A stretch of DNA of 60,824 nt, filler included, from Hausera hauseri (lineage: Eukaryota): the NCBI GenBank assembly GCA_046269625.1. It is 10 parts of 10 records of this genome, joined end to end, with 100 filler letters (N's around TTAATTAATTAA, not from the genome) between each part and the next. Parts side by side here need not be neighbours in the genome. Positions count along the whole stretch, not along the records: positions 32,279 to 45,641 come from JBJURY010844301.1; 9 more parts are not named here. The stretch is one strand, 5' to 3'. This document shows positions 1 through 60,824 of the stretch, piece by piece. The position numbers and the translations under genes were made by a program. The notes beneath the pieces are model-generated. The model searched no databases. It worked only from the letters and a program-made list of their open reading frames with translations, and was not told the DNA's origin. Numbering within the stretch: position 1 is the first letter of the stretch; every line of letters begins with the position of its first letter.

Positions 1-570
1 ATGTGGTCAATCGAAGGATCCGTGACATGCAATACAGCTTCACAGAGTGTCTCGTAAGGCGTCGATGATTGTAGCAAGTCGGTGATATTGTTAATCTACT
101 GCTTGACGTTGGCAATCAGAATTAAAAGGCTATTGGCTCTCACAAAAGAATCTGTGATATTGTTCGATTTTAGCCACTGTTGGTGGAATTGGAGCCATGG
201 TTTGCTGGAATTGTTTTTATCGAGGAAAAATTCAACACAAGGTAAGTTTAATGAGCCTCGTGACTGTTGGGAGTGTGGCAAACGATAGATGTTGCCCGTA
301 TTCGTGGATTTATCATCCGAGCAGGATGGGTTTGGATCCGATCCACCCCGGAGGCGAAAATGGAGCATAAAAGTGGATGACTTGACATTCGTGGCATAAG
401 AAAGACAAGGAGTCTGAAGGATGTATTGTAAACCATTGATGTGTCAAATAGAAATCTAAAGTGTTGTATGATGAGGACAGAGCGTTGTATAAGAATTGTG
501 CTGTCTCATTGAGTGGAGCTTTTATGGTTTTAGTGTATAGGTTGTTGTGAAAAATAAAAATTGAAATGAA
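1..570 (-). pseudogene. Ubiquitin-like domain followed by the N-terminus of a Ty3/gypsy Gag (one frameshift, one stop; runs off the contig end)
   Basis: ISIFIFHNNLYTKTIK...PSDSLS/YATNVKSSTFMLHFRLRGG (GG ends at 342), then LPCVEFF...PWLQ...NNITD...TDLLQSSTPYETLCEAVL, which resembles the gypsy Gag N-terminal pattern LPPFW..P.LWF....IT.D....DLL...PYE.LK..L. Confidence 0.6.
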
Positions 571-668
571 AGGTAATGTAGTGCCGGGGGAGGTTTCGAA
601 AGCGCCGGAGGTGGACGCACTCTTGCTCTCATCTTTTATGTAAAACAAAGAGGATTTATAAGCTTCCT

Positions 669-1310
669 CTAATGGAACATTTCTGCTCTTAAAGCTAACT
701 GGAGTGGAAATGCCAATTCTAAACTCTTTTTCCACCCCGAAATCGGAATACAATCTTGTGGAAGTTTGGGTTCGCCAACACAAGGTTTGACCAGTGATAA
801 ATCTAAGCGAAGTACTTGTATATAGTATGGTATAATTCCGTTCGGCAGATTTGTTGTTTTAGCACAAGTTAAGGGTGATTTAATTAATTCAGCCAGATAC
901 CTTTGAGCAACTATATGAGGCCATGGTACATCAGATTTGTACTCTATTCGTTCATTTGTTGACAATGATCGAAATTGCGGTCGAGGAATAACAACAACAC
1001 GTAGCGGAATATCCTTAGTTAATCTACGTCTTACTTTAAGAGTCGTCAATAATGTTCTCTCGTTGTGAGGGTTTATTAGACAAATAAAATTATTCAGATA
1101 ATCGAGGAAACCAAATTTTCTATCATCCAAATATATCTGGAAGAATTGTAACAAATCATCCTTTGCCGTCTTTCTAATAATGTTAGTTATTTCTACGTAA
1201 TAAGCTCGATTATTTCGTGATAGACTTATAAACGCAACGTTATCTTGGGACGTTACCTTTCCATACTCATTGTGTACGTCAAAAAGGTCAGAAACGGATG
1301 TAGACTTCAT
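669..1310 (-). CDS. Hypothetical protein, 213 aa, no recognised family
   Basis: ATG-initiated open frame with protein-like composition; no motif recognised. Confidence 0.3.
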   Translation of the reverse strand: MKSTSVSDLFDVHNEYGKVTSQDNVAFISLSRNNRAYYVEITNIIRKTAKDDLLQFFQIYLDDRKFGFLDYLNNFICLINPHNERTLLTTLKVRRRLTKDIPLRVVVIPRPQFRSLSTNERIEYKSDVPWPHIVAQRYLAELIKSPLTCAKTTNLPNGIIPYYIQVLRLDLSLVKPCVGEPKLPQDCIPISGWKKSLELAFPLQLALRAEMFH

Positions 1311-1828
1311 GATTAAACTAACACTTTTAAACTTAGAATATGAATATAAAGCATCAGAACTCTATCCTTATGTACAAATTGCGCATAAACATAATCACTT
1401 GGACACTACTTCATCATGTTCAATTTTTATTTTCCTTTTGGGTTGTATGTCAATTGTTTCAAAAGTTTCAAAAATTGTATCAAGCATAATTAACGACGAC
1501 AATGTTAAACTTATAAAGCCACCTTCATTCGTCGAGAAGGGTACCAACCAGTCAGGCCATTCGGTATAATTATGACTGTGATCCACAGTTAGTGCCGATT
1601 TATTTCTTTTATCAGAACGAATGTCACCGATGGAAGAGTTTGTTTGGGAAAAGGACGAATGATTTTCGGTACCGTTCAATCTGGCGGGAGTTGGTCGCGA
1701 ATTTAATATCCTTTCGATATCTCCTTCGCAAAATATTTCTCCATCTTTATAATAGTCCATTAACGCCCTATACGAATCCAATATCAGATTTTCGACTTCC
1801 TTTTTGAATGATCAAGATGTCTTGCCAC

Positions 1829-2617
1829 GGGGGGGGTGATGTAGTGCCGATGTTGGTTGCACGCGAACTATATCTGTAGACATTGAATGTTGGTGGTTCA
1901 ATAAAAATCGCAAATTATTCTTGATTGCAGTTGGTTCATCGTATGTCACCTACAAAGAAAACCTATGTTGAATGAATATATCGAAGATTGTAAGAAAAAT
2001 GGATTCTCTAATCAAGCACAATTACTTTTACGAAAACAAAATAAAAAGAAAAAAAAGGAATTCTCGCTTTTCAGATAAAAGACCAACCATTCTCTCAGCC
2101 AAATAAAAGTTGTCTTTAGTACACATATTATTATATTATTTACATATGGTGTATTTCTTACGAATAGTCATGTATCTTGCATTATTGCTGATGATTTCAG
2201 GTGAGTCTGATTGTTATAGCAGAAATAACGATGTCGCCTGATTCTACACGATTTCAATTATGTCAGACCAATTACAAATTCGCCACAAATAACTTTGCCA
2301 GCCAGATTAACTAATAAAGTGGAGAAGAAAAATAAATGTGTATAGTACACAAGTACGAAACTCGGATTATGGTCATTTTACCCGATCTATGCGAAGCTGA
2401 ATATGAAAAAACAATTTTGTTTTGTTTTAATTTTCGTGATTTTTAAAAGTTTGTTGGTTACGAGTTTAAAAAACAACATTGATTGAAAATTGTTTTTTGA
2501 ATTTAAAAAGAATAATAATTGGATTTTTTTGGATTAAAAAAAGACAATAAATTTTGTTTATTATTCCACTGAATTTTAGTTTTCGATCAAATGGATTTAT
2601 TGCATAAGCCACGAGAT
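1829..2617 (+). mobile_element. Putative polypurine tract (G8, 1829-1836) plus LTR starting TGTAGTGCC at 1840
   Basis: GGGGGGGG-TGA-TGTAGTGCC closely mirrors the PPT/LTR start of the gypsy element in contig 5 (GGGGGGAGGGGG-TGA-TGTGGTGCC); region is followed by a PBS at 2618; no clean terminal CA. Confidence 0.45.
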
Positions 2618-2635
2618 TGGTGTCAGAAGTGGGAT
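2618..2635 (+). promoter_or_regulatory. LTR-retrotransposon primer-binding site, tRNA-Leu type
   Basis: TGGTGTCAGAAGTGGGAT, 18 nt complementary to the CCA-containing 3' end of tRNA-Leu; the match stops after 18 nt, as expected for a PBS rather than a tRNA gene. Confidence 0.7.
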
Positions 2636-2714
2636 AAAGAAATAAATTTCATAAAAGAAATTAAAAAACAGGAATTCAACGATCAAACTGGTTTGCGAGA
2701 AGGGAATCAGGTTC

Positions 2715-4193
2715 TTGCCATTGCAAATAATTTATGGGAGATTCGGGACTCTTGATAAAGCCGTAGAATTGTTCAAAAGAAATTATGATTGCTCAATCGA
2801 CTTGCTGGTTCGTTACAATCCTTCAGAACAATACGACCTCCTGTGTTACTTCCGCGATTGTGAATCCGGCATTGAATGCGACTCACCGAATATTGATGAC
2901 GTACAAATCGATTTTCGTTTTCTTCCTCAAAAAATTAGTATTTTCGAAGCCATTTGTATTTTAGATAATGAAAATTTTGAAGAAAATTTTTTAATTCTCA
3001 ACGGTGCTGTTGTCACCAATTGCAATTTCGAATCATTAACGAATCAATTCATTACATCCCGAACAAAAAATTCCCATATCATTCTCTCACAAATCTTAGC
3101 CACCCGAATGTCGGAAGAAATAAAGAATCATTCTAAACGTTCCGGTAATATCGTAATTGATACAGACATGAATATTATCGTCAGTAAAAATGGTTCTCAA
3201 ACGGAAAATATTAACGAAAGGAAAACAATACGATCCGTCTACGATACGATGTTGAATCCAGAAGTATATTTCTGTTCCCGTAAAGCTTTGTTGCGAGTCG
3301 ATGAGCATGCCGATTGTCCCGATATGGATTCGTTTCTGGACGGTATTGTAAGCCATCAGCATTTAGTCGGACATGCATCGTCGGCGATATTCATCGATGA
3401 ATTTTGCGTTCGTGTGAACAACTTACCTGTGTATTCATTCGTCTCGCAATGTATTATGCGTTGTCAAATCATCGGTTTGTCACAGAAGAGCGTATTCGGC
3501 GATAACATGAAACTCATCAGTTCATCGGGAAAAATCATAACGACTCAGAATTCCAGTTATATTAGCATTAAGCTGTCACCGGATTTTATAGATCTTACAT
3601 CGACATTTATCGGCAATGTGCAAATTGACCGCGGAACAAAATTCGGCGACAATTGCCGTCTGATCGATTGTGTCGTTGGCCGGAATTGTAAAATTGGCAA
3701 CAGTTGCCGTTTGCAAAGGTGTTTTCTCATGGACAACGTCACCGCTGACGACAGAGTGCTGATTTCCGACAGTTTCATTTGTTTCGATTCTCACATTAAG
3801 TCCGACGCCAAACTAACGGATAAGTGCGTTGTCTATTATGAATTTGTTGTTGATGGTGCAACGAAAGCAGCCGGTCAAGTTTTCACGAAATCCAATCCGA
3901 TTAATTATTGGTTTGTGGACGGCATATCGCTTGCGAATCAGAGTACTAAACTTTACAACAACGGATCTATAGACGAAGCTGTACAGGGTATTGGCGATAA
4001 TGATGAAGACGACATTGACAAGAAAACTGTCGAGGAAATTCACGAATTACTAAAAGAATCTATGGACAATTCGCTGCTATTGTGGTTAACAAAACCATTT
4101 GCCAACGGAGTACCAGATCTTCATTTGTTTGAATTGTTTGACAAAGTGCAGAGTTCTGAATTCCATACCAACTCGAATTATTCTAATATTTAA
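2715..4193 (+). CDS. EIF2B5: Translation initiation factor eIF2B epsilon-like protein, intronless, lacking an ATG start and most of the W2 domain
   Basis: Upstream in-frame EKGIRFLPL and ENFLILNGAVVTN (nucleotidyltransferase-like domain), left-handed beta-helix hexapeptide repeats (IGNVQIDRGTKFGDNCRLIDCVVGRNCKIGNSCRL), acidic linker DNDEDDIDKKTVEEIHELL. Confidence 0.65.
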   Translation: MPLQIIYGRFGTLDKAVELFKRNYDCSIDLLVRYNPSEQYDLLCYFRDCESGIECDSPNIDDVQIDFRFLPQKISIFEAICILDNENFEENFLILNGAVVTNCNFESLTNQFITSRTKNSHIILSQILATRMSEEIKNHSKRSGNIVIDTDMNIIVSKNGSQTENINERKTIRSVYDTMLNPEVYFCSRKALLRVDEHADCPDMDSFLDGIVSHQHLVGHASSAIFIDEFCVRVNNLPVYSFVSQCIMRCQIIGLSQKSVFGDNMKLISSSGKIITTQNSSYISIKLSPDFIDLTSTFIGNVQIDRGTKFGDNCRLIDCVVGRNCKIGNSCRLQRCFLMDNVTADDRVLISDSFICFDSHIKSDAKLTDKCVVYYEFVVDGATKAAGQVFTKSNPINYWFVDGISLANQSTKLYNNGSIDEAVQGIGDNDEDDIDKKTVEEIHELLKESMDNSLLLWLTKPFANGVPDLHLFELFDKVQSSEFHTNSNYSNI

Positions 4194-4619
4194 AGTTTCA
4201 ACGAGGTAGAATATATTTATTCAAATAGATATGTTCATAGTTCCCTACTTAATCCAGTTGATTATTTTACTTTCTACGATGATATTCTTTGGTCAATATG
4301 GAGTAGAATCGACTTTGAAGACATCTCTAATACAGATGCTGATGTAATTGATCCTATTAATGCTCCTCCTGTTAAAGGTGATTATCAGTTATTATCGCTC
4401 TGTGCAGACACAACGACCCCGCTTGTTGTATCTGACGAAATATTTCATGCATCAAATGCATTCGTTAATCATCTATTATCTACTCAGAAAATACATTCCA
4501 ACCTTTCGCTGTATAAAACTTTTAAATGGAATTCAAATATCCATCTCATCAAACGTCATTTATGCCAGTGATTTGACGATCATGGCTCAAAATTTGGACA
4601 TTATTATTTTATTTTTGAG

Positions 4620-5460
4620 TAGAATAGCTTGTCAACTGGAGAAAGTACATTGTAGTACAAATGTATTCAATAGTACGATGTCCAAATATTCACTCGGTGG
4701 GTAACTTTATTTCGGACCTAAACAAACTTCAATTAATGTACCAAATAATTAATGATGTTTTAAAATTTCTGGATCCTATCTTGACCACTACTTGCATCTT
4801 AAATTATCAGGATTCATTCAGTTATCAAACAAATGATAGGAAATATAGGGAACTTATGGAAGTAAAATGAAACTTTTCTTCGAATACATTGAGTGACCTT
4901 ATTGTACTTCCTCGAGTTTTTCATTTTTGGCAGAAATCCAGAGCCGAAGTTTGGAAAAGTACATTTTGTCAGAAGAATATTTTATCTACCTCCGTACTTG
5001 GAATAACAACTGCAATCAAAACTCAATTTCTGGGTCAGCTCAGAGCATCGGGATTTGTGAAACAAGAGGCAATTAAGACATTCTAGATTTAAATTATAAT
5101 TCGGAAAATTGGGCAGTTGATAAAGCTGCAATCGTTTCCGGTTTGGTAAACAGTATCGTGCATTACAATTCAGAAAATATGATCTTGACAGCTAATGTGA
5201 ATGCTAAGATTACTCCACATCCGAGTCCTTCCTTCATAATTGTGAACTCTCTAATTGTCTCACAATGTCAAATTGTCCAACAAATCTCTTTCTATATGAT
5301 CGTTCCATTAAGACTCCCAACATCCCAAATAACAATAATTTAGACTATCAACCCATTATGACTGACAACAAGTTCATATACATTAAACATCTAACAATGG
5401 TTACACCAGTCACTGTAGCATTAAATCGGACTTCGAAAATCAAGATTCTTTCAAGAAAAT
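4620..5460 (+). pseudogene. YTHDC2: YTHDC2-like DExH RNA helicase fragment (HA2/OB region) with stops and frameshifts
   Basis: VLKFLDPILTTTCILNYQDSF, SDLIVLPRVFHFWQKSR, FCQKNILS, KTQFLGQLRASGFV, NSENWAVDKAAIVSGL and TMVTPVTVAL follow YTHDC2 motifs in order. Confidence 0.8.
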
Positions 5461-5515
5461 TCCATTCAAGAAAAATATTAAGAGAAATAAAACACAAGCT
5501 GAATCACTCTGGCCT

Positions 5516-5615
5516 NNNNNNNNNNNNNNNNNNNNNNNNNNNNNNNNNNNNNNNNNNNNTTAATTAATTAANNNNNNNNNNNNNNNNNNNNNNNNNNNNN
5601 NNNNNNNNNNNNNNN
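5516..5615. other. Artificial contig spacer (N-TTAATTAATTAA-N); same spacer at 12696-12795, 17522-17621, 22973-23072, 27481-27580, 32179-32278, 45642-45741, 49850-49949, 54444-54543
   Basis: Nine identical 100-nt N blocks, each with a central six-frame stop linker; adjacency across them has no biological meaning. Confidence 0.97.
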
Positions 5616-5692
5616 TTTAATAAAAGTCTTAAAGTTCAATGAAGAAACTGTTCATGTCTATTGACAGGGATACTGCCATAGTATTTAACAAT
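5616..5692 (+). repeat. 77-nt exact terminal direct repeat of contig 2 (copy 1)
   Basis: Identical to 12619-12695. Confidence 0.95.
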
Positions 5693-8600
5693 GCGTTTAG
5701 CGTACTCATATCTTCATCAGAAAGGATCCAAATTTGCAGGTTTTTACCATAACCGGTTTAACAAATTTTACTATAATTGGACTTTTTAAAAATTGGATGC
5801 AGTAATCAAAATAAGTTTTTGTTTATAAAGTGGATCATTAAATATGTGTTCAATAATCAACACATAACAGTAGCCCATAAACAGTATTCAATAGTTGATC
5901 AGAGAAAAACTGCTGACCATAAATATTAACATGTTGAATTATTCTGATCCTTTTCCTTGAGTACAAATATTTTCTTTCCATTTTTGGTAACTTAGCGGAA
6001 TTTGTAAATTATTTTATCCTATTGGAAATGTTATTCTTATGCTGTTTTTACGTGAGTAAAACTATTTTTATTGTATGTTTATAACTACTATATGTTAGGC
6101 GGGACAACCATATATACTTGTAACTATCTAATCTTAAACAACAACACAACACAAAACAAACTTTACTTATATGTTATGTATTTATACAGTACTTGTAAGT
6201 ATGATTTATCGTATATTCCTTTTTGTGTGTTTTTATTTCATTGATTACCAAATTGATATTTTACATTAATATTTATGATAGGTTTCACCTCTTTAAATGC
6301 TTCTACCTTATATTATTTTTATATAATCTATGTAACATACGTATCGCAATAGGACTAATTAAGTCTATAAATTTAAGGACCTTTTTCGATATTCCCGTCC
6401 ATTAATTTCGTCGGTTTAACACTTATAAATACGGGGTTTAAGCGTCAGTGTTCCGATTGAACGGTTCTAACTTTAAGGCTAAGTAATAGTTCGAGGCAAT
6501 CCCACAGGTTGCCAAAAAGATTAAATTCACAGACATTGGAGAAGGAGTAATTCCAGGATATTTCTTAAAGATAATTAAGAATACAAGTTTGAGGTTGAGA
6601 AACCCAAACTACTTTCTCACATTTGAATTTATCATGTGGGTATCGCATTCTTCGGATAAACGTTATCATCAAAATTTTCATCATTGTCGGACAAAATGAT
6701 AGTTTCTGAATCAGTGTGAGGTTTCACATTAACTGAGCTTGTCGAAGATTGTGGTCAAGGCGATGATGGGTCCATTGATATTGACGAATGCCTAATTGCA
6801 ATGTGAGAGATCTTAACATGATAATATATCCGTCTTGTGCCAATTCAGTGTCTTGTGTGACAATACAAATATTTAAATTTGGTCGAGATATCTAAACCCA
6901 CCCACATTTCTTTAAGACGTAACATGAAGGATATACACAAGTGTTTAGATCTGGCAAACCACCCACAAATAACGAAAACCAATTCGTGGTGTGTACTCTT
7001 CTATTGAAAGTTCTTTTAGCAGCATTCTAAATAATAAATTACAAGGTATTATGCAAACAAGTCCATACTTATTATCCGTATTTAACAGCATTCAAAAAGA
7101 ATTTTCCAGATATCATAAAGAGGGCAGTGTCTGCCAAAAATTTGGTAAAGAAAATCATTTTTCCGGAAATTTCTTGAATTCCCAATCTTAAATCTCTATT
7201 ATTATTGCAATTATATGTATTCCTTTATTCAGAACATAACTGACTTCAATATTCGTTTTAAATATTTTCCTGACCTGTTGTAGAAATAAAAAATTTACTT
7301 CAATATTCCACCTATAGTCTGTGACCCCTCATATATGTGGTAAACTTGATCAATTCAGAAATCATCATCATGGAGACAGTATTGAAAGTGGACGGAACAA
7401 AAGTTCTAAATGAAAATGTCAAGGGAAAACTCGATAAAATTCGAAGAATTGAAAGCAATGTTTAAATATTTTCTTGTAACCAAAACGTCAAACGATATTA
7501 TCGAGTCATGTAGAAATATTTTGGAATTAACGGTGGGTATTGAGTGACATTGTGTTGGCCAACAATTTTATAAATAAATAGTTTTCAAATAAATTTCATT
7601 TGTTTAAATAATATACTGTTTGATTGCGAATTTCGAATATTATTTGTGGTCATTATTCTCACCCCATGTTATTTAGATTTCCTCAATGTATTTTAAATAT
7701 ATCATGATTTTTAGCGATGAAGAGAAGTTAAACTTATAGAAACTCAGGATTAACTCGAATAATCAATATTTCAAATTTTAATTGAAACCAAAACTGAATA
7801 AACGAGATAAGTTAATATTAAGTTTCGCTAATGTTAAACAAAATCATTTTAATTTGCTGACCTACCATAGATAATCTCTCCAAGAATGAAAATAAATGAC
7901 TTCAATTTTGACAATCTCTTTATGACAAGAAAAAAACGAAACAAATTATTTTTCTGTGTAATAAACTGGTATAAATACCAGTGTCATTTTTAGTTAAACC
8001 TCCAGACGTATAATGGAGAAAAATTGTATCTTGACCTACGATGTATCTTATATTATGCAAATTTACGACGGATGTAGGTTTTTATTTCTCTTTCGCTGTA
8101 TACTTCATTTCTTCGGTTCATATTTGTTAAATCATTATTTTGATCTGATTAAAGTATTTTATTTTCGATTTTATTTATTTCATATTTCGAAAAGGGTAGT
8201 TTATCTAATAGGATTATCAGATTGAAGTCCAGAGTACCACCTAATATTTTGTTATTGTCCATACAGCATTGATCAAATTAACTGGTCTCCTTTATCTATC
8301 CTATAAACATTGTTTATTATTTTAAATGTGTGTTTTGCATTTCTTTAATCGACTAGAAAACTTTATTTACCAATAGTGTTCATTAGTGATATTAATTAAT
8401 AATTTTAATTAATATAATAAAGGTCTTTCTTTTACTCGAAAAGACCAACGTTCTACTTCATTATTGATTTGTTAAAATTCGGAATTTGTTTTGCCAAGTA
8501 ATAAGATTAATTAATTAATTATTAAAACAAGGCCCTTTTTGGTATAGCGTCCATAAAGATGCTAATTTTAATTTTATATATTAATTTAATATAACAAACA

Positions 8601-9655
8601 AGGTGCAGTGTCAGCTATTGTGTCTCCTAGCGATCGACTCATACAGTAGGATTAAATAATTTAGCAACCCACCTATTGCTATATAGACAAAGTAAAGTTT
8701 AGGTTTGAGGTCGAAAGACCCTAACTATCTCTGGTGTTTAAACTTAACAATAATAAAACAGACTTTTCATTATAGATAAATAAATAACGATATTGGTGAC
8801 ATTAACAGACAATATTCAAGTTCATCATTTGAAAGAAGACATGCCGATATTGCAGACTTCACCAAAGACCGTAATTACACACTAACAAGAAAATCCTGAA
8901 GTCCATCTAATATCACATCCTTACATCGAACTCGTGCTCATTGTCGTAGAAAAATGTGTGTATTAAAGACAATTATCGATCAGTCGAATAAAAAATATTG
9001 TCACTTGCAAAAGGTTCTTGATCAATTGGAAGATAAAACAGAAGTGAAAAGACAGACCAAAGATGTCGGAAGATTTAAAACTTGAGTATCCTCCGGATTT
9101 ATTAATGTTTCTTCGAATTATTTTAATAAATTGTTTATTGACTTGTATAGATTATTTTTGTTATTAAAATAATGATTTTGAAACAAGTCCATCACTCGAA
9201 TTTTGTTGGATATTGATTTCATTTAAACATTCACCAATTTTTAGAATATATAGAAAATAAAAATCAATATTTTTTAAATGACATTTGATGTTATTTTTGA
9301 AATCCTGAAAATTAAGTAAATTTGCATTTTCTGGTGTATAATGAACATGGCTGTTCGATTATGCCAAACAACAAATATTCACAAATATTATTTGTTAAAT
9401 ATAGAATTTTAGGAGTGGATTGACATAAGTACATAAACAGCTTAATATTTTCCCAACGTTTTTGATTGTTGTAGTTATTTGTCGTAAAATATTTTTGAAT
9501 GTATTTCAGTAGTTCGGTGAATGTACATCATCACATTGACTTATAATAATTATGTACAGAATTTATCTCCCCAAATTATTAATTTGAATAAAAATTGTTG
9601 TCATAGAAATAATAAAAAGGCATAAATAAAAAGTAAAACATATGTATTAAAATAA

Positions 9656-11059
9656 TCAACTCTCAACAATCTTATTGACCAACAAATCATAAATATTGTG
9701 ACATGATTCGATAATTTCATCCGGTACCGACAACATAAACGAACTCGTCATCATTTGTTTTAATATTCGAATCAATTTACTGAACTGTTCTGCAATTTCT
9801 TGGTCGAATACTTCTACATTTTTCAGTCGTAAAATATTTTTAAGCAATTTCGTTTCTGAATCGATCAATACTATCAAATAATTACATTCGACATACTCTT
9901 TTTCAATAATGTGTTTCAACTTTTCGAATGTTATTTGCAGTCTTAAGAAATGCGATACTCGATCAAACATATTATCAATGGATAACGTTTCCTTTGGAAT
10001 AAGATTCTCGCCGTTCTTTTTCATTACTGGGTGTGATAGTAATGAATTTGTAGCTCTGTTTAATGAATCGAATATATATTTATATTGTTCATCGGTTATG
10101 TCATTAATGAACTGTTCGAAATTTTTTTCGTAAAAATCGATATCTCTGCAAGACTCCTCATCATGATATAAACAGATTTGAATAAGAGAACTATCCTCGT
10201 GACATTTAAATGGACAAGTAGCATTAACAATGACATATCTATTCACACAAGATCCACATAATCCATGGCAACAATGTGGAAATCTAACATAATTATTGGA
10301 CCATAATCCACTATGACATATTACGCAATAATCGTCATCTTTATGATAAATGGTGCTCATATCCACTCCATAGGTAGCTGAGAGGTCTAAAATGATGGCC
10401 TTCATGTGGAAACAAGTATCAGTAAATGATTGATATATTCGGTTCCATTTCACTTGGAACTTGATGACATGCGCCAGATCTTTTGCATTTGACGATAAAA
10501 TGATCGAATTCAACACAAATTTTAAACAAGCCATGAGACTATCGATTTTGAATGGGTGGAATTCTTTTATGTCTTTCTCATTGAGTCGAATATCATTTTC
10601 ATAACATCGATTGTAGCAGTCAGAAACTTTCGTAGTCAACTCATGTAATGAATTATTCAAACTCTGATAGTTATTGACATTTTGAATGTATTCATTTCGA
10701 TGACTTTTTATATTCTGAAGCCATTTTTCGGTCGGCATAATTAATTCCTGGTCAATAAAAGTCGAAAACTGTTCCCAACAATTCATTACTTCAAAAGATT
10801 GGACACAAATTTTTTCAACTGAGACTTTTGAGATTTCTTGAATTTGTTGAAAAATGATTTCACTCAAACTCAATGTCACTGGAGTTTGTTGATTATCGAT
10901 CGCCATGATATTATTCGACACAGTTCGGTCCAATGGGCATGTTTGGTTGTGCATAAACCAGTTCGATAAACATTCGTAGCAGAACGAATGTTTGCACTTT
11001 TCTAATGTGCATTTTTTAACTAAATCGTTGAGGCAAATGGCACAAGTATTGTCGAACAT
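9656..11059 (-). CDS. Intact intronless double-RING finger protein (467 aa), probable E3 ubiquitin ligase
   Basis: N-terminal C3HC4 RING (CAIC...CKHSFCYEC...CPLD) and a second RING (CVIC...CCHGLCGSC...CPFKC), each followed by a helical region. Confidence 0.85.
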   Translation of the reverse strand: MFDNTCAICLNDLVKKCTLEKCKHSFCYECLSNWFMHNQTCPLDRTVSNNIMAIDNQQTPVTLSLSEIIFQQIQEISKVSVEKICVQSFEVMNCWEQFSTFIDQELIMPTEKWLQNIKSHRNEYIQNVNNYQSLNNSLHELTTKVSDCYNRCYENDIRLNEKDIKEFHPFKIDSLMACLKFVLNSIILSSNAKDLAHVIKFQVKWNRIYQSFTDTCFHMKAIILDLSATYGVDMSTIYHKDDDYCVICHSGLWSNNYVRFPHCCHGLCGSCVNRYVIVNATCPFKCHEDSSLIQICLYHDEESCRDIDFYEKNFEQFINDITDEQYKYIFDSLNRATNSLLSHPVMKKNGENLIPKETLSIDNMFDRVSHFLRLQITFEKLKHIIEKEYVECNYLIVLIDSETKLLKNILRLKNVEVFDQEIAEQFSKLIRILKQMMTSSFMLSVPDEIIESCHNIYDLLVNKIVES

Positions 11060-11699
11060 TGTATGAGTTCGACATACTGGATTCTATAAATGACAATTAA
11101 AATTCGTTTAAAATAAATTAAAATAAATTTTATTGGTCTAAAAGTATTCCTTTTTATTTTAATTTATTGAAAATTAATTAAAAAAACGATCTTTGGTTTG
11201 TACTTTTAATTAATTTACGATAAATCAATTTTTGATTTAAATCAATAATCGTAGTTTTTAAAATAGTTTGTAATGTTGCATTTTGATGATATTATTAGTA
11301 ACAATATTTATAAATACTTTACTAAATATTTTTAAATAAATTAAACAACATTTTAAATATTATTTAATAACGTTTAATAGCTTTTAATTAATTTTTTATT
11401 AATTTAAATTATTAATTAAATTTTCATAAAGACATTTATAAAATTTAAAATTGAAAAGACGTGACCTTTGCAGCAGAATGTTTTATTCATTATCAAATTT
11501 TCGGCAGACACTGCCTTCTTCAGGATATCTGGAAAATTCTTCTGGAATGCCATGAAATTCTGATAATAAATACGGAACTATTGTGTAATAGGTTGTAAAA
11601 TTTTACTACATTTTATTCAAAAAATTATTAATGTTAACTTGTTGGCTTCTATTTTACTGTTCATCGCAGGATTCAAACGTTTCATTAGAATTGTTTTTA

Positions 11700-12090
11700 A
11701 AATTCTGAGATTCATTTGGGTCATGTTTTGGAGTCAAAATGGAAATGGAGAAACTTGATTTTGTGTTCCCATTTAGTGACTGGCATTCTTGAATATGTTT
11801 ATATACCAAAGAGTTGGCCTTTGTGTAGTGTTACGAAATTCGAGTATGCAATTTTCCTTTCTAAGAAGCTTTGCAAGAAACTCATTCGATTTTGTACATT
11901 ATGTAATCTTTCTGACATATTCGTTTGTCTTCCATTGGGTATGATTTCCATTTGCAATGTTCACAAAATTTTGGTTTCAGTTCATTAATCAGTGCCCTAG
12001 ATTTGTAATTTGGTATAACTGTGATGTTATGTTGTTGAAAAGTTCCCTTAATTTTATTGTTGAAACCGTCTCACATGAAAGGAAATGTTT
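11700..12090 (-). mobile_element. Degraded Penelope-like linker plus GIY-YIG endonuclease fragment
   Basis: FPFM*DGFNNKIKGTFQQHNITVI...CEHC...CQKDYIMYKIE*VSCKAS*KGKLHTRIS*H...SLVYKHIQEC. Confidence 0.55.
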
Positions 12091-12239
12091 CTTGTTGCTG
12101 GTTTTCTGCTGTCATCGGTACTGGCAATGCCGTCTCAATTGCAATGTCACATTCAATTTTCTCCAATATTTCCCGTTCCAATTCATACTCAATTTTCCTT
12201 CGTCTTATATTCTATGGACTAGGAAAATGAGAATTCAAT

Positions 12240-12354
12240 TTAACTAACAGTCCAATAAAATTGAATTTTCATAGTCTACAATGAATTCATTTTCAGTGTA
12301 TTATGGACAAGTGTTTTTGCTGTTATTACTGGGTAATTCCATGTAAAAACGCAT
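12240..12354 (-). pseudogene. N-terminal fragment of a Maverick/Polinton conserved gene (minor-capsid type, FYxxLPSN motif)
   Basis: MRFYMELPSNNSKNTCP*YTENEFIVDYENSILLD, immediately after the integrase fragment as in Maverick gene order. Confidence 0.5.
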
Positions 12355-12394
12355 TATTTTACTCAATCTGATTACCGGAAATCTATGTAGGTGA

Positions 12395-12660
12395 ATTGTA
12401 TCCGTACCATTTGTCAAGATATGGATTATAGTTACCTTTTCCTTTTTCTTGATTAATTGATTGCATTCAGGTTTTCCGGTAAGCTGTAATTCCTCTTCTT
12501 AAAACTTACCTCGAATGATCTGACTATCTTCGTCTTCTATCACATACATTACCTGCATTTATTGGGTGATTACATCACAAATTTAGAAGACTTCATCACG
12601 CCAGTTGTGATTCAAAGTTTTAATAAAAGTCTTAAAGTTCAATGAAGAAACTGTTCATGT
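12395..12660 (-). pseudogene. Maverick/Polinton-type integrase C-terminal fragment with chromodomain-like tail
   Basis: FKTFIKTLNHNWRDEVF*I...YVIEDEDSQIIRGKF*EEELQ...KWYGY. Confidence 0.65.
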
Positions 12661-12695
12661 CTATTGACAGGGATACTGCCATAGTATTTAACAAT
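12619..12695 (+). repeat. 77-nt exact terminal direct repeat of contig 2 (copy 2)
   Basis: Identical to 5616-5692. Confidence 0.95.
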
Positions 12696-13291
12696 NNNNN
12701 NNNNNNNNNNNNNNNNNNNNNNNNNNNNNNNNNNNNNNNTTAATTAATTAANNNNNNNNNNNNNNNNNNNNNNNNNNNNNNNNNNNNNNNNNNNNGTGAA
12801 TGTTGCACGATCTCTGGCGGGGTTCGGATCACCGGAGGACGGTAATGAGCATAATTCATTGATAATTGGAGGTCGTTACACGGTCTTTACAAAATTATTG
12901 TTTTATAATTGCATGAAGTTACAAACACATGGACAATAGTTACATGGAACCCGGTAGCCAACAGAAAGGTCGAAAAGGGCCGGGTTTAGCGAGATTGTTA
13001 CCGACGAATTCGATGAAAAAGAAACGAAACCGGAATGGTTACAAAATCCTCCAAATTCCACTTCAGATGGAAAAGAAAAAATTAATCAAGATCCTGGAAT
13101 AGAATTAATTTATGAATTGACCGTAAAACCATCAAAAAGCCGCGTAAATTCAACGGTGAAGATGCTGCTGCGGACAGAAATCGGTTAAGAAAGGATCTAT
13201 TAAATTATATAGTCGAAAGATGAATCATATCGTACATTACAACATCCTGGATTCATACTACGATTTGTCCTAGACGGCGTAAACATAATCT

Positions 13292-16200
13292 GTGAACCGT
13301 CAATTGAAGACACTGAAGATAACCGATCAGAGCTTAATAATTCTTGGAAAATGGATGTTAGTCAAAGAAAGCAGATATAACACTGAAGCTGAAGTTTCAT
13401 TGAAAAACGTTTTGTCACTGACATACTCGCACAAATGGAAGGATGAAAATAACGTTTTAACATCACTAAAACTTGTAAGGAATAAAAAGGTCTACAGTAT
13501 TCAAAGTGATCTTGAATTAACAAAATTACATGTTATGACAATCGAGTGGCCAGACAATAAACTTGTTGTAAAATCCATGGTTGTTAGCATAACGTTTTCA
13601 CCATTCAATTCATTGGTCAAACATGAAATAATTCACAATAATGTCCTTTTGGCAAAAGTTGCTAATTCCATGAGATACAGTACGGAAGACCAATTATTCT
13701 ACTACGAAAGCACTGGCCTAACATCCAAAGACAAATTGATATATACTCTCGTTTTGGAGAATCGTTTCAAAGTCGATTATAAATTGTCTCGAATTTTGTA
13801 CGATCTTGCTTCCAAAGTAAAAATAAAGGTCCCAACAATGGATGTCGATTCGGAAGCTAATATTGTACAATATGTTGATATTGATATTGATGGCTCAGTA
13901 AATATCAAGGACAAAACCGTTTACAGTGAAATTGCATACAAAAAAATGTTGGGAGTAACAATGAAAAGGTCTTCGGATACAGTCTAGCAGTTGGCAAACA
14001 TTCAACGGATAAATTGGGAAATGATCCTCTGAACAATGTGGTCGTGAAAATTATGCGTGGTAAGGCGACAGACAAGTTTGAGTTCAAAGGTAAACAAAAT
14101 TCCAACACAGTCGTTTTTGATGTATCTGCAATATGTACCGATACGGCGGAATTGTTTGTCGCATATAAAGTCAAGTCATTTGATGGAAAGATAAATACCG
14201 CACTTAAAATGTCATTCAATTCCAAAATAGCCAGCGACTATAAATTTTATGTGAAAGAAAATATGGCAATTGTTTACAAAAAGTTTGATTTCTTCACCTA
14301 TAAACTTTCTGGTGAATATGGAAAATCGAAAAACTCAAAGAACCTAACTCCATATGAGGTCATATTGAAAGTTAATCGTGAAAAATGGGAACGATTTGAC
14401 GTGACATTTGAAGCAGTCTCTCCTCCAGGTATCCTGAATAAATTGGGTATTTCAAGAGATGTACTCGGATTCAACTATAAAATCTCAGGAACAGAACGAT
14501 TTGCTTTACAATCGGCAACGTTAGTCAAATGGCAATTAACAGAAACCCGAACAGCAAAGTACGTTGAACTGAAAGTCGATGGAAGTTCTATTGCCAGAAA
14601 TGGAATTGTTCTCAAAGCTCAACTCGTAAAAGACTCGTCAAAGAACAAAATATTCGATTTGGATTCGATATTATACGTCAATCCGTATGCACTGAATTCA
14701 ACAGTCAAATTCACAATTCCGGATGCATTCGCCCATGCCTCATTCAATTATGACTTGAACGACTGGCGAAAGTTTCGCTTGTTGCAAATTGACATTAAGA
14801 CATCATCGGCAAATCTGAAACAGTTTCTTTGGAATTCGCAGTTCAAACAGATGATATCAAATTCGGATAAGAGTGTTACGGAAAACAGCAAAGTTATGTT
14901 CAACTGTGAATCTAAAGGTACCGTTCATAAATTTGAATTGTCAAGGGTTATGAAAGAGTCAAAAATAGACGGTTTTGATCGCGTATCGAACATTAAGTGG
15001 AACAGTAATATCCGATATGTAAAAAGCGGTTTTGTCAATCTTGGTGTTCTGAAGAGAACCAACTCAGATTTCACAGCTTATTTGAACTCTCTGTACGATA
15101 GCAAAAAAAATCGATACAAAATTTTCGTTGGCTGATCAATACAAGACGATGAATTTGCTGTATGAATCAAATCTTATTAATTCAATTAAATTGTCGTCGT
15201 CGTACATACTGACTAGAAATCCGAACAAGTTAACGTTTAATCTGAATTTGCAATTCAACGAAAGGTATATCAAATTCGTGGACAACGTGTTTAAATGGGA
15301 GAAAACTGGCACGATAACATCAGCTAGTTCATCAGGTAAAATAAAATCAAGTAACGCAAAATTCGGTGAAATCGTTTACTCACGCGAGTTATACGTAGAT
15401 GTTGCAAATATCATGAAAACTCTGAAAATAAAAGTCAAAGCGTCTGTTAATAAGAAACCGATAGCTTCCGGTAATGTTGATCTAAGCAAAGGTATCATCA
15501 ACATACGGAATTCCATCAAGGATATTTACGACAATTTGCCGATAAAATTAATTGAGTTTGATATTTCATACAATTTTGTGTCAAAAACCGATTTCAACAT
15601 TAACTACAAATCCAACATCGAACCACTTTTCAATCGAAGCGAGTTTCAATTAATACGATTCACGAAAACCAAAGATGGATCGGCAAAAGAAATAATCGGT
15701 ATTGGCAAAGCAATGAGGTACGGAAAATTGTTGTATAAACGAAGTACGAATGAAATCAATTTGGAATTGTTCATTCGGGATGATCACAAAAGTGGATTCA
15801 TGTTCGCCAAAGTTGACATACCAAAACTGAACTTAAAGCTCGAAGAATCGAGGTTGCAGTTCGAAAAAATCGATAAACAGTCTGAAGATTTCTTCAAAGG
15901 AATCATTTCGTACAAGAACAATAAATATAAATTTGAATATCGATCAAAGGGTATGTTAACGAAAAGCTTTCAAATGACATCTGTTGATAAATCGTCAAAA
16001 CCGAACAACGTTCAGATTGAATACGATATGTCTGCTGGGTCCAATTTGAAAATCATGATCGACGACAAGTTTAAATTTGATTTGAACGTCAAGAAAACCG
16101 GCAATATGAGAAAGGGGAAATTCCAGTTGATTCATTTGGGGAAAACACTAGCTGATGCGGAAATTGCGGGTAAGATAACAATGCCGGACAAAAAAGAATC

Positions 16201-17521
16201 GTTGATGGACTTTTGTAAAGCGTTTTATAAGCTAGAAACCGGCATTGCAATTGACTGGTCCATGACGGGAAAAATAAGTGATAACGATATCGTCTTCAAA
16301 TGGGGTTTTGGTAGATTGGTGAGTGAAAAATTTCCAGGTGGCAAAACAACGCATTTCAACTTTGAATCATCGTATAAACAGAAAGTGATGAATATGTTTG
16401 TGAAATTTGATCGAAATTTCCCCAAATTTGAATTCGTTCGTCGAATTTCTTATCGTGAGACTGATAAAATATTCATTAATTCCGATTCAACGATAAGGTA
16501 CATTTCACCGACAGAGCATTTCTTAGACAGTCAAAATAAAATTGGAGAATTCACGTTGAATATACATCATAATTACAACGACGAATTGGCCCAATGGAAG
16601 GTTCTGTATAAAAGATATTTCTTTTTCTTAAAATTCGACAAAATGTCCTATGGGTTAGATTTGACCATAAACTGTCCGAAAGCCAACCGAACACTGAGTA
16701 CTAATTTACTGTATATTATCAAAGCCGTTACGAAGAAACTGGAGATTTTCCCGATTGGAAAAACGTATTCTTTTACGTATGGCCTGTGGCATTTCGCTGT
16801 GAAACGGAAGGAAATACTTGCCGCGGAAGTAACTGTAAAATTGGGAGATTCTAAACAGCCTTTAGTAGTGCTTATACAAATTATTGATAAACGAAAAGAC
16901 AATGAAGTCGGATTGAATTTGAGTGGAACGTCGAAATTCGAGAAATTCAAAACTTTCAAGTCTAAGTTGTTTATTAAATATTCGAACAAATATGAATCAA
17001 TTACTGTGAAATCTGATGCTTATCTAAATAAAGCTCTTTTCTACGACGTGAATTTCAAATACTCATCGAACGGAAATAATTCACCTTACACTCTATCATT
17101 GAATTATAAAGCCAAGACAATTATCAATGGTGCCATTGTTCTTGATCTGACTGCACGACAATTCAACCACGACATAACGTACAGTGATGGCAAATATAAA
17201 ACCCTCATATGGCAAAGTAAATCGAAATGTCAATTTTCTCAGGGTCTAGACTGTTGGTTGAAACATAAAACGACAGTACGTACGGTGAAGTTACAATTCG
17301 TTTGGTTGAAAGACAAGAAAGAATTTGAAATATCCTGGGACAAAGATAAGGGTCAAGGATTGATTGCGAGGTACAAAAAGAAACTGGATGCTATAGAAAT
17401 TCTTTTGCAAATACCAGTTCGAAAAGTAGAGGTTTCCTTCAAACCATCGAAGGCAAATGATTATGTCAGTGGTGGAAAATTGAAAATCGAGACATTATCT
17501 ACTGGAAAATCAATGAATAAA
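13292..17521 (+). CDS. Large (about 1400 codons, 3'-truncated) Lys-rich amphipathic beta-strand protein, probably the beta-sheet region of an apolipophorin/apoB-like large lipid transfer protein; two frameshifts at poly-A runs
   Basis: ORFs 13292-13987, 14014-15135 and 15128-17521 join by single-base shifts at an A7 run (~13940) and an A8 run (~15103); continuous alternating hydrophobic/polar pattern; family call rests on composition only. Confidence 0.5.
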
Positions 17522-17621
17522 NNNNNNNNNNNNNNNNNNNNNNNNNNNNNNNNNNNNNNNNNNNNTTAATTAATTAANNNNNNNNNNNNNNNNNNNNNNN
17601 NNNNNNNNNNNNNNNNNNNNN

Positions 17622-19455
17622 CGTCCTATATTCCAACTCTTGAAGCTTTGAAAAATGCATTGGCCGTTATTAATGTACAGAATGAGTACAGTTTGTGCAT
17701 TCTGTACTCTATTCTGGCGGTGATTAAATATTCTGTCTTTGATTATCATTATAATAGGAATAGAGTCAACAATTACATTCCTTATTTAAGTGAGCTGAAA
17801 TATTCTTTGGAAGATATGCCTATGAAAATATGCAACATAGGTAAATTTGAGAGGCAGAATCCACAGTTGACAATTAATGTCTGTTTCATGAGGAGGATGA
17901 TGTGGATTTTGATAAGGACATAGGGAAAAATCCTTTCGTTGATATTTTGTATCGCAGCAAAAATCTGAATGGATCTGTAGTAAACTTGCTGATTCTTAAG
18001 AATAATGATCACTTTCACTATGTTGCTGTACCCAATCTTAAGCGCCTGTTGAATATACATAGTAAGAAAATCCGTATTCAATGTAAACATTTGTGTGAAA
18101 AATGTTTACATGGCTTTTGGTATGATACGGAATATTTTAAGCATTTACACATGTGCAATTCTTCAGCCAAGTGTATGACTTTATACAAAATTCCCGAAAA
18201 TAAGTTTTGCGAATTTAAGGAGTGGGCCAAATCTATAAGTCCTTTTATCGTATGCATCGACTTCGAATCTGTTCTGTGTCCTAACAATAAAGTCGAGAAT
18301 ATTCATTGGCCTGGTGCAGCCGGTCTCTTGTTAGTTTCATCAACAGGTATTGAATATAGGCAATTTGTTGGTGAAAATTCTATAATCGAATTTTTAGCTT
18401 GTGTGGAAAACAGTAAAAAACTTAGTTTTTCCTTTCTATGAGAATGCCAAAAACCGATGATCCCGTTAACTTCTTAATGGTCTCGGTTTAAAAATTCTAC
18501 ATCATGTTATCGTTGCCATTAAAACGGTTCACAATTTGTTAGGTATCACTGCCATGTTACAGGTAAATTCTTAGGCCCTGCTTTATCAAATGTAACTTAG
18601 TACGACAGATCAGATACAATTTATCAGTTATGTTTCACAATTTGCGTTTATATGATCTTCATCATATCTTAAAACACACATTGAGTAAATTCAACAGTTA
18701 GAAATTAAATGTTATTCCACAAACGACTGAAAAAATTTTGACTATGTTTGCTATGATAAGATGTTCGGGTAAAAAGTCTGTTACTATTAGATTTCTAGAC
18801 ACTCTTCAGTTTTTACCGGCTTCACTGAAAACTTTAGCCTCCAATTTAGATAGTTATCCATTTACATAAACGGCTTTTCCTTCAAACATTATTAAGGGAA
18901 AAATATTTTTTCCATACACTGCAGCCAAAACGTTCACTGACTGGCAGTCGATTTCTGAGTTACCACCAAAATGGGATGATATTACCGACAGTGATTATTC
19001 GGATGCTGAAATTACCTGGTCCAAATATAGGTGTAACAGCCTTTTAGATTATATGTTGGTATACATGAAACTTGATGTATACTTGTTAGGTGATATCTTT
19101 AAACGGATACGAAAGGAAGTTAGGTTACAGGATGGTTTAGAGGCTGTTAACTACGTTTCAATTCTTGGTTTATCTTGGATAACTGCATTAAAATTAAATC
19201 CTTGTAAGATTGAGCTCATTCAAGATCCTGAAATGTAGTTTCTTTCAATCAGGTATTCGCGGTGGTATGACTTTTGTAAATAAGCATAGGGTAGTAACAA
19301 ATGAAAGCACCAGTCTCTTGTATATACATGTAAATAATTTGTACGGCTGGGCTTTATCTCAACTTTTGCCATTTGCAAATTTGACTTGGATTTATGATGA
19401 GAACAAATTGAATAGTCTGATTGAACAATTGCCTTATGTTGACGCTGTTAAGGAG
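17622..19455 (+). pseudogene. Maverick/Polinton-type protein-primed DNA polymerase B, degraded (copy A)
   Basis: SYIPT...AVINVQNEYSLC, CIDFES (exonuclease I motif), RYHCHVTGKFLG (endonuclease VII-like insert), FHNL, RFLDT, IRGGMTFV, VNNLYGWALSQLLP; many stops. Confidence 0.85.
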
Positions 19456-19875
19456 AAACGAAATTCAAATTTTAAGTCCGCCTACAATCCATGCAGCATA
19501 CGTGCTTGTGTGTATCAATTTCATAACTGTGTCACCTGTCTCCACCACATTAATCGTATGTGTGTACCATTCTTTCTACCCCATGACTCATCCGCGAACC
19601 ACATCGACTTTTTCTCCGCGAGGGAGGGGGGTTCGTGCCATGTGCTCACATCCATCTACGGCAGTTCATACATGCATTGCACATCTGCAATACACAACCT
19701 GCAGAATTGTCATTATACAATGCAGCGCTACTATCGACACACATTCAACAGGATCCAATATTACATTTGTCCAAGTTGCGAAACTGTATATGGTGCAGAA
19801 TACATGCAGTTTTATAAAAATCACACGGCATATTTGAGACTTCAAATCAAAGTCAAAGAAGACCATCTTCAATGA
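19456..19875 (+). CDS. Small Cys/His-rich ORF directly upstream of the second PolB
   Basis: CVTC and CPSC pairs and RIQYYIC; a similar segment lies upstream of the PolB in contig 8. Confidence 0.4.
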   Translation, partial: KRNSNFKSAYNPCSIRACVYQFHNCVTCLHHINRMCVPFFLPHDSSANHIDFFSAREGGSCHVLTSIYGSSYMHCTSAIHNLQNCHYTMQRYYRHTFNRIQYYICPSCETVYGAEYMQFYKNHTAYLRLQIKVKEDHLQ

Positions 19876-22800
19876 GTAATGTAATCCTGCTGTCGCAGTT
19901 GCACAACCAGTTAATGATGCTGCATAGCCTGCTTCACACGCCTCAATGCAGCAGCAGCACAGGCTTAAAACGCGCAGCGTCAGACATTCCAAATGCTCCA
20001 CCAAAAAGTCAAAGGCAGCGACCAGTTAATATAGCAGCAGTGAAGAGCAAAGTCCGCAGAAGTTATTGCTGTAACTGATCAAACACCTCTCCATGGGTTT
20101 CTAGAATATACAAAGGATGAAACCATACGGAATCTCCAAGATAACATGGTGGGGCTCAAGGCCCTTAAAGTCAACTTAAAATTATAGGCCACATTTACCA
20201 ATGTTGATGGTGAAGAATTAAATAGGGTCTTAAAGACTAAAAATATTGGAAATCACCAATATTTCAGAATGGCTGCATGAAGAACACGCGAAGTTCATAC
20301 GTGAAGCTGAGGAGAGCCAGGACACAAAGAGCGGATGGACTCTGACAACCAGAGACTGCTTGTCTTTGTGCACAAGTACTGCCCCATGCAAGGCAGCTCC
20401 TATATACAGCTTCCTGAATGGATCGCTAAGAAAAATGCATGCATCAATGTCCATAATGATGATTCAATGTACTTCAAATACCCAATTCTATCAAAACTCA
20501 TACCGGATCAACATAATGCTTCTCGAGTTTGGTTGTATAATGACCTAAAGCACAATTATGATATCCAATGTATTACGTTCCCACCATCCTTAGATGAAGT
20601 GAAAAAATTCGGGCGACTCACCAATATTCCATTAATATCTTTGGATTAGTGGAGGATAAATTCTATCCGCTACAAATATGCTATGCCAAATTGAAAGATT
20701 ATAGGGGTTCTGCTCCTACTAGACAATGGAGAAAAGAAACATTTCGTTTGGATCAAAAACTTTGAGTCTAGTAAGATCCCAAATAACAACAAATCATAAA
20801 AGTACTGAAATCTGTAAGATGTTTGTCCCATTTCGGTGGTGATGTACCTATGGAGAAGATAGCAGAGCTCAAGATGTACTATAACAGCAATTATTGTATC
20901 AGGACAGAATTTTCTAAGGAAGACTATACAGAATTCAGAGTTTGAAAAGAAGCTCAAGGTTCCAATAATCATCTATTGCGACTTTCAAGCAACCCTGCGT
21001 CCAGTTCAGAGGTGCAACCACAATCCGCAACATAGCAGCACAACAGCATACAAATATCACGAACTCTCGTCATATTGTATGTATGCAAAAGGATTGGACA
21101 AAGAGCCTTTTCTATTCAGGGATCTAAATGGAATACCACATTTTATGAAGAGATTAGAACACATGGTCCATAGGATTGAAGTTACGTTACAACAATATTA
21201 GGAATTGGATACAATGGCCGTGTCAAAGGAACAAGAAAAATGGCGCAAGGCAACATGTTACTTGTGCTCCAAATCCTTCACTAAGGAGAATCACAAAGTC
21301 AGGGATCACTGCCATTTTACAGGCACATATCGAGGCGCAGCCTGCAAGTGACATATGTTCCTGTAGTATTCTGCAATCTCAATGGCTATGATTCTCATTT
21401 CATAGTCCGAGAATTGGGAAACATTAAAGGCAACATCGAAGTGATCCAAACAGTTAGGAGAAATATGTCACATTTACGGAACATGTTGGAAAAGTCAGAC
21501 TCCACTTCGTAGACAGCTTTCTATTCATGTCTTCTACACTTGATAGCCTCGTGAAGAACCTCCCAGCAGAAGATCTTAAGGAGACGAAGCGGTTCTTTCC
21601 TACTGCATCTGACTTGGTCGAAAGGAAAGAAGTGTTTTCCTATGATTACATCATATCATGGGGAACATCGGATGAAACAACATTGCAGGTCAAGAAAGAT
21701 TTTTACAGTCAACTCTCAGACAGTGATATCAGCGATACGGATTATCAACATGCACAAAAGGTGTGGGAAGCATTCAAATGTAGGACAATAGAATACAGTG
21801 ATGTATACCTTAAGGCGAACGTGCTACCGCTGATAATGTCTTTGAAAGCTTCCGGGATGTATCACTTGCAAGCCACAAATTGGATCAAGTTCATTTCTTT
21901 ACAGCTCCAGGAATGAGTTGGGCAGCAATGCTGAGATATACCAGTATTAGACTGCAAACCTTGAAGGATTATGACACGTTAGTCATGATCGAGAGCCATT
22001 AGAGGTGGAATATGCTAGGCCATTCACCGATATAGTGAGGCCAATAACAAGTATGTGGCCAAATATGATCCATCCAAGGCATCCTCATATATTACCTACT
22101 TGGATGCCAACCATCTATATGAATGGGCAATGAGCGCCTCACTGCCGCATGATAACGTCCAATGGGTAAAGCATCCCGAAGACTTAGAAATAGAAGATGT
22201 AGATCCTAGTGAATACGGGCTACAGTGGAGGTGAATGTTGAATATCCACATAATATCCATGTAAGGCAGCCACCTAATGGTAAACACAGAAAGCTGTTCT
22301 GCCATCTGGAGAACAGGGAGAGGTATGTAGCCCATTACATCAATCTCCATCAAGCAATAAAGAATGGACTTAAAATCATGAAGATGCATCGAGCCCTACA
22401 GTTCAGCCAATCCATGCGGCTGCAGCCATATATTGCCTTTAACACTCAGCTGCTGGTCAATGCCAAGAACGACTGCGAGAAAGGCCAATTCAAGTTGTAT
22501 AACAACAGCGCTTTTGGTAAAACTATGGAGACCATCCGAAACAGGATCAACATTGAACTGGTCGAAGGGCGAAAAGGGCGAAGAAGCTGATTTCTAAGCC
22601 GAACTTTCGCAATAGTACCATATACGCGGAGAACCTGGTCAGTATTCATATGCTGAAAACATCGTTCGAGTTCAACAAGCCAATATATGTGGGCATGTCA
22701 ATACTGGACATATCAAAGACCCTGATGTACGACTTCCACTACATCATGGTTCCCACATTCAAGACTGCAGCTTATGTACATGGATACTGAAAGCTTCATA

Positions 22801-22972
22801 TATCAGATCCATACAGATGACATCTACGAGGACTGCTCAACTGGTACAGCATATGGATACGTCCAACTATCCAAAAGACCATAGAAACTTCTCTGAAGAA
22901 CAAAAAGGTGCTTGGGAAATTTGTAGCTCTTACGTCGAAAATGTATACAATTGATGTATGCAGCCAAATAAA
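19872..22972 (+). pseudogene. Maverick/Polinton-type protein-primed DNA polymerase B, degraded, nearly full length (copy B)
   Basis: KSGWTL, GSSYIQLPEWIAKKNACINV, IYCDF, KVRDHCHFTGTYRGAAC, FVDSFLFM, YLDANHLYEWAMS, KLYNNSAFGKT, KPIYVGMSILDISK, YMDTESF. Confidence 0.9.
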
Positions 22973-23072
22973 NNNNNNNNNNNNNNNNNNNNNNNNNNNN
23001 NNNNNNNNNNNNNNNNTTAATTAATTAANNNNNNNNNNNNNNNNNNNNNNNNNNNNNNNNNNNNNNNNNNNN

Positions 23073-23341
23073 GAAATTGGACTTTTACTCTCAGGACTCT
23101 GACATTTACTTGAACTAATTGTATGCTATACAGAACTAACGTTATGGGTACAAATTGGTATTTTATAATCACTCATCGAAGGACTTTGTTGAGTACGATC
23201 ATTTATTGTACATGTGTTTTTGTTGATAGTCGATTTAGATGCAAAAGATCGGGCCCGATTACGGGCCAGACGCGGAGGCAAGAGACGCCCGGCCGCGCCA
23301 GAACAAATATGTTAAACGGCACCGGCCGCCTTGGCACCACA
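23073..23341 (-). repeat. 3' LTR (partial) of the contig 5 gypsy element; PPT at 23345-23356
   Basis: Minus strand GGGGGGAGGGGG-TGA-TGTGGTGCC downstream of integrase. Confidence 0.65.
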
Positions 23342-26300
23342 TCACCCCCTCCCCCCACTATGGCAAAGTGAAAACTATAAAGATCAAAATAAACGGAAAG
23401 AAAAAATCGCTAAACGAAAAAGTGTCTGATCATAGTAAGAACAAGACGTTGAGTGCCTTCTACTGATTTTTCCCTGTTATACTTGCTAAATGTGACTCTA
23501 CGTTTTTTGTCTTTATGCGGCGTGTTTTCTTGCAGAGATTGAAGTTGGGGAAAGAAATTGTCGGATTTTATTGTGAGTATTGTGTCGTGTGAAGATGAGT
23601 CAGAATAAGGAGAAAAAAAAGGTGAAGGAGGAAGAGAGGTTGTTCAAGACGTATGGTTAAAGGTATTCAAGAGAGTGTTAGAAGACGAAGGAATGATAAA
23701 AGGTGTAGTGCAGATGAAGGAAGATGACTGCTGGAGTAGAAGTTGGAATTGTATTAGGCAAAAGAGTGGAAGTGGAAAATGAAATAGATGTAATATTAGA
23801 GAAAGGAAAAAAGATAGGAATAGAAGTAGAGAGAGGAGGAAGTTGCGAAGCGTAAATGAAAGGAGTAAAAGACGATGTGTGCGGGAAAAGGGAGAAAGGA
23901 AGCGCCGAAGAGAGAGAGGACGAAGAGGGAGCAAGAAGATGGAGAGTTTGGTAAAGTAGAAGTGGTGTTTGACGGAGGAGGTCTTGTAGAAGGAGAAAGC
24001 AGGTTATCATCAGGGGATGAAGGAGGTGTTAAAATTCTTGAGGGTGCAAAATCGGATGGGGAAAAGGGGATAAACTGTCAGAAAAAATTGAAGTGGAAGT
24101 CTTGTGAAAAAACCTAGGGGAAAGTGGATTAAGAAATTGAACAGAGATGGAAGGTGAATTTTTGGATTGCTGTGCGTCGTGTATAGATGTTGGGGAGAAA
24201 CGGTTTCGATGGAAAACGTATCGGCAATGAAGAAAGCCGGCTTAGCGTTGTTGATGTAGAATGTTACTTCCTTTTTGTCACTGAAAATGATGATGTTGTG
24301 AGAGTGTAAACGATTTACTTTGTAAGGGGCAACATAATGAGGTTGAAAACCACACGGCGTCTGATTCTTTAGCCATATGAACTTGGCAGTGTATAAATCG
24401 TTGGGTATGTAAGGTTTATTTCCGTGTAATAGTCTACAAAATGAGTCTTTGCTGATCTCAGTGAAGTGTCTCTGTGCTGCTTGTATGGTTTCATCTGTAG
24501 GAATATTGTCAAGCTCAGCCAGCTCGAATAATGGTTTGATAGAAGTACCAAATAATGATTCTGCAGGAGAGCAGCCTATAAAAGTAGATGGTGTGTTCCG
24601 CCAGCCAAGCAGAACGTACGGAAGGAGTGTAGTCCAACTGCGATTGGACTCAGCAAGGATTTTGAGAGAGGTTTTCATTGTTCGGTAAAAGCGTTTGAGA
24701 AGGCCATTCGATTGAGAATGATATGGTGACGTGTGAATGTGGTTAATTTCCAATCGACTGACAAGAGATTTAAACAGGTTGGATTCAAACTGTGGACCTT
24801 GGTCCGAAATGATGTAGCGAGGTGATCCAAACCTGCTAATCTAAGTGCGGATGAAACATCTGCGATTGTTTCTCTGTTGATGCTCTGAAGCGGGACAGCC
24901 TTTGGCCATTGCGAGGAACGGTCCATCATTGTGAGGATGAACTGATGGCCGTTGTCTAAGGGTAATGGGCCAACAAGGTCAATGTAAACAGATTCAAAAC
25001 GAAACGTGCAAGGAAAATGATATAGTGGTGGCTTTAAGTGCTTAGTAACTTTGTATTTTTGGCATGCAACAAACTACCTAACCCATGCCTGCACGTCAGA
25101 GCGCATCGACGGCCATCCTACTTGGAGTTGTAAGAGTCGAAAAGTGGCCTTGGCACCAGGATAGTGCAGCGAACGGATGTTGTTGAATGCTCCTTTTTGA
25201 AGCGATTCAGAAAAATGACTTTAGGATTATAAGGTTTGGAGGTGTCAAAGGTTACACAGTCGATGGTTTTGCAGGATTTCAAAGATTTAAGGATGTCAGG
25301 AGGTAGCTTGTTTTGTTCAAGTTTGGGTTGAGAAAAAATTGGTGTGAAATCAATCGAGCTAGCGATCGGGACAAAAAGTCAGCTACTAAATTGTCGACGC
25401 CGTTTAGGTGCTTAATTACAAAATTAAATGTGGACAAGTACGATATTTGCCTCTCCCAACATGCAGAAGGCGATTTTATGATGAGAATTTGAAGCAAGGG
25501 CTTGTGGTCCGTTTGTATTGTAAATGTTCGTGCAGTTAGCAGATGTTTAAAGTGTTTTAAGCCAAGGACCATTGCAAGCAACTCTCTGTCAAAGTTGGAA
25601 TATCTTTGCTCTTGTGTCGTAAATTTTCGAGAAAAGATTTCTAGTGGCTCATGGGATCCATTTTTGACTTGATGGAGGACAGCACCTGCAGCTGTTGTAA
25701 ATGCATCCGTGGTTACGAAGAGTTCTGCATGGGAGTCGGGATAGGCCAGAATTTCTACGGTTTTTAGATTATCTTTGAGGTGATTGAAAACGTTGACTAA
25801 TTTGGCGGTCCATTGAATAGGCTGCTTTTTCTTGCCAGAGGTTAATAATGCAAATGGAGCGGCTAGAGTGGAACAGCGTGAAACATACTCATGATTAAAA
25901 TGCAAGGTTCCGAGAAAAGAACACATCTATGTAGATGTACGTGGTAGTTGCATGTTTTTGAGCTGTGTGATGCGCTCTGGCTGAGGTGAATGTCCGGAGG
26001 AGCTAATAACATGTCCTAGGAAGTTCACATTATGTTGAGAAAAGATCATTTGGTAAAATTAATTTGCAAATTGTTTTGGTGCAAGTGTCCGGAGTGTTGT
26101 TTCGTAGAAGATGATGCAATTAGAATATCATCAATATAGGGATAAGCGATTTATAAACCTGAGAGGACTGAATCTATATGCTTTTGGAAGGTCAGAGAAG
26201 CGCTACGGAGTCCAAAAGGCATGAAAAGGTATTCGATAAAGCCGAAAGGTGTAATGACAGCCGTTTTCGGAATGTCTGCCGGGGCCACAAGAATTTGGTG

Positions 26301-27480
26301 GTATGCTTTGTGTAAATCAATGCAGAAAAAGATAGTCGAACCATGGAGCCTGTGAAGGATATCATTAATTAATGGTAGAAGGTAGGCATCCATTGTTGTT
26401 ATGATGTTGAGTTGGCGGTAATCACCGCATGGGCGAAAGGTGCAATCTTTTTTTGGAACCACATGTAGGGATGAAGACCACGGGCATTTGGATCTTCTGT
26501 TTATTACTGATTTTTCCATTTCGAGAAACTCAGCCTCCACTGCCTGTCTGCGGCGAAGCAATGGCGAGTAGACCTTTTGACGTATTGGTCTTTGATGTGC
26601 TGTTACTATGTGATGGAAGGTGGATTGAGGAAGTTCGAATGATTTGTCTTTTTGAAACAGACGAGTGCAGGAAGACGAGATATATTTCTGTAAGTCAGAG
26701 GGCAACGATGAAAAGTTATCAGGCGGTGTCGATGCATCGTGACTGGATGCAGTTGAGGTAGGACTTGTAGATAAGGTGTTGTGACAAGGTGTTATTTGGT
26801 GCGGGATGTTCGTGTTGAAGATGGTGTTGGCAGCTGTAGTATCAGCAATAGGTGCCACGCAGTTGGCAATATCGTATTTGTTGTCGTAATAAAAATTTTT
26901 GTATAATGAATGATTATAAAAATAATTTAAATCGGGAGTTGTTTTCTTCAGTATTGACTTGTTGGAAGCAATCGCCTGGGTGGTCACGGAAATGCTGCTA
27001 ATTTGATTAAAATTATGTCCGCTCTTTAAGGAACATCGTTTGCAGTCTATAAGTAAATTATAGTGGGACAGAAAGTCTAAACCCAATATAGGTGTGCGTA
27101 CATTGACTACTGTAAATTTCCAAGTGAATGTATTTGGGAAATTTGAAAGAGTGAAAATTAATCTGGTAACACCAAAGGTTTGTAAAGGTTCACCGCACTC
27201 AGTGAACACTTGCTTTTTTGAAGTGAAATTGTTTTGCATATGCTGCGTTGGTGGTAGTAAAGAAATTGCTGTGCCAGGGACAGGGTGTTGTGTGTGAGTG
27301 CAACATTTCATAGGCTATGTCCGCCAGTTCGGCTAGCTTTTCCAGCGCCGTGGAGTTCTCCACAATAATTAGCAAAGACATTATTAGAAGGGGCAATACA
27401 TTTTAAAAATAACAACGAAGAAGTTCTGGACTATGCTCAGATGTTACGCCAAGGGTATTGAAGTGGGACAAAGACGTGCG
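23073..27480 (-). mobile_element. Degraded Ty3/gypsy LTR retrotransposon (Gag end, partial protease, RT, RNase H, integrase, PPT, LTR)
   Basis: LEKLAELAD (Gag end), PILGLDFL (protease), PWSSSLHVVPKK..FRPCGDYRQLN, YIDD, TDAF..ERQISYL..DFLSR (RNase H), TSPYHSQSNG (integrase); order PR-RT-RH-IN; protease DTG region appears deleted. Confidence 0.92.
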
Positions 27481-28420
27481 NNNNNNNNNNNNNNNNNNNN
27501 NNNNNNNNNNNNNNNNNNNNNNNNTTAATTAATTAANNNNNNNNNNNNNNNNNNNNNNNNNNNNNNNNNNNNNNNNNNNNTACCGGATAAACGTACCGGT
27601 CAGCATTGATTCTTCAAAATAAACTCTTTACATAATGTGATGATATTTTTAATGCATAGATACTTATAACTTCTCAGATTTTTGAGCTTACAGTCTGTCG
27701 CGTTGACCTCTGTTCAAAGTTGAATGTGTTTCCAAGTCAAATATGTTTGGAAATATACTGCATTGCTTATTGAAATTTATAACTCTAGTCGGTCAGAAAC
27801 CATGTACCTAACGTTACTATCAAATGTAGTAAGTGCCGAAACCAACATATGTAGATATAGGAGAACTCTAAAATTTATTGTAATGTCAGCACGTTCCAAT
27901 TGAGTAAAATATTATTTTTTCGAATATACCCACGATTAAATTTATTATATACGCAAGGATTTTCAATGGCATCGTGAACTCATCGGAAAATTAAAAATTT
28001 CAATTAAAAACAGAATGCACATTACAAAATAGACATATAACACATATCCCCTTTCAATCACACCCTGTCTGGTTGCCCCCTTGAACATTTCCTGAGATGA
28101 AATATAATGCAAACCCATCGATAAAACCTATAAAGTCCTCTTCCTTACTGGAGTTGACCAGTATGAGTATCAACAACACTTCCAGTATAGACATCAATCT
28201 TCAACCCAGGGGGTGTTTAAAAATGAAGGATGTTTCAATTGGCATTTGACTCTTTGTTCTAAAGATGCTGTCATGAGATTCTCAAAGACAGGACTTGCTA
28301 TAATACGTTCAGCAAGCATTGTGGATTGATGAGTTATAACAAAGTGATTGTGGGTGTTTCTGCCTTGGGGCTCTCAACAAGGTAATCATCATTGGGTGAC
28401 ACACTGTGAAACGTAGGTCA

Positions 28421-28699
28421 TCATGGATCTCCCACGTGATCTCTGGTGTCTTCAATCATCTCTGCTGTTGAATTACTTCCAAGCCATTCATGCAAACCAT
28501 CCAGACACTTCATTCTCTGTTGTCCACTACTTCTATTTCCTGGTATTTTGCCTGTGGTGACCAAGTTTTCCATACCTGCTCTTCTTAAAATATGGCCAAT
28601 CATAGATGTTTTGTCTCTTTCTGATCTTTCTGATAAGTGTTCTTTCTGCATTTGCTTCATGTAAAAGCTCTTCATTTGTTCTCTTTGCCAAGGGCACAT
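28421..28699 (-). mobile_element. RTE-clade LINE 3' fragment
   Basis: IGHILRRAGMENLVTTGKIPGNRSSGQQRMKCLDGLHEW matches the RTE ORF C-terminal consensus. Confidence 0.75.
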
Positions 28700-29108
28700 C
28701 TACGTTCTTTGAAAGAATTTCCCAGTTTCTTACTCAATGTTTAATGAAACAAATATTGAAACAATTATTTGGAATTAGGTGACCAAATACCATTTCAAAT
28801 AGCCTGCTAGAGGGGACAGGATAAAAGCCAGTAACGAACATGATCATAAAAAAAATGTAATGATTAGAAATTCACTATCCAGAGAGCAAAATAAAATTGG
28901 CTGACATTCTTCACAATGAAACTCCAAGGGAAAGAGAAAGGTTGAGAGATCACCAACTTGATTAGGAAATTAACATAGAAAATATATAACAGAACAATAA
29001 TTTATCATTATATGATACAGGGATGGAAGTTACAAAAGACTGTCCAATGTTTACCAGTGAAATGACTGGCAAATAGTAGCAGCTAGTAGAACCAGAAGTA
29101 GTAATTAA

Positions 29109-29690
29109 AGTAAAGGGACCCCATTCACACTTTAAACGTATAAGCAAACGTGGAGTTAAAGTAAAAAAAAGTAAAGTCTATTTACACGCCTAAGCAGGCG
29201 TATAGGTAAATGTGGCGTTAGTGTCTACATTTTTTCCTTGACATCAGCACATGATTGTTCATTGTTGTCAGCATAATGCCAGGCCGCCTTTACTTTCCCA
29301 GAGAATTTCTCCGGTACCCATTTTTGAGCTGGGTGGACCCCTGGAGCCATTTTCTGTTAATAAAAATTCAATGCCCACAGCTGGTATTGAACCCATGACC
29401 ACACGATCGGCAGACAAGCTCATTAACCACAATGCCACTGCGGCTCCTAAACGTGGAGTTAGTGTCCACATTTTTAATTGACCATTGACACATAGTTGGG
29501 TATGTGGCCAGCACAACGCCAGGTCACATTTACTTTCCCAGAGAATTTCTCTGGTACTAATTTTTTAGGCTTTATTGAACCCCCGGAGCCAGTTTGGTCA
29601 GAAAAATTCCAGCCCACCCAACTGGGATTGAACCCTCGACCACATGATTGAAAGAGAGCAATCTAAGCTATTTTGCAGCTGCAGCAGTAG
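29109..29690 (-). mobile_element. Older tRNA-derived SINE of the same family, split by the younger copy
   Basis: 29109-29158 plus 29462-29690 rebuild a diverged copy (TTTACTTTCCCAGAGAATTTCTC shared; B-box GGTTCAATCCC). Confidence 0.7.
29159..29448 (-). mobile_element. tRNA-derived SINE with 13-bp target-site duplication
   Basis: A-box TGGCATTGTGG, B-box GGTTCAATACC, central GTCCACCCAGCTCAAAAATGGGTACC, TTTAC-type tail; TSD AAACGTGGAGTTA at 29146-29158 and 29449-29461. Confidence 0.85.
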
Positions 29691-29761
29691 TAGTAGTAGA
29701 TATGTTAAGCAGTACCTGATAACATCTTATAGACAAGCATGACTTTTTAAACTTTTAATAG

Positions 29762-29873
29762 GGCTGGTCACTAGCAATTAAACCGTTGAAGCCAATTGAC
29801 AAAGGAAACTATACATGTATAGTTAATGTTGAGCATTATCAGCTGCAGTGGACATTCTTCCTGAATATTGACA
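29762..29873 (+). CDS. Single exon encoding the C-terminal half of an Ig I-set domain (FGFR/FGFRL1-like)
   Basis: ttttaatag acceptor, GWSLAIKPLKPIDKGNYTCIVNVEHYQLQWTFFLNID (DxGxYxC motif), phase-1 gtaagt donor. Confidence 0.75.
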
Positions 29874-30364
29874 GTAAGTTTTGTTCATATTTAATTTATA
29901 TTGCTGTTGTTGATGTTAGTGATGATGATGAATTTCATGTCATCACTATAAGCTCTTGTAGACTAGTTATTGAGGACGGTGAACTAAGGTTTTCCATATA
30001 GCATTGCCTTTGCCTCCAAGATGTGATTCACCTCTTCGCTGGGGACCATCTTGATCCTCTTGCAGTTGGCCAGTTGATTTCCCTTTTGTTTCCATCAGAG
30101 TCAGTTTGAGGATGTCAAGGCTGAAGCACAGTATCAGTTACTACACAATTAGTCTGGGAAATTTCCTTGTCTAGTATGAGCCCATATGATTATACAATTA
30201 TTATATTAGGTGACATGAATTACAATATTTATAAATTACATGTTGTGGTTCTTTAGAAATGTTTTGTGAGCAGCGAACATGGTGTAATTTCAGAAAGTCT
30301 CTGGTCCCGATCAGCCCAGTTTGAAATGCTTCCCCCCCCCCCCAACCCTATCTCTGTATATGTT

Positions 30365-30446
30365 TGAGTGAGTGTGTGTGAGAGTGAGTGTATATGAGAG
30401 TGTATGTGAGAATGTGTGTGAGAACGTGAGAAAGTGTGTGAGAAAG

Positions 30447-30485
<39 letters not shown>
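30365..30485. repeat. Compound (GT)/(GA)n microsatellite
   Basis: Imperfect GT/GA array ending in a pure (GA)n run. Confidence 0.9.
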
Positions 30486-30487
<2 letters not shown>

Positions 30488-30499
30488 TTCAACGCTTAC

Positions 30500-31380
30500 C
30501 AAGATTTTTGTGTTTGCTGGGAAAATTGAAATCCAACAGACACCAAACTATGTCAGAATATCAACATATTCTTCGTGTGCATCCAGGCATTACACCATTG
30601 TTGTGGCAGCTTCCCAGTTCCTGTGGCATAGAAAGAACTGGACTGTATTGTAGCTTCCACATGGTCAACAGTTTGCGGTGCTTCATCAGTTTGAAATTTA
30701 TTCCCTCCCCCTACAGTGTTCTTAAAGGGGGGTCTAGACAAATGAAAATCTCTGGCGGTTAAGTCTAGACTGTAAGAAGCATGTGGCAATGCATACCAGT
30801 GCAATTCAACCAAAGATCCTGCTGTCATATTGGCAATATGGGGTTTATCATTGTCATAAAGAAGAATGACATTTTCCAGTCAACATCCCAGGCCTTTTCT
30901 TGTGAATGGCATTGCATACTGTACCCTTCAGTAATGTACAGTAATACTGGACATTGATCGTGACACAATTTTCCAAAAACCCACATGGATAATAACTTGC
31001 ATATCATAGAAGACTGTTCTAATGATATTACCAACAGGCAGCTGAGCTTTGCATTTCTTGGACTGTGTGGGACCCATATATTCCATGATACTTGTTTTGG
31101 CCTGTGGTGTGAAATAATGTTCATCAAACGTGATGACTAACTGCTAATATTTATCAGCTTTAGCTCTAACCTGACACAAGAGCTGTTCACAGACTGTCAT
31201 GCATGTCCATTTCTGATTACATGTCATTTGCCGGGGAATCCACTTTGCACAGACTTTGCAGAAGAGTAAACTGGTAATGAATAATTATCTCCACAATGCT
31301 GACACTTATATTTACCTTGGCCACAGTGTCTTTCACTGTCACTAACCTGTTCTCAACTGGGCTTTCTCAACACTTGTAAC
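30500..31380 (-). mobile_element. Degraded mariner transposase
   Basis: WVPH, LLYDNDKPH (HDNARPH-like), HASYSLDLTARDFHL (YSPDLAPSDFHL), FYATGTGKLPQQW. Confidence 0.75.
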
Positions 31381-32278
31381 ATTCAGTAGCGTGACTGTGT
31401 TGGAAGAACATGTCCACATGGTTCGTCTGTTACCAGGTGTCACCCTTCCTCAGTGGTCTCGAGGTAAGACATCCACCTCGAGTGCAAGAAAGGAAGGCAT
31501 TCAAATCCTGGTGGAAGCAGCTTGGATTTTTGTCTCCTGGATCTTCTAGTAAAAAAAACCCCCTGATCTCTGGATAGCGAGATCAGACATCCATGTACAT
31601 TATCATGAACATTAAAAATCTTTTGGGAGTTGGAAATAAAAAAAAGATAGGCCTAATGGCTGCTGCAAAGGAAAAATATAGGAAAAATCTGCCCTTCCTT
31701 CTTACGGGTGCAGCAGAGCACATGCATTGAGCTGAGATCCTCCAGAATGGAGTAGAATGGAGCACTTATGGATACATATCTATCTATGAAGATGTTGACA
31801 CCCTTCAACTAACCTAACCTAACCTAATCTAACCCTTCAGCAAATTCACACACTCTTAGCCATGACATCATTTGTTTGCCATACTGTGCTTGCAATCTTC
31901 TCAAAATTTCAGGTATTTTTTTCCTTCACAAGAAAATTAAGTACTGCAGTCCCATGTCTAAGAGGTTGCCACCATGATTGCTGTAACAGCTGCTCATGCA
32001 CAGACAGACATCATATGTGACCAGTTATTCTCGAGCAAAACTTAAGTAACAGCCACTGCAAATTTCATCTTTCTAGCTTTAGTCAGTGACTTTTTATGCA
32101 CAAAAATCTCTCAATTAAGCCTTGAATGACCTGTGTGTGTTTGTATGTGTGTATGTGCACATGAGCTTATATATAGTANNNNNNNNNNNNNNNNNNNNNN
32201 NNNNNNNNNNNNNNNNNNNNNNTTAATTAATTAANNNNNNNNNNNNNNNNNNNNNNNNNNNNNNNNNNNNNNNNNNNN

Positions 32279-32643
32279 TTTATGAGCTTTCTATCATCTT
32301 GTTATTTGATACATTATATTTATTTTTCCTTATTTTTCGTATTCTATTCTAAGTAACTAAGTAATTAAGTAAGTCTAAGTAATGTTGGAAGTTATAGCCG
32401 TCTAGGTCCAACCTACTTGACGGCAGCCCGTCTAATTCTAACTAATGAAGAGCTAATTATAACTGTAGTGAGTAAATAATACCTAAAGGCTCACAGCCTA
32501 CTAGACCCCTACATACAGACATGGGATAATGTTAGGTAAGGTCTGGTTATCTGACACCCTCATTACAAATCTTATTCACCCATTAATTCATATTAAGTAA
32601 GTTCTCGAAGCCTCTCCCAGGTGAAATTAATGGGAATTAAACA
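32279..32643 (+). repeat. 5' LTR (3' part), ending ACA; degenerate PBS at 32646-32663
   Basis: Colinear similarity to 44350-44636; followed by AC-TGGTACTTTGACCCGGGA. Confidence 0.75.
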
Positions 32644-32696
32644 ACTGGTACTTTGACCCGGGAAAGCTTAGTAACCTAGAAGCATTTAGATAGTAG

Positions 32697-33800
32697 ACGA
32701 ATAAAACCTCTAAAATTACGACCAGAACAGGGACACCGTATAAAGTAGATTCGGATGATAATTTGCCATTTGGGTTAGAGTTCATAACTAATTTAAGTGA
32801 AGAAGATGAAAACGGAATGGCCCGAAATGAACATAACATAGAACTGGTGATGCAGTCAAAAGCCGACTTCACCTTGCCCATGAAGAAGTTTTCAGGAAAG
32901 GAAGACGTACAAGATTTCCTCATGGAATATGATGTATATTCTAAGAGCTTCGGATGGAATGATTAACAACGAATGAATAGGTTACCTCTCCACCTAAAAG
33001 GAACTGCATTAACAATATACTTCCAGATGTCAGAAGAGGATAAAAAGGATTGGAAGGCTCTCAAAGATAAGTTACCTCAAAAGTTTCTAGTTGATCCTTC
33101 TGGAAAAAGAAGAATAGAGGAATTTATACAAAGGAGGCAACGAAAAGACGAGACAGTTCGGGATTTCGTCTGCACACTGGAAAAGTTAGCTGCAAAGGCT
33201 TATCCTGATGCAGTAATAAGAAATAACGCGTTGTTGGCTCAATTTCAATATGGATTAGAAGGGAAGTTAAGAAGTATTATATTGCAAGCCGATCCCTCCA
33301 CATTTTAAGAGACAATTAGGAAGGCCCGAAAAGCCAAACGGGATGCCAAATTATATAAATGGACAAAGTCAAAAGATAATACAAACAACAACAAACGAAG
33401 AAGAAATAGTACAAAAAGATACCAGAGATACGACAGAAATCGAAGCCCATCGCAAACGTCAGCTACAGAGGTTGAATCCAATGTAGAAAGATGGTAAGAT
33501 TCAAGTTAAAGAACGATGGGGAAAAGTCAAAAAGTATTCCACCAAAGGCGGCCGTTCGTTGCCAAGTATAGATTCAGAGAGTAGTTTAAAATGTTTTAAT
33601 TGCAACAAATATTGTCACATAGCAAAAACTAGTAGATCACGCAGAAGAGAATCTACAAGGACGAAAGATAAAAAGGAAGAAAAAAAAAACAAGATTATAC
33701 GTCAGCCACGTCAGAGGAGTCTTCCGATAAAGATGAGTCAGAGGAAAGCGAACATGAGGATAGTAAGAAAGATAAAAAGAGAGAAAAGGTAAATTACGTT
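32697..33800 (+). pseudogene. gag: Gag (capsid domain plus CCHC zinc knuckle)
   Basis: KFSGKEDVQDFL..Y......GWND, LHLKGTAL, RRQRKDETVRDF...L..LA..AYP, QFQYGL, CFNCNKYCHIAKTS. Confidence 0.88.
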
Positions 33801-34191
33801 GATAGCGTGCTGTCGCAACGCATGAGGAATCAGTTAGCAATGGAGTTAAAAGTTTATAAATTCTAATAAAAACACTAAGAGAAAATAATAATTATGTATT
33901 AGAGGAGAAGCCAAAAGGAGGAAAAACTAGACAAAGAAGAAAGAAGGTAATAAGAAAAGAATAGAAACAGAATCAAGGGAAACGCCTACGAAAAGAAGTG
34001 ATACAGAAAGAAAAAGGTGGCGAAAGAAAGTTAACCCTGATGAGTTAACATCAGAGGAATAAAACCAAACAATAAAAATATTTGACGAAACCGTCATTGA
34101 ACAGGTGATGTAGGTTATGGAAACAGATTTGGATGCAGAAGATGATATTATTCAATAGGTAGTTGCTACAGATCCCGAGAACACAAGGGAC

Positions 34192-35034
34192 GTGAACCAA
34201 GCAACAACCGCAATATTAAAAATAATAGACAATAAAGTAACAATAGTTAAGATAAATGAGATTCTATTTCAGTTATTACTACTAGCTTACGACAGTAGCC
34301 CAGTACGAGAAATAGCAAGAACAATACTAGCTAAGACAGCCGAAGGTAAGAAGAAGCGGAATGAGGCAGTAAGAATAACATTAAAGGAAGGAAACCAGGA
34401 TATAAGGGTCATTAAAATGAATGAGATGGATGATGTATTAACATTACGAGAAAATATTAAGGAATTGGAGCCATTTTATAAAGAAAATGTCTATGGATTA
34501 AGTTTCTTTGGCCGAACATTATATGGCTATGATCAATTGTTAAGAATTGGGTGCCGGAGTGAAAATTACAATCCCATCACTATAATCGAAATACGCGCCG
34601 ATGCAAGAGCGGAAGAAACAATAGCTGACATAATAAGAGAAGTGGGACCCCAGGAACTCCAAGGAAGGGAAGAACAGTTGTTAGCTGATACTCAAGATGT
34701 TACGGTACAAACAGAATCACAAAGAAAAGGAAAGCCAAAAGGAACAAGGATAAATGACATACGAAACAGAAGGGATAGGAATGAGGAAATTGTACGACGA
34801 TTATTACTAGCAGAAACAGATACGACACCGGAATCTGTAGACATAGATCCGTTATTAAGAACGTTATTATTAGCAAAACTCCACATGTCATTTGCGTCGT
34901 TCGAAATGCAGGTGACTATTACATATGAATTGTTTCAGATGTTACGGAATAATATGTTAAGAAATATCAGACAATTTTACGAAAATATTAACGAGGAACG
35001 AATTAACAAACTCCACGAAAAGGATATATTATAA
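34192..35034 (+). CDS. ORF X, unknown protein between gag and the glycoprotein
   Basis: 280-codon open frame on the element strand; no recognised motif. Confidence 0.5.
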   Translation: MNQATTAILKIIDNKVTIVKINEILFQLLLLAYDSSPVREIARTILAKTAEGKKKRNEAVRITLKEGNQDIRVIKMNEMDDVLTLRENIKELEPFYKENVYGLSFFGRTLYGYDQLLRIGCRSENYNPITIIEIRADARAEETIADIIREVGPQELQGREEQLLADTQDVTVQTESQRKGKPKGTRINDIRNRRDRNEEIVRRLLLAETDTTPESVDIDPLLRTLLLAKLHMSFASFEMQVTITYELFQMLRNNMLRNIRQFYENINEERINKLHEKDIL

Positions 35035-35326
35035 AAGATGTTTGCCACAGGGATTACTTGGGAAAAGGGAGTTACGGCGGTGGCCTATTTAAATATATAA
35101 AGTGATAGTAGTTAATTATCAAACACAGAATTTGGAGGAAATAGTACGAAGTATAAAAGTAACCGTTAAAATCCTACGTGATACTTTAGAAATTTGGATA
35201 CAATGTAAAGGCGGGTGGATATCTAGTCTGATGAATGGTAGGTTAAATGTACAAAGAGAAGTACCAGAAAGACCAACCACAACCCAACCAAGTATTAACA
35301 AACACGGCCTCGGTGGCACGTCAATT

Positions 35327-37160
35327 ATGGAAGTACTACAAATATTACTAATAGCATCATTATACTTGCCTAAAGCCATGGGAATGGTGGCTTATGATTG
35401 TGCGAAAATAAAAGATGGACAAAAGTATTCTCTAATAGATTTAAAAAAATGTCCCGAAGCAGACCCAGAGCAATTGACAACAACTAGTGGTCATCGATAT
35501 TGGGTGTATCAAGAGTCAGAATTTTAAATGTGAAGATAAGGGAGTACTATGTGAAGAAGTCGTTCCTTTTATTCAATTGTGCATATTATTCAGGAAATTC
35601 GACCATTATTGAACCAAAGACCCCTTTTGAGCCAATAATAATATCTCGGGCGTAATGTCAAGATGTTTTTAAAATCGGGGTCATAACAATACAGAATGCT
35701 CAAATTCCAGCCATACGAGGAAAGATAAAGTATACTCGAATTTTTCGAGCGGAAAGAATAGATAAAACAATGGAAAGCACCTGTATGGGAGTAGATTACG
35801 ATGTTGGAGGAACAATTGCTCCAAGAACGGTGGCAATTAAAGACTATCAAGTTCAGTTAAAAGAATACGAAGTATTATTCGATTTACAAACAAGATTTAT
35901 GACAATAGTGAGTGAATGCGAATATGAAAGCGGTAAATGTAATATAGAATAATCTAAAATTACATGGGAAACATCTTTAAATCGATGTCATTTGACACTA
36001 TTAAAGGAAGGGAAATTGAATAAAACAGTTGGAAAAACGGCTGAAAAGAAAACATCAACCTACAGAGAAGGGGTCAAAGAAGTAAAAATGACGGAAGTAG
36101 CAACAGTAGTATACTAACAGAACCCTGAATAGAAGATGCGCTTTAATATTATGGGAGCAATCAATAAATGTAATGAAAAAATGTTTAAGACCAACTATAA
36201 AGGCTTATATCTCTCATCAAGGGAAGTGGCAAAAGCAAAAACAAAAATTAATAAGATAGGTATTAAAGTAACGCAATATTTCGATAACAAAATAGGCTAC
36301 TTGATTAATTATGTTCTAGAGGAAATAACAAACTTTTATAGAGAAATGATATTAAATGAATGTAAATTAAATTACGAAATAATACGTAACAAGATGGCGT
36401 TGGTAGTAACAAACCCGCATATGGTGGCCGCAGTTATGTCGTTCGGAGGTGAAGTAATCCGGCGAGTAATGGGTGAGGTACTAATAACGATCGAATGTAA
36501 AAAGTAGAGGTAGCCATCAGAGAAACGAAGATATGCACCTCGGAGTTGCCGGTGTTGTATAATATGGAACCCAGATATGTAATACCGGTAATTCGGATAT
36601 TATTAGATGCTAGGGCGAAACCCACGCTACTGGATAATTGTACTTTTAACATGTCACCGATGTTCAAGCTAAATGATAAGTGGTTCAGAATGCCAAAGCG
36701 AGAAGAAGTAGGAAAACCGGAAACTTTAATTTCGATTAATTTACAAAGAAACCAAAAATTTGAACCACTAACTGGCATTTATACGCAGCAGAATTTAGAA
36801 AATTATCGAAGGATGTTCTTATTCCCTCAACAGAGACAACAGATAATAACGGAATTAACAAGAAAAGTAATGTGGAATGGAAAAGGTTCCCCACATTGGA
36901 AAAATTTAAGGGGAATGGATTATGTGAAGAAAGTTACAAGGAATGTAATGAAAAAGATGTGAGGGAAGTTTTTGTACTTTTGCCAGGCAACATCAGGATT
37001 CTTGGCTATATATTTTATTATTAGCGCCTTACGGACGATATTCACTGGCTGGGTAAAGCGTATGGCATACACGCAGCAGTGGGTTGTTCTTGGAATATTC
37101 TTATAGCGCTGGTACTAGCCGTAGCTAGTTGCTTCCTAGGAAATCATGATGCAAAATAGC
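35327..37160 (+). pseudogene. env: Chuvirus-like (gB-type, class III) fusion glycoprotein
   Basis: Signal MEVLQILLIASLYLPKAMG, then AYDC...YSLIDLKKC; YFDNKIGY...FYREMILNECKL...GEVLITIECKKVEV...CTSELPVLY...PVIRIL; TM region GKFLYFCQATSGFLAIYFII; the cysteine and motif pattern of chuviral G proteins. Confidence 0.8.
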
Positions 37161-37499
37161 AGAAGAAAGTAGTCAAAGAAAAGAATCACGAAATTGACTA
37201 GGACCCACCTTACAGCATTCTGAATAGAAGAGGTGGCAAGGACAATTTGGATACCAGACCTAAAAGCAATAGGTATATCCAGGGACTAAAAAGACTGTCA
37301 TTGAAACACCAAAAACAAAAATATCAAAAGAAACTATTTACTTATTGACCTCAGTTAAATCCTGCAGAGGAGTGCCACGGGCAAGATTATAATGACCAAT
37401 GGCCGATAAACCCATCAGCTCCCCAGCATGTAAAACATGGGAAAATGTACCCACGTAACAAATCCTAAGAATAAAACAGGATTATGATGAAAATCCTAT

Positions 37500-40400
37500 A
37501 CAATGTAATCGCGAAACTACACATAAAGTAAGGTATAAAAACAAAGTTCAATCATACACGAGGCCGGAAATAGAAATAGAAGTAAATGGGTACCCACTAA
37601 TTGCCTTAATAGACACCGGCTCCACAACCACAATCATGGGAAGGAGTCAAATATCTAAGGAATTGAAAAGTAAATTACGAAAGCTCGAAGAGACCCTGAT
37701 AAATGTAGGAACATTCGGAATGAAAGAGGAGATAAAGGTGGTTCTAGACGAAAAGATTAAAATTTGTGGCCAAATTATAAAACATACTATAGGAGTAGGC
37801 GAGAATCTAACTAACAAAATATTACTAGGATGTGACGTATTACAACAATTAGATAATGTATAAATTGATGCTAAGACAGGCCAACTTAGAAAATTTAACG
37901 AGAAGCGATACGAAGGAGCCGTTTCACTCATAGAAGATATTACCATCCCACCGCGAGCGGAAATAATAGTGCCTGGCAGAATAGGAAGGAAGATACCAAG
38001 AAGATCAGTTTATTTTGAGCCATCTCCATACGGAATGTAGAAATAACACATTTTAGTGGCATCACATGTGGATAAAGTAAGAGATGGAAAAATCCACTTA
38101 ATAATCAGTAACGCAGGAACAAAAAAAACGACTAAAACACAATATCGACTTGGGTCGGTAACGGCTATTGAAGAAATACTCAAGGATGAGATCAAGTCGA
38201 TTATCTCAGATGTAGATAAAATCGAAAAGATGATGTCGAAAAAATTAAAGTTGGACATTAACAAAGATACGGAAAATAAAACGACCACGATTAATTGGAA
38301 AGAGAAATTACAAAACTCTACGATACTAACAGAAGAGGAAAAAGAAATGCTACTTCAATTATTAGAAAATAATAGTGGTCGGTTCGCCCAAAATGACTAT
38401 GATTTGGAAACAATCAATATTATTAAACATGTTATCAAGTTAAAAGAGGGACAAGAGAAGCCCATAAAAAACGACCTTACAAATTAGCATATGATAAAAA
38501 GAAGCCCGAAAAATTATAAAAGAAATGAGAAAGAATAAAATAATACGACCAAGCTGCTCACCATGTACTGCTCCATCGTGATGGTCAAGAAGAAAGACGG
38601 TACGATGAGATTTTGTATAGATTATAGGGCATTAAATGAGGTAACAGAAACCGACACTTATCCACTGCCAAAGATCGATGAAATATTGGATAAACTACAT
38701 GGTGCAACGATATTTACCACTATCGAGCTACAAAAGGGGTTTTGGCAAGTGGAGGTGAAAGAGGAAGATAAACCTAAAACAGCCTTTTCGATAGGAGAAG
38801 GACTATTGGAATTCAATAGAATGCCGTTTGCATTAAAAAACGGACCGCCCACATTCCAACGAGGAACGGAACTACTACTCTTAGACGCACCACATGCCAT
38901 GGTATATATCGATGATGTAATAATTGCATCGTCGGATTTTCAAAAACACCTGAAAGACTTACAGGATCTCTTTGATAGATGTGAGATCATGGGTTTGAAA
39001 ATAAATCCAAAGAAATGTATGTTCGCTCAATCCGAAGTTGATTTTCTCGGACACCGAGTTGATAGAAATGGTGTAAAGCCCCAGGATAGATTAATAGGGA
39101 AAATAAAAGATTTCCCAAAACCAACTACAGTAAAAGAATTACGGCAGTTCCTAGGATTGGTAAACTACTACCGCAGATTTATAAAAGAGTTTAGCAAAAT
39201 AGCAAAACCACTGTACAAACTATTACGGGAGGATTTAGAAAAAGTGGTATGGACCAGTGAGTGTCAAAAGGCCTTTGATAATTTAAAAGAAAAACTATTA
39301 AACGCTCCTATCCTCATATACTCAGATATGACCAAACCATTTATATTAGCAACTGATGCGAGCGATTATGGAGTGGGAGCAGTACTATCACAGAAAGATA
39401 AGAATGGTAAAGAATACCCGGTGGCATACGCGTCAAAGAAGTTAAACAAACACCAGATAAAATACTCGGTAATCGAAAAAGAATTACTGGCAGTAATTTT
39501 TGCTTTAGAAGTATTCTCACCTTATATAAGTGAGAACAAACTGTTAGTGGTATATACCGATCATCGACCGGTACAATGGTTGAAAAATCATGAGAATCCT
39601 AACAGTAGATTATTACGGTGGGCATTAAAGTTGCAACAGTATACATTGGAATTTAAATACAATCCAGGTTCGCGAAATACCAATGCAGACTACTTATCAA
39701 GAATGCCTCAGGAAGCAAAGACAAAAGAAGTAGTAGCGGCAATATAGAGTATGGACGGGTCAGCAGAAAAAATAAAGGAGAATCAGCGGGAGGATTCGGA
39801 AATAAAAGAAATCAGAAAATTTTTCCAAAACAAAATAGTACGAAAGACAGGGAGTTAGCTAGACACCTAGCTAGATTTGGGGAAGCCTACGAAGAAAAAG
39901 AAAGATTTCTATATTATATACATCAAAATGGACCTGCACTGGTAATTCCGTAGAAAAATAGAACGGTATTATTAACACAATATCATGACGGATTACTAGG
40001 CGGACATCAATCGGTAAGTGAAAATGTAAACAAATTAAAGAGGAAATATTTTTGGCCCTCAATGGCAAAAGATGTTCAAGACTAGTGTGATAGTTGCAAG
40101 TTATGCGCCACTAGAAAAAATACTGGAACAAAGTTTAAAGCATCTTTAAAAGTATGGGATAATCCACCGGCTCCATTCGAGTTTACAGCTATGGATATAA
40201 CGGGACCCCTACCATTAACAAGAAACGGTAATAGATATATCTTAGTGTTTATAGATTATTTTACCCGGTGGGTAGTGGCCCTACCTATGCCTGACATGAA
40301 GGCGGATACTATTGCAGGAAGGTTTGTGGAAAATATAGTATTTAACTATGGAGCTCCAAGGATCTTACTGACGGATCAAGCATCTAATTTAACCGGCCAG

Positions 40401-41040
40401 GTAATGCAAGCCATATACGATATTTTACGAATTTTGAAATTACGGTCAACACCGGGACATCCAGAAAATAATGGAATGGTAGAGCGATATATAGGCGATT
40501 TGAAAAACAAATTACAAACCGTAGTCAATACAAGGCAGGATGACTGGGACTAATATATCGATGCGTGTGTTTTCGTAAATCGAACCTCGGTACACGAAGC
40601 GACGAAGGAAACTCCATTTTATTTGATGTACTTAAGAGATGCTAGGATACCAATTGATCTCGATTTTAATACTAAACCTATTTCCCATTTAATGGAAATA
40701 GAAGAATATAAACAAGTTATGAAGGAGCGATTGCAACTAGCATATGATCTAGTAAAAGAAAATCAGAAATATTATAAGGTAACCTATAAGAAATATTATG
40801 ATAAGTAGACTAACCAACCCAAAATTCAAGTAGGAGACTCTATGATGTTATTCACTCCATTGATTAAAAAGGGGAAAACATCGAAATTAGAGAGGCCATA
40901 CAAAGGACCTTACAAGGTGGAAAAAGTAGATTTGCCCAATATATTTCTCAAGAAAAATAATATCGTTTCAAAGGTTCATATTAATAGGTGCAAACCGGCA
41001 GCTAAAGAAAGTAAACTTAGAAAGGATGAATCAGACAGAG
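37500..41040 (+). pseudogene. pol: pol: protease, RT, RNase H, integrase
   Basis: ALIDTGS (37612), ILLGCD, MRFCIDYRALN, YIDD, TDASDYGVGAVL, TDHRP, ADYLSR, HDGLLGGH...CDSCKLC, MDITGPLP, LTDQASN, NGMVER, PYKGPYKV. Confidence 0.95.
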
Positions 41041-41069
41041 TTAAGGCGATAACGGACAAACCCTGTAGG

Positions 41070-42431
41070 GCTCCCAGCCTAAGTAAGTACGTGGTATTGC
41101 TAATTGCCTTCTACTGTCCGGTGAAATAGCACAATTGACCGAAAAGGACAAAAATACGTCATTCGATTGCAATATTTGAGGATTTGTTATTGAAGAGTAT
41201 TCAGTATCAAGTACAATATGACAAAACAGGTAATAAATGTGTGAAATTCCATACTATAATGCCTATATCCGCCCAATACATGATAGGAATCCAAATTATA
41301 TCTTCGCGGTCTAATCAAAACCCCCTGGAACGTAAATATGGTTGCATACTAAGCCATTGGAAATTGGAGACAGAATGTATCATTGAAGAATCAGGTATGC
41401 ATGAAGTATATTATACACTAATTAAAAACCAAGATGATTATTATCGAAGTCTATATACAAGAAGGATGAGATCTATATTAATCCCTAATCGTCGCCACAT
41501 GAATGAAACCCAATTGGATGCAATAATAATCGGTCAAATCATAGCTAGATCCATAGGATTTAAAAGTGGTAGAAGTTGTATCGAAGTAACAAGTAAAATA
41601 TAATTAGAATATATAAGATGGATAACAGTATATATAAAAGAGGAGTGAAGTCAAAACCGGGTACCTATGAAATGCTACATAACGCACGAACAAAGACAGA
41701 CTTGTTGTAACGTAACCCGAAGGAAAATCTATAGTGTGAAATACGCATTAATCCGAAAAGAGAATGGGTGGCTTAAAAACAAATTGAAAGTAACTGATCC
41801 AACTATGTATATACGATATAAGAACCTTATAGAACGAGATGAAAAGAAAGTAAACGACACGGTACCGGTGGTGCAATCCCCGCTGATACATGGAAGCAAA
41901 GATAATGAAAAGGAGATAACCATATTAGTTAAACCTTACACCTCCTACATAAGTCAGAAACGTTCCATTTTGGAAAATGTCACAATTATCACGGCCCCGA
42001 CTTCTCTAATAATTTCTGTAAGGCCGGACCTTGATTTTTCAATAATAAGATTCACGTGCAAAATGCGAAATAACATAGTAGCCAAAGGTATAATAACTCC
42101 AGACGATTTGATAGCACCCTGCGCGACCCTTATTCCAAACATGACATATGCAGTTATTCTGCAGTTAATCGGCAGTAATAACAAAATCATATCCACCAAA
42201 ATCTTAACAGCACAAACCAAAAGTAATGTGATAATAAAACCATTGCACAAAGAGACAAAATATTCATACAAAACCACCGTGAAACTGATGCGCGCCACTT
42301 ATACTCATTCACGAATAGAGTTAATAATTATCAGTGTAACAGTTCCCCTTGCAGTAGTCATCATAGTGGAAATATCAATGAGTAATTCAATATATACGAA
42401 ACCGCCGCAGACACCAATGGATAAGGATTGA
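41070..42431 (+). pseudogene. Post-integrase putative type I membrane protein with an FN3-like domain
   Basis: Hydrophobic YVVLLIAFYCPV at the end of the integrase frame; Cys-containing ectodomain ORFs 41184-41603 and 41667-42431; LIPNMTYAVIL (FN3 L.P.T.Y.V motif); TM-like LIIISVTVPLAVVIIV. Confidence 0.5.
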
Positions 42432-42663
42432 CTTGCGACGGATGCAAAATAACTTTGAGGTATCAACTTCAACCTGACGATGGTGTAACCGGATTACGAT
42501 ACAAGTAATCCAGAAATTAAGGATAATTAAATATGTGATAGTTACCCTACAATTTTGGCTAAATATAAACAAAAGCATACCGGTTACCGCAGTTGGGTTG
42601 ATAACTGTTATGATATGGTTAAGTGATATACATATTCTATTGATTTTCTTTTTTATAGACATC

Positions 42664-43883
42664 ATGTCAATTCAAACCCTCCAAAGAAGCAAGAACTGGT
42701 TTGAAAATGCAAAAAATCATCTAATGAATGCAAATGCCAACAATCCGTGTTATGTGATATTAAACGAGAATACATATAGCCTTAACTATGCATTTGTCCA
42801 ACAAATTCCGAACAACCTCAAAGGCTACTCTCAAAGCCACCGATCTCTCGCATTGATACAGATGACCAAGGCCACTTCGTTCTTGATATCGGATATAATT
42901 ACCTTACCAGATAAATATCACAGTTTAAATGCCTACGATATAATTGGAAAGTTTCAACTCAAAGCGAAAGAAAGGAAAACACAGCAACAAGGTGACTTCA
43001 TCAGTTTGGACCCAAATAATGCAATATCACTAGAATTTAAGTTTATAAAAAATAACGTCACTAAAATCAGATCATTAACTTACCAAATTATGCTGGCGTT
43101 AGAAGTCATTAAAGCAGAATCTTTTTGGACCACACCGATCCATGGAAAAGCGTTTAATCTGGTTGAACCAGACTATCTCAAATATGCCACTATTCCGTAT
43201 CGTCGAATACCATCTATAACTACCGATGAAATTGTAATTGTTGCAGTCAATCTAGTCTATGATCAATTTAATCAGTTTACACGTATTGAGTGTTCAGTCA
43301 TCAATCTCTGAGGCGATTCTTTATTTTATGCTATCATTATTCCGAGACAGCGAATCAACAATTACGATTCACATATAACGGGTCTATTCGAAATCAACAC
43401 ATCGGTCAGATGGATGAGAATACATTTTATCAAAGAATAGCCGAAATACTAAATGACAAATTGATAGTGGGAGCTGCAGTTTATGAGATGCTAACTAAGC
43501 ATCTCAAAGTCCCACTCAGACGGATCCTAGGAATTCGTGATATCCTCTATCACGAAGATGTGATCCAAAAATATGAACTAACTTCTTCTATCTATAAAGA
43601 GCTTGCAAAACGCATCTACGAAATGCGTGCCATGCTGTTACGCAGCGCAACATTAGTACAATGTTATCAAGTAATTTATAACAGTTTAACATGGAAGGAT
43701 GAAGAAATAAACGATAATACACCTGCCGATAAACTTCTCAAAAGGGCATCTCTAACATCGTTAAGGAAAAGAAAGATTGAAATCGACGAAGCAATTACGC
43801 TGGATGGCGAAACCTACATGCATGATGGGATACGATGCAAAACCTCTACAGGCAAGACATTCTTTCAACCTCTTCCTCAGTAA
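42664..43883 (+). pseudogene. ORF with C-terminal ISG20/REX4-like DEDDh exonuclease fold (catalytic acidic residues not evident)
   Basis: Reading through the TGA at 43309 and one frameshift gives CSVINL*GDSLFYAIIIPRQRINNYDSHITG..RNQHIGQMDENTFYQRIAEILNDKLIVG, which aligns with ISG20-type CSLVN..G.VLYDKFIRP...ITDYRT.VSG....HM..A..F.....EIL.LL.GKLVVG. Confidence 0.6.
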
Positions 43884-44349
43884 ATTTGGGACAATTTACT
43901 CTAACCCCCCATCGAAATTGACGAATAATCTGAACATTGATAGAATGAAATCATTTTCTTGCTAAACTTATTTCATCAGCTCATTAGCTAAATATTAATT
44001 ATTGTGTCATGATATCCGTTTTATTGTGTCATGATTTCCGTTAACGATTATCATATGTTTTATAACTTTTTAGTAGATGTTTTTGGTGAGCACTGAATTA
44101 ATGATATTGATATCGCTTTTAATATTAGTTTTTTGTATAATATTTCATTTATCTGGAACAAAACTTTGTATAGAAACATATGACCAATCAAGTATAAATA
44201 TTTGATAATTTTTAGCGAAAATTAGAATAAAGTCTTGCTTATCATCTATCCGTTTTTTTGTATACCTCCGTAAGAGTTTATGCAATTGTTAACTTATCAT
44301 TTTTCTTTTGTTGAAATATTATATTTGGTATACTATTATTGTTCATTGT

Positions 44350-44636
44350 TGATCTTAAGTAACTGAGTAACTTACTAAGTCAAAATAATCTTTTGGAACA
44401 TCGCCGTCCAGGTCTACCCTACCTGACGGCAACCCGTCTAAATACCTAAGTAATCAGAGCCTATTAAAACCGTAGTAAGTAATTTAATTTGTACAGGCCC
44501 ACAGCCTACTTGACCCCTACACACAGAAATAGGATAGGGTTAGGTAAGAGTACGACAGCTGAAACGAACCTTGTTCACCCATTAATTCACAAATTCTCGG
44601 AAGCCTCTCCCTGGTGAGATTAGTGGGGATTGAACA
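44350..44636 (+). repeat. Second LTR (5' boundary not determined), ending ACA
   Basis: Diverged but colinear with 32345-32643. Confidence 0.75.
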
Positions 44637-44638
44637 AC

Positions 44639-44657
44639 TGGTTCCGTGACCCGGGAT
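44639..44657 (+). promoter_or_regulatory. Primer-binding site, probably tRNA-His
   Basis: TGGTTCCGTGACCCGGGAT compared with TGGTGCCGTGACC/T..GAT expected for tRNA-His; 2 nt after the LTR-terminal CA. Confidence 0.6.
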
Positions 44658-44684
44658 CTAGAATCAAGAAACCTTTAGATAGCA

Positions 44685-45641
44685 GACGAATAAACCGTTA
44701 AGATTACGACTAGGAAAGGGATACCGTATAAAGTAGACTCAGACGATAACTTACCATTTGGGTTATAGTTTATAGCCAATTTAAGTGAAGAAGAGGAAAA
44801 CGGAATGGCCCGAAATGAACATAATGTAGAACAGGTAATACAGTCGAAAGCGGACGTCACCCTTCTAATGATAAAGTTTTCAGGGAAAGAAGATATACAA
44901 GATTTCCTCATGGAATATGAGGTATATTCCAAGAGTTTTGGATGGAATGACCAACAACGAATGGAGAGGTTACCTCTCCACCTGAAAGGAACTGCATTAA
45001 CGATTTACTTCCAAATGCCAGAGGAGGATAAGAAGGATTAGAAGACTGTCAAAGATAAGTTACCCCAAAAGTTCCTAGTTGATCCTTCAGGAAAAGGAAG
45101 GATAGAGGAGTTTATACGAAGGAGGCAAAGAAAAGACGAGACAGTCCAGGATTTCGTCTGTGCACTGGAAAAGTTAGCCGCAAGGGCTTATCCCGATGCA
45201 GTAATACGAAATAACGCTTTGTTGGCTCAATTTCAATATGGATTAGAAGGAAAGTTAAGAAGCATTATATTACAAGCCGACCCCTCCACTTTTCAAGAGG
45301 TAATTAGGAAGGCTCGAAAGGCCGAACGGGACGCTGAATTGTATAAATGGACGAAGTCAAAAGATAGTGCAAATAATTACAAAAGAAGAAATAACAGTAC
45401 ACAAAGGTACCAGAGATACGATAAAAATCAAAGCTCCTGACAAACATCAGCCACAGAGGCTGAGTCTGATGTAGAAAAGAAGGTAAGATTCAAGTTAAAG
45501 AACGATGGGGAAAAGTCAAAGAAGTATTCCATTAAAGATGGCCGTTCGCTGCCAAGCATAGATTCAGAGGGTAGGTTAAAATGTTTTAACTGTAACAAAT
45601 ATGGCCATATAGCAAAGACGTGTAGATCACGCAGGCGAGAA
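44685..45641 (+). pseudogene. gag: Second, diverged gag copy (truncated by contig end)
   Basis: Colinear with 32697-33650; intact CFNCNKYGHIAKTC zinc knuckle. Confidence 0.9.
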
Positions 45642-45741
45642 NNNNNNNNNNNNNNNNNNNNNNNNNNNNNNNNNNNNNNNNNNNNTTAATTAATTAANNN
45701 NNNNNNNNNNNNNNNNNNNNNNNNNNNNNNNNNNNNNNNNN

Positions 45742-47356
45742 CCGAGTTTTTGAATGAAGAAATGGTAATCTTATCGGGATAAATTGTGAAAAATCACCGG
45801 GATAAATTGTACCCGTTTACATCTCAAATTACAATTGCTGCATGCGGGACCCAGATATTTTCAGGTAAAGTGATCATGATCACGTACTTTGTAATTTCTT
45901 TCCGTAAGTGGATTTTCACACAAGTAGCACATTGTTGCCTGGTTGTGATGTTCTCTTTCTTCCCTCCGTAATACGTTCATAGGTTTATTAGCCATTATTT
46001 CTACATTCATGGCAATTTTCTCCAATTCCTTCATGAATACTGTTGCTGCATTCGGTCATCGGTACAGAAACGGTTCTTCGCTGTAACCTTTTGCAAAGAT
46101 GCAAAATGATATGTGTTATTGTTGTATTTGACTGCTCGTTTTGTGAATTACATGTATACACTGGTTGTAACATGGCCTCAAAATCACAGTAAATTACAAT
46201 TGGAAAATGTTTTTTTTCTTATTCCTTAAATTCTATGTAACTTTCATCGGAAAATTCAGCACGGACAGATTGTTTCGCCGAACAGTACAGCTCATATTGT
46301 TCCAATTTCGTCCACTGTAGTAGTTTATTAAACATTGTTCGCATATAAATAAGAGCCTTTTATTTCTGGATATTTGTGAACCGACAAATCTGCTGAAATG
46401 ACAAATGTATAAAAAATGAATTCTTTCTTCATCACTTATCAACAACAAATCTTGGTGATCATCCTTTTCTTCTTTGCAGATTTTCAACGGATATATTTTC
46501 CTTGTTTCTCTTCTATACCGAATACATTGATTGACACATTATTATTGACATTTTCAAATTTTTTGAATTCATGCATACTTGGTGGAAATTGACTGATTGT
46601 GGAAAAATCATATGGATGCTGTATATTGTTATATTTATTTGCCCTGTTTGGATTTTGTTCATTTGCATCTATGAGTATTTTTGTTAAAACGGCATATTTG
46701 AAGCACAGGTTGTCGTTGTAGTTCATCACATTGATACACGACTTTGTGCTTTCAATCCAATCCGGCAGTGGTATATAGGATGATCCACCGATTGGCATAT
46801 ACTTATTGATTCTAATGTTCAGTCGTACTATGTGGTCTAATGTCCATCCGCTTTTCTTCGCTTCACTTTCATCTGCTTCGTGGACGATTTTGTTACTTTC
46901 ATTTTGAATAAATGCGTTGATATCTGTGTCCATCAAAACGGCTTTTCCGACTGTCTTGAATGCCCGTTTTGCGATTTCACCATCAATATTCGTGTAAATG
47001 GCTTCGAGAAAATAATTCACCTTGATTGCATTTAACTCCTGTACTGCGACCTCCAGAATACCAGCGATTTCGGATTTGTGATTTCCCATAAACAGGTTAA
47101 TACTCCTGGTTTCTGCCGCGTAGTGTTGTTGCGGTTCAATTGTATATTCGCCTACTCTTCAACTAAAGGCATGTCTGTCTGCTACTTTTTTCGTGGTGCC
47201 TTTTGGTGGTGGTGGTTTCAATGTATATTTTGATGCGTTGACCCTTCTTCTTTTTGTTTTTCGACACTTTGTTATGCCATTTGATGTTAAAGGGATTGGT
47301 GATGGTGGTGTTTCTGCTGCTGCTGCTGCTGTTGTTGTTGTTAAATTGTTCATCAT
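45742..47356 (-). pseudogene. Maverick/Polinton-type PolB, N-terminal half (copy C)
   Basis: KSGWTLDHIVRLNIRINKYMPIGGSSYIPLPDWI..KSCINV..DNLCFKYAVL, SINVFG, FICEQCL, IYCDFEAML, CATC, KVRDHDHF. Confidence 0.88.
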
Positions 47357-50181
47357 GTTGATTGATTCATTTAAATTTTTGCGTTTTCATCTCGACTGAA
47401 ATTGACCCAGGTGTGGCTCATGTTTATGTATAAATTTCCCGTACGTTGTTTTTTCATGTTTGGAATTGAGGTCAGATATAATATTGGTTTCCGTAATGTT
47501 TCATTACATAGTACTGCTGTCCGCATGGCATTATCGTCTGTATGGGTTTGAACGACAGACATAATGGTGATGTTGCATTCGGTGTATATGACTGCCATGA
47601 TGCATTTGGTGTGCATGATATTTGATCTGGTTTATTTGATGACGATGTTATTTGTACTAACTTTTCCATTTTGCTTATATCTTGAAATTGATTTATATGT
47701 TCCTTATGTTGGGCATAAAATTTCATGTGTTATGCCGTTTAGAGATCGACGGACATATATATCCTTTTTCTGATTCATATTTTCGAATTTTCTGATGATG
47801 CATCTTCGGATTTTCATGTTGCATGTTATTACAATATTTGGCATATGTTTCACACTAAAATTTTTTAATTTATCAAATGGAGAAATTAATCTTACTTTAG
47901 TCATTATAAACTTTTCAGCTACAGTATAATAATAATTGATTTTGTTTCCTTATCTTGTTTTTTTAACGCACACATTGTTTAGTTATATTATGTCCTTACA
48001 TTACCTTTCATTTAATCTTCTGTGTGTGTGATATAAAGAGATGTACTTTAAAAGACATCCATAGAATCGAAAAAATAACCGATATTTTTCGAAGGTATTT
48101 ATCTAAAACCGCATAAAAGTTCATGTGTTCAAAGTTCACATGTACATTGAAAATTCGTTTTCCTTTGTATACGTTGATGGACATGCTTAAAAACTTTCCG
48201 ACACACATATCCATAATCAGTAACCGACGACCGACGACTTCTGTTTGGGAATGAGTTATTTCCATTCGGACACCATTATGGAATAGCACCCGTCATGGGC
48301 TTTCGTTTCCTGTACTACACGATACTGGATTCCATCATCAGTGCACATACACACATGGGTGTCTGTTACGTCATCGGTGCATCGTGCACCTTTCTTTCCG
48401 GTGCTGTTCGCCTATTCATAGGCCGACAGTTATGGGACCATCAACCGTTGGTCGATAACGCTTCCCATTTACTCATAAACCATGGGCCGGTTCTGGATCA
48501 CTTTTTCGCCATCGTCCCATGAAGCTGCGTTCCATCCGATCGACTTCCTTCTTTCACATTCGATGTGCCATCGCTCGCCCATCATTTCTATGTGCCACAC
48601 TTGACCATCCATCATTTCCTTCTAACATCCGCATTTTTGGCATCGCTCCCCAGCTTCCGGGATGCATCGTACAGATTCACCGGTGGTATTTTTAAAATCG
48701 CCGTTCCCGAATTGCAAACCTAGTACCTGTGTGCGCATCAAGCACGCTTCGTATTGGCTGCATGGGAGATGATCCAGAACCGGCCTTTTTATACTACTCA
48801 AATTTCTAGAATGTCGACAGTCAAGAAATGATATTATTTTAAAAATGTGTTTATATGAATGTATAAAATATAGTGGATCATTTTCAATGCATGTTCATGT
48901 TTTGGCGGGCAAATTCGAGGCGTTCCTTCTTATGTCGTGACTGTGAGCGTGGAACCACAAATTTTTTTGATTGAATATGATTTGGATTTCTTTGTAAAGT
49001 CCGCCAAACAGTAGATTTGCTTGCCTCAAGATTAAAATTCTTCTTTATACCGTTGCACGATATTTCGTTATTCGAGGTTAGGCGGCATATTCTACTTTCA
49101 TCTCGCTAAGGTAACGTTCTCGTTTTCTTCTGATTTATTAGTCAATATCGGTAACGAGCAAAACGGTATCTCTTCATGATAATTAAGGTTTAATCTTTGA
49201 AGTCTGGATTGTAGAGGCTTTACTATATGGTGGACACATTTTGTCTTTCCATGGACTCTTGAGTTTTTTGAAGTTGCACGTTATGCATATGCCACAAAAT
49301 TTGGTTTAATTGTATAAGATTAAATGCCAACGTCAACGATGTCTTTTTGTTTGTGAGGTATAGCAGGGATAACAGAATCCGTCGTCCTCCTTTGGTAGGC
49401 CATGTACGGTTCCTTGAAATTAATTTTGCTCCTGTGCAATGTATCTATGATTAATACTTTACTGCATACACACATTGTACATTTCTTCACAAAGTGGAAT
49501 GCAAAATATAGAAGGTACTTAAACTAAACAGATTCTGTGGAAAAATGAAATAATGTATACAGTCAAAAGATTCTATGTCTTCAAGGATTAAATTTGAACC
49601 TGAGCTATCATTTCATTATTACGTATCGACCTTGGTCAACCACAATTAGATTTATTTTCTAAGGACTTTCTTTTTCTTTAAGTTATTTGTACCAATTCGT
49701 GATTATTCGATCTAATGGACATTCATTTACACATCTACAGGACTCATCACATCTGCATCTAGTCATAGTTTTTTATTAGATTTTAGAACAATCATAATTA
49801 TCCCTTTTTCGGTACACCACCTACAATATCATAAAATAGAAAGTGTTCGNNNNNNNNNNNNNNNNNNNNNNNNNNNNNNNNNNNNNNNNNNNNTTAATTA
49901 ATTAANNNNNNNNNNNNNNNNNNNNNNNNNNNNNNNNNNNNNNNNNNNNCGAAAACCAATCAATCGATTTAAATTCTAACTGCACATTCACATACAACAT
50001 CAAGTGCACTACCGATTGCACCCGGTTTTGAGTGCTAATCATCGATTTTTGAATTTTCGAAAATCCAATATTATTGATTTTTGCACACTTGCACATGTGC
50101 TGCACAGTCGCACTTGCACCTATCGATGTTCACTAATGTGCACTATCGATTAGCACAAAGTGCAGATCGATTCGATCAACA

Positions 50182-50282
50182 GTGCACTGTGGAGCGATCG
50201 ATTTGTCAAAAGTGCCCTTAGCAACGATTACTAATGGCAACGTTGCTAGGCACTTTTTGGATCGATAGTGCTCCGGGTGCAC
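50182..50282. repeat. Imperfect inverted repeat within an ATCGAT/GTGCAC-rich tract (49950-50310)
   Basis: GTGCAC..GGAGC.ATCGAT..AAAAGTGCCCTTAGCAACG / CGTTGCTAGGCACTTTT..ATCGAT..GCTCC..GTGCAC. Confidence 0.65.
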
Positions 50283-51296
50283 CATCGATCGGCACGTGCA
50301 AAATCGATTTATCAATTACCCCCGCCCCCGTGGGTGGGATCGAACCACCATTTTCACACTATTTCCTACTAAGTCATCCACCAAAAAAAATTTTTCTTCC
50401 CCAGGGGGTCTTCGAGGTAGGAAATTTATATTGGAGCTGTGCGCTCCCTCCTACTAACAAGCTCTTAATTATTACAAAATTATGAGTACTTTGTTCTTTA
50501 CGGAAATTTCGTAACAATCTTATAGCACGTCGTCGCAAATGCACAAAAAACTTGCCGTCTTATTAATCATGCTAAAAATATTCAACGTTATACATCACGT
50601 TCGTTTGGTTTAGATCTGAAGATATTTTTCCCATTTTTATTAAGGATCCCCATGACCATCTTTGTCATGTACCTCTTCTAGCGCATAACACATAACATAG
50701 GGTATCATTCAGTGCGTCTTGATAAGTTCTATCAGTCTGTAATGATCTGGATCAAGGATGATGAAGATTCGTCGGGTTTTTAGGAACTTTCTGGCCCTGT
50801 CATATAGTTGCTATAAAATAAGATGTATTTTTTTAATTATAACATTCCATTATACTATGTTTTAGCCTACTTAACTGCAGTGACTTTTGGGTCACTCTGT
50901 ATACCGTTTATCACATGTAATAATAACTACATGAATCAATTGATCATTTATTACTGAAAATTGCAAATATAATTCACATTCGCTCTTATGCAAGGTGCCT
51001 TTGATCCATTATAATGACGAAAAAAAAAACCAATCAGCAATAAAGCAACGGCCCTTGTAAGTAAATTGTTGTTACATGTAAAATATTTTCTCGTTTACAA
51101 ATATAACACAATGGAACAAAGCCAATAGATTTATTTCCGATGAAAATAAAGTCATCTTAAAAAGCGAAAGTCCATAAATAAATGCAACATCAAACACGGA
51201 ATAAGAGAAAAAGCAACAGTTTCAAATCGTTCTTTCTCTCTCTGTCTCGCTGTCACACCACTTTATTTCCTAAGTTCGGCAATCGCTGACAGAATG

Positions 51297-52410
51297 CTAC
51301 GTTTCTGAAAAGGCCGTAAACACGAAATGAATGATGGATAAACAAACATAGTAGCTGGCAAGCACGGGCAGAGATATGACATGTCTACCGGAGGTCAGAA
51401 GCTTATTAAAGTTGGCAGACAGATTACTGGACAACAGATAATTGAGAGAATTCTGATTATTCAACTGCATTGAATGCAGATTAGCATTCCAATCAATAAC
51501 ACCACTGACGTTGTAGTCTGCGGCCAATCTCACAAAAATTACATGATTGATGTCAGTATTTCGGAAAGAAATCGACAAAAATATTCCACTACTCCAGTCA
51601 ACGAAATTAACGTCCTGGTGGATCCATTCATTTTCGCCATCAAGCTCAGGCAAAGGATCCAAACGGTGAATATCAAAGTCGGCAGACAGCTGCTGTATTT
51701 CCCCAACATAACCAACCGGACCAAAATTCATACCCGGCTCCAAGTCAACGCGGAATATGCCGGTTTGGTCCAACAACGACTCTACATGTTTCTCCAGCAA
51801 TTCCAGTCCCGGTACTTGTACGTCATCAATGAACGCAAACTCGTTCTGAAAACTGTCGTCAAGAAATTGTCAAAGAATACGATGACAACTTCATCTGGCG
51901 GTGTGACATGTTCGTTAGTGGACACCAGATGTTCAGATTCGCTGCGCAAGTAACACGGTAGTAAATACGTAAACTCAGCATTTCTCGTTTTCATCTAATG
52001 TCATCATCAAGCTTCGCAGAGAATCTGTCTTACTTGATGAAGGACAGCCTTTCGTGACCGTTCAACAATGTCCATCGGTGTATTCTGTATCTCAAAGATG
52101 ATATCACCGAGAGCCTGGTCAATATTAACTGGCCGTGTATTACTAGCAATTTCATCCGACGGAGGAGTCAATTTGTCAATCAAACCGTACTTAACACAGT
52201 GTTGGTTGGCAAATTCCAAATACTGAATCAGTTGGGGACAATGAGTTTGTTCATAATAATTGTTATACAGTAGACAACGGTTAATTCGTCACTATGGATG
52301 TTATCACTTTTAATAGTTGCCTTTGATTTGAACATGACGAATATTGGATAGTTCATATTTCGTCGCGTCATTCATCTCCGCAACAGAACTTCCCTTCGTT
52401 AATTCGTCAT
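51297..52410 (-). pseudogene. Disrupted unknown protein-coding sequence abutting the hAT insertion
   Basis: Consecutive minus-strand ORF pieces (52007-52219, 51782-51994, 51297-51800) with protein-like composition; no family recognised. Confidence 0.3.
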
Positions 52411-52702
52411 CATCTAGACCATGGATTCCCAAAGTGGGCGCTACCGCCCCCTGGTGGGCGCTGCAAGGATCCAGGGGGCGGTGGTGAATACAAGTTCATT
52501 TAGGGGCGATAACACGATAATACTATATTAAATATTTTGTAATAAAATAAGCCCTTTACAAATAATAATATGATGTTTATTGATTACGTCAGAATTTCAA
52601 TTAGCTTTTTACAAAAATGTCTGAAAATACCTCTATATATGATATATAGAGTTACTATACATAATATATAGAGTTATATAAATATAGTTATAGTCGTTTT
52701 TA

Positions 52703-53021
52703 CAGGGTGTCCTAAAAGTCAGGTCCCTATTGAAAAATTAATGTAGTTCATAACAAATATTATTTAAACAAAACGTCATATTGTATAATTTTTTATATTT
52801 TGATAAAAGTTAATTTACATTTAAATATTTTTTGAAAAAAAAGTTTATAGCTTCAACGTATTTTCACGGTTCACGAATAATAGTATTTTGGTTTTTATGT
52901 AAAACGACTATAACTATATTTATATAACTCTATATATTATATATAGTAACTTTAAAATGGCACACTAACGTGTGCATTCTTCATTTATATTAGAAATGGG
53001 AACTGATTTTTAGACACCTTG
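52703..53021. mobile_element. Tc1/mariner-type MITE nested in the hAT 5' region
   Basis: TA|CAGGGTGTCCTAAAAGTCAGGTCCC ... GGGAACTGATTTTTAGACACCTTG|TA (imperfect TIRs, TA duplication). Confidence 0.7.
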
Positions 53022-53051
53022 TATATAAATTTTATTTCTCCATACATAATA

Positions 53052-54443
53052 ATGACTCAAGCAAAGAAAAAGTGTCGGCAATATAATATGGATTATTTGA
53101 AATACGGATTTATCGAATCACCTGGAAATAATACATTACCAATGTGCCTTATTTGTCAAAAGGTTCTATCAAACGAAGCGATGAAGCCTTCGAGATTACA
53201 AGAACATTTGAATAAAATTCATGGCGATAAAAAGAATAAAGATTTATCTTTTTTTCAAACATTGAAAGATAAATTTATTAAACAACCGACATTGGCAAAA
53301 CTCTTTTCAAATTTTAGCAATTGAGATGACGATGGCTTGTTTGCTAGTTACAACATTTCATTAATGATAGCGAAATCGGGAAAACCACATACCATTGGCG
53401 AAGAACTAATAATACCAGCCATTAGTGAAGTAATACGTACCGTTCTGCATAAGCCAGTAAATGATATTATCAAGAAGATTTCTTTGAGTAATAACACAGT
53501 GCAAAGAAGAATTGATGAAATGGCGGAAAATGTTGAAAACTCATTGTGCGAATATTTAAAAACATCTAGGTTTTCTATTCAACTAGATGAGTCAACTTTG
53601 CCAGGTAATGAAGCTTTGCTTTTGACATACGTGCGATTCATAAAGGAAGAACAAATTTGTCAAGAGTTCTTATTTGCAAAATATTTGCAAACCGATACCA
53701 AAGGAACTTCAATAATCCATATAATGGACGAATTTTTTAAAGCAAAAGAAATACCTCTTAGTAATATTTTATCAGTGGCCACGGATGGTGCTCCAGCGAT
53801 GATTGGATGCTACAAAGGCTTTCTTGCATGTTTGAAAAAGGAGGTACCGAATGTATTCACAGTCCACTGTGTCATCCATCGTCAGCACCTAGTTGCCAAA
53901 AATTTAAGTGCTCGCCTACATAATTCATTACAATATGTAATTAAAGCTGTTAACACAATTCGGAGTAAATCATTGAATGACAGATTATTTAAACAGCTTT
54001 GTATTGAAAATGATGAAGAATTTAATCGTTTGCTGTTTCATACAGAAGTTCGATGGTTGTCAAAGGGAGTTTTTTTAGATAGGTTTTACAAATTATTTAA
54101 CTCGGTGCTGCAGTTCTTGGAAGATAAAGATGATGTATTGCGATCCAATTTAATTCAATCCAAAAGTGACATTGCTTACTTAACAGACTTATTCCAAAAA
54201 TTTAATGAAACCAATCTTCAACTTCAAGGTGATGAGGTGAATTTAATAAAAACAAAATCGGTTATATCTGCATTTGTTGCAAAACTACTTTTGTACAGGC
54301 AAAATCTTGGACGAGGAGATATCAGACAGTTTCCAAATTTAGCAAGAGCAGAAAGTAAAATTGAAGACATTCTATCCTATTGTGAGCACTTGGATGCTCT
54401 GCATTTAGATTTTAGTCAACGATTTGATGATATTTTGAAAATG
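53052..54443 (+). pseudogene. Buster-type hAT transposase (ZBED5/ZBED8/SCAND3-like) with one in-frame TGA at 53322
   Basis: BED finger CLIC..MKPSRL..HL...H, QLDES, ATDGAPAM, HCVIHRQHL, TEVRWLS. Confidence 0.93.
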
Positions 54444-54588
54444 NNNNNNNNNNNNNNNNNNNNNNNNNNNNNNNNNNNNNNNNNNNNTTAATTAATTAAN
54501 NNNNNNNNNNNNNNNNNNNNNNNNNNNNNNNNNNNNNNNNNNNGATTTTCCTGATTCCATATATATTGCTCAACAAAGTTTAATCGAC

Positions 54589-57500
54589 TCACCATTGGGC
54601 GTTAGACTTAGGCGTTAGGACAGCGATCAACGATAAGGCTACTATTATTTGTGCGTAAGACACCGGCCTGGTGACAATCGACGAGGTCTTGGCTTCTCGT
54701 TGTCTTAAATTGTAGCGTTTAGCTAGTCTTATATCTGTTTTAACCACTCTTTGAATTGATATGACTTCCTCCTTACCGTTTTTATTAACATAGACCGTGG
54801 TTGGCGTTGTACGGATGATTTCATATGGTCCTCTTCCGGTACGGGTTAGTTTTAAAGATGTACCTTTCTTCGCGACCGGGTAATGTATATAAACCCAGTT
54901 TCCGTTTTCAAGATCATTGGACTTAGTCTTTTTATCATGTTGTTTTTTAAATTGTTCCTGGCATTCGAACGATAATGTTTTCGCAACTTCCCAACATTTT
55001 TGCAATCTTGTCTGTAATACTTCGGCAAAGTTTTGCTCGAGATCCTCGAAGTTCTTTTCGTACGGTGTCATACCTAGATCTGTAGATACGATTGCTTCTC
55101 GTCCATATATCATAAAGAACGGTGTAAATCCCGCTGCTGGATGTGGTGTCGTATTGATTGCGAACTGTGTCCCTTCTAAAAATTCGTCCCAATTCTTTTG
55201 GTCTTTGGCCATTACTGTTGATAGTATACGAATGACTGTTGCGTTCATTCGTTCCACCATTTCATTACATTGGGGTGGTACGCGGTAGTGGTTAGTCGTT
55301 CGATTTCGAATATCTTAATAATTTTTTTAAATAATTCACTTGTGAAGTTCCTTCCTCTATCCGTTAAGATTTGTTCTGGTGGTCCGTATCTGCAGATAAT
55401 TTTCCTTACCACTGCGTCGGCTAAAGTTTCTGCCTTTTGATCTAATAATGCCACTAGCTCGACAAAATGCGTTAACCGATCCACGCATGTTAGAATATAT
55501 CTGTTATTTTTGTGAGTTTTCGGCAGGGGTCCCACTATATCCATAGACATAGCTTGCATGGGTCTATCTGGTACGTTTATGGGTTTAATTCTGCTACGTA
55601 GCCTTTCGTTTTCTTTTGCTTTGTCGCACAAACTTCGCAAGCACTTACCCAATTCTTTACATCGATATAAATGCTTGGCCAATAGTATTCATTTAATATC
55701 CTTTCCAATGTCTTCTTCCAAGGCATCTGTCCGGCTAAATATGAATCATGTTCGGCCATGAGTACTTTGATGCGTAATCCTTTCGGGACAACTATTAATC
55801 TTCTCCCTTTTTGTTCGTAATATATGGTATTATCTTGATTCGATGCACGATAGTTTTGTCCGTGTTTCCGTAGATGTTTCTTCAGCTGTCGTCCTTTGGG
55901 CATTTTTCCGTTTTGTGCGAACTTAACAATTTGCTAAATAACCTTATCTTTAGCTTGCTCTGCGGTGATCCTGATCGTTTTATCCAAGATTACAGTTCTT
56001 TAACGTTCAATTATCTGTTCAAGCTGCGTTTTGTTCCCTGTGGTAATCCCACTTGTTTTTGTCTTTAACCTTGATAGTGCGTCGGCGTCGACGTGTTTAG
56101 TACCTGGTTTGCATTGGAATTCAATGTTATATAGTGAGATTTCCTCGATCCAATGGTTTAATCTACATGTTGGGTTATTGGCTCCTCCTTTCAATGTCGT
56201 AACGGCTTTGTGGTCGGTCACTATTACAATTTTTTGTCCATAGACATAGACATTAAAATGTCGTAGTGCTTCATTTACGGCTAACGTCTCTAATTTGGTA
56301 ACCGAATAATTCTTTTCTGCTTTCTTTAACGAACGTCCTCCATAGGCTATTGGGTGTTCTAGTTCTTCACCTTCTCGTTTCTGAGCTAGTTCATGTCCTA
56401 TACGTTCTTTAATTGCATCTGTTTTAATGATGAATGGTAGGTTAAAATCAGGGTATCTTAAAACTTGTTCGCTTGTCAAAATTTTCTTCCTTTCGTCAAA
56501 TGCTTTTTGTTCCACTTCCGTCCATCTCCTCTTGGTTCCCTTTTTGAGTAGGCGATATAGTGGTGCGTTAATTTTCGAATTGTCTGGTACATAAGTGTCG
56601 TAATATTCACATAGTCTTAACCAATGTCTCAACTCTTTTTGATTCTGTGGTTGCATACAATCGGATATTTTATTTAGCAAGGATTTATCCGGTTTTGATC
56701 CTCCTTCGCCAACTATATGTCCGAGGCATGATACTGCGTTCTGTGCCCATTTATATTTCTGCGGATTTAGTTTCAACCCTGCTTGTTCCATTCGCATGAG
56801 TGTATCTTCAATGTTCTTTAAGTGTTCTTCCTCTGTTTTTGATGCTACCATTACGTCGTCTAAATATGCGAAAGCATGATCAAGTCCCATGAGAATCTTA
56901 TTCATCATTCTAGTAAAAATAGCTGTTCCTGTAGTTATGCCGAAAGGCATAACATTAAATTCGTATACGCCATCGTGTGTTTTAAACGCTCTCTTATATC
57001 GATCTTCTTCTTCGATTACCACTTGCCAGTATGACGATTGTAAGTCGAGAGTTGTAAACAATTTCGTTCCTGATAGTCTGTCTAAAGCTTCCTTTGCCGA
57101 TGGTATGGGAAACGAGTCTTTCATCATAAGCGTGTTTAATGCCCAATAGTCTATAGAACATCGATGTTTCGTGGTTCCTTTCTTTTTAACCATAAGTATA
57201 GGCGAATACCATGATAAGTAGCTTGGTCGAATTATATCGGCCTTTAACATTCGCTCTACCTCCTTAGTTATTTCTGGTCTCAATGAATGGGGAGGTGGGT
57301 ACCATTTCGGCATTTTCTGTTCTTCTAGATCGATTTCGTCATTCGAGCCGGGTTTTTTCCTTAATGGGATTGCTAGTCTCAGGGCTTTTGCTCTACCTAT
57401 GTCTACCTCATTTTGTACGATTATTGAACGGTATTTACATAGTAATTCGTAGAACTTGCAATGCGCCTAACGAGAAAATTTGGTTTTGACGTGAGGTGGA

Positions 57501-58200
57501 AATTCAGCGCATTTGTATGGTTTTTCCTCTATTCTTACTGCCGATACTCTGCAAGTGTGCCCTAATGTAGTGTTAGCGTGCAATCTTGCGGGGGTTGGTG
57601 CATTGTTCATTAATCTGATAGGTATGAGTCCTGTCGCTACTCTACATAGGATATTGCTAAACATAAGGTTTGGATCGATATTCTCTTGAGGTTCATAATA
57701 TACTGGATGATCTTCGTCTTGACGAATCTGTACGAAAATTATCATTTCGGTTCTGGCGGAATGTCTTTGTTTACTTGAATATATACTTCGCCGGGTTTTC
57801 TCTCCTTTATTATTTTTGTTCCCTTAGTTGGTCCAAGCTCAAGTAACTTCCCATTATGCACATCGATTGCAAAGTTTGGTATCTGTTTCAGTATATCTCA
57901 ACCCAATACTACATCGTCTGTTAACTGGTCCATTATCGCAAATTCATGTTGACGTGCTTGGCCCATAATATAAACGGTAGGAGTCCATTTAAATTTTGGT
58001 TTCGATATTTTCCCAAATGCTCCTATACTGCCAGGGTCTGATGATGACGCAGTGTGGTTGGTATGGATTCGTATTTTATAAACGACTTTTCTGATCCTAT
58101 GTCGACTAAGGCATATACTTCCCAGTCTTCAATGTGTAATTTAGCGAAAGGTCTTCCTTTTACTACTGTTCCAAAGCAATTCGACGCTATCTTTGACTGT
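54589..58200 (-). pseudogene. pol: pol: protease, RT, RNase H, integrase
   Basis: ALVDIGS, WYSPILMVKKK, YLDD, KTDA, TDHKA, ADALSR, AEHDS...CEVC, MDIVGPLP, LTDRGRNF, MVERMN, GPY. Confidence 0.95.
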
Positions 58201-58799
58201 TTTATAGTAGAGACTCGGTGTCCATTTATCGTTATTTCGGGTGATGAAACGATATTTTCCCCTAATTGTCTTAATTCTCCGATCGGGTATAAATTATTAT
58301 TCGCCATCTTATTGACACGACTGTCGATGTGCGGTTTTTGAGGCTGCGGACCTGGGATCGAACACAATTTTGGGTTCTTCCAGATGGTTGATTTTAATTC
58401 TATATGATGAAGTATTCTTTTTGAGTATAATATTCCGTGGTCGTTTGTTAGTCCTTGGTCAATAACGTTCATTTTCTGTAGTACTCCATATTGTTTCGTT
58501 CTTTCATAAGGGTCTTAATAATCAGTGGGCTTGCGGTAGATGTCGGACTTATATGACATGACTGATTTCCGGTCGCAGTCTTCGTATACTGGTGCAGTTG
58601 GTGGCATGATGGGCAATGGCGCGTTAATCACTGAGTACATCTTGTGCATCTTTAATTTGGAACTCGCTTCTCATCTTCTATGCTCGTCATTATCTGAATC
58701 ATCCTTTTGTGTTATTGTCTTCTTGTTTTTACGTCTGTACAGAATCGAGGGCCTCCCTCGTAGTTTGCGACTATAGTACCCGAAGTGGCGTTCTACGTC

Positions 58800-60595
58800 A
58801 TTTTTCCACCGATTTTCTTCGTAGGCCTTCCAAAGGGTGTGATAATTGCAGTCAAAATTTTGCAGGAAAATCTTGTTAATGTGAATATTTCATATCCGTT
58901 TATGACGGCTTGGATTACTGCTTTAATTAACTGGACCAAAACATAAATGGCTAGGAATCCAGATGTGGCTTGTCCGAAAATCAAAAATCTTCCCCAAATC
59001 TTATACAATATTTCTGAAGTTACTCTTTGATAGTGATTAGTGCTGAGTAACGATTCTCATTTTGCTTGAAAGCGGGTGTCGTTCATTACCATTAACATTG
59101 CCTAAAGGCTTCTATGTATTTTGGTCTATAAATTCCCTTGTTGGCCATGTCTTTGAACTTATCTTCTGATAATCCTTTGATCAAATTTGTTCCGGTTAGC
59201 TTACTAGGGGCTGCCGCAGCGCATCCATTCGGTAAACTTATACAGTTGGTTCCGCTACGTCGAAACATGGGTTCACCTAGGCTCGTTTTGCATTCCTTCA
59301 GTATCGTTGGTTGGGTTGAGATTGCCAGTAATACCCTGGTGAGTGGCATCGCTAATCTCGGCATATTCTCGTAGATGACCGCTAATTCTTGCATGCACCT
59401 TTTTTCTTCTACGTTGATCGGCACGTCTCTTTTTTTGCATTCATAAGTTAACAGGACTTCTCCGGTAACTCGTCCAAAGACACCCTGTTTCATTGGTATA
59501 ATGGGTGATGCCAGTTCTGGATTGGCATAAATTAAGGCCAGTTTGGTTGTCATGACTTCAGTATCTAATCTTCAGCCATTTGTTATCATTTTGTGGTATA
59601 GCTCTGCTATTCCGATCTGTCCTTTATAATGGAAATAGTCGTCTCGATTTTTGAGGTAATTTTCGATCCGCACATCTTGTGTTCTCAAATGATACGTTTT
59701 CATGTCAATTTCTGTTTCTGCTGCGAAAAATGCTTCGTAGTTGGTGGTATAGATCACTGGATCGCATCGTGTTAACATATCCTTTTTAATAAACTTTAAT
59801 CCATGTATGTCCCATATCAATATCGTTAGTGTGGGATGTTCTATTAAGTCTTCCGTTTTCTGGTATTAGTGTGTATTTTATTTGTATAACCTTTTCCGGT
59901 TTTCTCACTAAATTTTAACTCTTTGATTTTAATGAAATTGAAATCTCTTTTGGAGGGTGGACTCCATACAACAACTGAGTTTCGGAACATGCAAGCACCA
60001 TATTGAATGTGACATTTTTGGTTTTCTGTGAATAGTTTAGTAACACTATGAATCATCGCTTTTAGGTATCTTAACTCGGTTTCGTAAAAATTTACGACTA
60101 CTATTTCTCCTTCTTTTCCTTTTCCGGTATCATATTCTGCACCGACGCAGTAATCGGTGTGCATGTTTAGTTTTCCGACTGCCACTCTGTATGCTCTAAT
60201 TATCTTTCCCTTTTGGGCCTCTAATTCCATGCCATCCAAGATCATTTTACCGGTTAGTCGGGCTCCCAAACAATGTTGTCTATCCACGTTCATTGGTATT
60301 AATGGTGTAGTTGGTTTGATTATCGAGGAATACCCATGCATATTACCACAATAAAACAAGCTTTGAGATCTTTGTATTATGCATTTCGTCGCATCCATTG
60401 CCATTAATTCTCGTTGTTGATATAATATATTTTTTCTTTCTACTGTCTCGAGCTTGTGAGGCCTCGCATCTTAACATGTTTCTAAGTCCATCAAAGAATA
60501 TTTCTGACTCACCTTGAATTTGTCACAATCATATATAGTGATGGCTCCTATCTGCTTTACTAGCATCATTATTGTCAGCAAGTTAATTAACCACT
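58800..60595 (-). pseudogene. env: Chuvirus-like (gB-type, class III) fusion glycoprotein
   Basis: WLINLLTIMMLVKQIGA-ITIYDCDK...YSLMDLETC, LFYCG, GEVLLTYECKK...CMQELAVIY...PLTRVL, TM region WGRFLIFGQATSGFLAIYVLVQLIKAVIQAVINGY. Confidence 0.82.
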
Positions 60596-60824
60596 TAGAT
60601 TCGATTCCTTTGTTTGGAGTGATATTTCGTATTATGTCTTCTAACTTATTAGCCCCTTTTGTATTAGTCCATTTTATTTTTTTAGATACCCTTCTAGCAG
60701 CTTTTCTAGCTAACCCAATTTTCTTGTCGAATTCGCTCCCCCGAAGTGGTTAGTTCTTACTGCTAAATATATCAAGACTTTCCTTAATTCCTCCATCGTA
60801 TTGTCTACCATAATTCTATCGATC

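Follow-up and report, generated by a model that had tools for sequence, protein, structure and literature searches.

A dead Ty3/gypsy element of Hausera hauseri, probably of the Burro-related lineage, with a candidate class III fusogen encoded before pol

The genome of Hausera hauseri (assembly GCA_046269625.1) carries, on record JBJURY010844301.1, an element copy of about 12 kb that is likely a dead, compact member of the Burro-related GAG-ENV-POL lineage of Ty3/gypsy elements; its host is probably a flatworm. This record occupies positions 32279–45641 of the window, that is, of the whole stretch of 60,824 nt that was analysed, in which 10 parts of 10 records are joined with 100-N fillers. 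On the plus strand, from 32279 to 44636, the order is LTR–PBS–gag–X–glycoprotein–PR–RT–RH–IN–membrane protein–exonuclease-like gene–LTR, and the features, including those of a tandem neighbour, are as follows.

32279..32643, plus strand: left LTR, truncated by the contig start and ending in CA; repeat of 44311–44636.
32646..32657, plus strand: decayed tRNA-His-like PBS, agreeing with the His(GUG) 12-mer of PMC13524379 (supplement 1) at all but 3 positions.
32817..33790, plus strand: gag, with capsid and degenerate CCHC knuckle (PF03732, 1.5e-8; PF19259, 8.7e-8; 53% to the relative P0001).
33791..34095, plus strand: charged, decayed linker; P0001 has a charged linker at the same place.
34096..35326, plus strand: ORF X, with a possible ubiquitin-like and then a Bcl-2-like (BH1/BH2-like) domain (30% to P0001 376–706).
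35327..37140, plus strand: predicted fusion glycoprotein (G), with internal signal, ectodomain and TM helix at about 36999–37055 (PF24664, hydrophobic peaks).
37141..37563, plus strand: decayed cytoplasmic linker from G to the protease; one ORF runs across this junction in relatives.
37564..38484, plus strand: aspartic protease (DTG intact) and spacer (PF13975, 5.9e-8; PF00077, 1.9e-7).
38539..39845, plus strand: RT (YIDD) and RNase H (PF00078, 8e-31; PF17917, 4e-39).
39846..41078, plus strand: integrase, with H2C2 finger and core and 4 stops (PF17921, 8e-17; PF00665, 6e-12).
41079..42431, plus strand: predicted second membrane protein, in frame with the integrase (stop counts by frame, hydrophobic peaks).
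42664..43883, plus strand: separate 3′ gene (ORFs B and C), with an N-terminal domain and a DEDDh exonuclease-like domain (homology to the 3′ ORFs of relatives).
44311..44636, plus strand: right LTR, homologous part only; repeat with the left LTR.
44639..45641, plus strand: PBS (1 mismatch to tRNA-His) and gag (86.5% identical at the DNA level) of a related second element that follows in tandem.

The domains of the element copy were called with Pfam on 13 single-frame pieces, with stops read as X, and these calls bear out the single-strand gene order of the preliminary description. By its domain content, the copy is a Ty3/gypsy (Metaviridae) element, because gypsy-type Pfam families are present in the 13 pieces and BEL families are absent. 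A gypsy-type gag is combined with PR-RT-RH-IN, and LTRs with a tRNA PBS. In addition, Ty3 Gag-Pol was the top match when the PDB was searched with the relatives’ profile. The PR-RT-RH-IN order, which had been taken to define Ty3/gypsy, does not do so: it is common to Ty3/gypsy, BEL/Pao and retroviruses and is no sole marker of the first. Neither tRNA genes nor Rfam matches were found in the window.

The copy has decayed through 25 in-frame stops and about nine frame changes, and it thus falls outside the intact-ORF inclusion rule of PMC13524379, while its relatives are unbroken. At least 6 of the 25 stops match places where related contigs differ (40 such places listed, 3405 more), which is compatible with copy-specific decay. 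Identity between the LTRs is 82.7% over 283 aligned bases, below the 86.5% of the gag pair. A TATA-like sequence at 44193 and an AATAAA at 44226 suggest that the right LTR starts upstream of 44311. This LTR is shared with, or belongs to, the second element in the tandem, because the PBS and gag of that element lie directly 3′ of it. No polypurine tract of at least 10 was found from 43884 to 44660.

Three pieces of G match PF24664 (Monjiviricetes fusion) colinearly, at profile positions 3–55, 76–385 and 385–572 (E = 0.005, 2e-19 and 1e-30, respectively). G is a chuvirus/Monjiviricetes-type protein by these matches and a candidate class III fusogen, and the Pfam families agree with the preliminary description of a Ty3/gypsy element with such a fusogen before pol. 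The element copy thereby has an env with a signal and a TM helix between gag and pol, as in the gB-type GAG-ENV-POL elements; its gB-type likeness consists solely of the PF24664 match and a resemblance to the gB-type Schmidtea rows in the available part of PMC13524379. The gene is disrupted by 5 stops and divided among three main frames. From 35093, the sequence is open and in frame up to the signal peptide, as had been supposed, and the start of G at 35327 stands; the end formerly placed at 37160 is no true end, since the relatives continue into the protease. In each of the 18 relatives listed, a hydrophobic, signal-like stretch lies before the start of G. PDB sequence searches with G profiles returned no fusogen (12 weak matches in one search; the best 60 of 225 in another, all pol or protease).

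The relatives join these genes into unbroken reading frames. P0001 is one ORF that matches gag, X and G of the element copy, and G-PR-RT-RH-IN lie in a single ORF in P0006, P0010, P0017 and L003. The P0017 ORF spans gag to IN, and L003, one ORF of 3426 aa, crosses the G–protease junction. The earlier suggestion of a G inside a polyprotein, to be checked in unbroken copies for an ORF shared by G and pol, was thus confirmed. Protease and/or RT follow G in the same ORF in 11 of 16 PF24664-bearing proteins, which were among 19 scanned, chosen for length from 150 matches. Longer forms of P0001 were absent from the 3344 candidates of the first search, and the profile search did find them. No relatives were found in the viral contigs or in the first metagenome scan. 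In contig 10 (54544–60824, minus strand), a divergent element repeats the order of G, RT and IN, as previously described, with a protease-like motif, identified by eye, between G and RT. In the RT tree—with unstarred support from quick searches, contig 10 as a long branch, and no Burro or published errantivirus RT included—one branch separates 11 G-labelled rows, L001 and L002 from 80 others (SH-aLRT 93; 94 in a 32-row subset). Among 77 loci outside this G-bearing group, 35 of them with at least 3 kb upstream of RT, none had a G match. The G tree joins the element copy and P0001 at 99, and is otherwise poorly resolved.

These observations bear on two other readings of the element. If G had been inserted independently from a chuvirus source into an otherwise ordinary gypsy element, it would recall the Jingchuvirales glycoproteins that often adjoin fragmentary gypsy copies in arthropods, the capture of which is unclear (PMC10084718). 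Such an insertion is extremely improbable here: G is fused in frame on both sides in relatives, the same order recurs in contig 10, G-bearing RTs group together, and no repeat of at least 40 nt was found flanking G. The unbroken gag-X-G and G-pol ORFs refute it, and the original opinion that the arrangement is no chance insertion is upheld. The contig itself could instead be a mosaic put together from several divergent members of a high-copy family, such that the exact 12-kb unit with its tandem neighbour never existed. In two runs, 15,860 and 1,811 contigs map to the stretch, most of them below 95% similarity, and none of the pieces listed covers its full length; the identity that is lower between the LTRs than between the gag copies also fits a mosaic. 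However, independent loci and unbroken ORFs repeat this gene order, and single contigs bridge several junctions (e.g., 34784–35134, 35489–36023 and 39551–40282). We therefore regard a mosaic as rather unlikely, and it would affect the element copy only, leaving the anatomy of the family as it is.

Upstream of G, gag has 2 stops and one frame change, and its CCHC knuckle, degenerate here, is intact in the tandem gag copy. The stops over 33790–34158 number 10, 7 and 13 in the three frames, and a programmed frameshift at the gag–X linker may be compatible with this decayed sequence. The Bcl-2-like domain of ORF X lies directly before the G signal peptide. Its PF00452 matches are below the Pfam cut-offs (E = 0.0088 in the element-copy piece and 7.7e-5 in P0094). 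For P0059, Bcl-xL gave the top PDB matches (E = 0.056), and the P0059 signal falls opposite the Bcl-xL tail anchor in the alignment. A BH2-like (G/Q)GW motif is found 50–85 residues upstream of G in 8 of 18 relatives and is absent in the other 10. A ubiquitin match, below the Pfam cut-off (E = 0.031), was obtained with P0001, and none with the X piece of the element copy.

Downstream of the integrase, the reading frame continues into the second membrane protein, with 23, 4 and 23 stops in the three frames over 41000–41650. It is predicted to have an internal signal at about 41079–41117, an ectodomain with 5 sequons and an FN3-like motif, and a TM helix at about 42321–42377. In all 8 relatives with a full tail, the polyprotein continues past the integrase into a signal and a later TM helix, although the second hydrophobic peaks are weaker in the P0022 tail, and these tails are barely alignable. 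FN3 membrane proteins are a lead only (Atlas, 0.77; relatives’ profile, E = 0.047). Of 9 tails, 4 contain the FN3 motif, where shuffling gave a mean of 0.05; this is an unfair test because the pattern was written post hoc and misses the similar motif of the element copy itself. ORF A alone gave nothing meaningful in the PDB sequence search.

The 3′ ORFs B and C belong to a single gene that a stop and a frame change have broken in two. With phmmer, C matched the 3′ ORFs of L002 and L003 at E = 3e-6 to 8e-6 and B at 4e-4 (17 sequences), and the 3′ ORFs gave profile matches to ISG20L2, ISG20 and SDN1. A separate ISG20/SDN1-like DEDDh exonuclease ORF is found at the 3′ side in all three loci (L001–L003). 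Thus, the exonuclease-like gene of the preliminary description is recovered through the relatives, Pfam alone giving no support. In the alignment, the catalytic D-E, D and H-D residues are present in L001, L003 and L002 9043–10371, and absent from the element copy and L002 7268–8740. ORF C alone gave nothing meaningful in the PDB sequence search, and none of 104 candidates of comparable length was homologous to ORF B. Low-recognition assignments of ORF B to unnamed phage clusters (Atlas, 0.91) or to PD-(D/E)XK proteins (at most 0.86) were rejected, since ORF B is directly homologous to the exonuclease ORFs in L001–L003.

How does the element compare with known systems? Nematode non-canonical ERVs, on which Sacco et al. 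wrote in 2022, are said to have a continuous gag-env-pro-pol ORF. Like the element copy, they are metaviruses in which env comes before pol; 18 of the nematode env rows in PMC13524379 look unlike its G, and no nematode row there has YQES. The arrangement had been put forward as a candidate undescribed one, but planarian Burro/GYPSM1, with env in frame between gag and pol, was published in 2019 (PMC6431247), and GAG-ENV-POL gB-type Ty3/gypsy elements are catalogued in Nematoda, Bryozoa and Platyhelminthes (PMC13524379). Burro/GYPSM1 encodes a gag with CCHC, a ubiquitin-like and then a Bcl-2-like domain, and a mononegavirus-like env in frame before PR-RT-RH-IN (PMC6431247). The element copy likewise has a Bcl-2-like domain before env and env before PR, colinear in the copy itself and in frame in relatives. 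Accessory ORFs and, in some species, decayed copies are further likenesses of Burro to the lineage (PMC6431247). In contrast to Burro, which exceeds 25 kb (PMC6431247), the copy measures about 12 kb and has one CCHC. No match to MATH, BIR, ankyrin, AIR1 or Smc, all known from Burro, was found in its 13 pieces; ankyrins do occur in the relatives P0151 and L002.

The YQES motif of G recurs in 4 rows of the env sheet of PMC13524379, all from Schmidtea, and its cysteine and motif pattern agrees by eye with six Schmidtea C1a rows. That catalogue covers intact elements only and, in its available part, marks neither an X nor a second membrane protein or an exonuclease; the available Burro text (PMC6431247) likewise names no post-integrase membrane protein or exonuclease. 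In the literature searched, neither a post-integrase signal–ectodomain–TM protein nor a 3′ DEDDh exonuclease ORF was found in such elements, and earlier figures or supplements may already show 3′ modules. The bdelloid LTR elements Juno and Vesta, which lack env, have a DEDD exonuclease ORF3 3′ of pol (PMC5408684); it is DEDDy (RNase D-like), in contrast to the ISG20/SDN1-like DEDDh type found here. Anakin, a BEL/Pao element, has a chuvirus glycoprotein of the same broad family, but its pol is BEL-type, not gypsy-type (PMC7642597).

By homology, the product of the unbroken relatives is shown to be one polyprotein, with the predicted layout Gag–(Ubl?)–Bcl-2-like–signal–G–TM–PR–RT–RH–IN–signal–ectodomain–TM, accompanied by a separate 3′ DEDDh exonuclease gene. 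We propose that this chain would thread the ER membrane. The first internal signal would direct G into the lumen and be cut by signal peptidase, leaving Gag-X anchored by the signal, where Bcl-2 proteins carry their tail anchor. The TM helix of G would then return Pol to the cytosol, and the second signal, after the integrase, would send the second glycoprotein into the lumen. Subsequently, the element protease would release the cytosolic parts. Capsids may assemble at membranes bearing their own fusogen, with Pol tethered, and yield enveloped particles moving between host cells. The modules with Bcl-2-like and exonuclease domains probably have accessory roles, in cell survival and in RNA trimming or anti-silencing, respectively, and the exonuclease-like protein of the element copy may be a non-catalytic RNA binder.

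Going further, the family could be an infectious enveloped virus lineage with two-protein entry (class III fusogen and FN3-like attachment protein) and counter-defence genes, the genomic copies being proviruses. Two membrane proteins are kept across relatives whose RT is only about 52–54% identical to that of the element copy, the Bcl-2-like and ISG20/SDN1-like modules recall accessory genes of viruses, and Burro was already considered a possible provirus (PMC6431247). On the other hand, PMC13524379 mainly argues that env and pol have diverged together over long vertical descent, and FN3 is only a lead among barely alignable tails. An infectious lineage is thus a doubtful reading. Equally tentative is the picture of the Burro-related lineage as enveloped reverse-transcribing flatworm viruses, in which a threaded polyprotein would supply capsid, signal-anchored Bcl-2-like protein, class III fusogen, Pol and FN3-like attachment protein, and a separate ISG20/SDN1-like exonuclease, in active and dead forms, would counter small-RNA silencing; in planarians, piRNA silencing represses BURRO1 (PMC8532177).

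As the env-before-pol layout is already published, the element copy is one more member of the lineage. Its value lies in the compact core that it displays: a Bcl-2-like domain and a fusogen before pol, a post-integrase membrane protein, and, on the 3′ side, a DEDDh exonuclease or pseudo-exonuclease. In the viral picture, if true, the second envelope protein and the pair of exonuclease forms would be undescribed. Should the post-integrase protein and the exonuclease both hold and be unreported, they would provide handles on the infectivity of env-bearing invertebrate gypsy elements and on how these elements cope with piRNA silencing.

The window consists of ten contigs separated by N spacers. 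Its main element, a Ty3/gypsy copy, is decayed, and it stands among the following features.

32279-45641, plus strand: main element and the start of a tandem second element (contig 7)
54544-60824, minus strand: second, decayed element with the glycoprotein (G) before pol, in the same order as the main element (contig 10)
23073-27480, minus strand: ordinary gypsy pol fragments with RT and integrase matches
2655-4193: ORF without introns, encoding a left-handed beta-helix of the eIF2B-epsilon type (PF25084)
9656-11083, minus strand: single long intronless RING-finger ORF in contig 5616-12695
53007-54443: ORFs resembling a hAT-like transposase, with weak matches to DUF659 and DUF4371

In the main element, Pfam searches of 13 single-frame pieces placed gag, glycoprotein, protease, RT, RNase H and integrase in this order on the plus strand, which bears out the gene order of the preliminary description. 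The glycoprotein gives three colinear PF24664 matches (profile 3-55, 76-385 and 385-572), and the coding path is interrupted by 25 in-frame stops and about nine frame changes. The segments 32306-33651 and 44311-45641 form a repeat pair (1355 aligned bases), and thus a PBS and a second gag stand 3' of the right LTR. The two copies are 82.7% identical in their LTR parts and 86.5% in their gag parts, and their tRNA-His-like PBSs have 3 mismatches (first) and 1 mismatch (second). The LTR, PBS and gag at 44311-45641 belong to a second related element directly 3' of the first, as either a shared-LTR tandem or an assembly mosaic. Two public runs contain many related contigs, occupying all 30 bins, and none of them spans the stretch.

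Is the glycoprotein an integral part of the element? The related protein P0001 is a single unbroken ORF of 1130 aa, which matches the gag (53%), ORF X (30%) and G (40-43%) of the window. From its 1381 matches, we scanned 19 proteins, picked by length among the 150 matches listed. PF24664 is present in 16 of them, and in 11 of these 16 the same ORF continues into the protease and/or RT. Moreover, P0017 spans gag through to integrase, and the related locus L003 has a single 3426-aa ORF, starting upstream of G and ending beyond the integrase. The answer is yes: the glycoprotein belongs to the element itself and lies inside a polyprotein, as had been proposed.

Three relatives are unusual. P0010 (HBK71150.1), a G-PR-RT-RH-IN polyprotein of 2627 aa, is listed as a hypothetical protein of a Flavobacteriaceae MAG, probably through eukaryotic contamination of a bin. 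P0151 (4844 aa) combines ankyrin repeats and C2H2 fingers with D(S/T)G protease-like motifs, of which it has seven. In P0027, the start of a PF24664 glycoprotein is joined to a domain of mitochondrial ribosomal protein L47, either as a chimeric gene call or as a captured host piece.

An RT tree of 93 rows places 11 G-labelled rows together with L001 and L002 on one side of a branch (SH-aLRT 93); the L001 and L002 contigs begin too near RT for G to show, and the P0152 row owes its G label to being nearly identical to P0151. In a subset of 32 rows, the support is 94. Both are quick, unrooted trees built without named reference elements. None of the 77 loci outside the G-bearing group has a G match (35 have at least 3 kb upstream of RT), and the fragments at 23073-27480 also fall outside it. 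The RT of the contig 10 element is 39% identical to that of the main element, and a signal-like stretch follows its integrase at the cut contig end.

The proposal that this arrangement marks an undescribed lineage does not hold. According to PMC6431247, planarian Burro/GYPSM1 encodes gag, Ubi/SUMO-like, BCL2-like, env and PR-RT-RH-IN in one ORF, its env matches mononegavirus fusion proteins, and it is presented as the first case of an env lying in frame between gag and pol; the size of P0151 is near that of Burro. PMC13524379, citing Sacco 2022, reports GAG-ENV-POL gB-type elements from Nematoda, Bryozoa and Platyhelminthes, with 10 bryozoan and 9 flatworm elements tabulated. The main element is a compact, decayed further member of this known kind. 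In that paper's env sheet (at least 229 rows), the YQES motif occurs in 4 rows, all Schmidtea. By eye, in a motif comparison without computed identity, the window G resembles the Schmidtea rows, unlike the bryozoan and nematode rows compared. From the motif and this likeness, we infer a flatworm host.

Elsewhere in the window, contig 5616-12695 has an exact 77-nt terminal direct repeat, reflecting either a circular or a tandem assembly, and an inverted repeat (7039-7193/11443-11598, 157 nt, 75%). Three long overlapping ORFs at 13289-17521 (232, 401 and >810 aa) have no Pfam match and may resemble a large lipid-transfer protein. The decayed ORFs at 17622-22972 and 45742-49849, without a convincing Pfam match, look like possible pieces of a Polinton-type DNA polymerase.

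The part of ORF X directly before the signal is, by sequence, Bcl-2-like. PF00452 matches the window piece (E 0.0088), P0094 (7.7e-5) and P0080 (0.002), all below the curated cut-off. The 54 PDB sequences that P0059 matches are all Bcl-xL forms (E 0.056 at best), and the tail anchor of Bcl-xL lines up with the P0059 signal. Of 18 relatives, 8 have a BH2-like motif upstream of G. The hint of a ubiquitin-like domain is confined to P0001 (E 0.031).

Past the integrase, the same frame of the main element continues (stops 23/4/23 in the three frames); it crosses a hydrophobic stretch and then takes in ORF A as well as a transmembrane helix. Eight relatives have a complete tail, and in each of them a signal-like stretch is followed by another hydrophobic one, with the weakest case in P0022. 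A six-tail profile ranked ORF A first among 12 window pieces (E 0.047), and the Atlas pointed, as a lead only, to FN3-containing membrane proteins (0.77); a candidate FN3 domain in this second membrane protein is plausible. Additional proteases adjoin membrane segments in many relatives; the window element has one.

Each of L001-L003, the three closest of 80 loci, has a separate 440-505-aa ORF 3' of the polyprotein. These ORFs are all mutually homologous, two match PF00929 (1.5e-11 and 1.4e-5), and the top PDB matches of the exonuclease profile are ISG20L2, ISG20 and SDN1. ORFs B and C of the window match them and read as one broken gene. The DEDDh residues are kept in three 3' ORFs, and are missing from the window ORF and from the first, unbroken, of two tandem L002 paralogues. 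Since this unbroken paralogue also lacks them, the loss probably marks a conserved dead type and not a product of decay. At L002 7268-11517, the dead and active-type ORFs stand in tandem before an ORF with a weak ubiquitin-like match. At 42478-42663, 5' of the exonuclease gene's first Met, lies an open frame that includes a strongly hydrophobic stretch, and no such frame was seen in the relatives. The DEDDy exonuclease ORF3s of rotifer LTR elements (PMC5408684) are a precedent for a 3' gene of this sort. In the literature searched, neither a second membrane protein nor a DEDDh ORF was found for this lineage, and the two 3' modules may be unannotated so far.

The sequences show directly which domains are present, in which order, and that the relatives encode them in a single ORF. 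From the hydrophobic segments and general ER biology, we propose an alternating topology, in which Gag-X would be cytosolic, G luminal, Pol cytosolic and the second membrane protein luminal. The polyprotein would be cut by signal peptidase and the element's protease, and assembly would occur at membranes that bear the fusogen. More speculatively, the second membrane protein may act in attachment, the Bcl-2-like domain may be anti-apoptotic, the exonuclease may counter silencing, and the element may be truly infectious.

What the first reader, a model, noticed from the sequence alone, without database searches (positions are those of the whole stretch)
54544..60824. Independent, divergent second element with the same glycoprotein-then-pol layout
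This glycoprotein aligns with the contig 7 protein at the amino-acid level (YDC...QKYSL.DL..C, GEVL.T.ECKK, QATSGFLAIY), but the nucleotide sequence and pol have clearly diverged. Its hydrophobic signal (WLINLLTIMMLVKQIGA) is again internal, preceded by in-frame basic sequence. Conserved placement across divergent families implies an old, selected genome organisation.
Basis: partly seen in the sequence, partly recalled or inferred. Interest (0 to 1): 0.8.

Follow-up and report, generated by a model that had tools for sequence, protein, structure and literature searches.

The report
Decayed Burro-like enveloped gypsy retroelement
This is a broken copy of a highly repeated retrovirus-like jumping gene, likely from a flatworm, with a viral fusion-protein gene in front of its replication enzymes; the layout is real and likely inherited from an old common ancestor, but it was already published for the planarian Burro elements.

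Summary
Contig 10 (minus strand) reads internal signal, class III (chuvirus-like, PF24664) glycoprotein, transmembrane anchor, protease, RT, RNase H, integrase. It is cut at both ends (no gag, no LTR) and is dead (about 7 frame changes, about 15 stops). It has no blastn match to contig 7; protein identity is 25-41% (glycoprotein) and 36.5% (RT/RNase H). Twelve of 12 long relatives from one search carry glycoprotein then protease in one chain, so the join is not an assembly artefact. RT trees put both window elements on one side of a branch with these relatives (97/97; 93/90 under a mixture model), which favours shared ancestry over independent capture. The layout is published: planarian Burro/GYPSM1 (PMC6431247) and GAG-ENV-POL errantiviruses of flatworms, nematodes and bryozoans (PMC13524379). 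One addition was not found in print. Contig 10 ends in a second signal-like stretch after integrase, 10 of 11 clade relatives have two or more hydrophobic segments there, and contig 7's version is predicted to fold as fibronectin type III (Z 11). This scan noted both the layout and the second protein before, on other DNA. Verdict: new, divergent member of a known kind.

The parts
60594..60824 (-). Basic stretch in frame with the signal; cut by the contig end; two stops, no Met; no Bcl-2-like BH2 motif, unlike contig 7
60543..60593 (-). Internal hydrophobic signal sequence, followed by the conserved YDC start of the ectodomain
   Evidence: same position in relatives
59865..60542 (-). Class III fusion glycoprotein, N-terminal part (PF24664 profile positions 58-221); one stop; frame change near 59860
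   Evidence: (41.1 bits)
59092..59850 (-). Glycoprotein, middle part (PF24664 positions 268-489); one internal stop; frame change near 59080
   Evidence: (60.8 bits)
58800..59075 (-). Glycoprotein C-terminal part with membrane-proximal region and transmembrane anchor (QATSGFLAIY at 58972)
   Evidence: (57.3 bits, positions 502-593)
58160..58799 (-). Linker between the anchor and the protease, predicted to be cytoplasmic; broken
   Evidence: no family hit
57770..58160 (-). Retropepsin-type aspartic protease, in two frames; active-site motif degenerate in this copy
   Evidence: (RVP, E 0.032, weak), by eye
57470..57760 (-). Stretch between protease and RT, alignable to relatives; lies where Burro has a dUTPase-like domain (name inferred from position only)
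   Evidence: tblastn from 57751; no Pfam hit
56000..57466 (-). Reverse transcriptase (about 56711-57190, YLDD at 56866) and RNase H (about 56129-56524), open for 488 codons
   Evidence: (RVT_1 E 1e-29; RT_RNaseH_2 E 4e-30)
55613..55789 (-). Integrase H2C2 zinc-binding domain
   Evidence: E 1.8e-16
54760..55568 (-). Integrase core and C-terminal part; frame changes near 55630 and 55290
   Evidence: (rve E 1.4e-15)
54592..54663 (-). Second hydrophobic, signal-like stretch in frame after integrase; the contig ends about 15 codons later; likely the start of a second membrane protein
   Evidence: hydropathy 2.18; same place in 10 of 11 clade relatives
35330..37130 (+). Comparison element on contig 7: glycoprotein of the same family, after gag and a Bcl-2-like remnant, before protease-RT-RNase H-integrase
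   Evidence: Retrotrans_gag E 1e-8; Bcl-2 E 0.028, weak
41649..42431 (+). Comparison element on contig 7: post-integrase membrane protein with a predicted fibronectin type III domain (about 41960-42225) and a transmembrane segment

Best explanation
Contig 10 is an internal, decayed fragment of a high-copy Ty3/gypsy retroelement, likely of the planarian Burro-type (GAG-ENV-POL) group, whose intact relatives encode a class III fusion glycoprotein and protease-RT-RNase H-integrase in one reading frame. How the working family likely operated (inferred from topology, not tested): one polyprotein is translated with Gag first, in the cytosol. The internal signal threads the glycoprotein into the ER lumen and is likely cut by signal peptidase. 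The anchor stops transfer and returns the chain to the cytosol, where the enzymes are made and likely released by the element's own protease. A second internal signal after integrase would start a second membrane protein. Particles would bud with the glycoprotein, fuse with neighbouring cells and integrate a new copy. The contig 7 and contig 10 elements likely inherited this layout from a common ancestor. This copy cannot make the polyprotein.
For: Domain order on contig 10. All 33 of 33 hits to the glycoprotein piece carry PF24664. Of the 13 hits longer than 740 aa, 10 have a protease or full pol after the glycoprotein in the same chain at E <= 0.001, and none has pol before it. Twelve of 12 long relatives of P0123 have glycoprotein then protease, some with gag or a zinc knuckle upstream in the same chain (P0134, P0156, P0158, P0162). 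RT/RNase H trees: contig 10, contig 7 and 10 such polyproteins form one side of a branch, 97/97 (28 rows, LG+G4); the same split is 93/90 under LG+C20 (22 rows). Burro hallmarks among relatives: Bcl-2 in P0130 (E 0.001) and weakly on contig 7 (E 0.028), ubiquitin weakly in P0158 (E 0.018), ankyrin in P0154. By eye, the cysteine and motif pattern of contig 10 follows the six Schmidtea errantivirus ectodomain rows in a supplement of PMC13524379. High copy number: 16,555 contigs of run X1 lie on the 6.3 kb at 85% identity or more, covering 30 of 30 bins.
Against: Contig 10 has a long branch (1.0-2.1 changes per column). Its place inside the group is unresolved, the split is not starred under the mixture model, and FastTree joined it to P0006/P0106 with negligible support (0.086). 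The outgroup rows are only the top hits to this RT, mostly unnamed, and no Burro or Smed RT sequence was in the trees. Gag and LTRs are missing from the contig. The Bcl-2-like motif that precedes the signal in contig 7, P0122 and P0152 is absent from contig 10's 78 upstream codons. No single piece of run X1 listed spans anchor to protease, and X1 may be the window's own source. The host is not identified: one TTAGGG-type joint and the kinship to Schmidtea elements are only hints. Particle formation and fusion have not been tested here, and PMC13524379 calls the role of such envelopes in infectivity unclear.
Confidence: 0.85

Rival explanations
1. Convergence: an unrelated gypsy lineage captured a related chuvirus-like glycoprotein separately, or took it by recombination from a Burro-type element, and placed it at the same spot.
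For: GAG-ENV-POL elements are not monophyletic in PMC13524379 (section 5). Here P0009 and P0006 have the same order with a very different glycoprotein and fall outside the group. Contig 10's RT is at most 44-45% identical to any row, about equally to env-bearing and env-less ones.
Against: RT and glycoprotein agree: both group contig 10 with the same relatives and apart from P0009/P0006 (glycoprotein split 100/100; RT 97/97 and 93/90). Contig 10 also shares the post-integrase hydrophobic stretch, found in 10 of 11 clade members and 0 of 2 outside env-bearing rows.
Confidence: 0.09
2. The layout is inherited, but the glycoprotein no longer served cell-to-cell spread in this family; the element multiplied inside cells and the glycoprotein only anchored the polyprotein to membranes or rode along.
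For: No fusion, particle or expression data were obtained here. An in-frame gene inside a polyprotein must stay open whether or not it works as a fusogen (inference).
Against: Cysteines, signal and anchor are kept across relatives at about 30% identity, and family copies in run X1 cover the glycoprotein as well as pol.
Confidence: 0.15
3. Artefact or coincidence: a chimeric contig, or a lone viral glycoprotein fossil that sits next to an unrelated pol.
For: The region between anchor and protease is broken and has the thinnest cover by family contigs (lowest bin depth 119), and no listed piece spans it. Chuvirus-like fossils flanked by gypsy fragments are common in arthropods (PMC10084718, passages).
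Against: Same strand, same order and expected spacing as natural single-chain polyproteins; 30 of 30 bins across the join are covered by family contigs; contig 7 repeats the layout.
Confidence: 0.03

Closest known systems
Burro / GYPSM1 giant gypsy-like elements of Schmidtea and Dugesia (Jurka 2007 and Grohme 2018, as described in PMC6431247; section 7 read in full)
   Same: Fusion glycoprotein with hits to mononegavirus proteins, in frame between gag and pol; order protease, an intervening domain, RT, RNase H, integrase; very high copy number; decayed copies with stops and frameshifts. Bcl-2-like, ubiquitin-like and ankyrin modules appear, mostly weakly, in contig 7 or the relatives.
   Different: Contig 10 shows no Bcl-2, MATH, BIR or ankyrin in the part held. 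The sister unit on contig 7 is about 12 kb, not 30 kb. The section does not mention a membrane protein after integrase. No Burro sequence was available for direct comparison.
GAG-ENV-POL, HSV/gB-type errantiviruses of Platyhelminthes, Nematoda and Bryozoa (Chary and Hayashi, eLife 2026, PMC13524379; abstract, section 5 part 1, sections 14 and 22, word-search passages, rows of supplementary files 1 and 2)
   Same: Ty3/gypsy pol with a class III glycoprotein before it; multi-copy. The Schmidtea C1a ectodomains show the same motif and cysteine pattern by eye, and the pairs shown are 32-64% identical to each other.
   Different: The paper lists intact elements only; this copy is broken and partial. 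'Fibronectin', 'polyprotein' and 'single ORF' do not occur in its main text. Its figures could not be read.
Non-canonical nematode endogenous retroviruses (Sacco et al. 2022; seen only as cited in PMC13524379, paper not held)
   Same: ENV before POL in a metavirus (gypsy) backbone.
   Different: Not compared directly. A second env-before-pol type found here (P0009, P0006; hosts unnamed) has a distinct glycoprotein and RT and no post-integrase hydrophobic segment.
Anakin BEL/Pao elements of mosquitoes with a chuvirus-derived glycoprotein (PMC7642597, search listing only; PMC10084718, passages)
   Same: Same glycoprotein family associated with an LTR retrotransposon.
   Different: BEL/Pao backbone. 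Contig 10's pol has gypsy-type domains and order, and its named best hits are 412/17.6-type pol proteins.

Membership tests
Ty3/gypsy LTR retrotransposons (Metaviridae) | pol order protease-RT-RNase H-integrase with a gypsy-type RT | tested here: met
   named best hits are gypsy 412/17.6 pol; the protease hit is weak
Ty3/gypsy LTR retrotransposons (Metaviridae) | gag upstream, flanking LTRs, primer-binding site | tested here: inconclusive
   contig 10 is cut inside the reading frame at both ends and has no repeats; gag is present on contig 7 and in single-chain relatives
HSV/gB-type GAG-ENV-POL errantiviruses | class III (chuvirus/Monjiviricetes-like) glycoprotein with signal and anchor upstream of pol | tested here: met
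   PF24664 above cut-off in four pieces; hydrophobic signal and anchor
HSV/gB-type GAG-ENV-POL errantiviruses | five-domain gB-like trimeric fold | not tested
   the glycoprotein was not folded; a profile of its middle part found no solved structure at E < 0.4
HSV/gB-type GAG-ENV-POL errantiviruses | Platyhelminthes C1a cysteine pattern in domains I-II | tested here: inconclusive
   by-eye comparison with six supplement rows: 7 of 8 conserved cysteines appear to be present in this decayed copy; not computed
Burro / GYPSM1 | env in frame between gag and pol in one polyprotein | tested here: inconclusive
   met in natural relatives of the same RT group (P0156, P0158, P0162); cannot be read in this broken, cut copy
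Burro / GYPSM1 | cargo modules before env (MATH, Ubl/SUMO, Bcl-2, BIR, ankyrin) | tested here: inconclusive
   only 78 codons upstream are held, with no Pfam hit; weak Bcl-2 on contig 7; a ubiquitin-like stretch on contig 7 seen by eye was not confirmed
Burro / GYPSM1 | dUTPase-like domain between protease and RT | tested here: inconclusive
   a stretch there aligns to relatives but has no Pfam hit at E 0.5
Burro / GYPSM1 | RT clade membership with named Burro elements; planarian host; size over 30 kb | not testable with these tools
   no named Burro protein was returned; no genome is held; organism names are coded
Anakin (BEL/Pao with chuvirus glycoprotein) | BEL/Pao-type pol | tested here: not met
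   Pfam hits are RVT_1, RT_RNaseH, Integrase_H2C2 and rve, with no Pao-specific family; best hits are gypsy

The most novel reading that the evidence does not exclude
This old clade of enveloped retroelements uses a two-protein entry kit cut from one polyprotein: a conserved class III fusogen before the protease, and a swappable cell-adhesion-like membrane protein after the integrase (fibronectin type III domains with a mucin-like stalk in most members, another ectodomain in some) that picks the target cell or cell junction. Contig 10 would be one of the deepest branches that still shows both slots, dating the arrangement to the root of the clade.
Probability: 0.35. Interest if true: 0.6.

Novelty: new member of a known kind. 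Interest (0 to 1): 0.22.

Why it matters
The finding as stated is confirmatory: one more deep-branching family with the Burro-type order, at most 44-45% identical in RT/RNase H to any sequence in the trees, showing that the order persisted while the proteins diverged to about 30%. What could matter is the second membrane protein after integrase. If it is a conserved attachment partner, these elements would have a fusogen-plus-adhesin kit like enveloped viruses, which offers a testable handle on how such elements move between cells. Contig 10 itself holds only the first few dozen codons of that protein.

Tried and rejected
No host genome is held. A search for longer homologues of the glycoprotein N-terminal piece found 0 of 513 candidates (weak, word-limited). 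The look-up of 10 relatives gave one name, a 'Flavobacteriaceae' MAG protein. No RNA holder was listed (not evidence on expression). Contigs of run X1 are too short to bridge anchor and protease. The ubiquitin-like reading of 34369-34635 on contig 7 got no Pfam or PDB support, so it stays a by-eye lead. A profile of the glycoprotein middle part found no solved structure. None of the 8 post-integrase stretches matched Pfam fn3 alone. In leave-one-out profiles the left-out relatives scored E 8e-6 to 0.013 among 10 sequences, but contig 7 was not recovered (E 5.6): the domains are not shown to be homologous by sequence. Foldseek against PDB stayed busy, and the second fold (alignment A2, P0158 first) had not finished. 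The Atlas search on 13930-15135 did not help name the host. The first trees included long or chimeric rows (P0068, P0085, P0003, P0105) and left contig 10 unresolved; these rows and most near-identical outgroups were dropped for (28 and 22 of 136 rows). dN/dS between the two elements was not computed: with no blastn match, synonymous sites are expected to be saturated. Literature searches that found nothing: retrotransposon + envelope + 'between gag and pol' + 'glycoprotein B' (0 papers); 'LTR retrotransposon' + 'fibronectin type III' + integrase + transmembrane + envelope (0 papers). Subscription papers (Grohme 2018, Sacco 2022), Repbase entries and figure images were not seen and may already describe the post-integrase protein.
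Full report
Setting. The window is ten contigs joined by N-flanked linkers. The finding is the whole of contig 10 (54544-60824); the comparison element is on contig 7 (32279-45641). No genome is held for the window.

Observation. On the minus strand contig 10 reads: a basic stretch cut by the contig end, a hydrophobic signal at 60593, a glycoprotein, an anchor near 58970, a linker, protease, an intervening stretch, RT, RNase H, integrase, and a second hydrophobic stretch at 54592-54663 just before the contig ends. Four single-frame glycoprotein pieces (two of them overlapping) pass the curated cut-off of PF24664 Monjiviricetes_fusion. Blastn finds no contig 10 / contig 7 match. Protein identity is 25-41% over five glycoprotein pieces, 36.5% over 504 aa of RT/RNase H and 28% over the integrase C-half. 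The copy is dead: eight frame segments (seven frame changes) and 15 stops in the matching frames, a few of them at segment borders that I set by hand. There is no gag and no LTR on the contig.

Is the join real? A search of 1.84 billion representatives with the middle glycoprotein piece gave 33 hits; 33 of 33 carry PF24664. Of the 13 hits over 740 aa, 10 continue into a protease or a whole pol in the same chain, and none has pol first. A second search, with the glycoprotein of P0123, gave 12 long proteins; 12 of 12 have glycoprotein then protease, and P0134, P0156, P0158 and P0162 also have gag or a zinc knuckle upstream in the same chain. The basic stretch before it is not conserved in character (9 relatives). 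In run X1, the only run listed and possibly the source, 16,555 contigs lie on the element at 85% identity or more and cover 30 of 30 bins. All 30 bins across the anchor-protease region are covered, but no listed piece spans it. A chimeric join is therefore unlikely, and the family is high-copy.

One origin or two? RT/RNase H trees used single-frame natural pieces. With 28 of 136 rows (LG+G4), contig 10, contig 7 and 10 glycoprotein-before-protease polyproteins form one side of a branch at 97/97. With 22 rows under LG+C20 the same split is 93/90, not starred, and contig 10 is flagged as a long branch. Earlier trees with long or chimeric rows left contig 10 unresolved. Two other env-before-pol polyproteins, P0009 and P0006, fall outside the group in the RT trees and in a glycoprotein tree (100/100). 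So the two window elements most likely share the layout by descent, while the layout as such occurs in more than one lineage. Contig 10 is a deep branch: its highest identity to any row is 44-45% in RT/RNase H and 31% in the glycoprotein. No named Burro sequence was in the trees.

What is known. PMC6431247 (section 7, read in full) describes the planarian Burro/GYPSM1 elements: gag, Ubl/SUMO-like and Bcl-2-like modules, an env with hits to mononegavirus fusion proteins, protease, a dUTPase-like domain, RT, RNase H and integrase in one frame. [quoted passage not shown] The six Schmidtea ectodomain rows in its supplement show, by eye, the motif and cysteine pattern of contig 10. Contig 7 has a weak Bcl-2 hit before its glycoprotein (E 0.028), and P0130 a better one (E 0.001). 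The host of the window is likely a flatworm, but this rests on kinship and one TTAGGG-type joint, not on a host gene.

How it likely works. Shown: domain order, two hydrophobic segments flanking the glycoprotein, single-chain relatives, high copy number. Inferred: Gag is made first in the cytosol; the internal signal moves the glycoprotein into the ER and is cleaved; the anchor returns the chain to the cytosol; the protease releases the enzymes; particles bud with the fusogen and enter neighbouring cells. Fusion activity follows only from family membership (class III fusogens) and was not tested.

The addition. After integrase, 10 of 11 clade polyproteins with a complete integrase have two or more hydrophobic segments, a signal-like one and an anchor-like one. 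This compares with 0 of 2 outside env-bearing rows and 1 of 86 env-less rows; only 16 of the 86 have tails of 150 aa or more, so the control is soft. Contig 10 has the first segment and then ends. On contig 7 the matching ORF (41649-42431) gave Atlas leads to fibronectin type III families (scores 0.75-0.77, below the level of trust). Its single-sequence model is poor overall (mean pLDDT 45) but has a seven-strand domain at residues 106-190 (block means 55-75). That domain matches fibronectin type III structures (best Z 11.0, rmsd 2.3, 88 residues). A profile of eight such stretches, which I chose by eye around a shared motif and which is therefore biased, hit 34 PDB sequences, best E 6e-4 (neogenin); 33 of the 34 are proteins that I recall as containing this domain. 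Against this: none of the 8 matched Pfam fn3 alone, contig 7 was not recovered in a leave-one-out test, and P0162, P0163 and P0145 have other ectodomains. The slot is conserved; its content varies. I did not find it in print, but key papers and figures were out of reach. I had these results before reading the scan's earlier notes, which report the same layout (e1-8072000, e1-8073080, e1-8074084) and the same second protein (e1-9163015, e1-7907855) on other DNA; they are not independent support. The PDZ-tail lead from e1-7907855 was checked only by printing C-termini: 6 of 11 end in valine.

Verdict. Observation confirmed; interpretation supported; a new, divergent, decayed member of a published kind. 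Interest 0.22. The boldest reading not excluded, a fusogen-plus-adhesin entry kit dating to the root of the clade, has probability about 0.35 and would deserve about 0.6.

Noticed in passing
window 32306-33651 and 44311-45641 (contig 7): The start of the contig 7 element (LTR-like region and gag) recurs about 12.0 kb downstream at 82% identity, so two related units stand head to tail, or the contig joins two diverged copies.
   Followed up: partly
window 34369-34635 and 35100-35240 (contig 7, +): Ubiquitin-like stretch by eye (not confirmed) and a weak Bcl-2 hit (E 0.028) before the glycoprotein, in the order described for Burro.
   Followed up: partly
window 42478-43883 (contig 7, +): Two further open stretches (277 and 197 codons) follow the second membrane protein and have no Pfam hit at E 0.01; likely cargo.
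   Followed up: no
P0122, P0128, P0134, P0154, P0156, P0157, P0159, P0160: Many relatives carry two to four or more retropepsin-like domains in one chain, some after the integrase. Contig 10 shows one, with a possible remnant just before it near 58250.
   Followed up: partly
P0162 and P0163 have a short cysteine-rich ectodomain in place of the fibronectin-like one.
   Followed up: partly
P0123 (HBK71150.1): A 2627-aa env-pol polyprotein of this clade is filed at NCBI as a hypothetical protein of a Flavobacteriaceae metagenome bin; most likely animal DNA in a bacterial bin.
   Followed up: no
window 5616-12695 (contig 2): The contig ends share an exact 77-nt repeat (likely an assembler's circular overlap); it holds an open 475-codon RING-finger stretch and a 157-nt inverted repeat at 75%.
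   Followed up: no
window 23073-27480 (contig 5, -): A separate, broken gypsy pol (RT, RNase H, integrase pieces); no glycoprotein hit among the ORFs scanned.
   Followed up: no
window 2655-4193, 13289-17521, 17878-22590, 53325-54443: An eIF2B-epsilon/gamma-like ORF, a long beta-rich ORF set of unknown family, and pieces that look by eye like a Polinton-type DNA polymerase and a hAT-type transposase (not tested).
   Followed up: no
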